Below are positions 1 to 64,000 of a stretch of 64,000 bases of DNA, in pieces. The translations under genes were made by a program, and so were the position numbers. A model generated the notes under the pieces. It ran no database searches, was not told where the DNA came from, and saw only the letters and a program-made list of their open reading frames with translations. Within the stretch, counting starts at the first letter, position 1; the number at the start of each line of letters is the position of its first letter. This stretch comes from Botryllus schlosseri (taxonomy: Eukaryota): positions 41,480,001 through 41,544,000 of the forward strand of contig CM119371.1 in the NCBI GenBank assembly GCA_051294905.1. Reading direction: 5' to 3'.

Positions 1-888
1 ACTTCGTGGTCGCATACAAAGCACGTAGTTGGACACTTCCATTCTCCCTTACTGATATGGCGCCATAATGCGTAGTTCGAGAATATTCGATTGGCCCGAA
101 GCTTCACACTCGACACTTGACTCGAGATCCAACCGCACATATACTCGATTCGCCCAACCCTATTAGTCACGATCAATGGTCACTAGCTGCTCATTTCACG
201 AAATCGGTATATATATAAACCACAAATGGTCAAAAGTAGACATCGTTGGTAAAGAAAGCAGAAATAGACGTAACGCCTAAATTTCAATTCCAGTACAAGT
301 AAAAGTATTGATTTCCCAGTGAGCGAAAAAAGTAAGTATGCCTTACTCTAGGCCTGGTTGTTCTGAGCTGAAAACTGTTAAGTGATGGATTCTTAACCAG
401 GGTTCCGTGGACCCCTTGGGGGTACGAAGCATACCAGACCACGGCTTACGAGATGCATTGTGGAATTAGGCCTATACTTTACCTAAAGCCTACGATCATT
501 TTACAAACTGACAGAAAATGGAATGTTTTCTGGGCAGTTCTATTCGAATCAAAACTTTTCTTCGCATTATGCGAGATTTCATGTCACTTGTCTTTTTTTA
601 ATTAATATTTTTAGTATAGGTACCATCAGAAGGTATGTAGAAACTGGAAAGGGGGTAAGAGAAACTGTTTTGAAAGCTCGATGGGTACGATCGCTAAACA
701 GGTGAAGAAACACTGGTCTAAGTAGTACGTGTCGGCAAAATCTACTTGAGTACTCCGAAAAAGTAGAAGTACTTCGGTAATGACCAACTCTGATATAGAC
801 TTTCTGCGAGGAACAATAACGAGGGGTTTCGCGAAGCTTTGGACTGGTAACCATCCAGTGTATATTCGGTTCATGTATAGTTCCAGTG

Positions 889-1437
889 TCACTGTTCCAG
901 CATCTTCTTTGCCGATTCCGGTTTATCGTCAATGTCCTCCAAAATGTCATCCTGCTGTTTGGCGCAATACATTTTACGTACCATATACGCTGCTGAAACA
1001 CCGTAACCAAGCGCTAAGACGAATGCCAGCACCAGTACGGTCAGATTCCGTCCCCCGTTTCGGAAGGATTCTTCGTCAGGACACACGCCTACATCGACCA
1101 ATTCGTACGAGTCTTCGCACCACCATATAAACCAATGCGCCGTGACGCAGAATGCTCCACAAGCCGCGTACAGCATGGCCGCTATGGCGTTACAGATCAT
1201 GTCAATTTTAGCGAGGCCACGCGATTCGGAGAAGGACAGGATTGCGTAAAACACGGACGTGATAATCCATATCGGTAGAGTTACGGCTGCGCAAAACAGC
1301 GCTTGGTCGTGCACTTCTGGCGGCTCATCGCTTGTGGACAGTACTGAAATGAAGAATACGTTGTTACCAGATCTTCTGTAAATTTCTACCCAATAACAGG
1401 GAGAAGTAGCGATTTCAAAGACATGCCCAAAACACAT
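889..1437 (-). CDS. MARVEL-domain-like multi-pass membrane protein (intronless; 5' end uncertain)
   Basis: 182-aa ORF from ATG 1437. It has three clear hydrophobic helices: ALFCAAVTLPIWIITSVFYAI, KIDMICNAIAAMLYAACGAFCV and LVLAFVLALGYGVSAAYM. The D...LY and F...Y spacing resembles MARVEL TM3/TM4, and the C-tail is acidic. The family call is from motif recognition only. Confidence 0.6.
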   Translation of the reverse strand: MCFGHVFEIATSPCYWVEIYRRSGNNVFFISVLSTSDEPPEVHDQALFCAAVTLPIWIITSVFYAILSFSESRGLAKIDMICNAIAAMLYAACGAFCVTAHWFIWWCEDSYELVDVGVCPDEESFRNGGRNLTVLVLAFVLALGYGVSAAYMVRKMYCAKQQDDILEDIDDKPESAKKMLEQ

Positions 1438-2417
1438 CAAGCAGAAATGACTATTGAAGATCTAAGTTTGCGATGACGAATCGGTGATGTGGTTTTGATG
1501 CTGTTAACGTGCGGTAGCACTAAAGATCCAACGTAACAGCTCATCTTGTGCAGCAGTTATTCTATACTCTATACTAGTAATGCATTAGATGGGTGATGTG
1601 GTAGATATTTGTCTTTGTTACTCAGTTAGATATCGGGCTTCGAAGGGTTGCGGGATATACCGTGACGGTTCGACAGGTTAGTAGAAGTTGATACTTATCA
1701 ACCACTGGTACATGAAGGCGTAAAATACATAAATATGACGCAAGGTTGAAGGTTTGATCAAAATTAATTCAAAATTAGTTCACAGACAGTACTGATATGA
1801 TGGATTGAAGATAATTTATTTGATATGATGGATTTATTCAGATATCTTGGGGTTTCGAGCACTTACGACATCGGCTGGGATTGGCATCCATTGTCTCTAA
1901 AGCAATGCCTACTTTGGACTGAAATCGCAAACAATGGTAGCGTCACGTCATTAATATACATTGTTTGACAAGGCGGCAGATGGGAGTATTTGCTGGTCGC
2001 ACCACTCGGGTATATCCCCGGTATCGCCCGTGAGAATAACCCTTCGCCATCAAGAGATACCATGTCCCTACCTCAAATCTTAGTTCGTGTTGGAAAGTGG
2101 GTGAATACTGCATCAATGCAATCAATTGCGATTACAAATACTTCTGAATGGCGCTATTACCATTACAGTAAAATAAATTAAATCATTTAGATGGGTAAGG
2201 TAATCACAATTATTTATCCACCATTTCACATATTTTCCTTTTACAACGTAAGCCACATATTTGAATACATAGAGATTGCGAGTTTGCGACGACACTTGAT
2301 GACGAGAAAAGAATATTTTAGAAAATTGCTTGCTACGTCGCGATACATTCATTGTCATTAACTCAACTTAATCGTTGATGATTTATCGCTCCCGACAATC
2401 TTTATATTAGCTGCAAC

Positions 2418-3870
2418 CAGAGTTGGATCAAATACATTATTATATCAATTACAATTACAATTACTTTCATGCATGTTTCAATTACATTACAATTACAATT
2501 ACTCCATGCTTAAAATATCAAATTACAATAACAATTACAATTACTCCTTGCATGCTTAAATTACATTACAATTACAATTACAATTGCCGCTGTTGAACAT
2601 GCAATTATATAATCATAAATTCAACCGTGCTCCTTGAAAATCGTAGCGTCGTAATTAACAACAATTCAAGTATTCATGTTTCATTCATGATACGCAAATA
2701 CCCGTTAATTAATAAAAAGAAAAAACGTTTTCGACCTATTCCAGTATGCAGTATGTCGTTGAAAAAAGTTTTATAATATATGCACGTGTTGGATTTGCGT
2801 ATATAGTATATAATTAAAGAAATAATATTATTTTTATCGAGGGACGTAGGAATTAGGATGAGGAGTAAAAACAAAACCGTGCTTTGGCAGATAAGACGTT
2901 ATATAATATCCAGTCGTCTGGTTAGTTAGCCAGACGAAGTAACGATCCAGCATCGTGATCTGAAATCGTATTGTAGATTGCCAACCCACGGATAGATGCG
3001 CAAGATGTGAGTCACGGATGAATGCACCGACAAACGTACTGCAGATCCGGCTAAAAGCAGCAAACTTTGTAGTCCTAGAGCTGGCGATCCACGCGTCCAA
3101 ATTTGATGCATCTGGTCTTTATCGTAAGCTATTGATGCACTAATTCCGAAACTACAAATTAAAATCTCGTTAGGGCAATGTAACTGCTCCAAAATAGCCG
3201 TTCAGGGCCGACTGTTCTGAAAAGTGAGAGCGCTGCAGCAGCATGACCACAACAATGACCAATTACACCCAACGATTGTTCAGAACAATGCCGATTCCCA
3301 GACTTTCACGACTATTTTGGGATGGTACCATTGCCTGGAAATATACTTTTATTGCGGAATCAGTGCGACACTAGCTTTCGATTAGGACCATACATATCAA
3401 ATTTCGACGCTTGGATCGCCAGCTATGGGACTATCAATTCTGCTGCTTTTAGCCGGCTCAGCAGTTCGCTTCTCGGCGTATTCAATTGTGAGTCACGTGT
3501 TGCGAATCCATCCGTTGGTTAGTAATCTAATAATTGTATATAATGGCAGCCGAGGCCAGCATAGCGGTAAAAATAAAAAACTTCGCCAGCAAGGGCGCAG
3601 TCAAGGGCTTCCGCGAATGGATCCACCAAATTCCTTGTCGACATTTAAAGAAAATGCATTATGAGTCAATTATTTTATGTTGTGCTTGTCAGGTCTCAAT
3701 AGCAATTTAATGTAATTGAAATTGTAATTTGGCAAATTTTTGTCAAATTACAATTACAATGACCATTGCACAAAATGAAAATGCTTCAATTACAATTACA
3801 TTACAATTACATTGAAAAATGTAATTGATTACATTCAGCTCAATTACAAATTACAATTGATCCAACTCGG
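2418..3870. mobile_element. Non-autonomous hAT-like element with (AATTAC)n subterminal repeats
   Basis: Ends CAGAGTTGGATCAA ... TTGATCCAACTCGG (1 mismatch). Flanks gctgcaac / gctgcatg are an imperfect 8-bp TSD. AATTAC arrays lie at both ends. Confidence 0.7.
2980..3520. repeat. Diverged fold-back (long inverted repeat) nested in the element above
   Basis: 2980-3200 is the reverse complement of about 3310-3520, e.g. CCGGCTAAAAGCAGCA / TGCTGCTTTTAGCCGG and GCTGGCGATCCA / TGGATCGCCAGC. Confidence 0.7.
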
Positions 3871-4742
3871 GCTGCATGCAACCCGTGCTATCGTGATATA
3901 AGAGGGGAAAGGTTGGGGCACATTCAAAGATTAAGTGACGAATTCCGGAATAACGGTCGGTGCTGATTGATACTGCCTGCTTTAAATGTAACCAGGAGAC
4001 AACATGGACATGAAATTCAGACATAGTGAATAACGCTTCATAGTATGACCATGACATATACCTAACGTCCACCTAATAAGATCGTACTACAAATAATATA
4101 TAAGGCTGCAGTTCTATAATATAGTTCCATTGTAGAAATTAAATGAAGTCAACGTATCATTGCTATGACCATTCCATCACTCTGTAGTACATTCACCGAT
4201 ATTAAAATGCAACGTTCAAAACGAGAAATGTTCAAATATAAGCTACGATGTGATATGATATGATCATATGTATCATAGGATACACGGGCAATTGCTTCAC
4301 CTGGTACTGACTATGATACACTTGATATAAGGTTTATAACGTAGTCCACTTACCGTCGCCTACATATACCAGCCCCCAGCAAACGGCTCCGGTGATTATG
4401 AGTGCTGCTTTAAGTACACCCTCTACCGATCTATAGTAATCCTTGTTAAGCTTTAGACAACTCATAACATTTTACGACGGTCCGTACTGAATGGATAACA
4501 GCTAATACCATCGACTGTTGAACAGAATGTCTACAAAAATATATGAGTGAGTAAATGCTACGCTTGAATAACCGGCAAAGCCTCGCTCTGCGAAGATAAA
4601 CGCTCTCGAAGCCGCGATCGACAATTACGTAATCGTCTGAAGGCCGCAACGGCTAAATGACACGCCTCCACTCCCCTCCAGGTATCTCATATCGCTTGAT
4701 ATTATCACAGTTGCAATTCGAAAACCTGCGGTAGGCCATGGA

Positions 4743-5100
4743 CCATATTCCCTCTAATTTTTCTCAAGTCTGCGCCGCCCTTTGGACAAGAGTGCGTAGC
4801 CACGGCTGGACTCCCAAGAATTACCGACTTTTTTCACGGTAATATCTGGTGCTGACTAAAAAAAGATCGTCACTTTGACTCGACTCACGATTTCCCCGAA
4901 TTTTGCAAAATGACATCCGAAGCAGCAAAGGACTGGGGAGTTTTATTTATCGCGTTTTAAAACATTTTCTACAAAAAGAGATGGTGTCGCTTCGTTTTAT
5001 TTTTTTCAGCCACAGGTGGATTTTGTTGGGTGCGGCACACATTTTTCTGTGCTCGCAGACGTTGTCAGCAATTCGCACGGGCAGCTTAGAGGGAACATTG
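4743..5100. mobile_element. MITE, CAATGTTCCCTCTAA-type TIR family
   Basis: Ends CCATATTCCCTCTAA ... TTAGAGGGAACATTG. Same family as 57590-57784. No clear TSD. Confidence 0.6.
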
Positions 5101-5315
5101 GTACATGGGCCCAAATAAGTGAGCGAGACCGCAGGTAGAGTGTCTGGTAACCTATCTATATACCGGTAGAGAATGCAGGCTATTCGAATGGGATGACAGT
5201 TCAACGGAAAACTTGCTATTGCGCTAACCTTCGGTGTGAGTCCGCACAAATGAAGCATATCTGCTAGAATTAACTTAGCACTTTATTGAACTCCTCTGCA
5301 TAGTGCATATATATC

Positions 5316-5731
5316 TAGGGTTACCATACGTCCTCATTTACGATAATTTGTCCTCTTTTTTGACTTTTTTGGAAATTGTCGTTGGAGGACGTCCAAATGT
5401 CCTCTTTTTGAGATTTTGTCCTCTTTTTTTGGAATTTTGGTCAAAGAGAGGGCCAAATTCGACTGAGATACAGTAAATCAGCACTGAACTAACGCCCCGG
5501 CGGCTATCTCGGGAGCTGGCCGGAAAGCTGTCCTCTTTTTTAGTCAACCAACTGATAATGTGAAAGAAAAACCGTATTTTGGGAGCTGAGCCAGAAAGTT
5601 GACCTTTTTTTAGTCAACCGACCATGAAGTGAAAAAATTCACCATTTTTTCAGGATTTTCCTCCGGTATTGCAAGTCTGAAAATTTTGAAAAAGTGTCCT
5701 CTTTTCAGATTACCAAAATACGGTAACCCTA
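5316..5731. mobile_element. hAT-like MITE, TAGGGTTACCATA TIR family
   Basis: TAGGGTTACCATA ... TACGGTAACCCTA with internal GTCCTCTTTT repeats. A second copy at 18329-18632 has a perfect 8-bp TSD. Confidence 0.75.
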
Positions 5732-5774
5732 ATATAATCATAGGATAAATGGTTTGTACAATGTGGTTGTATAA

Positions 5775-5995
5775 CAGGGGTTCTCAACCCGCGGCCCGCG
5801 ACATCTTTCACTATGAAAGCAATTACTACGGACACAGGTTGTAACCAGGGCTTTGGAGCCGGAGCAAGGAGCCGGAGCCCCGGAGTCGTGTATTTTCAAC
5901 GGAGCCAGAGCTTGAGCCGGAGCTCAAAATGAAATTCTGATGAAGCCGGAGCCGGACCTGGAGCGGGTGGTTTGAAAAGTAGCTCCGGCTCCGGT
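5775..5995. mobile_element. Two adjacent hAT-end fragments
   Basis: 5775-5826 is the reverse complement of the right end of the 11369-12637 element. From 5846, a CAGGGCT end is followed by (GGAGCC)n repeats. Confidence 0.55.
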
Positions 5996-8605
5996 CTATT
6001 TTATAAAATGCTATACTAATGCTTTTGGCTGGATTCACAAAAGTTTACGATAATCGTTCGAAAAATGAAGAATTTTTGCCTCGTTGGCGCCACCTTTATT
6101 TAAACTAAGCATGTTCAAATTGTTCATATATATCGCGCTAAACCTGGGTATGCGAGATATGCCGTGCATTACTATACTCTGGGACGTGGTTATTCGTCAT
6201 ACCGACAATTTCGTCATCAGCACAACAGGTAATTGTAACACCGTGTTATTTTGCCTCGTTACAATATCTGCTCAATGCTGAATATTTCTGTTCATATATG
6301 TTGGTATAACCTAATTACCTACTGCAGATGAATCTTGCAACAGCCAGAAGTGGAATACCAGAACATATGCTACTTTGTCATACCATTTCTAACATGGTCA
6401 GCTATCGGAACGGCCATGTACAGAAGTGGTTCGGTTATTTCCGTGATTCTACCACACTTTCTCATGTTGGTTGACTTTTCGTGTCTCGACTTCAAGGGCC
6501 ATTTAAGAACTTGCCATGACTGAATCCGTATCCCCTGACTTTGAGCATGGCCCACTTATATTTTGTTATTTGGTGTGAACAGTTTATTTTAGTTTTGTAC
6601 AGAACAGAAAAATGCCATTAGCTTTGATGCCATAAAATGTTGTATCCTCGTTTTGCTACGCCATTCAACCAAGATATTTTGGTCAGGTCGGTTTTGCACC
6701 TTTGCATGTGACTCATTGTGTACGCTCACCATCAGCACCTTGGTAGAAGAGGCCGAATATGGGTAGAGAGGCGATGGAAGGAATGTGTTTCTTGTACACT
6801 TTGAGCTCATGAAAAAGGCACGAACTGTGACACTGTATTCAGTAGCCAAAATGCGATGGGGCGTAGCTTGGTAGCGTTCAAACTTTCTTTCTTTCTTTAG
6901 TTTAATGCAATAATACAATTTGTCCCCCCGTTTTCGTTGTTAATTTCGTTTGTTTATAATAACACTGTTACAATTGGCCCGCATGGGCAGTACAATTGCC
7001 CGTGGGTAGGAGGCTATTGTAATAATTGAGCGGCAATTTTTGCCGCTCCAAAATTTCCATGATTGATTGATTTTCATTAATTTCTATTGTAGTTTTTATA
7101 TCAACTATCGAGTTGTTTGTTGCATTATAAAAAGCCTTGGAAATGGAATTTCCATGAAAACAAACCGTAATGTTAGAAAAGACAAAAAGTGGTACAATTT
7201 CCCCCGGTCTCCCAACACTCTGCATTAGTTAGTGTGATGAAAATACCAACGATGGCATGACAATCAACTATTCAGACGCTTATTCAGTCATAACACTGAT
7301 ATGGATATCTGTAATATCAGCTACCTGCTGTGATTACCGGAAAAGTATCAAAAATTTCTTCAAATTATCAACTTTCTGTGGAAGTATACGGCACCACCGC
7401 ATCGAATCAAAATGGATGGAGGATCTATAGTGCAGCACAATGTTCTCTGAAGTAGGTTTAAAATGTCCAGTCTTGAAATCATTGTTCATAATGAGTCACG
7501 CAACTTGATTGTATCATTGGATTGAATGTCCTGACATCGTCACTTCAGTTGTACAAAACAGACTATATGTACATTGTGCAGCTTGCATATTAAAAAAATC
7601 ATTTTCCGCTTCTCTGTAGTAGCCTATCCCATTTACCAAATAATTGTTTGAAGCTGGCCCAGAATGGTTATATTATACCCCAGTGGAACTAAAACCTCAA
7701 TCGCACATTGCGGAGATTAGATCATTGAGTTTCGCGTCGTGAGTGGAACAGCGAGCGACATAATGTACACAAGAATTTTACGATCCACCAGGGCCGTAAC
7801 TGCCGCACCCTAAACTTCCGATTGGGGGAGCTCGAAGGATCCGAATTTTTTTTCGTTTTTCGTTTGTTGGAGAAAATATATTCAACTCGAAAATTTCCTG
7901 TGCTCAAACGTCCAAATATATAGCCTAGGCCTATATGATTAATAAGAGAAAAATGCGCATAATTTAGATATATAAGTAGGCATATCGGGACCGCCGATGA
8001 CCACACATTGAACAAGACTACAGCTCCGAGACAAGAGGTGGGCCACAGAACATTTCCAAGTCGGAAAATGACCACGGCAAAACAACGGTTGAGAACCTCT
8101 GCCTAGCATCACGGGAAGCAAGTATTCTCGATGGTAATACAATTAGCAAAAGTTAATTTTTAAACCGAGAAATCGTTACGTTTTAGCTATATCTGCTGTC
8201 GCGCGCGCGCCTCGTTGCCGAAATAAAATATAATACAAATTCCTTCGTCCATCCGTTTATTAATGTTACACGATCCCTATGCGGGATTAAAACACCATGC
8301 AAAGACTAAATGCAGTTGAGACGAAAAAGAAGGAAATCCATATTGTCCAGTAATAATGAAGCATCAATCAGAAACGTATATTGCATCTACTCTACTAATA
8401 TAATATAACTATCAAAATAATATGCCGGCCTACACAAACGATACTTCAAAGTTCAATCATGAAAGCATGGTATCCATCGTGATTTGTATTTTTCTGAAAT
8501 AACGCGACTATATTGCCTATGCATTAAAGAGAACGAAACACTTGGGTACATGAACAATCTGAATAAACATTATATATCAGGGTATCGTGGAATGCTCTGC
8601 TCTGT

Positions 8606-10867
8606 TCACTTTTCACCCGTAACCTTGATTTTGTTGATACTACTTTTGGAAACGTTAAGTTGTATCATGGTAGATGGACCATCAGTATTCGCACCTCCGG
8701 ATGCATTCTCCGACGTGAACATTTCGCCATTAGGCACACCGATGCACAATGGCAGATAGACACTCTCGCTTAAGCGAAGGTACTTGTATCCTCTTACGGT
8801 AATAACGCCAGGATCACTTACTTGCACATCCTCAAATTGGGAGCGTTCTATCTGGACCCCGTGTGATTGAAGTTCATCACAAATCGGCCCCGTGAGCGAT
8901 TTTTTCCTTGTGGCCGCCGAGCTCTTTCCCACGGGAATTGTATTAGTGTCCGCATTAGGAGAGACATACTCATAATTGCTGGTGTTTTGGTTTTTTTCAA
9001 ACTCAGTGAAATTATATGAATACGGTTCCTCGTTAAAGAATATAGAAACTTTGATTTCTCGCTCGAAACATTGTAGGCCACTCACATAAAACCAATTATC
9101 AAATCCTGGTTTTACTTCCAAGTCCAAATCGATCAAATTCTCCGAAATGTCGCCGATCGATGTTTCGTTGGAGTAAACCCGAAAATCGATGAATGGCGGC
9201 CCGTCGAAACACATGGAAATAATTTCCACGGCTGTCTCGCCAGCATCGGTGTCTTTCTGAGCCACGGTAGATTTTATATTATCTTGGAGGCTTTTGATGG
9301 TTTCGAAACTCGGTCCATTGCGATTCGATTGCAAGTTGAACTTCTCAGGTACGGTAAGATACTTTTTCTTAACCTTGTATCTTAAACCATCCTCATATTC
9401 AATAACAGCTTTACCTCCACGTTCGTATCCCACTAATCTTGAAGCGGTAGTGAGAGCTCTGACGACATCACTCGGAATAGAGAATCCTCGCAAAACGGCC
9501 TTAACGTAGCTGGGCGGACCCACATCCAGAAATACGGAGGATCCAATTTTTATGTTTTGCACCAAACTCTGGACTTTATAGTGATTTTCTTTCTCGTCTT
9601 CCGTGGCCTTTCGCAATGTGGGGGCTAAAACACCTACTTGCTGATTGCAGTTGTACTTTATCAAATAGTCGAAATCGTCGTCAACCAATCGCACTTCAGC
9701 AGTAGTACGCAAATATTCAAGAAAGGCAGTTGGTACTTTTGTTTTGCGTATGGCATCCCTGATATCTTCAATAAGCTTCACATTGACGATGTCACCCCTC
9801 TTCAACAATGGCTGACCGTTGCAATCGTCATTGTCAGTGGTTTCAAGAGATACAAGACATTTCGGATTCATCACCCAGAATCCACCCAGTTTGTATTGCA
9901 CTGTCACGTTCCCGTTTTTCTTGATGTGAATTATTGTAACTTGTTTCCCCGCACATTTCGTCATATCAGCTGACCAACCACCATGTCCAGATTGATATTC
10001 CACCAGCTTCCTGATGTCGATGATGACTTTGCATTTGTCCCCGACACTAAACCTGTCGTCGTGGTCTCTCTGGGGAACAGAAAGAGGCGTTTCCTGGTCT
10101 TGACATTTTGTTAGTATCGCGGAATTCACGTCGTAGCTGGTGCGCTCGTTGAAAGTTACAACGATAGCCACTTTTGTAACTGCGATTATTCGCCCTCTTC
10201 GCTTCAGCAACTTTTTTGGTATTTTTTCAAGGCCCTTTTGTACTATCTGAAATGCTCTGTCATCGTCCGAGGCAATCACCACGTAATCATTCACGTTCCA
10301 ACGTGATACGATTAGATTTTCCTTTTGTCTTTCTGAATCAGGAATTTTCTCCAAAAGCCCAGCATAAATTACACTGTACGAAAGTCTCGTTGGCGTATAT
10401 ATTTTCACTCCGTTTTCAAACGAACTCCATCGCTTCGTTACGACTGCATCAAAAGAATGAATAGTGTATAGACGCGGATTCCATCCCAGAGTTCTGTACT
10501 GAATGCTTCGAAAGTCAGACCTGGAATAACGAATTCTGACCCAATCACCTAGTTTGAAATCCCAGGAATCTTTCACGGGTATTTCAACTTCAACAGGCTC
10601 GTCGATAAGGGTTAGGCTGTTTGGTACTTGACTGATAGCAAATTTATCAGCTAATGAAAGTATACGAGCTTTACTTGAAGCGTGCAGTAATTCCACTGTA
10701 GAAGCCATTTTTTGCACGTCCTCGGCTCCATTTCCTGACGTTGTATTGAGAGACTCTTGTAAGTCATCTCTAATCCGTTTTAAAGCGTTTATGTCCAGCC
10801 CAGAACTCAGCTTTGAAATCTCACCCTGTCCCATCACGTACTTCACCGAGAATAAAATACGATTCAT
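8606..10867 (-). CDS. Intronless 753-aa protein with five Mind bomb SH3-like (MIB REP / SH3_15) repeats; no ankyrin/RING seen
   Basis: The best repeat, FSVGDKCKVIIDIRKLVEYQSGHGGWSADM...GNVTVQY...WVMNPKCL, matches the MIB1/MIB2 REP pattern (F.IGD.V.I..D...Q.GHGGW...M...W..NP..L). Four more diverged units start FKLGDWVRI, WNVNDYVVI, LKRGDIVNV and IKIGSSVFL (about 9350-10558). Confidence 0.75.
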   Translation of the reverse strand: MNRILFSVKYVMGQGEISKLSSGLDINALKRIRDDLQESLNTTSGNGAEDVQKMASTVELLHASSKARILSLADKFAISQVPNSLTLIDEPVEVEIPVKDSWDFKLGDWVRIRYSRSDFRSIQYRTLGWNPRLYTIHSFDAVVTKRWSSFENGVKIYTPTRLSYSVIYAGLLEKIPDSERQKENLIVSRWNVNDYVVIASDDDRAFQIVQKGLEKIPKKLLKRRGRIIAVTKVAIVVTFNERTSYDVNSAILTKCQDQETPLSVPQRDHDDRFSVGDKCKVIIDIRKLVEYQSGHGGWSADMTKCAGKQVTIIHIKKNGNVTVQYKLGGFWVMNPKCLVSLETTDNDDCNGQPLLKRGDIVNVKLIEDIRDAIRKTKVPTAFLEYLRTTAEVRLVDDDFDYLIKYNCNQQVGVLAPTLRKATEDEKENHYKVQSLVQNIKIGSSVFLDVGPPSYVKAVLRGFSIPSDVVRALTTASRLVGYERGGKAVIEYEDGLRYKVKKKYLTVPEKFNLQSNRNGPSFETIKSLQDNIKSTVAQKDTDAGETAVEIISMCFDGPPFIDFRVYSNETSIGDISENLIDLDLEVKPGFDNWFYVSGLQCFEREIKVSIFFNEEPYSYNFTEFEKNQNTSNYEYVSPNADTNTIPVGKSSAATRKKSLTGPICDELQSHGVQIERSQFEDVQVSDPGVITVRGYKYLRLSESVYLPLCIGVPNGEMFTSENASGGANTDGPSTMIQLNVSKSSINKIKVTGEK

Positions 10868-10874
10868 CAACGAT

Positions 10875-11307
10875 ACGGTACCAGGTAAGATCAGCCACTG
10901 TATTCACGTCACGTCACGTCACGTCATCGAATTACCACCCTTCTTTCAAGTATTCTATGGAAGATGAAACGCGATGCTGTTAGCTGCGATATTAAGTTCC
11001 GCATTTCTGTTGCGCCAGACAGGACGCCTATGTTTAGGGTTAGGGTAAGTTTTAGGGTTATACAGTCACATGCTGAAGTGACGCATGCTGATGTGTTCCA
11101 TGCTGAACTGTCGTTTTCCATTGTGTCGCATGCTCATATGTCGGGCAACCACGGTACCAGGTAAGATCAGCCACTGTATTCACGTCACGTCACGTCACGT
11201 CATCGACTTACCACCCTTCTTTCAAGTATTCTATGGAAGATGAAACGCGATGCTGTTAGCTGCGATATTAAGTTCCGCATTTCTGTTGCGCCAGACAGGA
11301 CGCCTAT
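10875..11307 (+). repeat. 157-bp direct duplication (10875-11031 and 11151-11307) with (CACGT)4 and a TTAGGG-containing spacer
   Basis: The two copies differ at one base (GAATTACC vs GACTTACC). The spacer contains TTTAGGGTTAGGGTAAGTTTTAGGGTTA. Confidence 0.9.
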
Positions 11308-11368
11308 TGCCGAAAACCTAGCCTATTGCCGGAAACCGGAAACCTAGTCAATAGCCGAAAACCTATGC

Positions 11369-12637
11369 CAGGGGTTCTCAACTTTCCTTGCACCACGGGC
11401 CGCATTTTAACAGCAAAAGACGCTGCGGGCCGCAGAACATCATTACCATGCATTTGTGGGCTACTATTAAATTTAGGCTACTGTAGCCTATTTACCAGTC
11501 GTATACAGGCCGGTATATGCACCTTCAAACCCTTCCAACAGAGAACCGAACTCTCTGTTTCAAAGCGGAAGGGAGCAAGTATAAAATTACGGTAACTTTT
11601 TCGTTACCGAAGCCATTATCACATTGAGCTCTCAGTGATACGAAAAAAAGTCAGGCGTTCGGGGTCATTTCTTAGCAAACCGATCAACCCTTCTCGTTTC
11701 ATTCCGTGGCGGGGGCCCTGCACCATTAGTTACATAAGTTAACTTGTCAAGTTGATGTTTTTCGCTGGTCCCCCTCCCACGTTGGCCCAGCCTGCATTTT
11801 CTCTGCAAATATGTCCACTCTGACAAAATGCACCCAGATAATTAGCTGTGCAAAGTCTGTAGACTCGGTGAATTCATCCAATGCTAGGATAAAGTAGTCT
11901 ACGTAACAACGTGTTTCAGAACATGCGATAAAAGATCGACTGACATTGCTGTTACTCTTTTGGTCATGGTTGAATCAAACAATTGTAGCTTCGACATATG
12001 TCAGGTGATGTTGTCATTGCTGCTAAGTTCCGGAAACATCAAATACTCGCAGATCTTTATTGAAAGCAAATTTCTTGGGTTTGGCGGTATTCCAAGCAAT
12101 TTTGAACGATGCGTCTGCAACGTCGTCGGCAATTTTACAATGCCTCGCAACGTTATTTATAAGATCAGGCGATATGAATAACTCCAGACGAAACTGTCGT
12201 ATTTTAAGCTTCTATGCTTCGTTACGACTCACGAAAACAGTTCTTCGACAAGTATGACACAACGGTCTTCCATTTATATCTGAGAAAGCAAATTTCTTGT
12301 TCCACGCAGAGTTACTAACCCAGTTTTCGCCGTTTAATTTCCCATTCATTGCTCTTGTTTCTGTTCAAACCATTCGCGGTGAGTAAAACACTCTTTAAAA
12401 ATGTCTACGTAGCGGGATTGTCGTGAACCAGAGTCCAACCGAACACAGATTCAAAACAATAACAATCTAAACTCGAGCATATCAAGAAACCAGAACACAT
12501 CAAAAATGAATAATCAAACGAAATAGAGATGGTGCGATAAGAGAGCTAAGCAGCTAAATTAATATGTAACAATACCGTTTCAGTAATAATTGCGTTCATA
12601 ATGAAAGATGTCGCGGGCCGCGGGTTGAGAACCCCTG
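11369..12637 (-). mobile_element. hAT (Buster/SPIN/Charlie-type) deletion derivative with decayed transposase
   Basis: TIR CAGGGGTTCTCAAC ... GTTGAGAACCCCTG and perfect 8-bp TSD ACCTATGC (nnnTAnnn, the Buster-type target). Minus-strand remnants WNKKFAF..NGRPLCHTC, ASFKIAW and YFILALDEFTESTDFAQLIIWV resemble the LALDES..D.AQL motif of this transposase group, with stops and frameshifts. Confidence 0.85.
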
Positions 12638-13308
12638 ACCTATGCGATACAGACAGGTCGCGTACGAAGAAGCGTTCTCTCGTTTTTCGCGAGCCTGGCC
12701 GAAAGCGCACGGGCGCCTATTGGGCTCGAAAGTCACGTGACTTTTCAGCATAGCAACCACCGTCTGGGGCCAAGCGCGTTTCTGGTATCATTTTCTCTGC
12801 GACAGTAATGCATTTGTATGTCGCAATTTCTGCTACTGCGCTGGTTTTTGCTGTCACATTATGTGTTTGTGTTACAGGATTGATTTTTTTCGCGCAGATA
12901 ACAATGTATAGTATTCAATTAACATGATGGAGTATAGAGCAGTTTAAGATAGCCTATGTCAAACAAGTAATTCCAAGGTTAAGTACTTTCATCTGGACCT
13001 ACTAACTATTCATCGTATGGCTGCAGCATTATTATACTTCAAGTGTATACTTATCGACACGGAGACAGTGATCAGTCAACATCGGAGATTATTAATATTG
13101 TAACAATACCGTACCGTGTTAAATTTGATTTCCGATGGATTTGGTTAGGCTACTTTTACGATTTGCGAGTTCTTCAAAAATAATCCGAATCTGGTCAAAA
13201 GAAGTCAAAATGATTTAGACAACGACCATCCAATATCAGCAATGTATGGTGGTGATGGCAGAGGATTGGGAAATATTCAGTTCAGCCATGAGTATAATGA
13301 AAGTTTAT

Positions 13309-13545
13309 GACGTAGCGGTTGGTAACTGCAAAATTACCTGAAAGATTGGGGAAGCGTTGGAATTGAGTTCGAATCCCACTTGATGCAAGTGGGTCGGAGG
13401 CTTATCTGGACTCCCCACTGCTTACTTAACTAGATGAGCAGCGTCATGTAATCAAGCCCAGATGGCTAAGTAAAGCCGATGAGGCTCGAAAATCGGCACC
13501 ACTGACGAGGACGTATGGAAGCAAGCAAGAGAAGAAAGAAAAAGC
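13309..13545 (+). mobile_element. Probable tRNA-derived SINE
   Basis: A-box-like TAGCGGTTGG (13313), B-box GAGTTCGAATCCC (13365), a unique body and an A/G-rich tail. Confidence 0.5.
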
Positions 13546-13615
13546 TTATCAAAAAGCAAAGAGACCATTGAACTTTAAAGCATTTATGTTGTGGTGCAAA
13601 CAGACGATCATCTTC

Positions 13616-13788
13616 ATCATCATTGGTTTATTAGCAATTTTATCAGTTCAATACACCACAAAATGCGATACAATGAAAAGACAGGAAGATGTCGAAGCGA
13701 CTTGGAGTAGTCTATGGAATCAGACACCCATCCTGACCTAGGCGATGTAAAGAGGAGGCATGCACACTGAATGAAAGTAAAGAAGATA
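13616..13788 (-). mobile_element. 3' UTR fragment of an L2/CR1-type LINE
   Basis: Closely similar to 63266-63437, which continues into the LINE ORF2 C-terminus. Ends in AATAAAC + (ATG)n on the minus strand. Confidence 0.7.
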
Positions 13789-15699
13789 GTATTTCCACCT
13801 TTTCAGAGTACTATGTAATATTGCATACTTGCCGGAGTGTTATATTTTTTAAAGTAGTTTTAGGACATGTTTGCGGCACTTTTGTGATGTGTGTATTGAT
13901 AGATATCAAGTGTCCCTATTCTACCAAATCAAGATCATAGCCTTGGGCGTTTAGAATAAAGTCTTCATTTTGAAATGAGTCGGTGATACTATAGTACTTG
14001 CCCAGCATCACAAGTACTTTGACAAGTGCAGGGCAGCTTGTGTATTGCATACTCAAAACTTATGCCATTTATTCGTTTTGGACCCGATGATTCCCTCAAG
14101 ATTCTGAATAGAGGAACTACCTAATTCTGATATAATAATATTTCCACAACAATACTTTCTTAATCTTGCATACTCTCGCTTGATTTTACAAAATTCTAAG
14201 AGTGCTGAGGAAATCAATAACTGGCCAATAAATTCGACAAATTCACAACTTGAGAATGTATTTCCTTTGTACCGAGAATGAAACAAATAGAATGTAGGTA
14301 TTGGTCACAGATTAGGTATTCCTGATTAATGTTGCCAACTTGCCATAAACGGATGCGGTTTTGACTTAAGCTATACACTTGCTACTGTGGAGGTAGTCTT
14401 AAACCAGGGGTCGCCAACTCAAAATGGGTCGCGGGCCACTTTTCAAATTTCGTAGCGGCCGCGGGCCGCAAGTATTCAATATCGATATAACTACGCAGCA
14501 ACGTTTTAAAACTCAACGTCAGTACAACGCCGTGCTACCTAGCATAGACAATGGGCATAGTGACCACAAAAGAAGTAATATTTTAATAAAGGAATACAAA
14601 TACAACAAAAATCATTATCATCAAGTTCATTTTATTTTGAGCTCTGAGATGTGCACGATACCTGGAAACGCTTTTCAGCGACCAAGTAATCGATATTGGG
14701 GCTAGCGAGATACGTTACTAGCTGAAAGTTCCAGACTATACAAAAAAATTTGAAATTGATGTAAATCGCGCGAAGCGCGAAAGTTGGCTTGAAAATGGGC
14801 AGCCATAAGCAATACAATTGATAGGACTGTGTTGGTATATCGAAATTGACGAGAATAACAGCAAGCAGTGTAACTGTGAGTACTCCATGGCAATCTGTAG
14901 TTATTGCGTTTCTGCATCGCGTCGACGTAAGTATCTTCCATTGACAAGCCAAGATCCTGAACGGCGTTTGTGTAGATTTAGGGTGCTCTGGCCCTGAGAA
15001 CGACGGTAAGGGATACCAGTGTTGTCGGGTCCGTATGGTTACGAGGCTGGTCTCACACAAATGACCTACTGGTGGCATTGATGTACCATATGTCGACAAC
15101 AATGTCAGTTCCTTCCCAGCGTTTTGGCTGGATTTCTACAAGTTCAGGAAGTATATGTGGTCCCGACTTTTAAGGCCGGTAGCGTCTTGAAGTGTGTCAT
15201 CGCTCCACCTCCCTACGTTGACGTCATTCCATAGACAGTTGAGCTGTATTTTCTCACAGTTGAAGGGGTAAATAGCGTGCGTGTGCTTCTCGTTCTTGCG
15301 ATAAAGGAGATGGTGTCTTCTGGAGAGCAGTTTTTGGCAGAGATACAAATTGCATCATACAAGATGCCGGGATCAGAGATGCCCCGGATATGGTTTACAT
15401 ATAGCGCACAGTGCAACTTCACTAGCACAGCAATCAGGTACAGATTAGTGAGGCTAGCATCAATGTTTTCATTGATTTGTTAAACACCTAAAAGTATCTA
15501 TAAAGAGAATAAAATAGTTATGAATTACCCTCTGATTTTTGTTCAAGAAATTTGTGTAAATTTTGTATAGAGCAATGTAAAAGCTACTGAAAGTAGAAAA
15601 TTTGTAATTTGGCTCAACTAGCCAAATTTAAACAACACAATTACGGCTCTATCTCCTGCAATTGCCGAGATAAATTGTACGGTACATCTGTCCACACCC

Positions 15700-16590
15700 T
15701 TCGTGATAATCACCTGTCTGGTAGCTTCTACCAGTTTTATCACGCATGCATTCCTTATTTCTGGGGCTACCAACTGCATGTGTACTTTGTTTTTCCTAAA
15801 CCAATTGGTTATCAGTGGTGAACCTCTGACTTGTTTGATAAATACCGCTGCCATCCTTCCCCGTCAACCTAAATTTGTGCCCATATCCGTTGAAGGAATC
15901 GAGTAAAGCACTAGCAGCAACTTCAATGATGTACTTGTCACTTTCATGATATTGTAAATCTTACCCCAAGTGCAGATATTGTTGCACAATGTCACCTGAA
16001 GGCCGTGTCCAATTTCCACCCATTTATTGATGTTAATGATTTTCACCTTATTATTAGTAACAAGTTCTTATGCGTTACCTGGATTACAAAGTCAACAGTT
16101 AATTTATGATAACTTGGCTGTTTTACGGGTTGCGACAAAACCCTTCGAACAAATTGTGTGTATTCTACTGACGGTAATTTTCCTTGGTTGCAATAACAAG
16201 ACTTCTGTTATTGTGGAAAATTTCATGAGACGATATTTTTCTGCATTTAATGCCAATTTTGCTAATCCTAATTGTTAATCATATTCATACCCAATTCGTC
16301 GCTCGTTAGGGCATTATGTCAATTTTGAATGTTTAAATGTCAATGGGCAGCAGATCTGACTTCAGACGACTTCTCACATCTTTGGAGACGCCTGTGCTCC
16401 TGTTATTGCAAAATTTTGTGTTCGTAAAATAATTGGCCGCTACGGTACTCATGTCAATAAGGCAATCTCTTGATTGTTTCCAAATCATGGCCCCTGACTG
16501 TATTGGCTTAGTCAGGAGAGTTAGGGCTCGTTCTGCACGTGGAACCTACGAACGTAACATTCGTAAGTTGTGTCGCTTATAACTGTCCTG
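15700..16590 (+). mobile_element. Decayed BEL/Pao LTR-retrotransposon pol remnant
   Basis: In order: protease-like HAFLISGATN (about 15745); RT-like QTTSHIFGDACAPVIAKFCVRK (about 16360, cf. BEL HxFGxxxSPxxAxF); and C-terminal PDCIGLVRRVRARSARGTYERNIRKLCRL (about 16495, cf. the DUF5641-type DGxVRxVxVxTxxGxYxRPIxKLC). Large deletions and stops; LTRs not identified. Confidence 0.65.
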
Positions 16591-18328
16591 ATTTTATTTT
16601 CGCATATGATTTATTCCTTTACACAACCACCTCTCATCAATTTGTTGTGACCTTCTGTGGTTGACCATGACGGTTTCCAGTTGGTCACAGGGTCGGCAAT
16701 GTCACGGTGGTTTATTTCGTTATGGCTCACCCTTCGCCACCTCGAGCACTTTGCGGTGCACGTGCATTTATATGTGGAGTGACGCAATGGAGGTCGTCTG
16801 TTTTGATATTGTTGTAGTACTGGTTTGCTGACATTTGTTATTGTATTATCTTGTCAGGGTTTCGAGAGATTTTTTAACGTCATCAAATAATAGCATCCAT
16901 TTGGTGTTCTTGTTTGGTGTCAGTTGGGAAACAGAAGAAAGCCAGCTTGATACAATCGTCGACATTTTTGGAGATGACACTTATATTAAACACGCTCTGG
17001 GAAGCTGAATCACATATAACCACAGGAAATATCAAATCTGAGAAGTTATCGCTGTTAGACACATCGTCATTCATTCCGTTAATCTTACCTGGTAAAGCTC
17101 TTACGGGCTTAACAATGTTAGGGATATGTACGTTAGAATTAACGACTGTAGGTGTAGTTACTAGCCAAGGAGACATAACATGTGCACAAATATACAATAA
17201 TATATAACATGTAATGCACGAATTGGCTAGGGAATTATAGGCTGTCGCGACACTTATTTCAGAATGCAATATAAGCACGTACCGTATATTGAATAATGTC
17301 CGGAAAATTGATAGTTCGATGGCAACGTCGAAAGTCCTCGTACTCAACGTAGTAGCGTTTAAGATATCGCTCGGGTCATCATGCCGCAATACAATGGTGT
17401 GTGTCCTGGTGAGTAGAAGTAAAGCTAACCAAAGTATTATAGGTTTAGCTGGCTGACTACTTAACCTGGAATCCTGTACTGTATCCTGGTGAGATCTTCT
17501 TAAGACGCAGATATACGCAAGACATAGGAGTATATTTCAGACGTTGTTACAAGTAGGTTTAGCAAATGAGTCTCCCGATCCCAGAGAATCAGTAGTTTTA
17601 TACTAGAGGCAAATTACTCTAGGACAGGATGTCTCTCGGTTACGAGATATATACATTTCATGGTTGAACGACAACAGGGATCTGTTACAATATATCGAAG
17701 GCTTCGGAATACATGCGCTGGTTTTATGGTCGTCAATCATTTTGGGAGCGCACTTTGCAGGAGTCGCCTGTAGCCTATCCTATATGTCTTCGTGTGTCGC
17801 GGAACGGAAATTGCCGGAACTAACAGTCCCCAACCCCCATACTACTGAACTGACACCCCTAGACTCAATCAACTCAACGATCTCGGGCTACTCTATACTA
17901 GGGTTACCATATTTTGGAATCGGGAAACATAAAGTTTTAAACCCCCTTGTAACTGTCGGATTATTCGCGTGAATATTATTGTACTCCTTAGTAATCCATT
18001 TCAACGAACTTTCGTTTTATTCCGACTTTTTAAGTTGCATTCTTCTGCCCTAAAATACTGTAATATTTATTGATTTTTCGAAAATCTTCCAAAAATTTGG
18101 GAGGGGCGATCGCCCCTTTCGCCCCTCTCTGGCTACGCCAGTGGTGATATTATTGACCGGATGAAAAAGCACACTAGATCTAACCAGAAAATCGTTAAAT
18201 TGGCAACACTGCACTCCGAGTTTCACTCGGCCAACATGTTTTGGCAAATATTGTTCCGTAATGCTTCGTCAACCACCTGAAACTGAATCGTGATGACAAA
18301 AAAAACTATTATTTGATGGGACCTAGGC

Positions 18329-18632
18329 TAGGGTTACCATACGACGCATACGTCCTCTTTTGATAGGATTCGTCCTATTTTTTTTACTTTGTTGAAAGTG
18401 TTCTCGGAGGACGCCCATTGGTCCTCTTTTTTGAGATTTTGTCCTCTTTTTTGACAATTTTGGTCATATGTATATATTTTTATTTGGGCGCCGAGCGAGA
18501 AAGATGACCTTTTTTTTAGTCAACCGACCACCTAGTGGGTAAAATTTACCATTTATTGAGAATATTCCTCCGGTTTTGCAAGTCTGAAAAAGTGATGTCC
18601 TCTTTTTAGATTTCCAAAATATGGTAACCCTA
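18329..18632. mobile_element. hAT-like MITE, TAGGGTTACCATA TIR family
   Basis: TAGGGTTACCATA ... TATGGTAACCCTA with perfect 8-bp TSD ACCTAGGC (18321-28 / 18633-40). Confidence 0.85.
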
Positions 18633-19544
18633 ACCTAGGCAGGGTTGTAATGACTCGAGTCGCGATTTTTTGGTGGCGTGACTTGACTCTAGTCATTTTT
18701 TCAAATGCGTGAAATAGCTTGACTCTAGCCAATTTTCGTATTGACTCGACTTATACTCTAGTCATTGTGCATAACTTGAACCAAGTCACATAAGCTTCGC
18801 AACCTTTGTTACGTAAAACTAGAGTTTTAGATTTGCCTTTTTCTTATCGCGCCTATTTCACAATCCGTATTGGCTAAACTTCACAACCGCTGCTACGTAA
18901 AACTAAAAATCTGGACAAATATCTCTGCCTTTTTCGCATCGCGACTATTTCGCGCTCGGTTTTCCTCGATCCATGCAGGCCGGATCCGGCCATATGGTTG
19001 ACTCTCCTGTTCTAGGGTACTAGGTCCAGGTGGGCGACTGATTTCGAATGCTACTTCCAAGTCGTTTCGCACCCTCTTATCTTTTCGTCGCATCACAAAC
19101 TTGTGGTGTTTTTATAAGGATCAAATTGGTATTGATAGACTTAACTGAACTAGTGCTTTACAACAACTGTGCTAATGTCCAATTATTTTGATTAGTTCTA
19201 CTCTGCAACAGTGTACATAAACTCAAAACATGCATAAGGTCCACCGTTATTGATGAGACGTTTCAGATCAAAATTACAAATCGACATTCAATACGTGAAG
19301 TAAATGGGTTAAGAAACTTGACAAGACAGTTTTCAAGCCGACTTACACAGAATTATTCAAACTTTCTATATTCCGATATTATGGCAGAACAATTAATATA
19401 CGTATCTGATGACCGCACGGCCCCATACAATACTCTTCATGAATGCACTGAAAGCGATAAATAAACATTGCTACCAGGGCTGGACAAGATCGAGCACGAA
19501 TCGTGTAATATGCTTCGAGTCGAGTATTTGATTATCACTCACTA

Positions 19545-20002
19545 CAGGGTTGCAATCAAGTCACACGTCCATCTCACTTATAGTTTCGACTCGAGTCATT
19601 TTCAATTCACCACCGAGTCAAGTCCGAGTCCAAGTCAGCGAGCAGAGGGTCGAGTCCAAGTCATTATGTTGACTGCTCGGTTTCCAGTTAAAGACTTGTT
19701 AAACCTACATTTCATAACTCTGTTATGGTGATATCAAATGGTTCGCATTTACGATATAATCATTCTCCTCACTTAGCAGTTTCCGGCTGCATTTTCAAGT
19801 ATCAGTACAAATAGATGAAATCTCAATATTGAGGTTACTTTACTACTCTTCGAAGTTACAATGAAATGTCGGACTTGGTCGTCTGAGTCTCGAGTCATAT
19901 CACTTGGTCCAAGTCTAGTCAATACCCAGATTGACTCGAGTCGGGTCATTTCGGTATTTTGAGAAAATGACTCGACTCATCAGAAAATCGTGTCTTGAGT
20001 CA
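19545..20002 (-). mobile_element. GACTCGAGTC-repeat hAT MITE family, reverse-orientation copy
   Basis: Starts CAGGGTTGCAATCAAGTCAC, the reverse complement of the family's right end. Many GACTCGAGTC/GACTTG units. Confidence 0.75.
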
Positions 20003-20095
20003 GACACTCGCCGGGGGTAATCGTCAGCGACTAGTGGAGATTTCAAAATTTTGCGTATCAACAATAGTACCACAAAATCATAATTAAACAGTGTA
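20003..20095 (-). mobile_element. Truncated Penelope-like 3' fragment with mutated hammerhead core
   Basis: Minus strand reads GCTGACGATTACCC-CCGGCGA-GTGTC, the same family as 42972-43237. The core is altered and the GAAA half is missing. Confidence 0.65.
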
Positions 20096-20239
20096 AAAAT
20101 TCAAATATACGAGGCGAACGGACGGCTTGGTTTCAACGTACGAAATTTCAGTTATTTCTACTTTACTCGTCACAAATAATTCTCGATTCAGATTAGAGTA
20201 CACGGATCATCATACCCAGCCCTAATAGTCACAAAACAA

Positions 20240-23200
20240 TCACATAATCCTAGCCCGCATCTGCTTGCTCTTGTACATCTTCTTATCGCGCTTCCTCGCC
20301 TCTCTCTTGTTCTGAATGTCCTCCAGCTTACGCTGCTTGTCCGGATCTTCCTCGTTCATGATCCTTTCCTTAATCGCCTTCTCCTTCTCCTCGCGCTTCA
20401 GCTGCGCCTCTTCCTGACGCTTGGCGTGGGTCAGTTTCAAGAAAGCGAGCTTTACTTTGTTACGGTTTTTTTCCGCTTTCACCTTGTTGTTGAGGCGTAA
20501 CTTTCTCATTTTGTCGGCCATGTACAAGGTCATCTTCATTAAAGGCAGTAGCTTTGAGATGTCTTCCGCCGAAGGCGTGCTCCTGTCACAGTGCATGTTC
20601 AACATAACGTTTAAGGTTTTGGAAGTAGGGGGACGCTCGGTAGGCGGTTCGTCTACGTCGCCAGGTTTTAACCCAGAGTACTGATCCGAAATGTGCATGT
20701 ACTCGAAATACTTTTCGTTCTCGTTAATCACTTTACGGACTTTAGCGTCTAACACGCTTCCGACTTCGCTCCAGATTTCGGCAGCGACAGTCATGCTTTC
20801 CGGTAAATCGTACTTGTCGGCCGGACGCATTTTGTCGACGCAAAAATAGATTAAGTCCTGCATGTTTTTCTGTAAGATGCCGATTGACTTTTTGGCGCCG
20901 ATGGCTAACACGTAGGGGTCCATGTCTTCTAGAGTGACGGTTATCATCACCTGGTGGATAGAAGGAATGTATTTTATCATAAATTCAAATACGAACACAA
21001 ATTTTAGAACACACGAAAATATTGATAGAATTGAGATGGAATCATGCTTGTAATGACTCGAGTCATGACTTGACTCAATTTTTTGATGACTTGAGTCATT
21101 TTCTCAAAATACGGAAATGACTCGACTCGAGTCAATCTGTACATTGACTCGACTTGTACTTGAGTCATTGTGCATTAATCGAACCAAGTCATATGAATCG
21201 AGACTCAGACGGTCAAGACCGACATTTCATTGTAATTTCAAGGAATAGGCTAGTAAAGTAACCACACTGTTGATATTTCATCTATTGGTACTGGTACTTG
21301 AAAATGCGGCCAGAAACTGTTAAAAGTGAGGAAATTAGATACAAACTATTCGATATTAGCAATCAAAGTTATAAAAAGTGGCTTTAACAAGACTTTAATT
21401 GGAAACTGAGCAGTAGGGTTGTCCAAAATTTGGAAAATCTTTAAAAGTCTCTGTGATTGTGACTCATTCTATAGATTATTGATAAAAAACAACAATTAGC
21501 CTGAAAGAAGCTTACAGGAAAGCCGTTAAGATTTCGGGCAAAGCGTTTGAAAGTAGCTGCTCAAGAATGGGCGTGCCACCGACCATAGAACGGCGAGAAG
21601 ACTAGTAATCACATAACCACGGCTCTTGATTGGCTAGTCGGCTATGCTTCAATGATCACGGCAGCAGCAGCTTGCTGATTAGGTGTTGAAGGAGTCTGCT
21701 ACCAGCGGGGGTTCTGCAAGCGCATTGTGGGTAGGTTCGCAGATGATGATTTAAGATTAATTCAGGACATGTTGAGGTACGAAAAAAAATGATGAACAAA
21801 CAACAGCTGCTTCACAAAACCTTTTACGGCATGACTGCTTTATTGTGAAGGAAGCGGCTGTAGCCTACATGCAGCGTTTTCATCGAGGAAAAGCAAAGGC
21901 GCTTATGCAAGTGGTGAACGAATTCCCCGTTTAACCGATTGGGACCGGCTGCAATTTTCGAAAAATTTTGCTTCAATTTTCAAAAACGAAAAACTGTACC
22001 TTAATGGGATTGGAACACGACAGCCAAGGTAGCGTTCGAATCAGAAAGTAAACGCGGATCCGATTGCGCTACTCGCTTTCATTTCGAGCCCTGTGTCTGG
22101 CCGCTTATATCGAGAGCAAGCCGAGAATTCGTTGATGAGAAACGTATTACATTTACTGCACTCTTTATAAACCTTAACATGGATATCTGGTGACATAGGC
22201 TTCTTGTGAATCATATCGGCGAGGAAATCATGATCATGGAGATGGCTCAGTCGATATAATACGCCCTAATATCGCCATTATCCATTAGATACAGTACTGA
22301 CGGTTTGCACAATAAACACGCACCAGGCCGCAGAGTGAATGAGTCATCGGCGAGTGAGCGAGTGACGCGCGTGTATTTATTAGGTAGCGTAGCCTTCCAG
22401 GGCATTTACAAAGCTTATAGAGCACGTAAATGGGTCACTTTAGTATTGATAAACGGAGATTGTCAAGACCTAACCATAAGGACAAACCACAAACGCATAT
22501 CTTAGTTAGTTGGTAGCACTTCATACAAACATGATACACACGTTTGCGCGGAATACACTGCGTGTAGAATTGGTCTTGTTGCCATATATACATCACTATT
22601 AGCTGTTAGTCTGATGTAGATATAATCTTATGGTAATGTACTCTCCACAGAAACAATCTAAGAATGTCAACTACCGATAAAATTCAGGATATAACACATT
22701 ATGTTATGGATATTCGTCCCTGCGTTTGACACTAGTGTGGTAGTCTGCAGGAATTCTCTTCACGATATTCAGAAGCGGCCTTGGGGTGACATAGGCATAA
22801 CTAATGTTGTTTATTTTGACCTTGAAGGTGGAGATTGGCTAGTTCTATTGAAAGAGACAATCCGTAAATGTCTTTCATTACTACAACGTAAGATATATAT
22901 CGTCATACGACAGCTCTTTGTATATCCTGATGCACACTTTTGCGTAGGTATATGCGCTGAGTAATATTGTATTTATTCCGAAATATACTTGACTATTAGC
23001 CATTATTTAGAATCGTATAGGCAACAACTATTCACAGACACAATCTATGAAGGTATATCACTATTAGAACTCGATATATATCCCGTTATGTGACCAGTAT
23101 TCATCCATCTGCTTGAAGCTGGTACGGTAGGCTGCGAGAATTCTCTTCCGGATTTTCAAATGCAACCTTGGGCGATGCAGACATAACTAGTATAGTTGTT

Positions 23201-24912
23201 TTAGCAAGAAAATCAGAAGCTGACAAGCGCTATTCATAGAAACAAACTACAACAACTGGCTATGACGAATACAACCAAATATACGACAGGGTATATGATG
23301 TGTATCGGGAACGCGCGTTTCCACGAAATGATGCGGTCGGCGGATATCTTTGTCACGCGGCCTATCACATAGATTTTGAACACCTTATATGTAACTAATA
23401 TCAGATATGAAGATATGTGTGAACTTGTATGGACACTAGCTTTTCACAGAAAGAAACAACTATGCTCTAAGACGGCTAGAACAAAACATACAGTACGTTA
23501 TGTGAGAGTGGTCAATGACGCGCGTTGCCGAGACAGTGTATTTTGCAACATATTTATCTACGGTATTTGATATCCGATTTCGACGTCTTAGATATAATAT
23601 ATATCAAATAATATGGTATCAATGAACTTGCACAAACAATATCCATTCGCAGAAATGAACAGCAGCGACCTAGCGCGATTAGAACGGGATATATAGTGGT
23701 TCTATTACAGTACGCTTCCCTCGTACCGGCAATGGGTAAAAATACCCACGCCGGCGCCAAACGGTTAAGAAGGGATCCATCATCAATACATGACTTGGAC
23801 TCGAGTCATATTACCATGACTTGGACTCGACCCTCTGCTCGCTGACTTGGACTCGGACTTGGTGGTCAATTGAAATTGACTCGACTTGACTCGAGTCAAA
23901 ACTATAAAAGTAAGATTGACTTTTGACTTGGTTACAACCGTGATATGATGTAGTACTCGCACTATATTCTGTGAGGCCGCGTAAAATATACATATTGGAA
24001 CATCCACATCTTTCACACGGTTATGTCATCATAATCAGTGATACTGAAATACTCGACTAAGAAACAAATCACTCTGGTACTCGGATTTTGCCCAGCCTTA
24101 AGAGTAAGATAATAGAATTATTGATTTCTCACCTTGTCTTTTGTAGGCTTCATTTTATCGGCGATAATCGACACCAGGTCTTGACGCTTCATCAACCTCA
24201 ATTCGACCAGCATGCCTTCCACGCACGCGCGGCCAGAGCACCACAACGTAAAAATATGTTCCGCCTCTTTCGTCATTTGAAAGGTGCTAGCCGCCGTTTT
24301 GTTTTGCGGGTCGTCGCCGATTAACTCAAACTGAGACTCGAGAAGTTCTTTGTGTATTTTAAGCCAGCTGTTCGCGATATTCGAATTCTTGTAACGTCCC
24401 GTCAAGAAATTGATGGCGTACACGAGTAATCCGACACACATCATGATTTCGATATAGTATTTGTCCCAGCTTCTCGCGTGGAGTGGAACATTTTGTATTT
24501 TAAGCTCCGGTTTCCCTTGCTTTTTGCTTTTCGCTTTCTTATTTCCGTTTTCCCAAATCGTATCATCACCATCCAAGCCTTCAAACTCTTCAGGATCTAA
24601 ATGTTCAAATTCATCGCTATCTTCAACCTCGACAGTTGCGTCTTCGTCTTGAAATTCGTCTAATTCATCATCGAATTCATTCTCATCTCCCGCGTTTGAT
24701 GCGTGAGATTTTCCAGAGTTTGATTCACTCTCTGTTGTTATATCATCGGGCTGAGTGTCATCGAAATCCTCGTCAGCCGCCTCATCGAAATCTTCGAATT
24801 CCGCAAATTCGTTGTCTTCCAAGTCGGCTCCGTGTAGATTTTGAGCCAAGGCTCGACGATTGAGCGCCACGAGACAGCACGTGGCGAGTAATATAGATAA
24901 TAGTAATTTCAT
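20240..24912 (-). CDS. CCDC47: PAT complex subunit CCDC47 (calumin), 496 aa, 2 coding exons: 24912-24133 and 20950-20240
   Basis: Signal peptide, acidic lumenal stretch, TM (YYIEIMMCVGLLVYAINFL) and hallmark segments GRYKNSNIANSWLKIHKELLESQFELIGDD and FTLWCSGRACVEGMLVELRLMKRQDL. Exon 2 has YMHISDQYSG and the basic coiled coil KLTHAKRQEEAQLKREEK...EEDPDKQRKLE. Phase-0 GT-AG intron. Confidence 0.95.
21048..23942 (+). mobile_element. GACTCGAGTC-family MITE split (21048-21413 + 23783-23942) by a 2.37-kb insertion in the CCDC47 intron
   Basis: The intact copy at 48910 reads GGAAACCGAGCAG|TCAACACA. Here the left half stops at GAGCAG (21413) and resumes TCAATACA at 23783. Confidence 0.75.
21935..23764. 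mobile_element. piggyBac-like non-autonomous element
   Basis: TTAA on both sides (21931-34, 23765-68). Imperfect TIR CCGATTGGGACCGGC / GCCGGCGCCAAACGG (12/15). No transposase ORF. Confidence 0.6.
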
Positions 24913-25035
24913 TGTGATTACGACGCTGTAAAATTGGTTTGCTACATATGATATTATTATTGCACAACGTTATAGCAAAATAGTTGCATTCAAACTTCGA
25001 GTAGATAATTCTATACGGTATAGTTACTAATCAGA

Positions 25036-25521
25036 AGGGCAAGTTTTTGCAACTTTTTTTTACAGCTTCCGGCAGCTTCCTAAATACTCGCAAGTCATGT
25101 AGAATGCTGTTTTAAGCTGTTTGAAGGAATCTTATGGTGCAACTTTTTTCCATTTTTTTCATGCTGCTTTTTCGATTTTTCATAAAACATTTTTTATGTT
25201 TTTTCGATTTTTCATGCAACCAACATTTTACTGGGAATATTGGGCAGTATATGTGAACAGATCGCTTGATTATTCGACTTAAAATACCGTGAATCAGCAC
25301 TGAAGTAACGGGGTACTTCGGGAGCTGAGCCGGAAAGTTGACCCTTTTTTTAGTCAACCAACGGAGAATGTGGATGGAAAACTGTTTTTCGGGAGTGGAA
25401 CTGGGAAGTTGGCCTTTTTTTTTAGTCAACCGACCAAAATGTGGTCTTTTAGTGCAACTTTTGTGAAAAATAAATGCAACTTTCCAAGGATTTGACTGCA
25501 ACTGCAACGAAAACTTGCCCT
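25036..25521. mobile_element. MITE with AGGGCAAGTTTT TIR
   Basis: AGGGCAAGTTTT ... AAAACTTGCCCT, TGCAAC subterminal repeats and an internal TTTTTTAGTCAACC module. Confidence 0.6.
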
Positions 25522-26974
25522 AGAGATAACTATTACACAACGGTACATGTGCGTAGTGCGTGCATAAGTGACACAAAATAGTTGCATTTAACCTAAGGAG
25601 TAGATAATTCGATAGTTATATCCAATTATAGAAAAATAAGTGTAATTTAATTTGTGAAATGCCTAAATGCTCTAATTTTAATTCTATGTACGCTAGCCTA
25701 TAATTATCGTAAGATACAGCAGCAACATTTCAATATACCTCTCCTCTGGCCATAATGGAAGGTAATATTCAATTGTGAATCGAGTGACTAGTTTAGATAC
25801 GACCTAACAACATGTAAAAATCTACACAGATTCCCAAGTTCATTAACGTCGAAACGACATTAGTTTTTGTTTATGGACGCCGGACGGTGCGTCAACGTAA
25901 TGGGTTTGGTCTTACGGTGTTTATAATATCAAGTCCAGCGAAAGAACGCAGTTGCCCGTGTCGGGATACATCTTACATCGGCGTGTCACTGTTGTAACTG
26001 GACTGGAACTGTAATCATGCTGCTGATTGGGGTTCTTATTCTACTGATAGTGTCATTATAAGTTCGTGCATCATGCAACGCATCTCACTTGACTTAAACG
26101 CAACCGCTGTCTACGAAGAACTGCAAAGTATATCCCGGGTGCGGCATTACCGGCAATGCACATAACATTTGGCACGAATCAATATCAAAAATTCTTCCGA
26201 AATCTCATGTCACTACGTGTACATCGAAAACGACGCTGGATGTTACGTGCGAGTTACGCGCAGCGATCTGATTAATTTATATATTTTTTCTCGGTAAATG
26301 CATTGATATATGTTGGAAGCGACTTTTAGTTTCACTATATACGTGGACACAAGCAAATCTCAGGGCTCACTGCGATTATTTACGTCCCACTTTCCATTTG
26401 GCCAAAGGAAATTTTATAAAGGCTATTTTTTACCATCTTGCCGAGAGCGAAGATTGATAAAATTGGTATCAATCGAAAGCTACCGCAATACTGAATGCGA
26501 AAATATAAATTTTGTTTCGCTCGTGGTCCTGGAACCCACCGAATCATCAGCTTCGAATATCGCATTCTAACGGAGTTGGGCATCGTGACGCCGGTCTGAT
26601 AATCCGACACATATTGTTCCCAACTCGTACACGTTGGAAGATATGCAAGGGTGTCTTTGCCATAAATTTGTTACTTTTTTGCTTCATTAAAATATTTGGA
26701 AGACGAATAGAAGTAACAGCAGATTCTTCCAAAATCTCTGTCTCATGCTGGCAACGTAGAAGCAGGGAATACACGAAGAGTTGTTGTTCACTGTCTATTT
26801 GTCCATTGTATTTCTATACTTCTACATAATGAAGATAATGCTGATGTAATATTTTTTCTCACAAAAATCACCTTCCGTGTAGTACTGCAACAACGTTATC
26901 TCTTGTAACGCCGTGCAACAGCAACACACATCCACTAACCCTCACAATCAACCACCACGCATTTCTACAAATCT

Positions 26975-26980
26975 TTTATT
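26975..26980 (-). promoter_or_regulatory. Likely polyadenylation signal of the STAG gene
   Basis: AATAAA on the minus strand about 180 nt after the predicted stop at 27157. Confidence 0.55.
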
Positions 26981-27156
26981 GCAAGAACGTAAATGGGACC
27001 AACACAAATACAAGGCGGAAACACCACTGAACAAAAGAACAGCCGAATAAACTGCGTTAAACTAGAAACTCCTTCATCATAGGCAGCGAACGGTCACAGA
27101 TCAACATAATCTCTCAGGACCTTTGTGTAACGAACATCACTGGGTCGATAAACATT

Positions 27157-30100
27157 TCAATTTCCGTAGAACTAAAAAGAATAAGAGAATTTGTTAAGCA
27201 AATATAAGAGCAATGGAGGTCGGTAACGAAGTACTTGCACTACTAGATCAGGTTATGTTTAGGCCACTTCCACTTGTACTTGCCACTCTTGCTAGTTTTC
27301 AGGCGAAACCACCAACTTTTTACACTTTGGTGTTGAAAACTAGATGAGGGTTTTGTGCTAGGTACTTCAACCAAATTTACTATTAGAACCAACTTGTAAC
27401 TTTTCAAACTCGCTACTTCTTCGAGTACAAATCGGGGAGTTAATTCAAATTGAACAGACTAATACGCATCTATGATTCCAAACGTATTTTCAATATACTG
27501 ATCGACAAATGATCCATAATTGTACAATGTACTAGACAGCATTCACCTGTTGTTGTCCTTGAATGTTGTGTTGCATCGGGGACTGCATCTGCATCTGTTG
27601 ATATTGCTGAGGCTGGTAGATCATCTGCTGTTGCTGAGGCACGACATATTGCTGTTGAGCCTGCTGGGAAGTGCCCGGCATTTGCTGCTGTTGGTAGCTT
27701 GCCTGGTGGTAACCTGTTACGAAGATGTGAGAGTTGGATTTTCGCTTAATGGACAATATTAGGCATGCAAAATTTGATATTTTGGTATCAAAAAACTATT
27801 GAGATAGGAGTGGTGTACAAATAAAAAACTACTCGTGTAAATGAAGCAAGTATTGGAAACCTACTTGAGTACTACAGAATAGTAGAAGTACTTCATTACT
27901 AGGGCTGGACAAAATGATTTGGATAATCGAGTATTAATTATAATGATAATGATTTGTGTCAAGTGATGATGATGATTATTCCCAGTGCTGAAATGATGCT
28001 TGTAAGGACAAATTTGCAAATCGATACATGTCGAAAGAAAAAAGTCCCATACCCGCGTGCATTGGCGACTGCATGTGGTGGTTTGGTGACTGTAAAGCCG
28101 CGCCCATCAAGTTCGGTTGTCTGCAAACAAAAAAAAGTAGCCTCAAAAATAGTAAACTGAAAGCCTACATTACAGGATTAGAAAATAGAGGCTTAATTGA
28201 GCGTGTGACATCGCCATATACATTTGCCAACCCTAAATTCGATTAGGTCTTATAGTTACGCGATATATGGGGTTGAATTCAGAAGGTAGAAATCTCCACT
28301 CTACACAATATACAATTAAATAATATATTCCTATTGATGTGACCAGAATATTTTTTACTGCTAAGTCAAGTCATCTATTTCATCTACATCTATTTCTATG
28401 TTATAATTTTGATTCCAATATAATTTCTGAATTTAGGAAGAAAAAAAGGGAGTAGCAATAATTCTATTTCATATTTAATTAGGAAACAAACTGTGTACCT
28501 ATTATGTTACTTGTAACTAGTTTGGAAAAAATATTTGGGTAGCCAGAATTCTAATCTAATTCGATAAACCTGTGTAGCTATAATTCGAATTATGATTTTG
28601 TTAGAAAAAAAAAACTGATGTAGTTCCAATTTTAATTCTTTATCTAGTTCCGAAAAGATAATTGTGCAGCTATAATTCTAATCTAATTCAGAAAAAATAA
28701 CTGTGTAGCTATAATTCTAATTCTAATCCAGTTCAGAAAGAATAACTGTGCAGCTATAATTCTAACTTATCAAATTTTGAAAAAATGATGTGTACCCATA
28801 ATTCTAATTCTAATCTCGTTCAGATAAGATAACTGTGTAGATATAATTCTAATTCTCATCTAATGTGAAAAAAAACTGAGTTACCATAATTATAATCTAA
28901 TGTGGAAACAAACTGCATAGCTATAATTCTAATTTTAATCGAACTTGGAAAAAACTGAACTGAAAAACACAAAAAGTTGCTAATCTCGGCAAGCTAACAC
29001 AGACTACAACACAAAATCTCAACCTTTTCTTAACCACTTTCTTCTTCTCCCTGAATCCAAACATAGCTGCGAAATTGTCGTCTCCATCATCGTCACTAGA
29101 CAAGGGAGAGAGATATGAGTCGTTCTTCTGATTCGAAACCGCATCAGAGAAATTATCGTCAGATTCGTCCTCGGACATAAAATCCTGGATGCGCTGGCTG
29201 GGCGGCTTTTGACTGTCCTGACTGTGAATCTCCCTGATTACGTCCGCGAACGCCCCGAATTTTTCAGACACATCAAATCGTTTAGTGACTTCACCGCTTT
29301 TTCCCCCTTTTTCCAAGAAATCTACGTTGTCGACGTCTGAAATATGAGTGTACGCGGTGGCCGTACTCTTTTGGGTCTCTACGTCTAATTCTGGGGCTAT
29401 TTCGGCATCACCACCTCCGATATCAGACACGTTTTTGCGGAAAGCTCCTGCTATTTTTGCAAACGGGTTTACAGAGAGCCCCTCGGATTGACTCGCTTCG
29501 CTAATTTCCGATAAAGTCTCGAAATTTGTGTCTTCCACACTCATATTTTCATCAAAAATGTCTCCGGAAGGCTTTCCCTTCGATTTTACACCATTTGACA
29601 CTTTTTCGTCCAGTTTCTTTTGATTCGGAGAAAATTGAAAATCCCCAGTAAATTGGCTGCTGTCGTCATGCACGCGAGACCCTTCGATATCTTCCTTCGC
29701 GTCCTGCCACTTTTGCATCACCTCCTCGTCGATGGTTATATCTTCGAACGTGACGTCACAGTCCGAAACCTGAGCGATTCTCTTCAAAATGTCGGAAAAA
29801 TTACTTTCATTGCCAGGGTCTCGACTTGTAGCGGCCGCAGTTAAGTCTACGTTCAAAGTTTTGGGTTCATCATCATCAGAAGAAGCTTCCTTGTAGGACA
29901 CATCCGCTTTTCTCTTGCGCGTCTGGTAAGGGGAGGCAGTTTTCTTGTTTTTAGGGGCGCGATTTTGTTTTCCGGCCTTGAAGGATAATTTTGGTGTATG
30001 TTTCTTCACCTTTGAGCTGGAAGACGATGAATTCCCACCACTGTCTGACGTAGAAGATGATTTCCCTTTCGTGTTTGTGGATGATGATTTCCCACCCTTT

Positions 30101-33100
30101 GTAGTTGAAGGTAATTTTGTCACTTTTTGACGGGATTTCCAGTTCTTTTCCTTATTAAACTGTACGTGGGCGACCGCGTCATAAAATTCTTCATTGTCAT
30201 CCTCTGTAGACTCTCCATTTTCATTATTATCCACATTTTCCGTAAGTTTCTTTCCTGCTTTACCAGTTTTAGCGATCCTTTGAGACTTTCTCTGCGGAGA
30301 TTTCGTCATATCCTTATTGCCATCTGTGTAGTAGTCATCAGTTTGCGAAAGCTGTTCTCTCACATCTTGAGAAGTTAAATCGCCTTCGATACGCCCTTCC
30401 CCCTCAAAACCGCACACAATTTCTTCGTGTAGATTAAGCAAGGTGTCGGTTTTGGAAGTGCTTCCGCTAAACTCAGGGCTGAACTCGTCTATATTATTAT
30501 CCAAATCGGAAACGGCACTGCTGTTCTGATCTGCAAAGTCGTATTTCCTGTTTTTCCTCTCAAAATCTTTGACGCTCGCTTTTCTCATCCTGTCGCTGAT
30601 GTCGTCCACCTTCCCGCCTGTCTCCTCCGTCTCGAATATGGACGATAACAGAGAAGTGCTTCGCGAACGGGTGGTTCTGGACTGAAGCTTCGCTGTCGCT
30701 AACCAAGATTCGAGCCTTTTCTTTTTCTCGCTGAAAGATAGCTCAAATTCGGTTTTATTGCCGAGATGAAAATCTTGTTTGCTACAGGGCAAGACTATAA
30801 TTCAAAAGCAAGGAATTTGAAAATTGTAGAGAAATAACGGGAAAAACTTCACAACTTATATAAATCCACGTAAAATTTAGAGCCAGCTTTTCAACCCTTA
30901 TACTTTGATGCCTGGTAAAGTTTCAAAACAAATTTAATCTTTGATAATCAAAATCAACCCAAAAATTAACCACGAAAAATATACGCCTCTAAAAAGGAGG
31001 AGCCTTCAATCCAATTGACAAATTTGCTGTCTTTTTGATACTACACCTGTTATATGGTACACCAGAGGTCATATTCTTAGAATCCAGTATCGTTACAAAC
31101 AGGGTTATAAAGACTGAGTCGCGATTGTTTGGTGACTTGAATTGACTCGAGTCATTTTTTCAAATATGTAAAATGACTCGACTCGAGTCAATTCCTCTGC
31201 TGACTCGACTGTGCATGACTCGGACCAAGTCAAATGACTAGAGACTAGGACGGCCAAGACCGACATTTCATTATAACAGGAAGAAGAATAGTAAAGTCAC
31301 CACATGATTGCTATTTCGTCTGTCAGTCCTGATACTTGGAAAATAGGGCCCTGAAACAGTCAAGATTGAAGAAAATTACCATATTATGAACGAATAGAGA
31401 TGGAAAAGTGGGCTCGGACATGACTAGACTTATCTTGGGTCCAAACTATAAAGGTGAGATCGACTTGCGAATTGGAGCCTCGTGATTTGGTTACAACCCT
31501 GGTCACAAATAATAACCCACGACAAATTTTACCCAAAATGGACTCATTAGTAAAGTGTTACAAAATCTATATTATGCTGGAGAAAATACCTTCAAAATTT
31601 CTAAATCCTAAATTTTTAAACAAATTTGATGCTTGTTATCTCTCCTCAATGGACAAAGTGCCCAACATCTTGTACTTTATAATTGAGATGTAAACTCGCA
31701 AGACTCACTGTTGATATCCCATGTCTTCCCGTCGCATTTGACGAGGCTGTATCACATCACGCGGTGCGGTAGACGCATGCTGCAATACGCAATACAAACG
31801 ATAAAACCCACGCGATTCCAATGATTGCATTGACCCACCTGTGGGTTAATCGGAGTCATAGGCGCTGGACTCATGGCGGTAGCGGGGGTCATCGGGGTTC
31901 GGGGCCCATCTCCATCCAAATCTCCTTTCTTTCGTCTTGGCCTGCCACGACCCTGGGGTGAGAAATGTTGACGTTGGTCTTTATTATACCCAATAATCAG
32001 TGTTGGGATCAAGTCACAAGTCAATTCGAGTCATAGCACAATTTGACTTGTGTCGAATTTCCAAAGTTTGAGGCATGATTCAAACCATTGCATTTTGCAA
32101 GATGATTACAGTATAGAGCGATTTACTATCAATTATGAATCGAGTAACGAATTTCAAGTTAATTACACCTTAAACGGGGTGATGTAAAAATGAAAAAAAT
32201 CCATGTGGCATTCCGCTTCACTAATAAAATGACTGCAAAATGCACTTTGAAGGTGTGTGGTTGGTTTAAAATTGGCTTTACAAATAGGACTTCAATGCCC
32301 CACGAATTAGCTACTTTATAAAATGCAGAGTAGGCACTAGGCAACCTCACAATTCTTTCATTATTTATTATAGAGCTACCTACTATAAATACTATTATTA
32401 CAATTCAAAAATTTTGAAACAAAAATTCTTCTTGGAGGTACAAAATTTCAATATACAATTGAATAGTATAATCGTATTGAAACGAACCAGAATATTCTCG
32501 GCTGACACTCGTCAGGGGTAATCGTCAGCTACTAGTCGATAATTGGAAAGAACATTGTATATCAACAATATGACGTCACCAGCATGAAAATTCAAGTAAG
32601 AGAGCGTTCAATGTACTATTTTCAGATGGCACACGAATCGTTTTTGTTGACAAAGACTTGGCTGCTGTATTTTGATAAAAGTCGACTCCAAGGCACACAA
32701 ATCAAAGTGTGAACGGCCCCCTCCCAACCACTCGAAATCTGTTACACAATTTCATTAGTGTGCCTTGAACTCGACTTTCATCAGAATATACCAGTCATGG
32801 CTGGGTCAACAAAAAGAGTTTGTTTGCAAAATTGTACATTGAACGCTCTCTTTCGAGATTTCATGCTAGTGACGTCATATTTTGTGATACGATTGTTGAT
32901 ATACAATGTTCTTTCCAATTCTCTACTAGTTGCTGACGATCACTGTATGACGAGTTTCGGCCAAAATATTCAGGTTCATTTCAATTTTCAATATCATTAT
33001 ACTATTCAATCTAAAATTTAGTATTTCAGGCTGTTCTTTTGACAATTTCGCTTACAAACGTGGCACGATCTTACCTCAAAACTACTCTATACTTCGCAAA

Positions 33101-36100
33101 ACCCTAAGTGTCTGAAGTATTCCCTACAAAACTGCTGACCTACAAGTGGAAGTATTCTCAAAACAAAGCCGTTCAAGTTGTTCAAGATGTTAAAACCTAA
33201 TTGGGTACTTGAAAATAGTGGCATTACTTCCTTGAAGGCCACCTCGGAATATAGGCCTACCCGTCTATACAACCACGGCAGAATATTACCTTGGACGATG
33301 GTTTGGCGTTGTCTACATCTTCTGCCCCTTGCACCAAAGAGTTTCTGTAAGTCACCAACGGGATCCAACCTGGTCGGAAAACAATTTAAAATAAACGAAA
33401 AACAGTTGGGCGAAGATTGTCGGTGATTCGAGTATCAATTTATTCCTTGCCATGCTATAAGAGTTAAATTCACCAAAAATTATAATTTCAATACTATTTT
33501 CCACTGTGGAAAGCTGTAGACCTAGATTGGTCGTGCAGCTACACACTGATGTTGTTCAAAAATTACTTTTTCATCTGGATTCCAAGGATTCAGTGATTAA
33601 ATTGTTAGGCCATATAAAAAATACACTACACACCAAATTGGGCTCTATTTCAACTGGTAGATGAAAATTTTGAATTTACCAAAAAAAACTCTTCAAATTT
33701 TACTGTTGACCCGATGAAATGGTTGAGCTGCGTACAAAAACGATGCAGAACAAATTTTACGCAATTCCAACCTGTAGAAGCAAAGTTATCCAAGTTTTTC
33801 ACCCATAATTCTGGGATTACTCACCGTCCTGGCAATTTTGAAAAAAAAAAATTTCAACTGCAATAACTTTGTTTCTATCGAGAATAAATTGGTAAGCATC
33901 GTTCTTTTGGACAACTTAAACAATTTTTAGGGCCTGACAGTGAAATTTGACAATTTTCTTCCAAGTTTTTTTACAATCAATTCAAAATTTTAAAAGTTAC
34001 TACAAGTTAAAATCGAGCGAAATTTTGTGTGCAGCATTTTTCGGGCAAGCCAACAAATTAATCATCGGGTCCCTGGAATCCGAAAGAAAAAATATTTTTG
34101 AACAACCCTGGGACGCACATTCGTGGAAATTACAAATCTGTGAAGTCTTGACCATACCCATATCATTACCACGAAGTTCAATGAAATAGGTTTGGTCGAA
34201 AAATACTAAATTATCTTGAATGCGATGTACAACTGGCTTTACATCTACTTTGTGGTCACATAAAAGGTACATATATCAACTTCACACATCTACAATACAA
34301 GGGATACTCAAATACTTAGCGTCTAGTATTGGATTTAAAATGGAATTAATCGGCTATTCGATTTTGCCTAGATCTAGTGATCACGTTGACCGCATCTGAC
34401 AAGCCACATTTTCAACAGAATAAAATCAGTGATCCCATCGACCACGCACGACAAAATTCATGCAAAGTCATACCTGCAGTCTGCATCTTTAACATGTGCG
34501 GCTTGATGTGCTTGTCCAAATAGCTGACGCTGCGATGCCCATACCGTTAATAACACTCGCTAATCGAAACCAACTGATAAGCACTCACACAGTCCTGCGA
34601 TCTTGACGCATAAGCTTCGACGAGAACTCGCACAGTATGCTGAGAAAGCTGAGGTTTTCAGGAGGTACGGAGTCGCCCGCGTGATCGTCGGCACGCTTCA
34701 AAGCGAATAAGATGCCTTCTCTGTCACAGATTTAATATAAAAATTGTGGAGAGCTTCATTGAGGTACAAAACTTCAATATGTAATTGAATATCATACGTG
34801 TATCGATAAAAAAATATTAGGGCTTGTGAATGTAAATTACTTTCGATTTTTGATAACTAGATCTTCATTATTGTACGGTACTTATTACGAAGGTTGGACA
34901 CAATGATTTGAGTAGTAAGAAATGATACTCAAGTACTGAAATTGTATGCTCCTTGGTAATACGACTCCATTTATCAACGACAATTGCGGTTTTGATAGTA
35001 TTAAATACAGTATGGAATGCTGTAAAGCTGGATTAACGAAATCGCAGCATGCATAACATGTAGTACGAAGGCACACACTAGGGTTGTTAAAAAAATAGCT
35101 TTTATTTACAGATTGTCGCGGCTATTAGCAAAAATTATACTCAATCCAGGCTAGTAGAAGTGATGCTATCATAGCTTGATAATTTTGAATATACTATAAA
35201 ACAAATTTTTAAAAAAGTTCAAATTTTAAATTCCAACCGGTAAAAGCGAAGTTATTGATGTTCAAAAATCATGGATTTGAAAGAAAATAGTATTTACTGT
35301 GGGTAGTCCGTGAATTATTAATGAAAAACATGAATAACTTCATTTTTACGAGCTGGAATTGATTCTAATTTGGTTTGCACGGTTTCTGTAGACAACGTAA
35401 CAATTTCATGGGGTTAGCCAATAAAATTTGAAAAAAATCTTTATGAAAAATTCAAAATTTTTGAAGTCTAATAGCTTCACTTCTACTTGATGGAATTGAG
35501 CCAAATTTGGTGCGCAATGTTTTTTTTTAGCAAACATAACAGTTTCATCTAATAGCCGTAAATATTTGAAAAAAAAAAACTACACACATTAGTGGAAATG
35601 ACATACTAGTAAAGTCGTGATCAACATACAGCATTGTCACAAAATGCAATGGAATAAGTATGGTCAAATTTTACCAAATAATTGGTTGGCCCGATATCCT
35701 GCCTCATAACCTCCTCAAAACCAAATAAAAGCCACATACTTGTGCAACGCGGCCACGGCGTCCCGGCACTTGACCTGGTCCAGCCCGAAAGTCAGGGACA
35801 GCCTGCGGGCCAGTTCCTTCATGTGGCCGTACTCCTGCGAGCTGTGGTCCATTTTACCGCCGTGCAGTCGTAACGTCTCGCGGAACAGCTGAAAGAGATT
35901 GATATTTACTTGTCAGAATTAAACTATGTCACAGCTATGTCAAAAAAGTAAAAATTTTGTCAAAATTGTTGCGCAAGGTCAAAAATTTTTATGCATCCAG
36001 CATTTCGTTTGTGTCGTAGATGTTTGCACTGTCTGTGAACTTATCATTTGATATTATACAGCTTATAGTATAGACTTTATAAGCCTACCGTTGCAGATGG

Positions 36101-39100
36101 CCCATTATCTGCTCATTTGCGAATCATAAACATTCAAATTAAACAAATAGGTTGACATGGTGCTATGCTCAACGACCGCAATATCATAACTGAGGTAAGA
36201 CTGAGTGGGCATTGCATGGTTCTTATATCAAGAAGCGCATGATGAAAAATTGTGATGTAGACAACATTGCCAGAATGAAGCAGCACGGTTTGTCAAGCCA
36301 ACAGCCGCTGCTGTTGAACGTTCTTCCTTTATTCTGGGCAAGCTACTTAGTAAGGACAGACACTTTCTACCCGAGAATGTAGGAAAGTATCTTTCGTTGA
36401 ACTAAATTTTTTTTTTAATTATCTCTACCATTGTGCGCGATGTAACTAATGGAATTCTTCACAGGTCCAGATTTCGTTAAAATAAAGTTTTTTGTGTAAA
36501 AAGTTGTCAGTTGAACGGTTTTTCAGGCCAAACTACTTCATAAGGACAGACAGTTCCAACCAGAAACAAAGATAAGTAGTACAATTCTAACACTATGTGC
36601 GAAAACATCTAATTTACGTACAAGAGGTCAAAATTTTGTAAAAATCAATTTTTTTATGATCAAAATCTTCCCGTTTTTTAGTAAAATAAAATTGCTCAAG
36701 CAATTAGTGATAACAAAATACTCGACTTGAAGTCAAAAACTGCCTTGCGTTTCATGCGAATGCACATCTCACCGTCATAAGCGCAAGCCCCAGCGTCTGC
36801 GCACAAGCCATCTTGTTTGCGTGTCTCGTTTTGCTGATTGTCTCCTTTATGATGTCTCCATAATCGGGATAAAATCTGCGAAACATAGTAAGCCACATAG
36901 CAACACGCTATTTACACACGGTCAGCAACGGTTAATTACACAAGCTCACTGTGATTTCAAAAGACATTGCCTTTCATTTACCAAGGAGCGGAGTAATATC
37001 ATCACATCAAAATAAAACCAAACTTATGCTGACTATGCCTTTGTACTAAATCTCATATTTTCTACAACATTTGCTCGTAATCGAGCGAAAAAAAAGCACG
37101 GTATACTTCTAATTGTGTAGCCTCAACGGTTACCCTGGTCGGCGGAGTTACCTGATGTATTGCTGGAAGACGGAAGCAGCCAGACGTATCTCGATCATGT
37201 TGAACGTGAAGAGCTTGCAAATAGCAGCCAGTAACGACCTGCGATGATGCAGCGCGTCGATTTTAGCTGTGTCCTCCTCGTCTGCGATTATTACCGTTAA
37301 AAATGAGTAGAAATATTGAAAAAAAGTTTAATGATGAAAAATTTCAGTTACGAAATGAAACATTTTTAAAAACGCACACAAACTTAACTACCTTAGTCGT
37401 CTGCAGTAGTAGGTAAGGTTTAAAAAACAGCGAGAAAAATGACATCAAAAAAATTTTGAAAGAAAATACAAAAAAATAAATAATTTTAATAAAGAATTAC
37501 TTAAAAAAAAAAGCTATACCCTTGTCGCATGTGCCAATTAAGATAACGAATAAGTAATTAAAATAGTTAAATATGATTTTAAAAAGAAGTTGAATGAGTA
37601 AGTTAAAAATAAACAGGGTTGAAATGGCTCGAGTCATTTTCTCAAAATACGGAAATGACTTGTATTGACTCGACTTGGACACGAGTCATTGCGCATGACT
37701 CGAACCTCATGGCCCATGACTCGAGACTCAGACGACCAAGACCGACATTTCAATGTAATTTGGAAGAATAGTAAAGGGACCGCACTATTGGGATTCCGTC
37801 TATTGGTACTGGGGTCAGTACATTTCAGGTGCTCCATGCTCGAAACGTCATGAAAATTGGCGTGATTACAGAGCTTTGTTTTCTGATTTCAGAAAAACAA
37901 ATTTCATCAAAAAAGGTCGACTAGAACCGAAGGTATGACTGTCCAAAAATTGATATTTTTGTGATCGCTCAAGCGGAAAAAATGGCAGAAATATATACAT
38001 GCAACTTAAATTTGCCATAATTGGATTAAATTAAGGCTGTTGAGGGCGAAACTTTCACACTTGGTCATTTATAGCACACTTAATGTATTTTCACCTTCTT
38101 TGACACCTGGGGTCGCCTAGTTTGACCTTTGAACCCATGCTTTTACTTATAACTTTTGAAGTCACTCATGCATGACGTCAGTTTTAATTGCAGATATCTC
38201 ATGGCTAACAGGTGGTATCATCAAGTGTAAGTTATCATTGGAAAGCTCTTGGAAAGCACTTTCAAAATCAACAATAAAATTAGTGGATATTTCATCGTCA
38301 CATTAGAACAATTTTTTGTGGACAAGTGTTGAAAAAATTGTTGAATTTCGAAATATCCAATATCCAGTAATTTTATTGTTGAATTTGATAGTCCTTGTTA
38401 AGAGCTTTCAAATAACACCTTACACTTGATGACACCTCCTCTTAGCCAAAATAGATTTGCAATTAAAAACGACGTCATGTGTGAGCAATTTTTCAGGACA
38501 TGAACAAAATCAAGGGGTTAAAGGTTGTACTATGCAACCCCAGGTGTCAAAGAAGGGGAAAAAGTATCAAGAACGATGTAAATGAACATGTGTGAAAGTG
38601 TCACCCTCAACGACCCTAATTTGACCAAAATATAGCAAATTTAAATTGCATGTGAAAATTTCTGACGTTTTTTCCGTTTGAGCGAGCACAAAAACAGCAA
38701 TTTTTGAACGTCCACATCTTCGGCTGTACTTGACTGATTTTTATAAAATTTGTTTTTCTGAAATCAGAAAGAAAGGTTTTCCAGGCTTATCAATTTTCAT
38801 AAAAATCTGAGATTGTGGGGGCACATTTTAAATTTTTCTGGAGCACCTGACATAATATTACCCACTGGTACTTGAAAATCCGACCAGAAACTGCTAAAAT
38901 TGAGCAAAATTAGTATATTATAACCTACTTTTAACAAGTATGAAAAGCAAAACAAAAAAAATATTAAAAATAGATTTAAAAAAATCGAAAGCTATAAATT
39001 TAATGAAAAAATGGGAAAAACATTATTAAAAAACATGTATCCTCACCCTCTTCCTCTTCGTTGGGCAGCGTGAAGACGTACGAGTTTACAAAGTCGACCA

Positions 39101-42100
39101 GGTGATGCTGGAGGGCGTCCGAGGGCCGCAGCACGAGAGACACAAGCTGCGGCTTGGAATGGGCCAGTTGGGGCGCGAATATGATGATCAGGTCGCAGAC
39201 GCCCATGTAGCAGGCCTCCTTCACCTAAGAAAAGAAGTGTTACAGGACTAATGTGATTCGAGATGAAGGATACAGGAATCATTTTTAAAAATACCGATAT
39301 TAAAATAAGTTAATAAACTTTTTTGTTTTCACTACAATTGGTCACTTCTCACAACACAGAATAGCAAACAAAGCTGAGCATAATCACGATTTACAAAAAT
39401 ATATTCAGTTAGTGTATTACAGAGTCTATTACACAGGGTGGTTGTATGTCAATTCAGCTCGTAAAGAGTAATGCAACTAGACTTGAGTCAATCTGTGTAT
39501 TGACTTGAGTCAATCTGTGTATTGACTCGGCATGTACTCGAGTGATTGCGTATGACCCCGACCAAGTCATATGACTCGAGACTCAGATGGCCAAGACCGA
39601 CATTTCATTGTAATTTCGAAGAATAGTATCATAACCACACTGTTTATATTTCGTCTATTGTTACTTGAAAATGCGATCAGAAACTGCTAAAAGTGAGGAA
39701 AATTAGTATATTCTAAATACGAATCATTCGATATCACCAAACAGAGTTATAAAAAGTGGTTTTGACGAGACTTTAACTGGAAACTGAGCATTCAACGCAA
39801 TGACTTGGACTCAAACCCGGGTCATAATACCATGACTCGGACTGACTTGGACTTGACTCTGTGGTCTGTAGCATTTTCAGGAAAAACAGAAATACATATG
39901 GACATTAAAATAACCCCATGAAGTATAAATGTTGGCATTAATCCATGTACAGCTCAATTACACCAAGCCGACATCCGCTATTGCTGCCAGTGTTCTGCGC
40001 CTGTGTTACATCTGGTCTGCCACGGCTGAGGACATATCAGTGAAAAACAGGCTACTGATACCAATAACCATACACATATCAGTACAACCTTCAAGACTCC
40101 AACCTAGATATCTCTGAGATATATATAGGTACGTTTTTGATTTAAATAGTAATTACGGTGAGTGGAGAGTAAAACTTTCTTGAAAAGTGAAATGTTCTGA
40201 AAATCGCAAATTCAATAATTCTACTTCTAATATAATTTAGTAAAAACCGTGTAGGCCCTACTTGAAACTCTAATTCTATTCGAAGTCAGGAAAAACTGTA
40301 GCTCTAATTCATTTTAGCAATCATTCTAATTCATTAAGTGTAATTTGAAAACACATCTATGTGCTGGGATGCAGTACGTAAAACTGTAATTCATATCTAA
40401 TTTAGGAAAAAAAACTATCTACAATTCTATTTCTAATCTACGAAGAACTGTAACTTTACCTCTAATTTTAATCTAATTTGAGAATGAAATGTGGAGCTAT
40501 CATTCTAATTTTAGTGGAGTATGGAAAAAAACTATGTACTTGAAACGCTAATTGTTGCCTAATTTGAAGGAAAAAACTAGCATCCATTGTACTTCTAGTG
40601 TCATTTGAAAAAAAAATGTTCTTAAAACTCTAGTTATAATCCAACTTGAAAAAAAAGCTGTAATTCTAATATTAATCTAATTTGAAAAAAATTGAAGCTC
40701 TAATCCTAATTTTAATCTAATTTAAGAAAAAAAAGTGCAGTAATTATTCAAATATTAGTAGAATTTCGAAAAAAAACTATGTACTTGAACCTATAATTAT
40801 AATTTATTTTGAAACAAAATAGCTATCATTCTTAATCTAGTGTAATTTAGAAAGGAAAGGACGTAGTTTATTTTTGTCCTTGATGTTTTTGCGGCATATA
40901 CACCGACTCATGATATACATACACACGATCTGCGCATATGCGCAGATGAGTGCATGATGTGCATATGCCGCATGGACAAGGAAGTGCAGATATAGCCTTT
41001 ACGACTTTCTTAGTCATGCACCACCCCCTCCATGCTATCCCAGTAATGCATGAGCGCCAAGCAGGGAAGCCATGGATACCAGTGTTACTAATCAGGTCTT
41101 TGGTCTGACCCGGCCGGGAATCGAACCCACGACCTACCGATCAAGAAGCCGGACGCTTCACCATTACGCTATCTTGATCGAAAAAACTATGTACTTAAAT
41201 CTCTAACCCTAATCTAATTTGGAAAAAAACTAGCTACCATACTAATTCGAATCTAATTTAGACAAAACTATAGCTCCAATTCTAATTTTAATCTAATTTG
41301 AAAAAAAATGCGTAGCTGCCATTCTAATTCGTAAAAGGCCTCTCTTAATACTTTTGGGTGCATGGAATGCGACAGTATGCGCTCCGATATCTCCATGAAG
41401 TCAGTGGCAGTCTGGCGCAGGCGCTGTATCGCGTCTTTGTGCTCCTGTAAACCGGACCGGCCCTCTTCGTCTTGCTGTAGTATGACCGCAAATACGAACA
41501 TCAGGTCCACGTGCAGGAATCGGACGGCCTGCTCCAACATCTGCCAAAGGAGAGAAGTCGCAATGATATTAGTATCTCTCCGATAGTTACTGGCGCTTGA
41601 AAAATAAGGCCAGAAGCTGTCTCAAGGTCCCGAGTCAAAATCTCGCTTTTATAGCTTCGACTCGAGTCAAGTCGAGTCATTTTCAATTCACCACCGAGTC
41701 AAGCCCGAGTCCAAGATGAGTTAAAAATGTCTCATGTTTCGCGTTGTTTTAAATAATGACACTGAATGTATAGTATTTTCCTTGTAAATTAACCCTCAAT
41801 TTCTCATAACCTAATTTAACACATCCACTTGGCATTAATGTAATTCACTGGTGTGTATTTATAAATAAAATTCGCCACGGAATGTAACTTTAAACTTTTG
41901 GGTCTGCCCGCCGACCTACTTTTTGCTTCTTATTTGGCACGCGTGGAAATATAATTGCCCACCCCTGGTGTACAGACATTTCCCATTCACGTGCTTATCA
42001 GAATGATTTAATAGGAATTAAACTTTACTTTTGTTGTAGATATTTCTAGTTCGAAATTTAAGTCAATTTCCATGTTTTGAATTCAGTAACTGTAATTCTA

Positions 42101-45100
42101 ATCTAATCTGAAAAAAAACTGCAGCTCTAAATCTAACTGAATTTGGAAAATCTCAGCAAGCCACACATCGACCAAATCCGTCATTATGTCAAGCCCAAAA
42201 ACTCACATCGTCAGGCACAACGGTTGGCTTGCTAAGATGCATTTTGACGATGGAAAATACGGGCTCAGTCAGGTTGCAAGACGTCAAATCGTTGTGCATG
42301 TACAAGCGAGTTAAACGCTTCAACGCCTGCACCACGTTATAGACTTCTTCGTCGTCGGCGCCAGTGGTAGCGTCAGCAGCCTGAATGCGAGAAGAGAACT
42401 CGTATTAGCAAAAGGGTCAGACAGCGTGTTTGTGGTGAAACACTCTACCTTGTTTTTACAGTATCGAATTAGTTTAGCAAAAGAGGTCACTGCTCACTCA
42501 TGCCTTGTTTGAAAGAAGACATCTCTGTTGCCGTGATAATCACGTACTTATTCATACTAGGTATTATACGCTGTGTACTCCATAAGGAACTAACAAAAAC
42601 TTGTCTCTTTTCACAAGGTAATCTCGTCTTCTCGATTATATACACGCACGGCTGCCTTGCTCTCGCCTAGCTTCGTGGTGCAGTTGGTTAGGCGTTGAAC
42701 TTCTGAATCCAACGATATATTACTTATTGGTTTCACATCCCATTTAGGTCGTGTTATTCAGTTTTGAACATTGAAGCAAAATTTTTCGGAAGAAGCAACC
42801 AGAGCAAACCGGGTAAAGGAAATTTGTTATTTTTTCGGCCATATCAGTTTCATTTCACTTTGTGACAATGCACAGATACCACATGTCAACTAGGGCTGTT
42901 CAAAATAACTCTATTTTGTCAAATTTTACTAGCTACTTGTTAAAATTGTAAGGTTTTCCAAAAACACACTGCCATTTGTGTGCCTTGGAGTCGACTTTAA
43001 CAAAATACACCAACCAAAACTCTGTCAACAAAAGGAGTTCGTGTACCATCTAAAAATAGTACATTGAACGCTCTCTCGTTCGAGATTTCATGCTGGTGAC
43101 GTCGTATTTTGTGATACGATTGTTGATATAGGCCTACATTGTTCTTTCCGATTCTCTACTTGTTGCTGACGATTACCCCTGACGAGTGTCAGCCGAAAAT
43201 ATTCGGGTTCATTTCAATATGAATATACTATTCAATTAAACACGCTCTACACCAGATTTAACTCAATTCCAACCAGTACAAGCAGAGTTATTGGTGTTCA
43301 AAATGTTGGACTTGGACAAAACAGTTTTTACGGCGGCAAATTCTACCCACCGTAAATACTATGATTTGAAATCTAAAATTTTGAAAATCAATAACTTGGC
43401 TTCTATGGGTTGCAATTGAGCCAAATTTATTGCGCATAGTTTTTTCAGGCAAATTAACAAGTTAATGGGGTAGCCAGTCAAACTTGACAAATTTGTATAT
43501 TTGTTTCATTAAATAAATTGAAAATGTTCTTCTACAATAACTCCGCTTCCACTGGTTGGAATCGATTCAAAATTATTGTGCAGTGTTTTTTTTAGGTAAC
43601 CCAACAATTTTATCAAGTAGCCAGTCACATTTGGAAAAAAAACTATTTTGTGATGTGACCAATTGTGATTTAAGGCTTCCACAATGCAAAATAGTATCGG
43701 AACTATAAATCTCGTTGAAAAATTAATTCGTAGTGGCAAGGACTGGATATTTTCAGTACTCAGAGCCCTAGTTCTTATACGTCTCCGAGTAGGTCCAATA
43801 AAACAATATTCCTATCAAGTCTCTGTAAAGTTCCACGAAAAATCGCATCCAACTCACCGCGTCTTTAAATATGTCCAGGGCCAGGTTGAAATTTTCGGCC
43901 CACGAATCGATCACGGTCTGACGTCCGACCTGGGCTTTGGCCGACATGGTGTAATCATTGTCGCACAGGGAATGATACGTCATAGAAGCTTGCTCCAACA
44001 GGTCGATATCAGTATGCTTGTCGATGATGACAGCCAACTGACTCAGTAGGAGTTCCAAGTGTTTCTCCAGTCTACGAGGACAAAATTAGAATCTTGATTT
44101 TACGAAAAATTCAACCAAGAAGTCGATAAAGCCTCGATGTGACCAAATCTTCAATATTTTAGAAAAAAAAATTGGCAAAACCAATCATTTTGGAGTAATG
44201 TCAGAGTGGTAAAATCTAAAGGTGGAGTTAAAATTATTGATATTAACCATGGTTGCAATGACTTGAGTCATAAGTCAACTTGAGTTACGATTTTTGGTGA
44301 CTCAGCTTGACTGGAACCATTTTTCAAAACACGTAAAATGACTCGACAGACACGAAACCTTGTGGCTTGGTTACAACCCTATTAACTTTATTATCGACTA
44401 TAATATTAAAGGAAACTAAATAAAATCATTATATATACCATTTTATTATCATATAGTGATACAATATTATATATAATGTTACACTTGTGAATATTGTGTT
44501 AAATAAATTGATTTTAATCAATTTCAATCCAAATAACAAAGGAGTGGTAAAATCAAAACATTTGATAGTGACCGAAAAAGACCCCTAAAATCGAAATCCA
44601 AATTCTGTCCGCCACAAAACGCTAGGATTTTACCATATCGATGGTAGAACACTCAAAGACATCTGAATCTGAAAGCAAATTTTCACATCAAATGAAATCC
44701 AGAAAAACGTTCAGATTGAAGCTTATCGCTAAATCAAAGGTTCTCGATCATTTTGAGCTGCAGCATTTTCGGCTGAAAGTGTGGTTACACTGATGATAAT
44801 ATGAGTGTTGCTAATAGCTATACAACGTCCTTTGGAAATCTCAATTAGTTGATGACACAACACAAATACCGCCGATGGGTGCCCCTGGAAAATGTTAAGA
44901 GTTTATTTCAATATGAATGCCATCAATTGCCAACACGGGGTATAGGCATATGATAATATTACGGCGTACCTGCTCGACGTGTAAAGCTCCAGGTCGAAAA
45001 ACCTTGGAATCTGCAGCAGCAGTGTGACTTTCTCCTTGTCGACCTGGTACTTGTTAAGCAGCGATGGCAAGGCGACTGCAAAGTGCTCCGTCAACCGCAC

Positions 45101-48100
45101 CCTGTCCTCGATAACCGTTCTCTTGTCTCGAATCGGGAGTTTCTGTACAAAAAATTTGGGTAGAGTCAGTAATCATTACAAGCACGATGATTCGTCAACC
45201 CATTACTCCAGTTTTTTTAGTCCAAAAAACGGTTTATACTTTTTAAAAGACACTTAAGTCATTGATTTCTCAAAATCTGCAAAGTAGGCCAGGGGCCAGG
45301 GCATAAAAAGTTTGGGTATCCCAGGTTTATATACTTGTCATTGTGCCGTTAATTTTTAGTTTATGGATGATAGCGCAATCAAGCAGTATCACCCACCAAA
45401 CTAAATATTCCTATTTATATTTATCAATTCTTCTGTATTAACAATGGATGACAAAACTCTCACCTTCGAATGGCCCTGCCGACCGGTGGGCGGGCACCCC
45501 TCCGCGGCCTGCTTGACGCTGCACACCATAATGTCGACTAGCGCGCTTTCTTGGCGCGTGTCCAGCTGGTCCCTGTCGTTGGCGGGTTCCTCCAGGAGCA
45601 GGTCGGACATACAGTCCCAGTCTTTCAACATGCCACCCGCCACGTCCCAGAGCGCGTCCACAAGGTACGTGGCGTGTTCGTGAAGCTGAAACGGACAGGA
45701 CCAAGCTATATTTGGCTGACAACAGTTGCAGTTCAGAGACAAGAGCACATTTTGCACTCCAGTAAGCAATGTCAGCTTCTTAAATGGGTGGTGATGGAGC
45801 CAGACCTGTGCGAACTACTGCATTTTCGAAGTACGCAACTACAACTAAAACTATTCACTTTTCGGAATTTAATAACTCACACACCGACTCAAAACTTATT
45901 ACTTGATTTGAAGATTACTACCTAATTTCAAATCAGATGAGTCACATACTCGACTCAAAGATTAATACTTGTTTCAAAGCTTAATAATTGATTCGAAGAT
46001 TAATAGTAAATTTGACATCGAATGACTCAAACTCACACTCAAAGTTTAATACTTGATTCGAAGCTTAAAACTCTACTCAAAGATTAATACTTGACTTAAA
46101 GATTAATACCAAATTTAAGATCAAATGAGTCACATACTCGACTCAAAGATTAATACTTGTTTCAAAGCTTAATAATTGATTCGAAGATTAATAGTAAATT
46201 TGACATCGAATGACTCAAACTCACACTCAAAGTTTAATACTTGATTCGAAGCTTAAAACTCTACTCAAAGATTAATACTTGACTTAAAGATTAATACCAA
46301 ATTTAAGATCAAATGAGTCACATACTCGACTCAAAGATTAATACTTGTTTCAAAGCTTAATAATTGATTCGAAGATTAATAGTAAATTTGACATCGAATG
46401 ACTCAAACTCACACTCAAAGTTTAATACTTGATTCGAAGCTTAAAACTCTACTCAAAGATTAATACTTGACTTAAAGATCAATACCAAATTTAAGATCAA
46501 ATGAGTCACATACTCGACTCAAAGTTTACTTGTTCTGAAGCTTAATACTAACTCATTCTCGATACTCGACTCAAGTAAATATTCAATTCCAAGGCTTAAT
46601 ACTAAAATTAAAATCGAATGAATTACGTGCTCAAATATTCGAGTCAAAGCTCACTACTTCATAAGTATAGAATGACTCGATTATGGTTATCGCTACTCAA
46701 CAGGGTTGTAACCAAGTCGCAAGGTTCCGAGCCACAAGTCAATCTCAGTTTTATTGTCTTGACTCGAGTCAAGTCGAGTCATTTCCAATTCATCACCGAC
46801 TCAAGTCCGAGTCCAAGTCATAATGTTAGCTGTTCCGTTTTGAGCTCAATCAGGTTCAACCCACTTTTTCAACTCTGTTTGAGTGATATAAAATTGCTCA
46901 CATTCATAACATAGTAATTTTCCTCAGTCTTGACTGTTTCTGGCCCTATTTTTCAAGTTCCAGTCTGACTGATAGACGAAATACCAATCATGTGCCAACT
47001 TTACTATTCTTCGAAGTTACAATGAAATGCCGGTCTTAGCCGTCGTAGTCTCGAGTCATATGACGTGGTTCGAGTCATGTACATTGTACAATGACTTGAG
47101 TATATATCGAGTCGATACAAATTTTGACTCAATTCCAGTCCCCTAGTATAGAATTGAAATCAGCGCAAATCACTGTACCTCGCTTTCGATGAAAAACAGC
47201 ACCAAGTCCGTGATAAGGGGCGCGTTGGGGCTTCTCCTGCGCCCTCTTTTCGTGTACCCGGGCGTCACTTCCTTGTTCGAGAACAGCTGCTTGTTCAGGA
47301 ATTCCGCGGCCGCCACGGCAACGGGCCGGTGCACCGAGTAAACTAGCTGGTAAACGCTTTCCGCGTCCCCAGACGATAGCACAGGCGTGTCGTAACCGCA
47401 ATGGCTGAAAAGAGAAGAAGGATTGACAGATGATTTGAAAGATGTTATCCAAATTTTTTCAGGATTCAAGATCCAAATTCAAGTCTAGAATTTTGACGCG
47501 ACAGATGATATTTTTTCGAGTAATAGAGTTATACACCTCTTGATACTAAGATTGAATTGATCAGTCATAATTATAGTTTCAATACTATCACCCATAGGCG
47601 CCGAACGCTAATTTTCCTTAGGCATGCGAGTTCGATGACGTCACAAAGGAATGACGTCATGATCCGACGGAATTGATAATTAGGGATAATATAGCATCAA
47701 TTCATGAGGGTTAAGTGCCTGCATAAATGCCGATTATGCAATATCTGCGTGTTAACCAACTTACGCGTATGATAAGCTTGTCAACGAGTCCGGAAGTGCT
47801 GTCAATTAGCGAGTCCCTGATCGCTAGCGAACAATTAAATACGCCGCTTATCAACGCGTTTCACGTAACCTCGGCGACGATTTGCGCAAGGCAAAATGTC
47901 AGAGTTGTTATGGAATCTGTTCTATAATGGCACCGATTTCAGGTTATTCAAACCTTTCCCGTCTTTTACAACTCAAGCCTTGACAGTTGACACACATCTT
48001 CTGATGGTTATGTTTAGGTATTAGCGGGATTCACTTACGCATGCACGGCGCACTCACAATCGCACATGTCTGCGGACATTCGATGTCATTCAGGTTAGCG

Positions 48101-51100
48101 ATGTCGCTCTTTAATTACAATCGCTAACCAACAAACACCTAACGGCATTGTCACCAAGCCATCGAAAGAATTGAGCTAGCGCACGCTAGGCTCGAGAGAT
48201 GGGAGCCAACGCATGCTCGGCTCTAGACGCGATAGTTAGCCAGCGATGATATCTTTCGTACCAGGCCTGTTGCAGATGCGATTGTGTAGGCAAGCGATAA
48301 TATCGTGTGCGCCAATGCAGATGCGAATGTGCAGGCAGCGATGGCACCGGGCCTACTGCTGATGTGATTGTTCATCATGCTCAAGCGAGTGAAACTAGGC
48401 TTGTAGGAGACGCGATAAAGCAGGCAAGCGTCCCAAGCGATGATTGCCGAACGCACGGCAATCAATGACACAATTTCGCGATCATCTCAGCGGGAGATCG
48501 TGTCGCGTTACATTGTGCACAGACATATCTCGTTAATTGGCAACGCGCTTGTAGCTAATTGGCCGCGCGCAATGGGTTACCTCGCTCACATAAGCGGTAG
48601 CAGGTAATGGCGTAAACGGAAATACATTGCGATTCGTTCTAAATAACACAATCGGGGATTATGCCGATTCATGCCGAACCGAATTCTAGGCATGCCGCAT
48701 GCCTAAAAAAATGTCTAGGCATGCCTGGCATGCCTTGCATGCCCAGGTTCGGCGCCTATGCTATCACCAACTGCGTAAGGTTATAAATAGGGCGATTTTG
48801 TTTACCTAAAAAACAGAAAATTTTGACCTAAAATATCAAAATTTTGAGACTTTGTTGACCTCTAAAAATTTAATTTTGACAGAATTTTGACCTCGTTTAT
48901 GCAAATTAGCAGGGTTATATTGACTCGAGTCATTTTCTCAAAATAAGGAAATGACTCGACCCGAGTCAATTTGTGTATTGACTCAACTTGGACTCGAGTC
49001 ATTGCGCATGACTCAAACCAAGTCATATGACTCGAGACTTAGACGGCCAATACCGGCATTTTATTGTAATTTCGAATAATAGTAGAGTCACCACACTATT
49101 GGTATTTCGTCTATTGGCAGGCCTACTGGTAACTTGCAAATGCGACCAGAAACTGCTCATAATGAGTAAAATTAGTAGCCTATATTATAAATGCAAACCA
49201 TTCGATATCACCAAACAGAGTTATAAAAAGTGGGTTTCACAAGATTTTAATTGGAAACCGAGCAGTCAACACAATTACTTGGACTCGGACTCGAGTCATA
49301 ATACCATGACTCGGACTCGACCCTCTGCCCGCTGACTTGGACTCGGACTTTACTCGGTGGGGAATTGAAAATGACTCGAGTCAAAACTATAAAAGTGAGA
49401 TTGACTTGTGACTCGGAGCCATGTCCACCTTTTTATTTCATTTGACCGTTTATGATTCACAATGAGCAGATAACGGGCCATCTACAACGGTAGGCCTATA
49501 AAGTAGGCTACAAGATGTGAAATGATAAGTTCAACGACAGTGCAAAAAAATTTTGACTTTGTCAACAATTTTGACAATTTTTTTACCTAACGATACAATT
49601 TTGACGAATTATTGACTTTTTTGACATGCAAACGCTACAAGCGCAAACATAGTTTGGGAGTGCAATAAATATCACAATTATTTTGCAGCTAGGGTAGAGT
49701 ATGCTATCAGGTTTAAAGAAGTTTAAGAAAACTGAAACTGAACAAGAGCTTCTAATTGACTTAACACATAACACAAAAAAACTCACTCCAATATCATAAT
49801 CAGCAGCTTTACAGCCAGCACGGACACGTCATATTCCTTGTCCACAGTCATAGACACAATGCGGTCCTTGAATCGGCTGGTGAACAGCTTCAAGTCTTTG
49901 GTCATGTCTTCGTGTTGATAGAGTCCGTTCAGGGTTTGGAGACATTTCATGCGCACTTCCTTTTGCTGGGAAATAAATCCGGGATAACGAGTATGTTTCT
50001 ATTAAGAGGGTGCTGAAAATAACTTTTTTACCAGATTCCAGGGATTCACTGTGTAAATGGCTAGGTTGCCTAAAAATTTGCTGCACACTAAATTAGGCTC
50101 AATTCCAGTAGAATCCGACACAGAGCCTATTAAAATTTTTGTAATCATGATAAAAAGTGAAAATTTTTTCATCCAAATTACACTTGTCAACGCCATGAAA
50201 TTATTAAGCTGTCTGCAAAAACGATGCAAAACAAATTTGACGCTATTTCAAACCGTAGAAGCCAAGTTATTTGAGTTTTTCCTTCATAATTCCGGTATTT
50301 TCAATCGTAAACGCTATTTTCGCAAATCCAAAACTCTCAACTGCAATAACATCACTTCTTTGGGTTGGAATTTCGTCCAATTTGTTTTTCAACGTTTTCG
50401 TAGACAGTTCAACAATTTCATGGTTATACCGCAAAAATTTTAAAACCAAATTTCTTCATTTTTTATCATGAATACAAAAATTTCAATTGGCTCTGTGTTG
50501 GCGTATACAGATTGGAATTGAGCCAAATTTGTTGTTCTTGAGTATTAAAGTACTGTAAAATATTATTTGAAATGCTAGTTATAACATATTCTCTCCCAGA
50601 ACAGCTTTTCAATCTTACATGAAATTTTATTAATATCAGTACCTTGTCATGGAGCGTCCACCCCACATATTTCAGATAGCTGTCGGTGAGGAAGACTTTC
50701 GGAAACATCTTCATCCAGACGCCGATTTCTTCCATACAGAGGGCGCGGATGTCGGCCAGAAAGTCACGGTACCGATGTACGAAGATACCCTGAACAATGA
50801 TGTCAGGGTAGCTAATGTAATCAGACAGAGTGATTTTGGTTGAATTTTTTTTCTAATTTCGAGTTTTATTCAATTTCTAAGTTTTTGCGAGTTCATGGCT
50901 AACTCTAATTCTAATCTTTTAGAAAAATATGTGTAGCGATTATCTCAAATATATACTAATTTGGAAAATCTGAAATCTGAAATCTGAGATGGTGACTAGG
51001 AGCCAAGATAAACCAGGGTTGTAATGACTCGACTCGCGATTTTTCGGTGACTCGACTCGACTCAATTGCGCACGACTCGGACCAAGTCACATGACTCAAG

Positions 51101-54100
51101 ACTGGGCCTACCAAGACAGGCATTTCATAGTAATTTCGAGGAATAGTAAAGTCACCACTCTATTATTAGGCCTACTTCGCCTATCAGTACTGGTACTTGA
51201 AATTGCGACCAGAAACTGTTTTAAGTGATGAAAATTAGTATATTATGAATGAGAAGCTTTCGATATCACGAACACAGTTGTAAAAAGTGAGTTTCGCATG
51301 GCATTAACGCGGAGCTAAACAGTCAACATGGACTTGAACTTGGACTAGTGTCAAAACAATATGACTCGAACTTGACTCGACTGCGAATTGAAAATGACTC
51401 GACTTGAGTCGAGTCAAATCTATAGAAGTGGGATTGACTTGTGACCCGGAGCCTTGTGACTTGGTTACAACCCTGAGATAAACCTCCAACACTTGGGTAC
51501 GAATTTTGAATGTAAGGAATACGGACATAATGAGCTCACCTTGAAAATCCCGTTCAGCATACTCTCGATTTCGGACTGCTGGTCTTCAAGCTGTAACAGA
51601 CATCATAGCGATAGTTGTTATAAATGCAAGTTACTGGACACATGCGAAGTTATGGACATATATCACCGGTCAATACTGAGCAAAAGTGCTTTACGTTGAG
51701 AAAGTCAAAATGACTTTTTCGACTAAATTGAGTTGTGATATTGAAGTAGGTGTACAATCTAAAACTAGCAGTCTGTTCATCTTGATCATATTTTGTGATA
51801 CGGTTGTGGATATACAATATTCTTTCCAATTCTCCACTAGTTGCTGACGATTACCCCTGACGAGTGTCAGCTGAAAATATTCGAGATTCTATCAATAAGT
51901 AGGCCTACATATTATTCAGAAGTAGAACAAGAAAACTGATTTCATTAGCTACGCGAGCTTTTAACACCTCGATTTGTAATCTTTTAGCTAAACACCAAAC
52001 TAATACCGTTTTTATTGTGCCTTACAGAGTAACAATAACAATTGTGATGAAAAACTCCTTACATCTTTCCGTTTTTCCAGCAGCAAATCGAGTTTTTCCG
52101 TGGCGCGTTTATTGGCGGCCTTCGCCCTTTCCCCTTCGTACTGTCTCTGCGTATTGTCCAGGTTGACGCTGAGAGCCAACGCCACGTTGACCAGGGCGGT
52201 CATCAGCTTCATAGCTGAAAATATTCAACATTGAGGTCAATGATACAAGTCATAATTTTGAAATGCCCTGGCAGAATACATTCACATTTCAGAAAGCATA
52301 CTTGTACTGATCAAGTTATTTTGATTTTAGACAACTTACAGACAACCAAACGCATACCTGCCAATGTCGCCGTGTGCCGAAAGGCTCGCACTTGCGAATT
52401 GCTCAATTCCGTCAACAGCGTCAGCACGTTGTCCATCATAAACTGATCGTAGATGATCTGGTACTGGCACTGCCTTACCAGGGCCTGAAATACAAGTTTT
52501 TAAAATTAACAGAATATAATTTTTTTTTCAAAATCATCAGAAAATATCCTCAATGTATTATTGTTATGGACAATTCAGTAATATCGACTGCAAAAAATGA
52601 TTCCAAAAACTTAGAAATTGATATGTTGTCTATAAACTTTTGTAGAAAATATGCTCTTGAAGACACTCTTGAAGGTCCATAACTACAATATACAATTGAA
52701 TAATATATTCATATTGATATATATTAGAAAGTATATTGAGCTCAAGAAAGCTTTTCACCTCAATTATTGAAAATTTCATGCCTGTGACGTGATATTTTGT
52801 GATAGGATTGTTGATATACAACGTTCTTTTCCATTCTCTATTCGTTGCTGACGATTACCCCTGACGAGTGTCAGCCGAAAATATTCAGGTTCATTTCAAT
52901 ATTAATATATTACCCGAAATTATGTCTTATACATAGGAATAGCAAATTTCAAAAGGTTTGCATAAGTCGAATGGTAAACTGTAGCTATAATTCCTGCAAA
53001 TACTATAATAATCGTGGGATTCGTGGCATACAAATGCAAAGCCTATAACCTACAGTGTATAGTGTGTTGTGCTATTGATTAAGTGTCATATAGTCCTCTG
53101 CAAGCATCTCTTCTTTTGAATAAAAAATACGCAAGAGGGTGTTTGCTATAACAAATACCTGCACAAAATCCGCAAAGTTTGTCCTAAACTTCTTCAAGCT
53201 CACGCCAGACGCAATAAGCGGGTAATCACCACTGTCCTGTAATAGCAAGACAACATGTTAACATTTTCAACGTTTAGAGTCAGACTCGGGTCACGATTTT
53301 ATGGTGACTCGACTTGAGTCATTTTTTCAAAGGCGTATATGACTCGATTAGAGTCAATTTGTGTATCGACTCTACCTGTACACGAGTCATTGTGCATGAC
53401 TTGAACCAAGTCATATGAGTCGAGACTAGGACGGCCAAGACAGACATTTTCTTGTAACTTGGAAGAGTAGTAAAGTCACTACAAAATTGGTGTTTTGTCT
53501 ATCAGTCCTGATACTTAAAAAATTGGCCTGGAAACTGTTAAGTAAGACGGAGGAAAATTACGGCATTATGAATGCGAGCCATTCTATATCACTCGAGGAT
53601 AATTGAAAAGATGGATTTACCCGAATTGAACTCGGACTCGAGTCCCAACACTATGACACAGACTTGACCCTCTACTCACTGACTTGGACTCGACTTGACT
53701 CTGTGGTGAATTGAAAATGACTCGACTTGACTCAAGTCAAAACTATAAAAGTGAGATTGACTTGTGACTCAGAGCCTTGTGACTTGGTTACATCCCTGAC
53801 TCAAATACTTGACTCAAAGCCTATTACTCGATACTCTACCGAAAGAAAAGGTCTCCGAACGTTGCTATGCCATTCCACAAACCTCGTCAAACTCTTCAGT
53901 CATCCTTTTGATGACGTCTTGAAAGCCTTCGGAGGCGTCACGCAACATTTCGGCCGTCACAGTACCCTTGCATCCGGAGGCGTTGATAAAGAATTGAATC
54001 AGGTCCAGGAGAGCTTCGTTACGGTCAACCTGCGGCAAAAAAACGCAATAAATTGAAGACTCTGTTACAGACTTGTACAACTAAGTGTAAGTGTAAGTTC

Positions 54101-56574
54101 TAGTTGCGATTTTGAAAAGTGAGTAGGCCTACCGTAATTTTCCATGTATAATGCGCCAAATTTTACCCAATTTTTGTCCTAAAATTGAGGGGGTGCACAT
54201 TATGCATGGGTACAACAATTCTTGAAAAAAATCCCTCTCAAAATAAAATTTGAAATCACACATTTCTTCGTGTTTATTGTCAACCGTGCACCACACTCAT
54301 CCACCCAGCCCAGTAATTCGTATTAGCAGTGTTGGAGCTGCCAATTAGCGAGAAGCATGTTGCCAATTAGTGAGATAAGTCTTCACAGCATGCGATCTCG
54401 TGCTGAGTTGGTTTTTGATTTGTACGCGAGCGAAATTAGTTCATTGATTGCCGCATATCTACAACAGGCCATTTGCGCAAGATATAATCACTGGCCTAAA
54501 CAGTCGCATCTCCCACTGGGCTTGTGCGCAATATTTAATTGTTGGCCTGAGCAATCGCATCTGTAATAGGCCTGGTGCGCAAGATATCGTGGCTGGCCTC
54601 AACTATCACGTCTCGGGCCTCACAGGCTTTGGCTCCTATTTACAATCGTTTAGAGACAATGCCGTCAAGTTTATAATGATTAGCGATTGTTATGTCATGA
54701 TTGTTCAATAGTGACATCGGATCGCGGCGAGCAGACTTCAACGTGCGTATTCGATTTCCACTAATACTAAAACATAACCATCGCTGGTAACTTATCATAC
54801 ACGCTAGTTTGTGAACACGAGAAGCTTGTATAATCGGCATTTACGCATGTACTATTCATGTACTGCGAGTGCAGGGTGCATACTACACATGGATAAAGGT
54901 TTTTTCCAGAATCTACATGTTATTTCCGGGGTGCGCATTATAGATGGGACGTATTATTCATGGAAAATTACGGTAGTTCTAGTTCTAGTTGCGCAGTAGC
55001 CTGTATAAGTCTGATTTGTCGTGATTACATTTTGGGCAAGCTTTGATTTTTGAAGGTTGTTCTGTTTGCGAAATTACCGTAGTCAGGCACCCTTGACATC
55101 ACAATAAAGGTAGCCATCAAACCAGCTAAGCAGTACCTTGTAGGCTTCAATCCAATCGTCCACAATAGCAGTCATGGCCATCTTCCCTTGCTTCACAACT
55201 TCAAAAAGAGTTCCGGCCACGTTGGCGTCTTGCCTCAAACGTTTCGGAGGATGCTGCGGAAAAAAAAAGAGGAATGTGATTGCACGAGTATAAGCAGAGC
55301 AAAGTCCTCAAAGTAGATACTCGAGTTTAGGAAGTAGGCTACTTCTAAAGAAATGATCATTTAGGGTTTAACTACTTGGCAACACTCTCTCAGATGGCTA
55401 TGATTTTAGGCTGCTTCCACTCGTGTTCTCAGATTTTTTAGACAAAACCAGGGATGGAATACTAACATATTTAGAGTAGAAATTTAGGCCGTAAGTCTTA
55501 CTTCTGAAAAAGAAGAGGCACCCCTTATCGACAATCTCTGGTTAAGAGCGAGACCATTGAGTACTCTATGAATGCGTCAGATTCATTTCAGCCTAGTAAA
55601 AAATGAGTTGAACCTTGGTTCAATCTCGAGACTGAACAGTGGGGTTGTTGAAATTTTTTTTTTCCGGATCTAAGGAATTCACCTATTAAATTGTTAGGTT
55701 GCCCAAAAAAATGGTAGATGTGAACGGCTATTATTGCGAATCCAAAATTTGCAACTGAAATCGCTTCCCTTCTACCGATAAGAAGGGAGTAAAAATTGTT
55801 AAACACCATTCTCTAAGACAACAGGGGTGTTGTTCATGGGTTTGACAGTAAAATAAAATCTTCGAATTCTTTTAAAGAAATTCAAAATCTTCAAACTCCT
55901 GTGCGTTTATATCTACCAGTTGGAATCAAACCAAAGTCGGTGTATAGCGTTTTTTAGGCAATATAACAATTTAATTCGAGAATCCCACGAATCCTAAAAA
56001 AAAAATTATAAGCAACGCTACTGAATGATAGTAAACAGTATGACTTGGACTCGAGTTTCAACGCTACGACTCGGAAATGATCCTTTCCACCCTGACCTAG
56101 CTGTGAATTGAGAATGACTCGACTTGAGTCAAAACTATAAGAGCAAAATTGACTTGTGACTGAGAAGCAGGGTTGTAACCAAGTCAAGATCGCTACTTCC
56201 TCTGGTACCGTTGTAACCAAGTCAAGTCAATTTTTTTTACTTTAGTTGCAAATCGCTACTTCCTCTGGTACCGTACTTAAGTGTGAATTTGAGTATGGTA
56301 TGCGGAAAGGAACATATAATTTCAGTACCTGAATCATCACAATTAACACTAGAATCATTGTACCCAATAGTACTCATACCTTGGCTGGGCACAGCTACAA
56401 TTATCTTGAGCCTAAATACGTTGAATCGAAACGATAAGTAAGTTAATTCAAGCTTACAATTACTCTTCCTCCTCTGCCGCGTTTCTTTCCAACTTTCCTC
56501 ACTTGTCCATCGTTTTCCATATCACTGTCAGTCCCACTGCCGCTGTCCTCATGCATTTGCTGATGGCTGGCCAT
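27157..56574 (-). CDS. STAG1: Cohesin subunit SA (stromalin, STAG1/2/3 family); 1178 aa without and 1764 aa with the large exon
   Basis: Exons, all GT-AG with consistent phases: 56574-56464 (alternative donor 56458), 55253-55137, 54029-53883, 53236-53159, 52484-52358, 52214-52063, 51590-51540, 50789-50643, 49965-49787, 47404-47179, 45685-45464, 45142-44970, 44071-43858, 42380-42207, 41540-41352, 39224-39047, 37281-37152, 36875-36773, 35888-35740, 34720-34589, 34529-34474, 33369-33290, 31952-31839, 31746-31709, [30781-29024], 28120-28053, 27713-27547, 27171-27157. Hallmarks: [109 protein letters not shown]. The symbol is nominal: orthology among vertebrate STAG1/2/3 cannot be resolved by eye. 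Confidence 0.95.
28400..28960 (+). repeat. ~40-bp degenerate minisatellite (TAGCTATAATTCTAATTCTAATCTAATT...AAAAAAACTG)
   Basis: About a dozen diverged units. The same unit recurs at about 40200-40850, 41180-41330, 42080-42150 and 50900-50940. Confidence 0.8.
29024..30781 (-). CDS. Large putative cassette exon of STAG (1758 nt, 586 codons, low-complexity/disordered)
   Basis: Stop-free frame with acceptor tcttgccctgtag at 30782 and donor AG|gttgag at 29023. Both boundaries are phase 2, matching the flanking exons (31709 ends phase 2; 28120 starts phase 2). The donor is weak. Confidence 0.7.
31100..31501 (+). mobile_element. GACTCGAGTC-family hAT MITE
   Basis: CAGGGTTATAA ... TTACAACCCTG; TSD gttacaaa / gtcacaaa (7/8). 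Confidence 0.8.
32447..33012. mobile_element. Inverted pair of Penelope-like retroelement 3' ends
   Basis: The left arm (minus) encodes [36 protein letters not shown], a GIY-YIG endonuclease C-terminus of Penelope type (LExxxIxxxxPxLCxQ), then a 3' UTR with a hammerhead motif. The right arm is its diverged reverse complement. Confidence 0.8.
32486..32529 (-). ncRNA. Hammerhead ribozyme motif, predicted inactive (GAAA to GAGA)
   Basis: GCTGAC-GATT-ACCC-CTGACGA-G-TGTCAGC-C-GAGA-ATAT-TC-TGGT. Confidence 0.55.
33549..34110. mobile_element. Fold-back element family with GGGTTGTTCAAAA-like ends
   Basis: 33550-33620 is the reverse complement of 34040-34110 and the interior is palindromic. Related diverged copies start at about 35079, 42891, 50007 and 55641. 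Boundaries are approximate. Confidence 0.55.
37812..38863. mobile_element. Sola2-like non-autonomous fold-back DNA transposon
   Basis: GGG...CCC termini, 4-bp TSD ACTG, and a nearly whole-length diverged palindrome. Inserted into a GACTCGAGTC MITE (37614-38940). Second copy at 61526-62593. The superfamily is inferred from the GRG termini and 4-bp TSD. Confidence 0.7.
41000..41173 (-). mobile_element. tRNA-derived SINE
   Basis: Minus-strand head GATAGCGTAATGGTGAAGCG ... GGGTTCGATTCCCGGCCGGG (A and B boxes), followed by a non-tRNA body GTCAGACCAAAGAC ... TTCCCTGCTTGGCGCTCA. Confidence 0.75.
42972..43237 (+). mobile_element. 5'-truncated Penelope-like element (endonuclease C-terminus + 3' UTR/pLTR)
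   Basis: Colinear with the 32447-32715 arm (TGTGCCTTGGAGTCGACTTT ... ATAGTACATTGA ... hammerhead ... TATACTATTCAATT). Inserted in a fold-back element. Confidence 0.8.
43165..43208 (+). ncRNA. Minimal type I hammerhead ribozyme, intact
   Basis: Stem I ACCC (43175-78) / GGGT (43205-08); core CTGACGA (43179-85); stem II G-C closing loop TGTCAGC; GAAA (43195-98); palindromic stem III AATATT; cleavage after TC (43204). Upstream GCTGAC is complementary to loop II GTCAGC. Confidence 0.8.
45937..46524 (+). repeat. 188-bp tandem repeat, about 3.1 near-identical units
   Basis: ATGAGTCACATACTCG starts at 45937, 46125, 46313 and 46501. Each unit is built from ~19-bp CTCAAAGATTAATACTTGA-like subunits. 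Confidence 0.95.
46701..47130 (-). mobile_element. GACTCGAGTC-family hAT MITE, reverse copy
   Basis: Starts CAGGGTTGTAACCAAGTC, the reverse complement of the family's right end. Confidence 0.8.
47593..48760. mobile_element. Non-autonomous DNA transposon (hAT- or P-like)
   Basis: Perfect 14-bp TIR CATAGGCGCCGAAC / GTTCGGCGCCTATG, perfect 8-bp TSD CTATCACC, GGCATGC subterminal repeats and a CpG-rich non-coding interior. Confidence 0.9.
48910..49420 (+). mobile_element. GACTCGAGTC-family hAT MITE
   Basis: CAGGGTTATATTGACTCGAGTC start, near full length. Other copies at about 18640, 37614, 39470, 41620, 44250, 53277, 56040 and 56763. Confidence 0.8.
51014..51475 (+). mobile_element. GACTCGAGTC-family hAT MITE (reference copy)
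   Basis: TIR CAGGGTTGTAA / TTACAACCCTG with perfect 8-bp TSD AGATAAAC (nnnTAnnn). Confidence 0.9.
51843..51886 (+). ncRNA. Hammerhead motif in a Penelope-like fragment (about 51790-51890); core intact, stem I weakened
   Basis: GCTGAC-GATT-ACCC-CTGACGA-G-TGTCAGC-T-GAAA-ATAT-TC-GAGA. Confidence 0.55.
52847..52890 (+). ncRNA. Hammerhead motif in a Penelope-like fragment (about 52765-52905); core intact, one stem I mismatch
   Basis: GCTGAC-GATT-ACCC-CTGACGA-G-TGTCAGC-C-GAAA-ATAT-TC-AGGT. Confidence 0.65.
54132..54973. mobile_element. Tc1/mariner-pogo-like MITE
   Basis: TA-CCGTAATTTTCCATG ... CATGGAAAATTACGG-TA: 15-bp TIR with TA TSD. Confidence 0.85.
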
Positions 56575-57589
56575 ATTGTTTCTCTATGTATAATCACACT
56601 AAGAAACTAAACATACAAAAATATATATTGATATATGTGCACAAAGACATCATAGTAGGGAACTGATAATTATTATAATAGTACAAAAAGCGACCAAAAA
56701 GGAAGGAACTGAAGGCTTGAATTACTAGTCATGGCTCGTGGCTGCTGTGAGGTATAATATGGCAGGGTTGTAATGACTGAAGTACCGAGTTTTTGGTGAC
56801 TCGACTTGAGTCAATTCCAGTATTGACTCGACGTGTATCAAGTCAAATGACTCGAGACTCGGAACGTTAAGACAGTCATTTCGTTGTAAGAATAGTAAGT
56901 TATACCACACTTTTGGTATTTACTATCTGTACTCGTATAATTTGTAAAATAAGGCCAGAAACTGTGCAGGTTTCAACTTGACTCTGTGGTTAATGGAGAA
57001 TAATTCAAATTCAGTCAAAACTCTAAAAGAAGAATTGACTTGTGACTTGGTTACAATACTGATATAGCAGCCTAACGTACTATTACACTAGCTATCACAT
57101 CACAGGCTTGACAATTTTTACTTAAACTCAATTTAGTAGACTTGATGATCCACCGTTATCACTACAACTGTTGGTGTGAATATCAGTCATACTAAAACAC
57201 ATGGGTCGAACAGACGCGGCAATTTAGAGAATCACTTAGCAGATTTGATCCAGAATACATATTACAAATCTGTGTGGTGCATCATTACAAAATGAAGGTC
57301 CTACATTCACTTAGACAAGCTTGAAATAATAATTGATTGAACACCTTGCGGGTTTAGAATACAATAATGAGATAACTATCAATGTAATATAGTCCACAAT
57401 GGTTGGCTTAATACAATTATTTTTAGCATGGCATGGACAGTGGATACAGTCACAATGACGCTGAAGACAGCCTTTGAGAAATAAATTTACAAATTTAAGC
57501 CAATCATTCCAAAGGTGTCTATTAGCTAGGCTAAACCCATTCCAACTAAGCTTAATGCATGAAACAGTTGGATGGTGGAGTGTTATGAT

Positions 57590-57784
57590 CAATGTTCCCT
57601 CTAAGCTGCGCACGTGCGCAAATGCGCAGTGCTGACACGGTCTCTGCGCACAGAAAATCTAATTTGCGCACAAAAATAAGGAGTGATGACTATTTTTTTA
57701 GTTTTACGCACTGTTGTCCAAGGGTCTGCGCAGTGAGTTGGTGAGTGTGCGCAGACTCGTAAAAAATTAAAGGGAACATCATTG
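57590..57784. mobile_element. hAT-like MITE, CAATGTTCCCTCTAA family
   Basis: CAATGTTCCCTCTAA ... TTAAAGGGAACATCATTG, perfect 8-bp TSD GTTATGAT, TGCGCA repeats. Confidence 0.8.
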
Positions 57785-59118
57785 GTTATGATGTATTATA
57801 TGCTATACCCGTACCTACATGAGTATTACTATAGTAATAAAATAAGCTTTAAGATTTCATCACAGTAATTAACTGCTGGTAAAATTACGCCAATACTGAC
57901 AATACAATAAATATCGATATCAGACTTTAATATTTGATAATCGCTAAATTACCAGGTAATTAAATCATTAACACACAGCGCACAGCATAGGCCTACTAAT
58001 AATTATCACAATGGTTGATCATAAAGTGTAAAAAGTTGAAATACAGTGGCATAAATTTTTACGAAAATATATTCTCGCTTCTATCTGCAGGTAGTATGAG
58101 TAAAATTACTTTACAATGAAATTGAAAATATAACGCAATCAACAGTATCGGAGGGTGTACAATATAGCGGTGCAAAATGATATGGAAATTTGCCACGTGT
58201 AACTTGATTCCAATATGAATAAAACTGAAGCTATGTAGTAGTAAGTTCTTTCGCAGACTCACAAATAAAAAATTGACAAAACAGTTTGAAATAGCTAAAT
58301 TAGGATGAAAGCATTGCATTCAACCAACACAACAGCAGAAATAATGTCGAACTTCTCTTGTTAAAAGTGTGTTTAAAAGAACCAAACTTTACTTCGAAAT
58401 ATTTCAAAAACCATTTCATATTTTCTGCCAGTTTTGGGTTATCAACATTAAGAAGAGCAAATCTAGCTGAAGAAAACCAAGGATGATGGCGCAGATGACA
58501 ATATATTTATAGAACAGTTAGAATATGCCTCCAATATACCTTTCACATTTGTGAGAAGCTAACTAGAAAAATATTAGCATGAAGCAATAACAGGATATCA
58601 ATTGCTAAGTAATATTATAAATTGAGGAAAGAAAATCAAACCCTACAGGCCTAAAATGAGTGTCGAACTTCAAGATTTGATTCCACAAAAATATCAAATA
58701 GAATAAAGAAACATATGAAATCACTGTACAAAATAGTTTGTGAAATAGTGGATATTCATGATAACTGATCAGTGGTTTTAACAGTTTGGGTGTATCAAAA
58801 TTACAGAGTATTAGAATATCTGAAAGGCCGCAAGCACAACATTCTAAAACATGGCAAAGTAAAAGTCCGCAAATGTTCAAAAACACCACTTTTGTGACGA
58901 GGTCGAGGAGCCCCAAATTTAGTATATACTTGTGTTATGTAATAGTCCATAAGTCAACGCATTCTTCAACTTGGTAGAATTAGACAGGAGAAATGGCAAT
59001 ATTCTAGTTGAGATCATAAGAGCACTGTACCAAAAAACGTACTTTGTATGTACTTTTTGTTTTAAACCATCTTTAAAAATCTGACTTGTGAAATCGAGTC
59101 ATGCATCAACTCCAACCT

Positions 59119-60606
59119 TTACTGGGAGACGACAATTTCCAAGTCATCGTCGCTCGAATGCGAGGTAGCTGGCATTCTGATTTCGACTTGAGGGCTAGGG
59201 GGTGTCGAGTGTGATTTAACTTGCAAGCGTGGCTTGCCATCTTCAGGAATGAACACGGATGAATGAGGAGACAGGTGTTTTTTAGAGGTGACTTTTTCGG
59301 AAGACACATATTGTAAGTCACCGTCACTAACACATCTGGCTGTATCAATTGATGACGACCTGTTGATACCGATTATAACTGAATCACTGATAACAGACCC
59401 ACTGCTGATTACAATATCTGAAAGCATGTCTCCTGTTAAGTGTAGTTGTTCATCATGGCACGATCCCAATTCATATCTTTCCTTCAATATTCTTCTCACA
59501 GCGTCGCGAAGAGGCAATTGCATTGACGCAATTGCGACATGGTCATTGCTTTTCAGAAATGACTTCTTTTTATGCATAAAAACTGACACTGTAACAATTT
59601 GTTGTGCGATATCTTCATTCCTGATGGATAGAAATTCTAAATTTAACGCGGGATTGAATTTGATGATGGCCGAATCATTGCTCCAGAATGATTCACGACC
59701 CGTCACAGTGTCACGTATAGGTGAATCCTCAGTACCATTTGTGTCAAGTTTAATAACATCTGATTTAGAAGTGACTTCTTCCTTGGTTACATCGTGATTA
59801 ATGCATCCTTTGATGTGTAACAGAATGGATGAATCTTTTTTGGACAGTTCGAAAGTCTGCAAACGCGTCAAGATTAAATTCGATATCGAAATTACGAGCT
59901 TAGAAGTTTTTCTGTTGTACTGAAATGCGAGGGTCAGGTATCCAGCTATGCCATCATCGATTGAAGAGCCTAATGACGTCAAACTCTGCAATGACGAACA
60001 GGACTTGGCTGAAAATTCACCAGAAAGACTTGACGACAGTGTCCGTAGAGTCACTGGTTTAATACCGCCGTCAAATTCGGATTCGTCAGATATCGTTAGT
60101 TTTGGTAAACTGCCTGAATAGCCGACATCAATATTTTTGTTTTTTCGACCACTTTTTGTGGTTTTGTGATGCGTTTTTTTGACAGAACGTTTATCAAATT
60201 GTACCGAGCTTTTTACATGAATTCCGTACTTTGAAAGCACTATTTTACAACTTTTATGCCGCGTTACTTGAGAGACAGTTTGGCCTTTGTGACTTTCCAC
60301 AGTTAAGTCCCCACCGGCTGATAACAGATATTCCAAACATTCCGAATAACCTTCGGAGGCTGCGTAATGCAAAGGCGTGTATCCGTTAAGGTAATCTTTT
60401 TTGTTACAATCTCCCCCGTGCGTGACGAGTAGTTTTAGTAACTCCAGTTCTCCGTTATTGGCTGCTTCGTGCAACGCGTTCCATCCAAACAATCCTATTG
60501 AGTTTGGGTCTATTCCGTTATCCAGGGCTGTTTTGGCGCCATCGCGATCTTCACAGTGAACGGCTAAATGCAATTCGTTGTCTTGTAGATTATCTGAGTC
60601 TGACAT
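59119..60606 (-). CDS. Intronless 495-aa protein: three N-terminal ankyrin repeats, Ser-rich linker, degenerate C2-like domain
   Basis: Ankyrin consensus NELHLAV, GWNALHEAANNGELELLKLLV and GYTPLHYAASEGYSECLEYLL. AGYLTLAFQYNRKTSKLVISI ... QIVTVSVF ... NDHVAI ... LPL resembles a synaptotagmin-type C2 fold. First ATG at 60606, with acceptor-like AGs just upstream. Confidence 0.85.
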   Translation of the reverse strand: MSDSDNLQDNELHLAVHCEDRDGAKTALDNGIDPNSIGLFGWNALHEAANNGELELLKLLVTHGGDCNKKDYLNGYTPLHYAASEGYSECLEYLLSAGGDLTVESHKGQTVSQVTRHKSCKIVLSKYGIHVKSSVQFDKRSVKKTHHKTTKSGRKNKNIDVGYSGSLPKLTISDESEFDGGIKPVTLRTLSSSLSGEFSAKSCSSLQSLTSLGSSIDDGIAGYLTLAFQYNRKTSKLVISISNLILTRLQTFELSKKDSSILLHIKGCINHDVTKEEVTSKSDVIKLDTNGTEDSPIRDTVTGRESFWSNDSAIIKFNPALNLEFLSIRNEDIAQQIVTVSVFMHKKKSFLKSNDHVAIASMQLPLRDAVRRILKERYELGSCHDEQLHLTGDMLSDIVISSGSVISDSVIIGINRSSSIDTARCVSDGDLQYVSSEKVTSKKHLSPHSSVFIPEDGKPRLQVKSHSTPPSPQVEIRMPATSHSSDDDLEIVVSQ

Positions 60607-61525
60607 GAATACCAACTATATATGATCTGCACAGAGAATGTAGTAGAAGATGAAATAGAATTTGAATACCCAAAAACAAGCATAAAGTTAGCTAAATAGG
60701 CCAATAATTCTGTCTTGTACGGAAGTCTCAAAGCGATGATTTACGTTGAGACTGTGCTGAATGATGGTAGTAATTGTCGGATTACATATTTTCATTCGAT
60801 CAAGACACACGATTGTAGGCTATACAATGCAATGATGGTTGAAAGTTTATTAAAAAAGTGAGGTCAAAACAAAAATGTAACAACAAAAGCATCACAGAAC
60901 TATCGGACCTGAGCAGCATCGTTATAACAATAGTCTACAATATAATTCTGAAAGCAGTAGGCCCATTGAAGATCTATTAGCGGAAAAAGAGTAATCAAGG
61001 TATATTGTTGCACATATTCTCTAACATAGGAGGACACACATATATTCACTATTATTAGAGAGAGAGAGTCTTTAATTTCATCCAACCAAAATACACAACA
61101 ACACACGGCAATGATGATGGTGGTACATAAAATATGCATGCACTGCACACTTGCACAGCATTCGGTATTACTATTAGATAGGAATGATGATCGATACGAC
61201 CTTGGGTCAACTAGTCTGATCACACCCGCATTAAACAGGTACACCTGACTCCAAACAGTCTGGCTGTAAAAAATGTTAGTTAAAGAAAGGAAAATGAAAG
61301 AAAAAGCACACGATGATAGCAAATGATCAAAGAATTATTATAGTACCCAGTACGGTAGGTTATTTATTCATTCATTCATTTGCTAATTGCCATAAATGAA
61401 AACCAAGGCGAAGTAATTCCCTATATTATCCCTCAGCCTTAAGTAGGCTATTACTTTGGTTCTGTTCAACTAGGGCTCAAGGGCTGCAATTTACTTTGAA
61501 TATCCATTAACTGCAGGCCGCAGCC

Positions 61526-62593
61526 GGGTCAGTACATTTCAGGTGCTCCATGCCAAATTCCCACCTTCTCGAAACGTCATGAAAATTGGCATACTTACAG
61601 AGCTTTGTTTTCTGATTTCAGAAATCTAAATTTCATCAAAAAAGGTCGACTAGAACCGAAGGTATGACCGTCCAAAAATTGCCATTTTTGTGATCGCTCA
61701 AACGGAAAAAATGGCAGAAATATATACATGTAACTTGAATTTGCCATAATTCGATCAAATTAAGGCTGTTGAGGGCGAAACTTTCACACTTGGTCATTTA
61801 CAGCACACTTAATGCATTTTCACCTTCTTTGACACCTGGGGCTGCCTAGTTTGACCTTTGAACCCATGCTTTCATTTATAATTTTTGAAGGCACTCATGC
61901 ATGACATCCGTTTTAATTGCAGATATCTCATGGCTAACAGGCGGTATCATCAAGTGTAAGATATCATTGGAAAGCTCGTGGAAAGCACTTTCAAAATCAA
62001 CAATAAAATTAGTGGATATTTCATCATCACATTAAAAAAAATTTGTTGCCAACAAGTGTTGAAAAAATTGTTGAATTTCGAAATATCAAATATCCAGTAA
62101 TTTTAATGCTGAATTTGATAGTCCTTGTCAAGAGCTTTCCAATGACACCTTACACTTGATGACACCACCTCTTAGCCAAAATATATTCGCAATTAAAAAT
62201 GACGGCACGCGTGAGGGATTTTTGAAGACATGAACAGAATCATGGGGTTGAAGGTCAGACTATGCAACCCCAGGTGTCGAAGAAGGGGACAAAGTATCAA
62301 GTAGGATGTAAATGAACAAGTGTGAAAGTGTCACCCTCAAAGACCCTAATTTGACCAAAATATAGCAAATTTAAATTGCGGGTGTAAAGTTCTGACGTTT
62401 TTTCCGTTTGAGCGAGCACAAAAACAGCAATTTTTGAACGTCCACATCTTCGGCTGTACTTGACCGATTTTTATAAAATTTGTTTTTCCGATATCAGAAA
62501 GAAAAGTTTTCCAGGCTTATCAATTTTCATGAAAATCTGAGATTGTGGGGGCACATTTCAATTTTTTCTGGAGCACCTGACATAATCTTACCC
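61526..62593. mobile_element. Sola2-like non-autonomous fold-back DNA transposon, second copy
   Basis: Same ends as 37812-38863 (GGGTCAGTACATTTCAGGTGCTCCA ... TGGAGCACCTGACATAATCTTACCC), with a different 4-bp TSD, AGCC. Confidence 0.75.
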
Positions 62594-62952
62594 AGCCACA
62601 TCGCTACCGTTATTTTCTCTTGTTTCACTTATAGGCCTATATTTGGAAAATTGAAGAAAAATTAACTTCCGATTGATTGATAATCTTCCTATGGTTTGAT
62701 CGACACTATAGTTGTATTCATTTGTAAATTCTCTCACAATATATTGTCAACAAACGTGATAACATCTCAAGTATAGCCTGCCTATATTCTACTTCATAGT
62801 AAATATAAGTATCATATCAACTGATACTGTGTTTGATAAAGTGGGGTAACAACTGAAGAAGCACCAAATTCAATGTGCTGAGGGCCTATAGCGGGCAAGC
62901 CGGGAAGATTAGTTTTAGTGATCAAATATTCATTCTTTAAACTGAGTCAGAT

Positions 62953-63022
62953 CCTGACCCGGCCGCGGATAGAACTCACAATATACCGCGTAAGAAGCTG
63001 CATCCTTTACCATTACCCTATC
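62953..63022 (-). mobile_element. Decayed SINE head fragment
   Basis: CTGACCCGGCC ... TACCATTACCCTATC resembles 41105-41173. Confidence 0.5.
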
Positions 63023-63265
63023 TCATTTGTCATACCAGCTATCCTGTTTCAATTACTATTCGACAGTCCGCTGTACAGCACCATCGTATTCGGCGATTTA
63101 GCAAATAAAAACAACTCTCTCCGTCGTTATCAACAATGGAGTTCGCGGCCGTCTGCTATTTGCTTACATCGAAGTTGATGCCGCCAACTTTACGATGCGT
63201 GACGAGCTAGAACAGTGGTTCCCAGCCTTTTTCGACCCGTCGGTCGTCGCCCCCCTTTCAAGCTC

Positions 63266-63656
63266 CATCATCATCATTGGTTTATTAGCAATTTTATCAG
63301 TTCAATACACCACAGAAATGCGATACAATGAAAGAAAGGAAGATGTCGAAGCGACTAGGTTGTCTATGGAATCTGACACCCACCTTGGCCTAGGCGATGT
63401 AAAGAGGAGGCATGCACACTGAATGAAGGTAAAGAAGAAAGCATAGAAAAAGAATGCGACAAGAAATAGGGCGGCATGTCATGGGAAGCGAGATCGATAG
63501 GTCAGTCGTGGTCCGGTAATCTTGAGGATGGACTGTATTTATTTAGTAGTAATTGCTTGTATTTCGACTTGAATGTGGACATGCTCGCCGACTGTCGGAT
63601 GGCCGGCGGGATACTGTTCCATACATCAGGTCCGGCATATTTGATGGAGCGATCAC
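63266..63656 (-). mobile_element. 5'-truncated L2/CR1-clade LINE 3' end
   Basis: Minus strand encodes DRSIKYAGPDVWNSIPPAIRQSASMSTFKSKYKQLLL (ORF2 C-terminal GPxxWNSLP...FK motif), then a 3' UTR, AATAAAC and an (ATG)n tail. Confidence 0.8.
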
Positions 63657-64000
63657 CGATCATCGCCCCCAAAATATTGAGAACCGAAAACGGGCATACA
63701 AACTGTCTTCAAAATAAAATGGCGTGCTTGCAAGATTTATGGCACCAAAATGAAGAAACATATTTTTATTAAAAACATATCACCTTCATTGGGACAAATG
63801 AAATTAGGGAAAATACTTCGGAATTTTTATTTCAAACGGCTGCTCACTAATTTGATGAGAATGACAACTTCAAATCGAAAAGGTTTTATCAGGGATATCT
63901 TGGGTCCCTGGGTTTTATAAACATTTCGAAGTCGCCCTGATTGACTTTACCATCTCCATGGTTTTATCATAGCAATTTACAATAACGTTGTAAATTGCTA

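Follow-up and report, generated by a model that had tools for sequence, protein, structure and literature searches.

Can a cohesin subunit carry, on an exon that it may include or leave out, one of the very motifs by which its regulators act on it? Separate regulatory proteins, WAPL, sororin, SGO1, CTCF and CENP-U, govern how cohesin behaves through short aromatic motifs that compete for a few pockets; sororin antagonises WAPL. The question is raised by a window of 64,000 nt of Botryllus schlosseri (GCA_051294905.1, CM119371.1, 41,480,001–41,544,000), the whole stretch of DNA that was analysed. A sequence-only reading of it had proposed that a STAG gene here contains a giant optional exon with YDF, FQF and FGF motifs like those of cohesin regulators.

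The host gene is on the minus strand, as are all features described below. In the window it gives matches above the cut-offs to the Pfam families SCD (PF21581; 64.8–64.9 and 34.6 bits) and STAG (PF08514; 59.7 and 30.1 bits), and it resembles the SA-1 and SA-2 chains of the PDB (E values of 8e-24 and 6e-20). The gene is spread over about 30 exons, two of which (49867..50768) hold the PF21581 matches and bear the FxF-pocket residues of human SA2; in the SA-2 alignment all five of these residues, Y297, W334, L366, F367 and F371, are identical in the B. schlosseri protein. One STAG locus is detectable in searches of the genome, so that the gene looks single-copy, as had been supposed. The RAD21 gene lies outside the window.

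Splice joints were sought in four runs, namely X1 (contigs) and X16, X19 and X20 (raw, 2026). X1 is probable RNA, itself a guess; its contigs contain eight further canonical STAG introns, and hence it holds spliced RNA. In the region of interest, the STAG exon 31839..31952 (X1 contig record 5 and translation) is separated by a 59-nt intron from the exon 31709..31779, which ends in GYQ followed by CA (phase 2) and is delimited by the joints 31779-31839 and 28120-31709 in X1. Farther downstream are the exon 28053..28120, whose acceptor is common to both isoforms as judged from its joints to 29024 and 31709 and from the frame, the Gln-rich penultimate coding exon 27547..27713 (joints 27715-28055, as printed, and 27171-27547, together with the sequence), and the start of the last exon, 27157..27171, which encodes FYGN and the stop codon (joint 27171-27547 in X1, in three reads of X16 and in six of X20).

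Between these exons, positions 28924–30801 read through 626 codons without a stop, the second longest of the 7051 stop-free runs of the window, the median of which is 11. The chance of 626 open codons, computed from composition, is about 2e-19, and the longest frame found in shuffled sequence (n = 1000) has 188 codons. The optional coding exon within this frame, 29024..30781, comprises 1758 nt or 586 codons including two split ones. Its proposed acceptor, TAGTCTTGCCCTGTAG (30782..30801), is placed from the sequence and gives the boundary CCCTGTAG followed by C at 30781; an in-frame TGA stands just 5′ of it at 30802–30804. At the other end the boundary reads AAAAG/GTTGAG at 29024, with the donor GTTGAG at 29018..29023. 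The phase of the exon agrees with the flanking STAG exons, the insertion point is 83 codons before the stop, and the same FYGN-stop is reached in frame by inclusion and by skipping. Sequence and translation thus bear out the earlier description of a 1758-nt stop-free exon with phase-2 boundaries at both ends and the frame kept either way. Pfam recognised no family on the encoded segment, and Rfam none in 26000–36000.

Matches to the segment come from three Logan-derived ORFs of other organisms, P0002 with 72%, P0003 with 36% and P0004 with 35% identity, and in all three the similarity stops exactly at the proposed donor. They are singleton clusters without names, and their contigs measure 3286, 3778 and 2975 nt. 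When the four sequences are aligned, the frame is open in all of them, even where identity is as low as 35%, and 100+ columns are invariant. All four continue after KK with R followed by L or W, consistent with a retained AG/GT donor. Among the SNPs listed for the exon, 7 of 11 are synonymous, against an expected fraction of 0.195 (P = 0.0017). The exon is single-copy in the 495-Mb genome. A profile search of 1.84 billion representative proteins found only P0002 and P0004. None of the longer database proteins (1025–2925 aa) or the shorter ones (30–320 aa, possible junction-spanning fragments) matches the segment, and no database protein connects it with the STAG body; the top score in the ESM Atlas was 0.76, under the lead level, and none of 155 pattern matches in JGI metagenome contigs was confirmed. 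These observations support 29024..30781 as a real coding exon within a STAG gene.

Is the exon used, and is it optional? X1 contig record 3 (289 nt, depth 32) runs through 29024–29279 and then through 30 nt of exon 28120 across a GT..AG intron. The joint 28120-29024 occurs in this one X1 contig and has the ends CT..AC on the plus strand. The donor had been called weak, and indeed it has T at +3, yet it is spliced in frame to 28120. The skipping joint 28120-31709 was found in X1 at a depth of 60.8, in six X16 reads with four different starts, and in two X19 reads. Since the donor is used in frame and the skipping joint exists, the exon is optional, as the sequence-only reading had it. A constitutive exon is ruled out by the skipping joints, and a retained intron or exitron by the introns that flank the exon on either side. 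Of the three junctions that reading had named, 29024-28120 and 31709-28120 were recovered in RNA, whereas the acceptor joint 31709-30781 was not among the joints listed for the four runs, a listing that omits three joints. No read or contig of any of the four runs aligned in 29674–31009, and the X1 depth within the exon falls 5′-ward from 32 to 9.1 and 0.87. The raw RNA runs X16 and X19 together gave eight skipping reads and none on the exon; the third raw run of 2026, X20, likewise gave none, and it is uninformative on the exon because it covers the 3′-most gene bins only. Dips in depth do not count as findings; reads and contigs below 95% likeness were dropped, and differences within the species amount to about 3.5%. 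Looked at by sampled words, X1 holds 0.30 of those of the exon and six runs of unrecorded type, probably genomic DNA, hold 0.35–0.58; runs X2–X7, with small shares, were left out of evidence. None of the runs holding words of the exon is recorded as RNA.

The segment is rich in Ser (13%), Lys (11%), Asp (11%) and Glu (8%) and has a net charge of -22. AF2, run with an alignment of only four rows, gave a mean pLDDT of 43.6, with 450 of 585 residues below 50, and the segment is accordingly predicted to be mostly disordered, much as the charged, Ser-rich disordered region that had been described. A helix is predicted at its N-terminus (residues 6–35, 30673..30765, pLDDT 70–81), 5′ of M64. About a dozen short conserved blocks, such as IHSQ-SQK, suggest docking motifs more than a folded domain, and an NPF motif is also invariant.

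The aromatic motifs lie where they had been placed, and the translation confirms their coordinates, but only one-third of the motif reading is upheld by the alignment. YDF (30535..30543) is present in two of the four sequences, as KYDFA in the window and in P0002, with EFASFS in P0003 and ECESFS in P0004. FQF (29632..29640) occurs in the window only; P0002 has DRQLSP there, and the SFGFS of P0003 and P0004 stands a few residues off and out of register. In contrast, MFGF is invariant in all four, its FGF being residues 574–576 (29053–29061). This motif ends a conserved C-terminal block from Y556 to F576 (29053..29115, alignment A2), which is followed by a Lys-rich stretch and in which Y556, S558, P559, L560, S561, D563, D564, D567, N569, F570, A571, M573, F574, G575 and F576 are identical in all four sequences. 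Seven of nine positions of the FGF block are deep-identical, against a background of 28%, which makes it one of the best conserved stretches of the segment; around it (residues 561–585) pLDDT is 41–52 and no fold is predicted. The GF of VCGFEG (30406..30411) belongs to a conserved LHEEIVCGF, with G124 and F125 invariant in the four. The caution that three-residue motifs arise by chance was well placed: the segment has three [FY]xF matches where 1.9 are expected (5000 shuffles, P = 0.30). Regular expressions found no sororin box, YSR or WAPL-M-like motif in the four sequences, nor the context [S/T]-hydrophobic-FGFExL around FGF. Sororin_middle (PF09666) had no match in the species' own genome, an uninformative result as the control also had no match anywhere.

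What such a motif might bind is suggested by the literature. The FGF of WAPL binds the Scc1-SA2 pocket and that of sororin does not (PMC11331136), so that FGF alone is no predictor of pocket binding. CENP-U FDF occupies the pocket as WAPL FGF does (PMC11182772), and SGO1 and CTCF bind the SA-SCC1 pocket through YxF (PMC10279526). The WEST trough of Pds5 is another predicted site for FGF motifs; AlphaFold places those of WAPL and sororin in the PDS5 trough, and the consensus for sororin is [S/T]-hydrophobic-FGFExL (PMC10656103).

Several readings of the locus have to be weighed against each other. That the frame is non-functional, arising by chance, from a decayed transposon gene or through recent non-adaptive exonisation, would agree with the lack of a Pfam family, with relatives limited to the three Logan ORFs and with low-complexity Ser/Lys stretches. 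We regard it as highly improbable given a chance of about 2e-19 for the frame, its single copy, its being open with so many invariant columns in four organisms, the surplus of synonymous SNPs and its splicing in RNA; conservation, single copy and splicing rule out a chance ORF or a transposon remnant. A more serious rival is a separate transcript, which would start from another promoter or first exon in the intron 30782–31708 or in the big exon itself, borrow the last three STAG exons and encode a stand-alone protein of about 600–670 residues with a Gln-rich tail and no STAG HEAT body. It would account for the acceptor joint 31709-30781 missing from the listed joints, for the coverage that fades 5′-ward, and for the lack in databases of a long STAG protein bearing the segment. 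Record 5 of the X1 contigs, which has the skipping joint and measures 419 nt, passes 31709 without a break, while contigs do break exactly 30 nt into 28120; moreover, the depth of the downstream contig is 83.1, near 60.8 plus 32, and that of the upstream exons is 60.8, a difference that would fit inclusion transcripts without upstream STAG exons. P0002 and P0004 are likewise called by the gene finder from a Met in one shared alignment column, a position filled by Val in the window. Against this, Logan contigs lose rare branches and sequences below 95% likeness were not aligned, which makes the missing branch at 31709 weak evidence, and X1's share of the whole exon's words exceeds, by our estimate, what 348 aligned bases supply. 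The phase of the acceptor at 30781 also matches exon 31709, the nearest upstream coding exon, although this would happen about once in three by chance, as would an exon length that is a multiple of 3. The beginning of the segment also counts: there is no in-frame ATG from the upstream TGA to residue 64, residues 1–63 contain no Met and the first is M64, yet residues 17–35, in the predicted helix, are conserved in P0003. Conserved residues upstream of the first ATG argue that the exon must be joined to an upstream coding exon. Phase, conserved coding ahead of the first ATG and parsimony together link it to the upstream STAG exons, and we have good confidence that its acceptor is used from exon 31709; a separate transcript appears unlikely.

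The explanation that we prefer, and consider probable, is a cassette exon, lineage-specific and conserved, in the part of the STAG gene that encodes the C-terminal tail, this being the only STAG gene detectable in the genome. Skipping of the exon would yield the ordinary STAG protein, and its inclusion would place a disordered, Ser-rich, net acidic insert of 586 residues at 83 codons from the stop. For what purpose? A genuine optional exon need not mimic cohesin regulators, and could instead act as a spacer under phospho-regulation, as a platform on which unrelated partners dock, or as a module for localisation or turnover. This possibility, which falls a little short of an even chance, is favoured by the dozen or so conserved blocks besides FGF, none a known cohesin motif, by the missing sororin and WAPL-M-like motifs and the [FY]xF count at chance level, and by two precedents in the literature, a sororin FGF without Scc1-SA2 binding (PMC11331136) and alternative exons of vertebrate SA1 (e31) and SA2 (e32) whose effect is on RNA/RBP binding and leaves the pocket aside (PMC10238091). 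It has to reckon, however, with an FGF block that ranks among the best conserved parts of the segment and is borne by the very protein whose pocket, with its residues intact, binds FxF ligands. The best functional candidate is the invariant end block, that is, the SP site, the acidic run, NFA-x-MFGF and the lysines that follow. By analogy with WAPL F73GF75, CENP-U FDF and CTCF/SGO1 YxF, this FGF may sit in the aromatic pocket of SA and RAD21, or it may instead take the PDS5 trough predicted for the FGF of WAPL and sororin; by either route WAPL access would change in exon-including cells. In its tethered position the FGF could be gated by the adjoining SP site and acidic run, and cohesin with its pocket or trough so occupied would withstand release with no need of a separate protector like sororin or shugoshin, so that a species with a single STAG would make two functionally distinct cohesins. 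A built-in WAPL-competing motif is plausible on these analogies, but it is rather doubtful that the FGF plays any part in cohesin regulation, and the full proposal, an SA subunit with its own WAPL-competing FGF on a splice-switched exon, filling in cis either the pocket of SA-RAD21 or the trough of PDS5, is improbable.

Compared with known systems, the cassette resembles SA1 exon 31 and SA2 exon 32 of vertebrates, which are frame-keeping exons included or skipped in the divergent C-terminal tail of STAG that alter partner binding and not the HEAT body (PMC10238091), a pattern that the present exon would share. The vertebrate exons are short and basic (pI about 10) and act on RNA/RBP binding and R-loops (PMC10238091), whereas the present one has 586 codons, a net charge of -22 and an end in FGF, and there is no detectable sequence relation between them. 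With WAPL F73GF75, CENP-U FDF and SGO1/CTCF YxF (PMC11331136, PMC11182772, PMC10279526) it shares an aromatic-x-Phe motif that is conserved among orthologues and lies in a disordered region, here a predicted one, and the pocket residues named for those ligands are the five found identical in the B. schlosseri STAG. Those ligands are separate proteins acting in trans; the FGF described here would be tethered to SA and splice-switched. The segment resembles sororin and Dalmatian in its disorder and in an FGF followed by basic residues; with no sororin box, YSR, [S/T]-hydrophobic-FGFExL or Pfam Sororin match, it is not a member of that family. STAG3 and other meiosis-specific SA paralogues are likewise a route to an SA subunit specialised for certain cell types, but they come from gene duplication, while at this one detectable STAG locus the variant would come by splicing.

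Among the literature matches, most of them judged from their listing entries, no description was found of such an insert in STAG. If true, a STAG isoform with a built-in, splice-switched motif would represent a novel means of tuning cohesin stability and would serve as a natural experiment on what occupying the pocket in cis does. Leaving the FGF mechanism aside, a conserved optional insert of 586 residues in the tail of the sole SA subunit is unusual, and it offers a handle on the poorly understood STAG C-terminal tail. The exon may already be present in automated gene models of B. schlosseri.

The STAG/SA protein is encoded on the minus strand by exons running from about 55300 down to 27157, in which the Pfam models SCD (PF21581) and STAG (PF08514) score above cut-offs and two exons match solved SA-1/SA-2 chains (E 8e-24 and 6e-20). 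In the 495-Mb assembly, neither the SCD exon nor either Pfam model matches any other locus, so STAG looks single-copy as far as searching exon by exon can show. On the same strand, the frame at 28924–30801 comprises 626 open codons, the second longest of 7051 stop-free runs in the window (median 11). The chance of such a run from composition is ~2e-19, and 1000 shuffles of the stretch produced no frame longer than 188 codons. The large exon within it (30781 to 29024, minus, 1758 nt) is preceded by ...CCCTGTAG and ends in AAAAG|GTTGAG; its length is a multiple of three, its acceptor phase matches the exon at 31709, and the frame is single-copy in the assembly. The stop-free exon noticed in the sequence-only reading is confirmed by this open frame and by boundaries checked in the sequence, and the motif coordinates assigned there are exact against the translation (P0001).

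Contigs of X1, a Logan run guessed to be RNA, and reads of three raw RNA runs (X16, X19 and X20) were aligned to 26000–36000 at 95% likeness. STAG exons were set by canonical GT..AG joints of the X1 contigs, with ends adjusted to GT/AG, at 34474–34529, 33290–33369, 31839–31952, 31709–31779, 28053–28120 and 27547–27713, with the last exon starting at 27171 (all minus). One X1 contig (289 nt, depth 32) spans 29024–29279 and 30 nt of the exon that begins at 28120, showing that the weak donor is used and joined in frame to the STAG tail. The skipping joint 31709–28120 is present as well (X1 depth 60.8; six reads with four different starts in X16; two reads in X19), and the large exon is therefore optional, as had been proposed. 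This optional-exon reading is largely supported by the donor and skipping joints. The raw RNA runs gave no read on the large exon at 95% likeness, though small neighbouring exons were covered. By rough estimate, X16 has ~8-fold depth on the 68-nt exon, and full inclusion would predict on the order of 90 reads over the 1758 nt. Coverage in X20 is restricted to the 3′ end of the gene and is uninformative on the large exon. Depth dips were not counted as findings and reads below 95% likeness were dropped, in a species differing by ~3.5%; because dips are unreliable and divergent reads were lost, skipping was called from junction reads only. Over 29024–29371, ~3.5% of positions disagree between the X1 contigs and the window (9 in 256; 4 in 119), and aligned raw reads mostly show 95–99% likeness. 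Polymorphism in this species is high and restricts read alignment at 95%.

We consider it likely that the large exon is a cassette, spliced from the upstream STAG exon 31709–31779 and into 28053–28120, and rather unlikely that an alternative first exon or internal start feeds it into the tail exons without the upstream STAG exons. At face value, the RNA pattern favours the separate transcripts: the joint 31709–30781 is absent among the joints listed for X1, X16, X19 and X20 at 95% likeness, 29674–31009 has no coverage in any run at that likeness, and X1 depth within the large exon drops from 32 through 9.1 to 0.87 toward the 5′ end. The skipping contig crosses 31709 unbroken, whereas contigs are interrupted precisely 30 nt inside the shared exon at 28120, and the downstream X1 depth of 83.1 approximates 60.8 + 32, with the upstream exons at 60.8. 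However, of the words sampled across the entire large exon, X1 carries 0.30 (compared with 0.35–0.58 in six untyped runs that are probably genomic DNA). Since the 348 aligned bases with SNPs account, by our estimate, for only about one-fifth of the words in X1, most of the large exon is probably in that run but too divergent or fragmented to align. Agreement of its acceptor phase with exon 31709 and a length divisible by three also speak for the cassette. Furthermore, residues 17–35, a predicted helix, are kept in the homologue P0003, and the window frame has no ATG ahead of residue 64; with conserved residues preceding the first ATG, some coding exon further upstream has to be spliced to the large exon.

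Logan contigs from other organisms contain three ORFs that match the product (P0002, 72%; P0003, 36%; P0004, 35%), with more than 100 invariant columns in the alignment. Similarity stops exactly at the donor. Beyond KK the homologues read R followed by either L or W, consistent with a conserved AG|GT, and then run into unrelated read-through and a stop; the homologue contigs (about 3–3.8 kb) thus probably represent unspliced genomic DNA. Within 29024–29371, 7 of the 11 listed differences between the X1 contigs and the window are synonymous, versus 0.195 expected (P = 0.0017). Pfam assigned no family to the product, no further relative was found among 1.84 billion representatives or among longer or shorter proteins, and the ESM Atlas gave nothing useful.

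In an AlphaFold2 model built on the four-row alignment, mean pLDDT is 43.6, with 450 of 585 residues below 50 and only short predicted helices (6–35, 352–370 and 505–521). Conservation is clustered in short blocks, including NFA-x-MFGF; together with the low pLDDT, this pattern is characteristic of a disordered region bearing a number of linear motifs. MFGF is invariant in all four sequences, as is the GF of VCGFEG; YDF occurs in the window and P0002 only, and FQF in the window only, with SFGFS a few residues off in P0003 and P0004 and nothing in P0002. In the MFGF block, 7 of 9 positions are deep-identical against a background of 28%, and an invariant SP site and an acidic run lie ahead of the motif, with lysines after it.

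The sequence-only reading took these motifs as mimics of cohesin regulators. WAPL F73GF75 binds a composite Scc1-SA2 pocket via SA2 W334, F367 and F371 (PMC11331136), CENP-U FDF occupies the same pocket, with SA2 Y297, W334, L366, F367 and F371 named (PMC11182772), and SGO1 and CTCF place YxF there (PMC10279526). Because of these FxF/YxF ligands, the identity of all five pocket residues in the host STAG and the presence of a WAPL gene in the genome, the tethered FGF is a reasonable candidate ligand. AlphaFold also puts the WAPL and sororin FGF motifs into a PDS5 trough (PMC10656103), and the sororin FGF is reported not to bind Scc1-SA2 (PMC11331136). The FGF flanks of the insert do not fit the sororin consensus given in PMC10656103, and no sororin box, YSR or WAPL-M-like motif was found in the product or its homologues. 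The mimic claim survives for one motif, the invariant MFGF; YDF and FQF are unconserved, and the [FY]xF count is at chance (3 observed versus 1.9 in shuffles, P = 0.30). We regard an FGF acting as a built-in cohesin-regulator mimic as a tentative and somewhat doubtful idea.

In vertebrates the STAG tail also has alternative exons, exon 31 of SA1 and exon 32 of SA2, but these are short and basic (PMC10238091), whereas the large exon greatly exceeds them in size, is acidic and shows no sequence relationship to them. The literature searches made turned up no description of such a STAG insert, and we file it as an alternative C-terminal STAG exon bearing a conserved FGF. PMC10238091 describes the vertebrate tail as acidic; here it is strongly Gln-rich (27547–28120, minus). 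Its frame, which appears to stop at TAG 27532–27534 (...QQQVNAV), is actually spliced at ACAG|GTGAAT (27547) to 27171, so that the protein ends in ...QGQQQFYGN; this joint is seen in X1, X16 (three reads) and X20 (six reads).

Two very short GT..AG introns of 59 nt in the STAG tail (31780–31838 and 34530–34588, minus) are confirmed by an X1 contig. The intron directly downstream of the large exon carries a degenerate tandem repeat (28570–28933; periods 37–87, 70–78% matches). Another STAG intron holds a near-palindromic MITE-like element (32458–33010) with nested inverted repeats, 52-nt arms of 92% complementarity and no Rfam family; every run covers it very deeply (a maximum of about 10,900 in X1; 4–20 in the raw RNA runs, where STAG exons have about 1), and joints there link opposite strands. 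Several STAG introns carry copies of a repeated element whose pseudo-ORFs are similar (LTWSESC...VESF..FEKMTRV...; 31108–31296, 48865–49038, 50959–51159 and 53302–53498, minus), the copy at 31010–31343 having an X1 depth of about 965. Neighbours on the same minus strand are an ankyrin-repeat ORF open over 498 aa (59122–60615), two exons of CCDC47, a PAT complex protein (20243–21103 and 24121–24969), and an open frame of 765 aa containing a Mind-bomb SH3 repeat (8609–10903).

Follow-up and report, generated by a model that had tools for sequence, protein, structure and literature searches.

A hammerhead-type motif with a predicted pseudoknotted helix II in a highly amplified Penelope-like retroelement

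Hammerheads of Penelope-like elements (PLEs) rank among the most numerous ribozyme motifs of animal genomes, and both their activity and their role are unsettled. A further study on the minimal hammerheads of metazoan PLEs is reportedly that of Lunse, Weinberg and Breaker from 2017. Such minimal hammerheads (min-HHR) were described in the pseudo-LTRs of metazoan PLEs by Cervera and De la Pena in 2014 (PMC4209133). Their cleavage in vitro is low (PMC4209133), and the hammerhead is dispensable for insertion in vitro (available text of PMC11167929). According to the accessible part of a 2017 review, PLE min-HHRs lack tertiary interactions (PMC6155905), and the canonical PLE hammerheads among the entries listed in File S2 of PMC8557442 have hairpin stems II of 5-7 bp. 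The entries listed in that supplement include canonical PLE motifs and long-spacer Naiad ends ('HHR_core'), and no case with a 9-nt spacer is among them. Two hammerheads of other kinds are relevant here. In the crystal structure of the PK (RAGATH-1) hammerhead a 6-bp pseudoknot stands in for helix II (Zhan et al. 2024, available sections of PMC11300833), and a type II hammerhead with a 1-bp stem II, reported in 2011, needs a 6-bp pseudoknot for fast cleavage, as established by mutation and rescue (available sections of PMC3088659). The available text of PMC4209133, PMC6155905, PMC6765202, PMC8557442, PMC10085705, PMC3088659, PMC11167929, PMC11300833 and 10.64898/2026.07.22.740005 contains no PLE hammerhead with a pseudoknotted helix II; an earlier description is possible.

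The locus analysed here lies in a 64-kb stretch of DNA, referred to as the window, to which all coordinates belong. Read directly, the 44 nt at 43165-43208 (+) are GCTGAC-GATT-ACCC-CTGACGA-G-T-GTCAGC-C-GAA-AATATT-C/GGGT, with the stroke at the predicted cut. A preliminary description had listed a complete core, a 4-bp stem I, a 1-bp stem II and a palindromic AAUAUU, all of which are present, and had pointed to a 5' GCUGAC as the exact complement of loop II GUCAGC, which it is (43165-43170 against 43188-43193). The core boxes CUGANGA, GAAA (43195-43198) and U-H occur in type I order, and the U-C cleavage dinucleotide occupies 43203-43204. Only 9 nt separate A9 from G12; this gap is closed by the single pair G43186:C43194, and the one unpaired base (43187) follows G10.1 rather than preceding it. 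Helix I has 4 bp and helix II 1 bp plus the covarying pseudoknot, while helix III is possible between two molecules only. Another CUGACGA, at 43166-43172, was considered as the core and rejected: this choice would put U at 10.1 and C at 11.1, with the sole helix 6 and 2 nt off the core.

Table 1. Features of the element copy and of the motif copies, in window coordinates
Feature	Position	Strand	Basis or remark
5'-truncated PLE copy, 273 nt: last ORF codons, 3' UTR, hammerhead motif, 33-nt tail	42965..43237	+	comparison with genomic copies
C-terminal remnant of RT/GIY-YIG ORF	42965..43067	+	read against full-length ORF ends
Predicted pseudoknot helix, 5' strand GCUGAC	43165..43170	+	pairs with 43188-43193; covariation across families
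Linker GAUU, 4 nt	43171..43174	+	first G faces unpaired base 43187
Helix I, 5' strand ACCC	43175..43178	+	sequence reading
Hammerhead core box CUGACGA (C3-A9)	43179..43185	+	sequence reading
Helix II region, 9 nt: G10.1, unpaired U, GUCAGC (43188-43193), C11.1	43186..43194	+	sequence and family comparison
G12-A13-A14, palindromic helix III AAUAUU (43198-43203), C17	43195..43204	+	predicted cut 43204/43205
Helix I, 3' strand GGGU	43205..43208	+	sequence reading
33-nt tail past predicted cut, with element start codon ATG 43219-43221	43205..43237	+	equals first 33 nt of full-length unit (L114)
Decayed copy, GAGA for GAAA, first base of helix I 3' strand changed	32486..32529	-	sequence
Decayed copy, C11.1 to U, helix I broken	51843..51886	+	sequence
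Copy with G1.1 to A	52847..52890	+	sequence

The motif belongs to a truncated element copy that is ~92% identical to young genomic copies. Its last 15 codons (43020-43064, with the frame read from 43020 on) and the TGA stop (43065-43067) are in frame with the full-length ORF. The stop precedes 43165 by 97 nt, in agreement with the ~95 nt after a GIY-YIG-type stop estimated earlier, and the assignment to the minimal PLE-type hammerheads, with a palindromic helix III and a place downstream of a GIY-YIG-type ORF, holds. The full tandem unit (L114) has 2,692 nt: two motifs at this distance flank an RT/EN ORF of 848 codons, counted from the first ATG to the stop, and the direct repeat is 99.8% identical over 850 nt. 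RVT_1 was detected in the ORF with an E value of 7.8e-9, good enough for the Pfam cut-off; GIY-YIG at the C-terminus reached 15.2 bits against a cut-off of 22.6 (E 0.027), with the motif VVYEYRC..YVGRT visible. In the 2,692-nt unit the motif follows the ORF stop by ~108 nt, and the first ATG comes 14 nt after the predicted cut. Many genomic copies have the 3' end in common and differ at the 5' end (blastn), and two alternative element 3' ends exist, 33 nt and ~71 nt past the predicted cut. The PLE traits found here comprise partial tandems (pLTR), 5' truncation, a tail of 30-40 bp and adjacent inverted copies in head-to-head arrangement; for PLEs, inverted copies of this kind and copies that are truncated at the 5' end but alike at the 3' end have been reported (available text of PMC8557442).

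Four copies of the motif with up to 3 mismatches occur in the window, at 32486 (-), 43165 (+), 51843 (+) and 52847 (+), with 0 expected in 100 shuffles, and the one at 43165 is the only intact motif there. The copy at 32486 is part of a head-to-head inverted pair of element ends (32457-33015), and two more degenerate copies are found inside the 32744-33015 (+) element copy and at 20003-20040 (-). The 6-mer pairing is kept in all four copies, as first noticed, which speaks for conservation only, because there is no variation among them. The copies at 51843 and 52847 do share their orientation, 1,004 nt apart; the proposal that they dimerise in one antisense RNA is unsupported, since both are mutated. 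Rfam at gathering scores gave no hammerhead family in the whole window, and at E values up to 10 no hammerhead model matched window positions 43000-43400 or 12 loci of other families. What the Rfam searches returned were chance or hairpin-like matches only.

Variation was available in the genome at large. The 26-nt core has 11,369 matches with up to 2 mismatches in the 495-Mb genome, against 0 for the reversed-pattern control, and a genome pattern search for other hammerhead families with the same 9-nt spacing gave 1,383 matches against 5 in the control. The pseudoknot partners differ between families (GCUGAC/GUCAGC, CGUGCC/GGCACG, UGUGCC/GGCACA, ACUGAC/GUCAGU and ACUGGC/GCCAGU) and still complement each other, in a layout that is fixed across the families, with a linker of 4 nt, a single unpaired base and 6 bp. 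In the most abundant second family 5/6 pseudoknot pairs are present (U.C mismatch), and the GGGAAACCC family has 4/6 together with a 3-bp mini-hairpin of its own. Helix III is palindromic or near-palindromic in other families (AAGCUU, AACGUU, AAGUCUU; AAUAUU in the main family), and the U3-A8 core variant is present in sister families. In decayed main-family copies with two loop changes the upstream strand is unaltered. When 9-nt-spacer motifs were searched with two loop positions required to differ from the main family, 77 matches were obtained against 22 in the control; these were mostly decayed main-family copies and chance matches, such as a repeated UUGAAAAG(A/G)CUAUCAC without helix I. 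The 30 loci from this forced-loop search were excluded from the covariation count because the pattern itself picks broken loops. A metagenome scan gave 43 matches, judged as 1 clear case (L140), 2 probable ones (L126, L131) and 40 chance or unrelated ones. The clear contig combines UCUGAC/GUCAGA (6/6 pairs) with helix I at 4/4 and AAGCUU; the other 42, mostly chance, have 0-4/6 pseudoknot pairs at the same spacing.

Over 61 distinct sequences the six pseudoknot pairs are 80.3% paired, and 41 of the sequences hold 5 or 6 of them. The whole tested structure is 83.1% paired, compared with 69.1% in shuffles (0/500 reach 83.1%), a control that overstates significance because the families are related by descent, and with 21-51% when the partner is slid. 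Covariation scores 0.340, whereas shuffled sequences give 0.133 and slid ones at most 0.111. Three pairs covary: pair 1 (GC 18, AU 8, CG 5, UA 5), pair 2 (GC 27, CG 18) and pair 5 (AU 18, CG 16, GC 2). Helix I is complete (4/4 pairs) in 39 of the 61 sequences and changes from ACCC/GGGU to ACUC/GAGU between families; the first base of the linker is G in 50/61, the commonest base across families. The core, G10.1 and C11.1 were preset by the search patterns, and their 61/61 conservation is no evidence. The covariation check suggested at the outset thus found the pairing conserved and covarying in several families and one metagenome contig, and the sequence comparison indicates that the pairing between the upstream strand and loop II is a real conserved feature, not confined to the family at 43165.

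The motif is probably the hammerhead of an autonomous, highly amplified PLE, of type I, with a dimer-type helix III and the pseudoknot serving as helix II. Sequence anatomy, element context, copy number and pseudoknot covariation carry this explanation; the three-dimensional role of the pseudoknot, dimerisation and catalysis are what we infer. The preliminary description had presented the 6-bp pairing as an 'extra' loop II pseudoknot. The pairing stands and its status as an additional contact does not: by comparison with the available sections of PMC11300833 and PMC3088659, it most likely replaces helix II rather than adding to the 1-bp stem. Helix II proper would be reduced to G10.1:C11.1, with the six loop bases paired to the 6-mer 4 nt upstream of helix I. 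This pseudoknot helix may stack on G10.1:C11.1, act as helix II and tie helix I to helix II, and the one base left unpaired would span the deep groove in the manner of loop 1 in an H-type pseudoknot. Helix III, a 6-nt palindrome, cannot close on itself and would therefore have to form between two motifs, giving a dimer. The predicted cut is placed 14 nt before the start codon of the next unit, so that cuts at two successive motifs would free a unit-length RNA.

If the pseudoknot serves as helix II, a retroelement lineage can give up its hairpin helix II and restore the helix in pseudoknot form, and surveys with descriptors that demand a stem II hairpin would under-count retroelement hammerheads. 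At ~44 nt the motif is also compact enough to serve as a testable design, for which compensatory variants occur naturally. More tentatively, and with the balance tipping against it, these motifs could form a distinct hammerhead subclass: type I and dependent on dimers, lacking helix IV, with a helix II knotted in its entirety with a bare upstream strand by way of a 4-nt linker and a cross-over of 1 nt. The stem-loop descriptors employed in PLE surveys to date would have missed a knotted helix II; if such a subclass exists, active ribozymes of this kind may therefore hide in retroelements scored as 'hammerhead core' or as hammerhead-less. In that case the cut would also leave a 14-nt leader before the start codon, linking cleavage to the translation of uncapped RNA.

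The genomic copies and the RNA reads bear on whether the motif still cuts. All genomic copies seen extend past the predicted cut, by 33 nt or ~71 nt, and the reverse-transcribed template was therefore uncut, or re-ligated. In three raw-read RNA runs with a depth of ~140-660, no position on the full-length copy had at least 5 molecules beginning or ending there that made up at least one fifth of the depth, and the RNA depth is equal on both sides of the predicted cut. RNA 5' ends at 43205, whose mapping had been proposed, were accordingly found in none of the three runs, whose reads are mostly fragment read-through, and self-cleavage in vivo gains no support from them; none of the indexed sequencing runs listed as a carrier is an RNA run. 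Both strands contribute reads in equal measure, 96% of the X23 reads continue into unrelated flank, and the depth over the ORF is ~0. The RNA reads derive from transcription running through dispersed fragments rather than from element transcripts, and cannot exclude cutting of genuine element RNA because almost no element transcripts were sampled.

These data would also suit an unlikely but not negligible alternative, a relic hammerhead that no longer cuts and whose pseudoknotted fold is recognised by the RT, or positions it, near internal tail initiation sites. Copies that all span the predicted cut, with two fixed 3' ends 33 and ~71 nt beyond it, and the absence of RNA ends at that site in the three runs are in line with it. 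So are the weak in vitro activity of PLE minimal hammerheads (PMC4209133) and, in the available text of PMC11167929, an internal RT initiation that sets the tail, hammerhead mutants without effect on insertion in vitro and the absence of RNA-seq ends at the cut site in Anolis. Against this, the catalytic core is complete and C17 cleavable in separate families, among them the known compensated U3-A8 variant, the RNA runs contained almost no element transcripts, and cleavage by the Anolis hammerhead was observed in vitro in a mixture that included the element's protein (available text of PMC11167929).

Predicted folding bears on a different and rather improbable role of GCUGAC/GUCAGC, namely an inhibitory or switching hairpin that keeps the monomer inactive until dimerisation or protein binding releases it. 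The pairing is part of the unknotted minimum-energy fold in a 101-nt context, where the core together with the 5' strand of helix I is enclosed in a 17-nt loop by it, and covariation alone does not distinguish an activating from an inhibitory helix. For the preferred explanation, nearest-neighbour energies speak in favour in that no local helix is stronger than that of the pseudoknot (-7.4 kcal/mol, compared with -5.4 for the hairpin competing with it), and against in that the predicted active fold, at -7.4 for the pseudoknot and -2.4 for helix I, does not surpass an inactive two-hairpin fold (-10.5) and the AAUAUU duplex contributes -0.2 kcal/mol only. The minimum-energy fold of the monomer consists of two hairpins, CUGAC/GUCAG and CCGAA/UUCGG, and the cofolded dimer retains inactive hairpins in a prediction that is not decisive, because the programs are blind to pseudoknots. 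The pairing, however, sequesters no catalytic base and no strand of helix I or helix III; without it, helix II would have 1 bp at most. The fixed arrangement of 4-nt linker, 1 unpaired base and 6 bp fits a precise three-dimensional role like that in the PK hammerhead, and disruption of the pseudoknot reduces the activity of the hammerhead with a 1-bp stem II (available sections of PMC3088659). The preliminary description had offered an activating contact or an inhibitory switch; the conserved pairing is retained from this, and the switch is the less likely choice because the competing hairpin between core and loop II is confined to the main family.

Finally, it is very improbable that two ordinary 3' UTR hairpins (CUGAC/GUCAG and CCGAA/UUCGG) spell hammerhead boxes by chance, as the monomer minimum-energy fold of exactly these two hairpins and the lack of a hammerhead match in Rfam might suggest, for the first hairpin is missing in other families, which keep the hammerhead layout despite other loop sequences, the second is an automatic outcome of conserved hammerhead positions, the location is that of known PLE hammerheads, and the counts (11,369 against 0; 1,383 against 5) are far above their controls.

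A PLE hammerhead with a pseudoknot as helix II, our preferred explanation, agrees with the known PLE min-HHR (PMC4209133) in its type I order, a helix I of 4-5 bp and a palindromic helix III implying dimers, and likewise in its place in a repeated PLE end, in a copy number that runs to thousands per genome, with most copies truncated, and in the U3-A8 variant of sister families. It differs in helix II, which is a hairpin of 6-8 bp in the PLE min-HHR (PMC4209133); here A9 and G12 are 9 nt apart, helix II would be made with an upstream strand, and the 6-8-bp hairpin is absent at 43165 and likewise in the 1,383 sister-family matches. Among PLEs studied by experiment, Poseidon of Anolis carolinensis (Frangieh et al. 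2024, available text of PMC11167929) resembles the present element in a hammerhead that overlaps the start of the ORF region, in the lack of RNA-seq ends at the cut and in a tail of 30-40 nt, for which Poseidon has two internal RT start sites. Its start codon precedes the cut, which falls 26 bp downstream, whereas here the first ATG follows the predicted cut by 14 nt; a pseudoknot is unmentioned in the available text of that paper. The type II hammerhead of PMC3088659 (available sections) shares the 1-bp stem II and the 6-bp pseudoknot. It is, however, a different permutation, whose pseudoknot joins loop I to the 3' tail that follows stem II, and it is bacterial or metagenomic and monomeric. 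In the PK hammerhead (available sections of PMC11300833), a 6-bp pseudoknot is likewise formed between the loop after the CUGANGA box and a sequence lying upstream of helix I. There the partner is the loop of a helix IV hairpin and the linker lies in a minor-groove triplex; in the present motif a plain single strand, just 4 nt away from helix I, takes that place, no helix IV is seen by eye upstream in the three main families, helix III is of the dimer type, and the carrier is a eukaryotic retrotransposon. A pseudoknotted helix II is already known from phage and metagenome hammerheads and solved by crystallography.

We identified a compact hammerhead motif at 43165-43208 on the forward strand of the window (GCTGAC-GATT-ACCC-CTGACGA-G-T-GTCAGC-C-GAA-AATATT-C/GGGT; the slash marks the predicted cut between 43204 and 43205), near the 3' end of a Penelope-like element (PLE) copy. 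Only 9 nt separate A9 from G12, and there is therefore no hairpin helix II; the loop bases GUCAGC (43188-93) are exactly complementary to the upstream GCUGAC (43165-70). The sequence confirms the motif parts and upstream pairing reported in the preliminary description, whose interpretation, a dimer-type hammerhead combined with a loop II pseudoknot, stood in its main point, while details of it were wrong or unsupported. In the proposed fold, the pseudoknot helix would stack on the G10.1:C11.1 pair via the continuous 3' strand 43188-43194 to give a helix II of 7 bp; base 43187 alone would cross the deep groove, comparable to loop 1 of an H-type pseudoknot, and the 4-nt linker would connect the tops of the pseudoknot helix and helix I.

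The window has four copies of the motif with up to three mismatches (chance expectation, none) and two additional degenerate ones; among them, core and helix I positions are unchanged in the 43165 copy only. No Rfam family matched the motif at gathering scores over the whole window, nor at E up to 10 in the region around it. A CUGAUGA...GAAA...UC pattern match (19938-19983, reverse strand) adjoins the degenerate motif at 20003-20040; convincing helices were not found for it.

The layout recurs in the same genome with other 6-mers. Partners taken from the first 30 loci and from 20 places picked by loop sequence alone were GCUGAC/GUCAGC (the main family), UGUGCC/GGCACC (5/6 pairs), UGUGCC/GGCACA, CGUGCC/GGCACG, ACUGAC/GUCAGU, ACUGGC/GCCAGU, AUUGGC/GCCAGU and UGUGUC/CGCACG (5/6 pairs). 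Across families the spacing is constant: 6-mer, 4-nt linker (usually beginning with G), 4-nt helix I strand, core, G10.1, one unpaired base, 6-mer and C11.1. Another PLE family, with a U3-A8 hammerhead (GUGCC-GUUA-ACUC-UUGAAAA-G-A-GGCAC-CC-GAAA-AGUCUU-C/GAGU), is identical to the main family in layout and different in sequence. A layout pattern built to miss the main family, through two positions that are not part of the pairing, gave 1,383 genome matches versus 5 for the control.

All 96 instances fitting the core-anchored pattern (from the window and loci L001-L030 and L063-L112), comprising 61 distinct sequences, entered a formal covariation count; 30 loci whose search pattern forces broken loops were left out, as were copies in the window with a core that the pattern does not match. 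The six pseudoknot pairs were 80.3% paired. The whole tested structure was 83.1% paired versus 69.1% in shuffles (0/500 reached it), a control that is generous because the families are related, and 21-51% when the partner was shifted by 1-3 columns. Covariation scored 0.340, versus 0.133 in shuffles and at most 0.111 with the partner shifted. Several Watson-Crick types occur at three of the six pseudoknot pairs. Conservation of the core and of G10.1:C11.1, which were set by the search patterns, is no evidence. All six pairs are formed in 22 sequences, five in 19, four in 11 and three or fewer in nine; in at least five of these nine (L011, L082, L093, L107 and one L112 copy) the upstream strand is unrelated to that of its own family, as would follow from truncation of the copy at that point. 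Where dead copies have acquired loop changes, their upstream strand is still the original one, in line with neutral decay.

One multi-copy family (L067, L072, L108) has the core CUGACAA, with C3 and A8 in a non-standard pair, and keeps helix I and the pseudoknot UGUGUC/CGCACG; it may be inactive, or the C-A pair may be tolerated. A further family (L065, L066, L069, L074) has a 9-nt helix II region, GGGAAACCC, with its own 3-bp mini-hairpin; its pseudoknot pairs only 4/6 and its helix III palindrome is broken.

At 42965-43237 lies a 273-nt repeat with the motif close to its 3' end; copies elsewhere extend further upstream. The motif's 26-nt core has 11,369 matches at up to two mismatches in the animal genome searched (495 Mb, 219 contigs), and the reversed-pattern control 0. 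A full unit is present at locus L114, where two motifs 2,692 nt apart lie in a direct repeat (850 nt, 99.8% identity). Between them is an 860-codon open frame with a reverse transcriptase family match (E 7.8e-9) and a C-terminal VVYEYRCHCDCGYVGRT stretch with a weak GIY-YIG match (E 0.027, below Pfam's cut-off). The frame ends ~108 nt upstream of the motif's core, and the next unit's first ATG is 14 nt downstream of the predicted cut. The final codons are retained in the window copy, as is the stop codon TGA (43065-67); the preliminary description was thus right to place the motif about 95 nt after a GIY-YIG-type stop.

Most copies are truncated on the 5' side and share their 3' end, terminating 33 nt or ~71 nt past the predicted cut. 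Head-to-head placement is frequent: at 32457-33015 two copies of the element's 3' end lie in this way, with 33 nt between their 5' ends; L005, L010, L020, L022 and L028 show it as well, and L031 contains an inverted repeat that is perfect over 1,480 nt, with a 25-nt spacer. In these truncations, pairs and ends the elements resemble published PLEs, for which PMC8557442 and PMC11167929 give 5' truncation with a common 3' end, head-to-head copies and a tail. At L114:3412-3460 (G000:C1:13417600-13421900) reads of RNA and contigs stop 33 and ~71 nt past the predicted cut, at two places that look like internal reverse-transcription start sites defining the PLE tail.

Helix III would be formable only between two motifs. 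Its palindromes are AAUAUU, AAGCUU and AACGUU, and the 7- and 8-nt versions (AAGUCUU, AAGUUCUU) have AAG/CUU arms flanking one or two pyrimidines, too short for a hairpin loop. A dimer of this kind has been proposed for PLE hammerheads (PMC4209133). A tandem unit cut at both motifs would yield a free 2,692-nt RNA starting 14 nt before its own ATG.

Several results speak against activity. Computed energies are -7.4 (pseudoknot) and -2.4 kcal/mol (helix I) versus -10.5 for two inactive hairpins, so the active fold is not favoured energetically; the AAUAUU duplex contributes -0.2 kcal/mol. Raw reads from three RNA runs, together with one contig set, were aligned to the upstream junction of L114. 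Coverage (depth ~140-660) was confined to the final ~200 nt of the element, with both strands equally represented; it was ~0 over the open frame, and 96% of the X23 reads continue into unrelated sequence. The reads are dispersed element fragments read through in other transcripts. In the three runs, in which genuine element transcripts are almost unsampled, no place passed the threshold for RNA molecules beginning or ending (at least five, and one fifth of the depth), and so they give no evidence of cutting. All genomic copies run across the cut site, hence the RNA that was reverse-transcribed had not been cut or had been re-joined, in agreement with the Anolis PLE, whose insertion in vitro was, according to PMC11167929, unaffected by hammerhead mutants.

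The window also includes coding pieces for Mind bomb, CCDC47 and ankyrin, which are host genes of the animal genome. An unrelated interspersed repeat of ~300-350 nt, with copies 72-82% identical, occurs at 39500-39865 and about 10 other places (e.g., 48963-49317, 21124-21412 and 19609-19909), and tandem units of ~80-240 nt occupy 40374-41331.

Parts of the hammerhead motif (hammerhead numbering) and host coding pieces in the window
Feature	Position or sequence	Strand	Remark
Helix I	ACCC/GGGU	+	4 bp
Core C3-A9	CUGACGA	+	
Positions 10.1 and 11.1	G43186 and C43194	+	
G12-A14	GAA	+	
Helix III place	AAUAUU	+	6-nt palindrome
Position 17	C43204	+	
Mind bomb SH3 repeat	8606-10903	-	host gene, long open frame
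CCDC47	20240-21103 and 24118-24969	-	host gene, long open frames in two pieces, probably exons
Ankyrin repeats	59119-60615	-	host gene, long open frame

A metagenome scan gave 43 hits, mostly chance, where the fixed spacing yields 0-4 pairs out of 6. Three contigs of one sample set share the layout, L140 clearly and L126 and L131 probably, but differ in pseudoknot and helix III sequence, so the variant occurs beyond the assembled genome: L140 has UCUGAC/GUCAGA (6/6), a 4-bp helix I and AAGCUU, and L131 has UCUAGC/GCUAGA, a 5-nt linker and AACGUU.

A PLE dimer-type hammerhead combined with a pseudoknotted helix II was not found described in the literature searched, the scope of which stops short of Lunse et al. 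2017. In published minimal hammerheads of PLEs, helix II is a hairpin of 6-8 bp (PMC4209133), canonical PLE motifs among the entries of File S2 of PMC8557442 have stems II of 5-7 bp, and a section of a 2017 review calls the minimal form devoid of tertiary contacts (PMC6155905). Judged from its sequence, the motif would work like a pseudoknot-type hammerhead (RAGATH-1) and is positioned like the minimal hammerheads of PLEs, without one defining feature of each: it lacks the hairpin helix II of the latter and the extra helix IV, whose loop the former uses for its pseudoknot.
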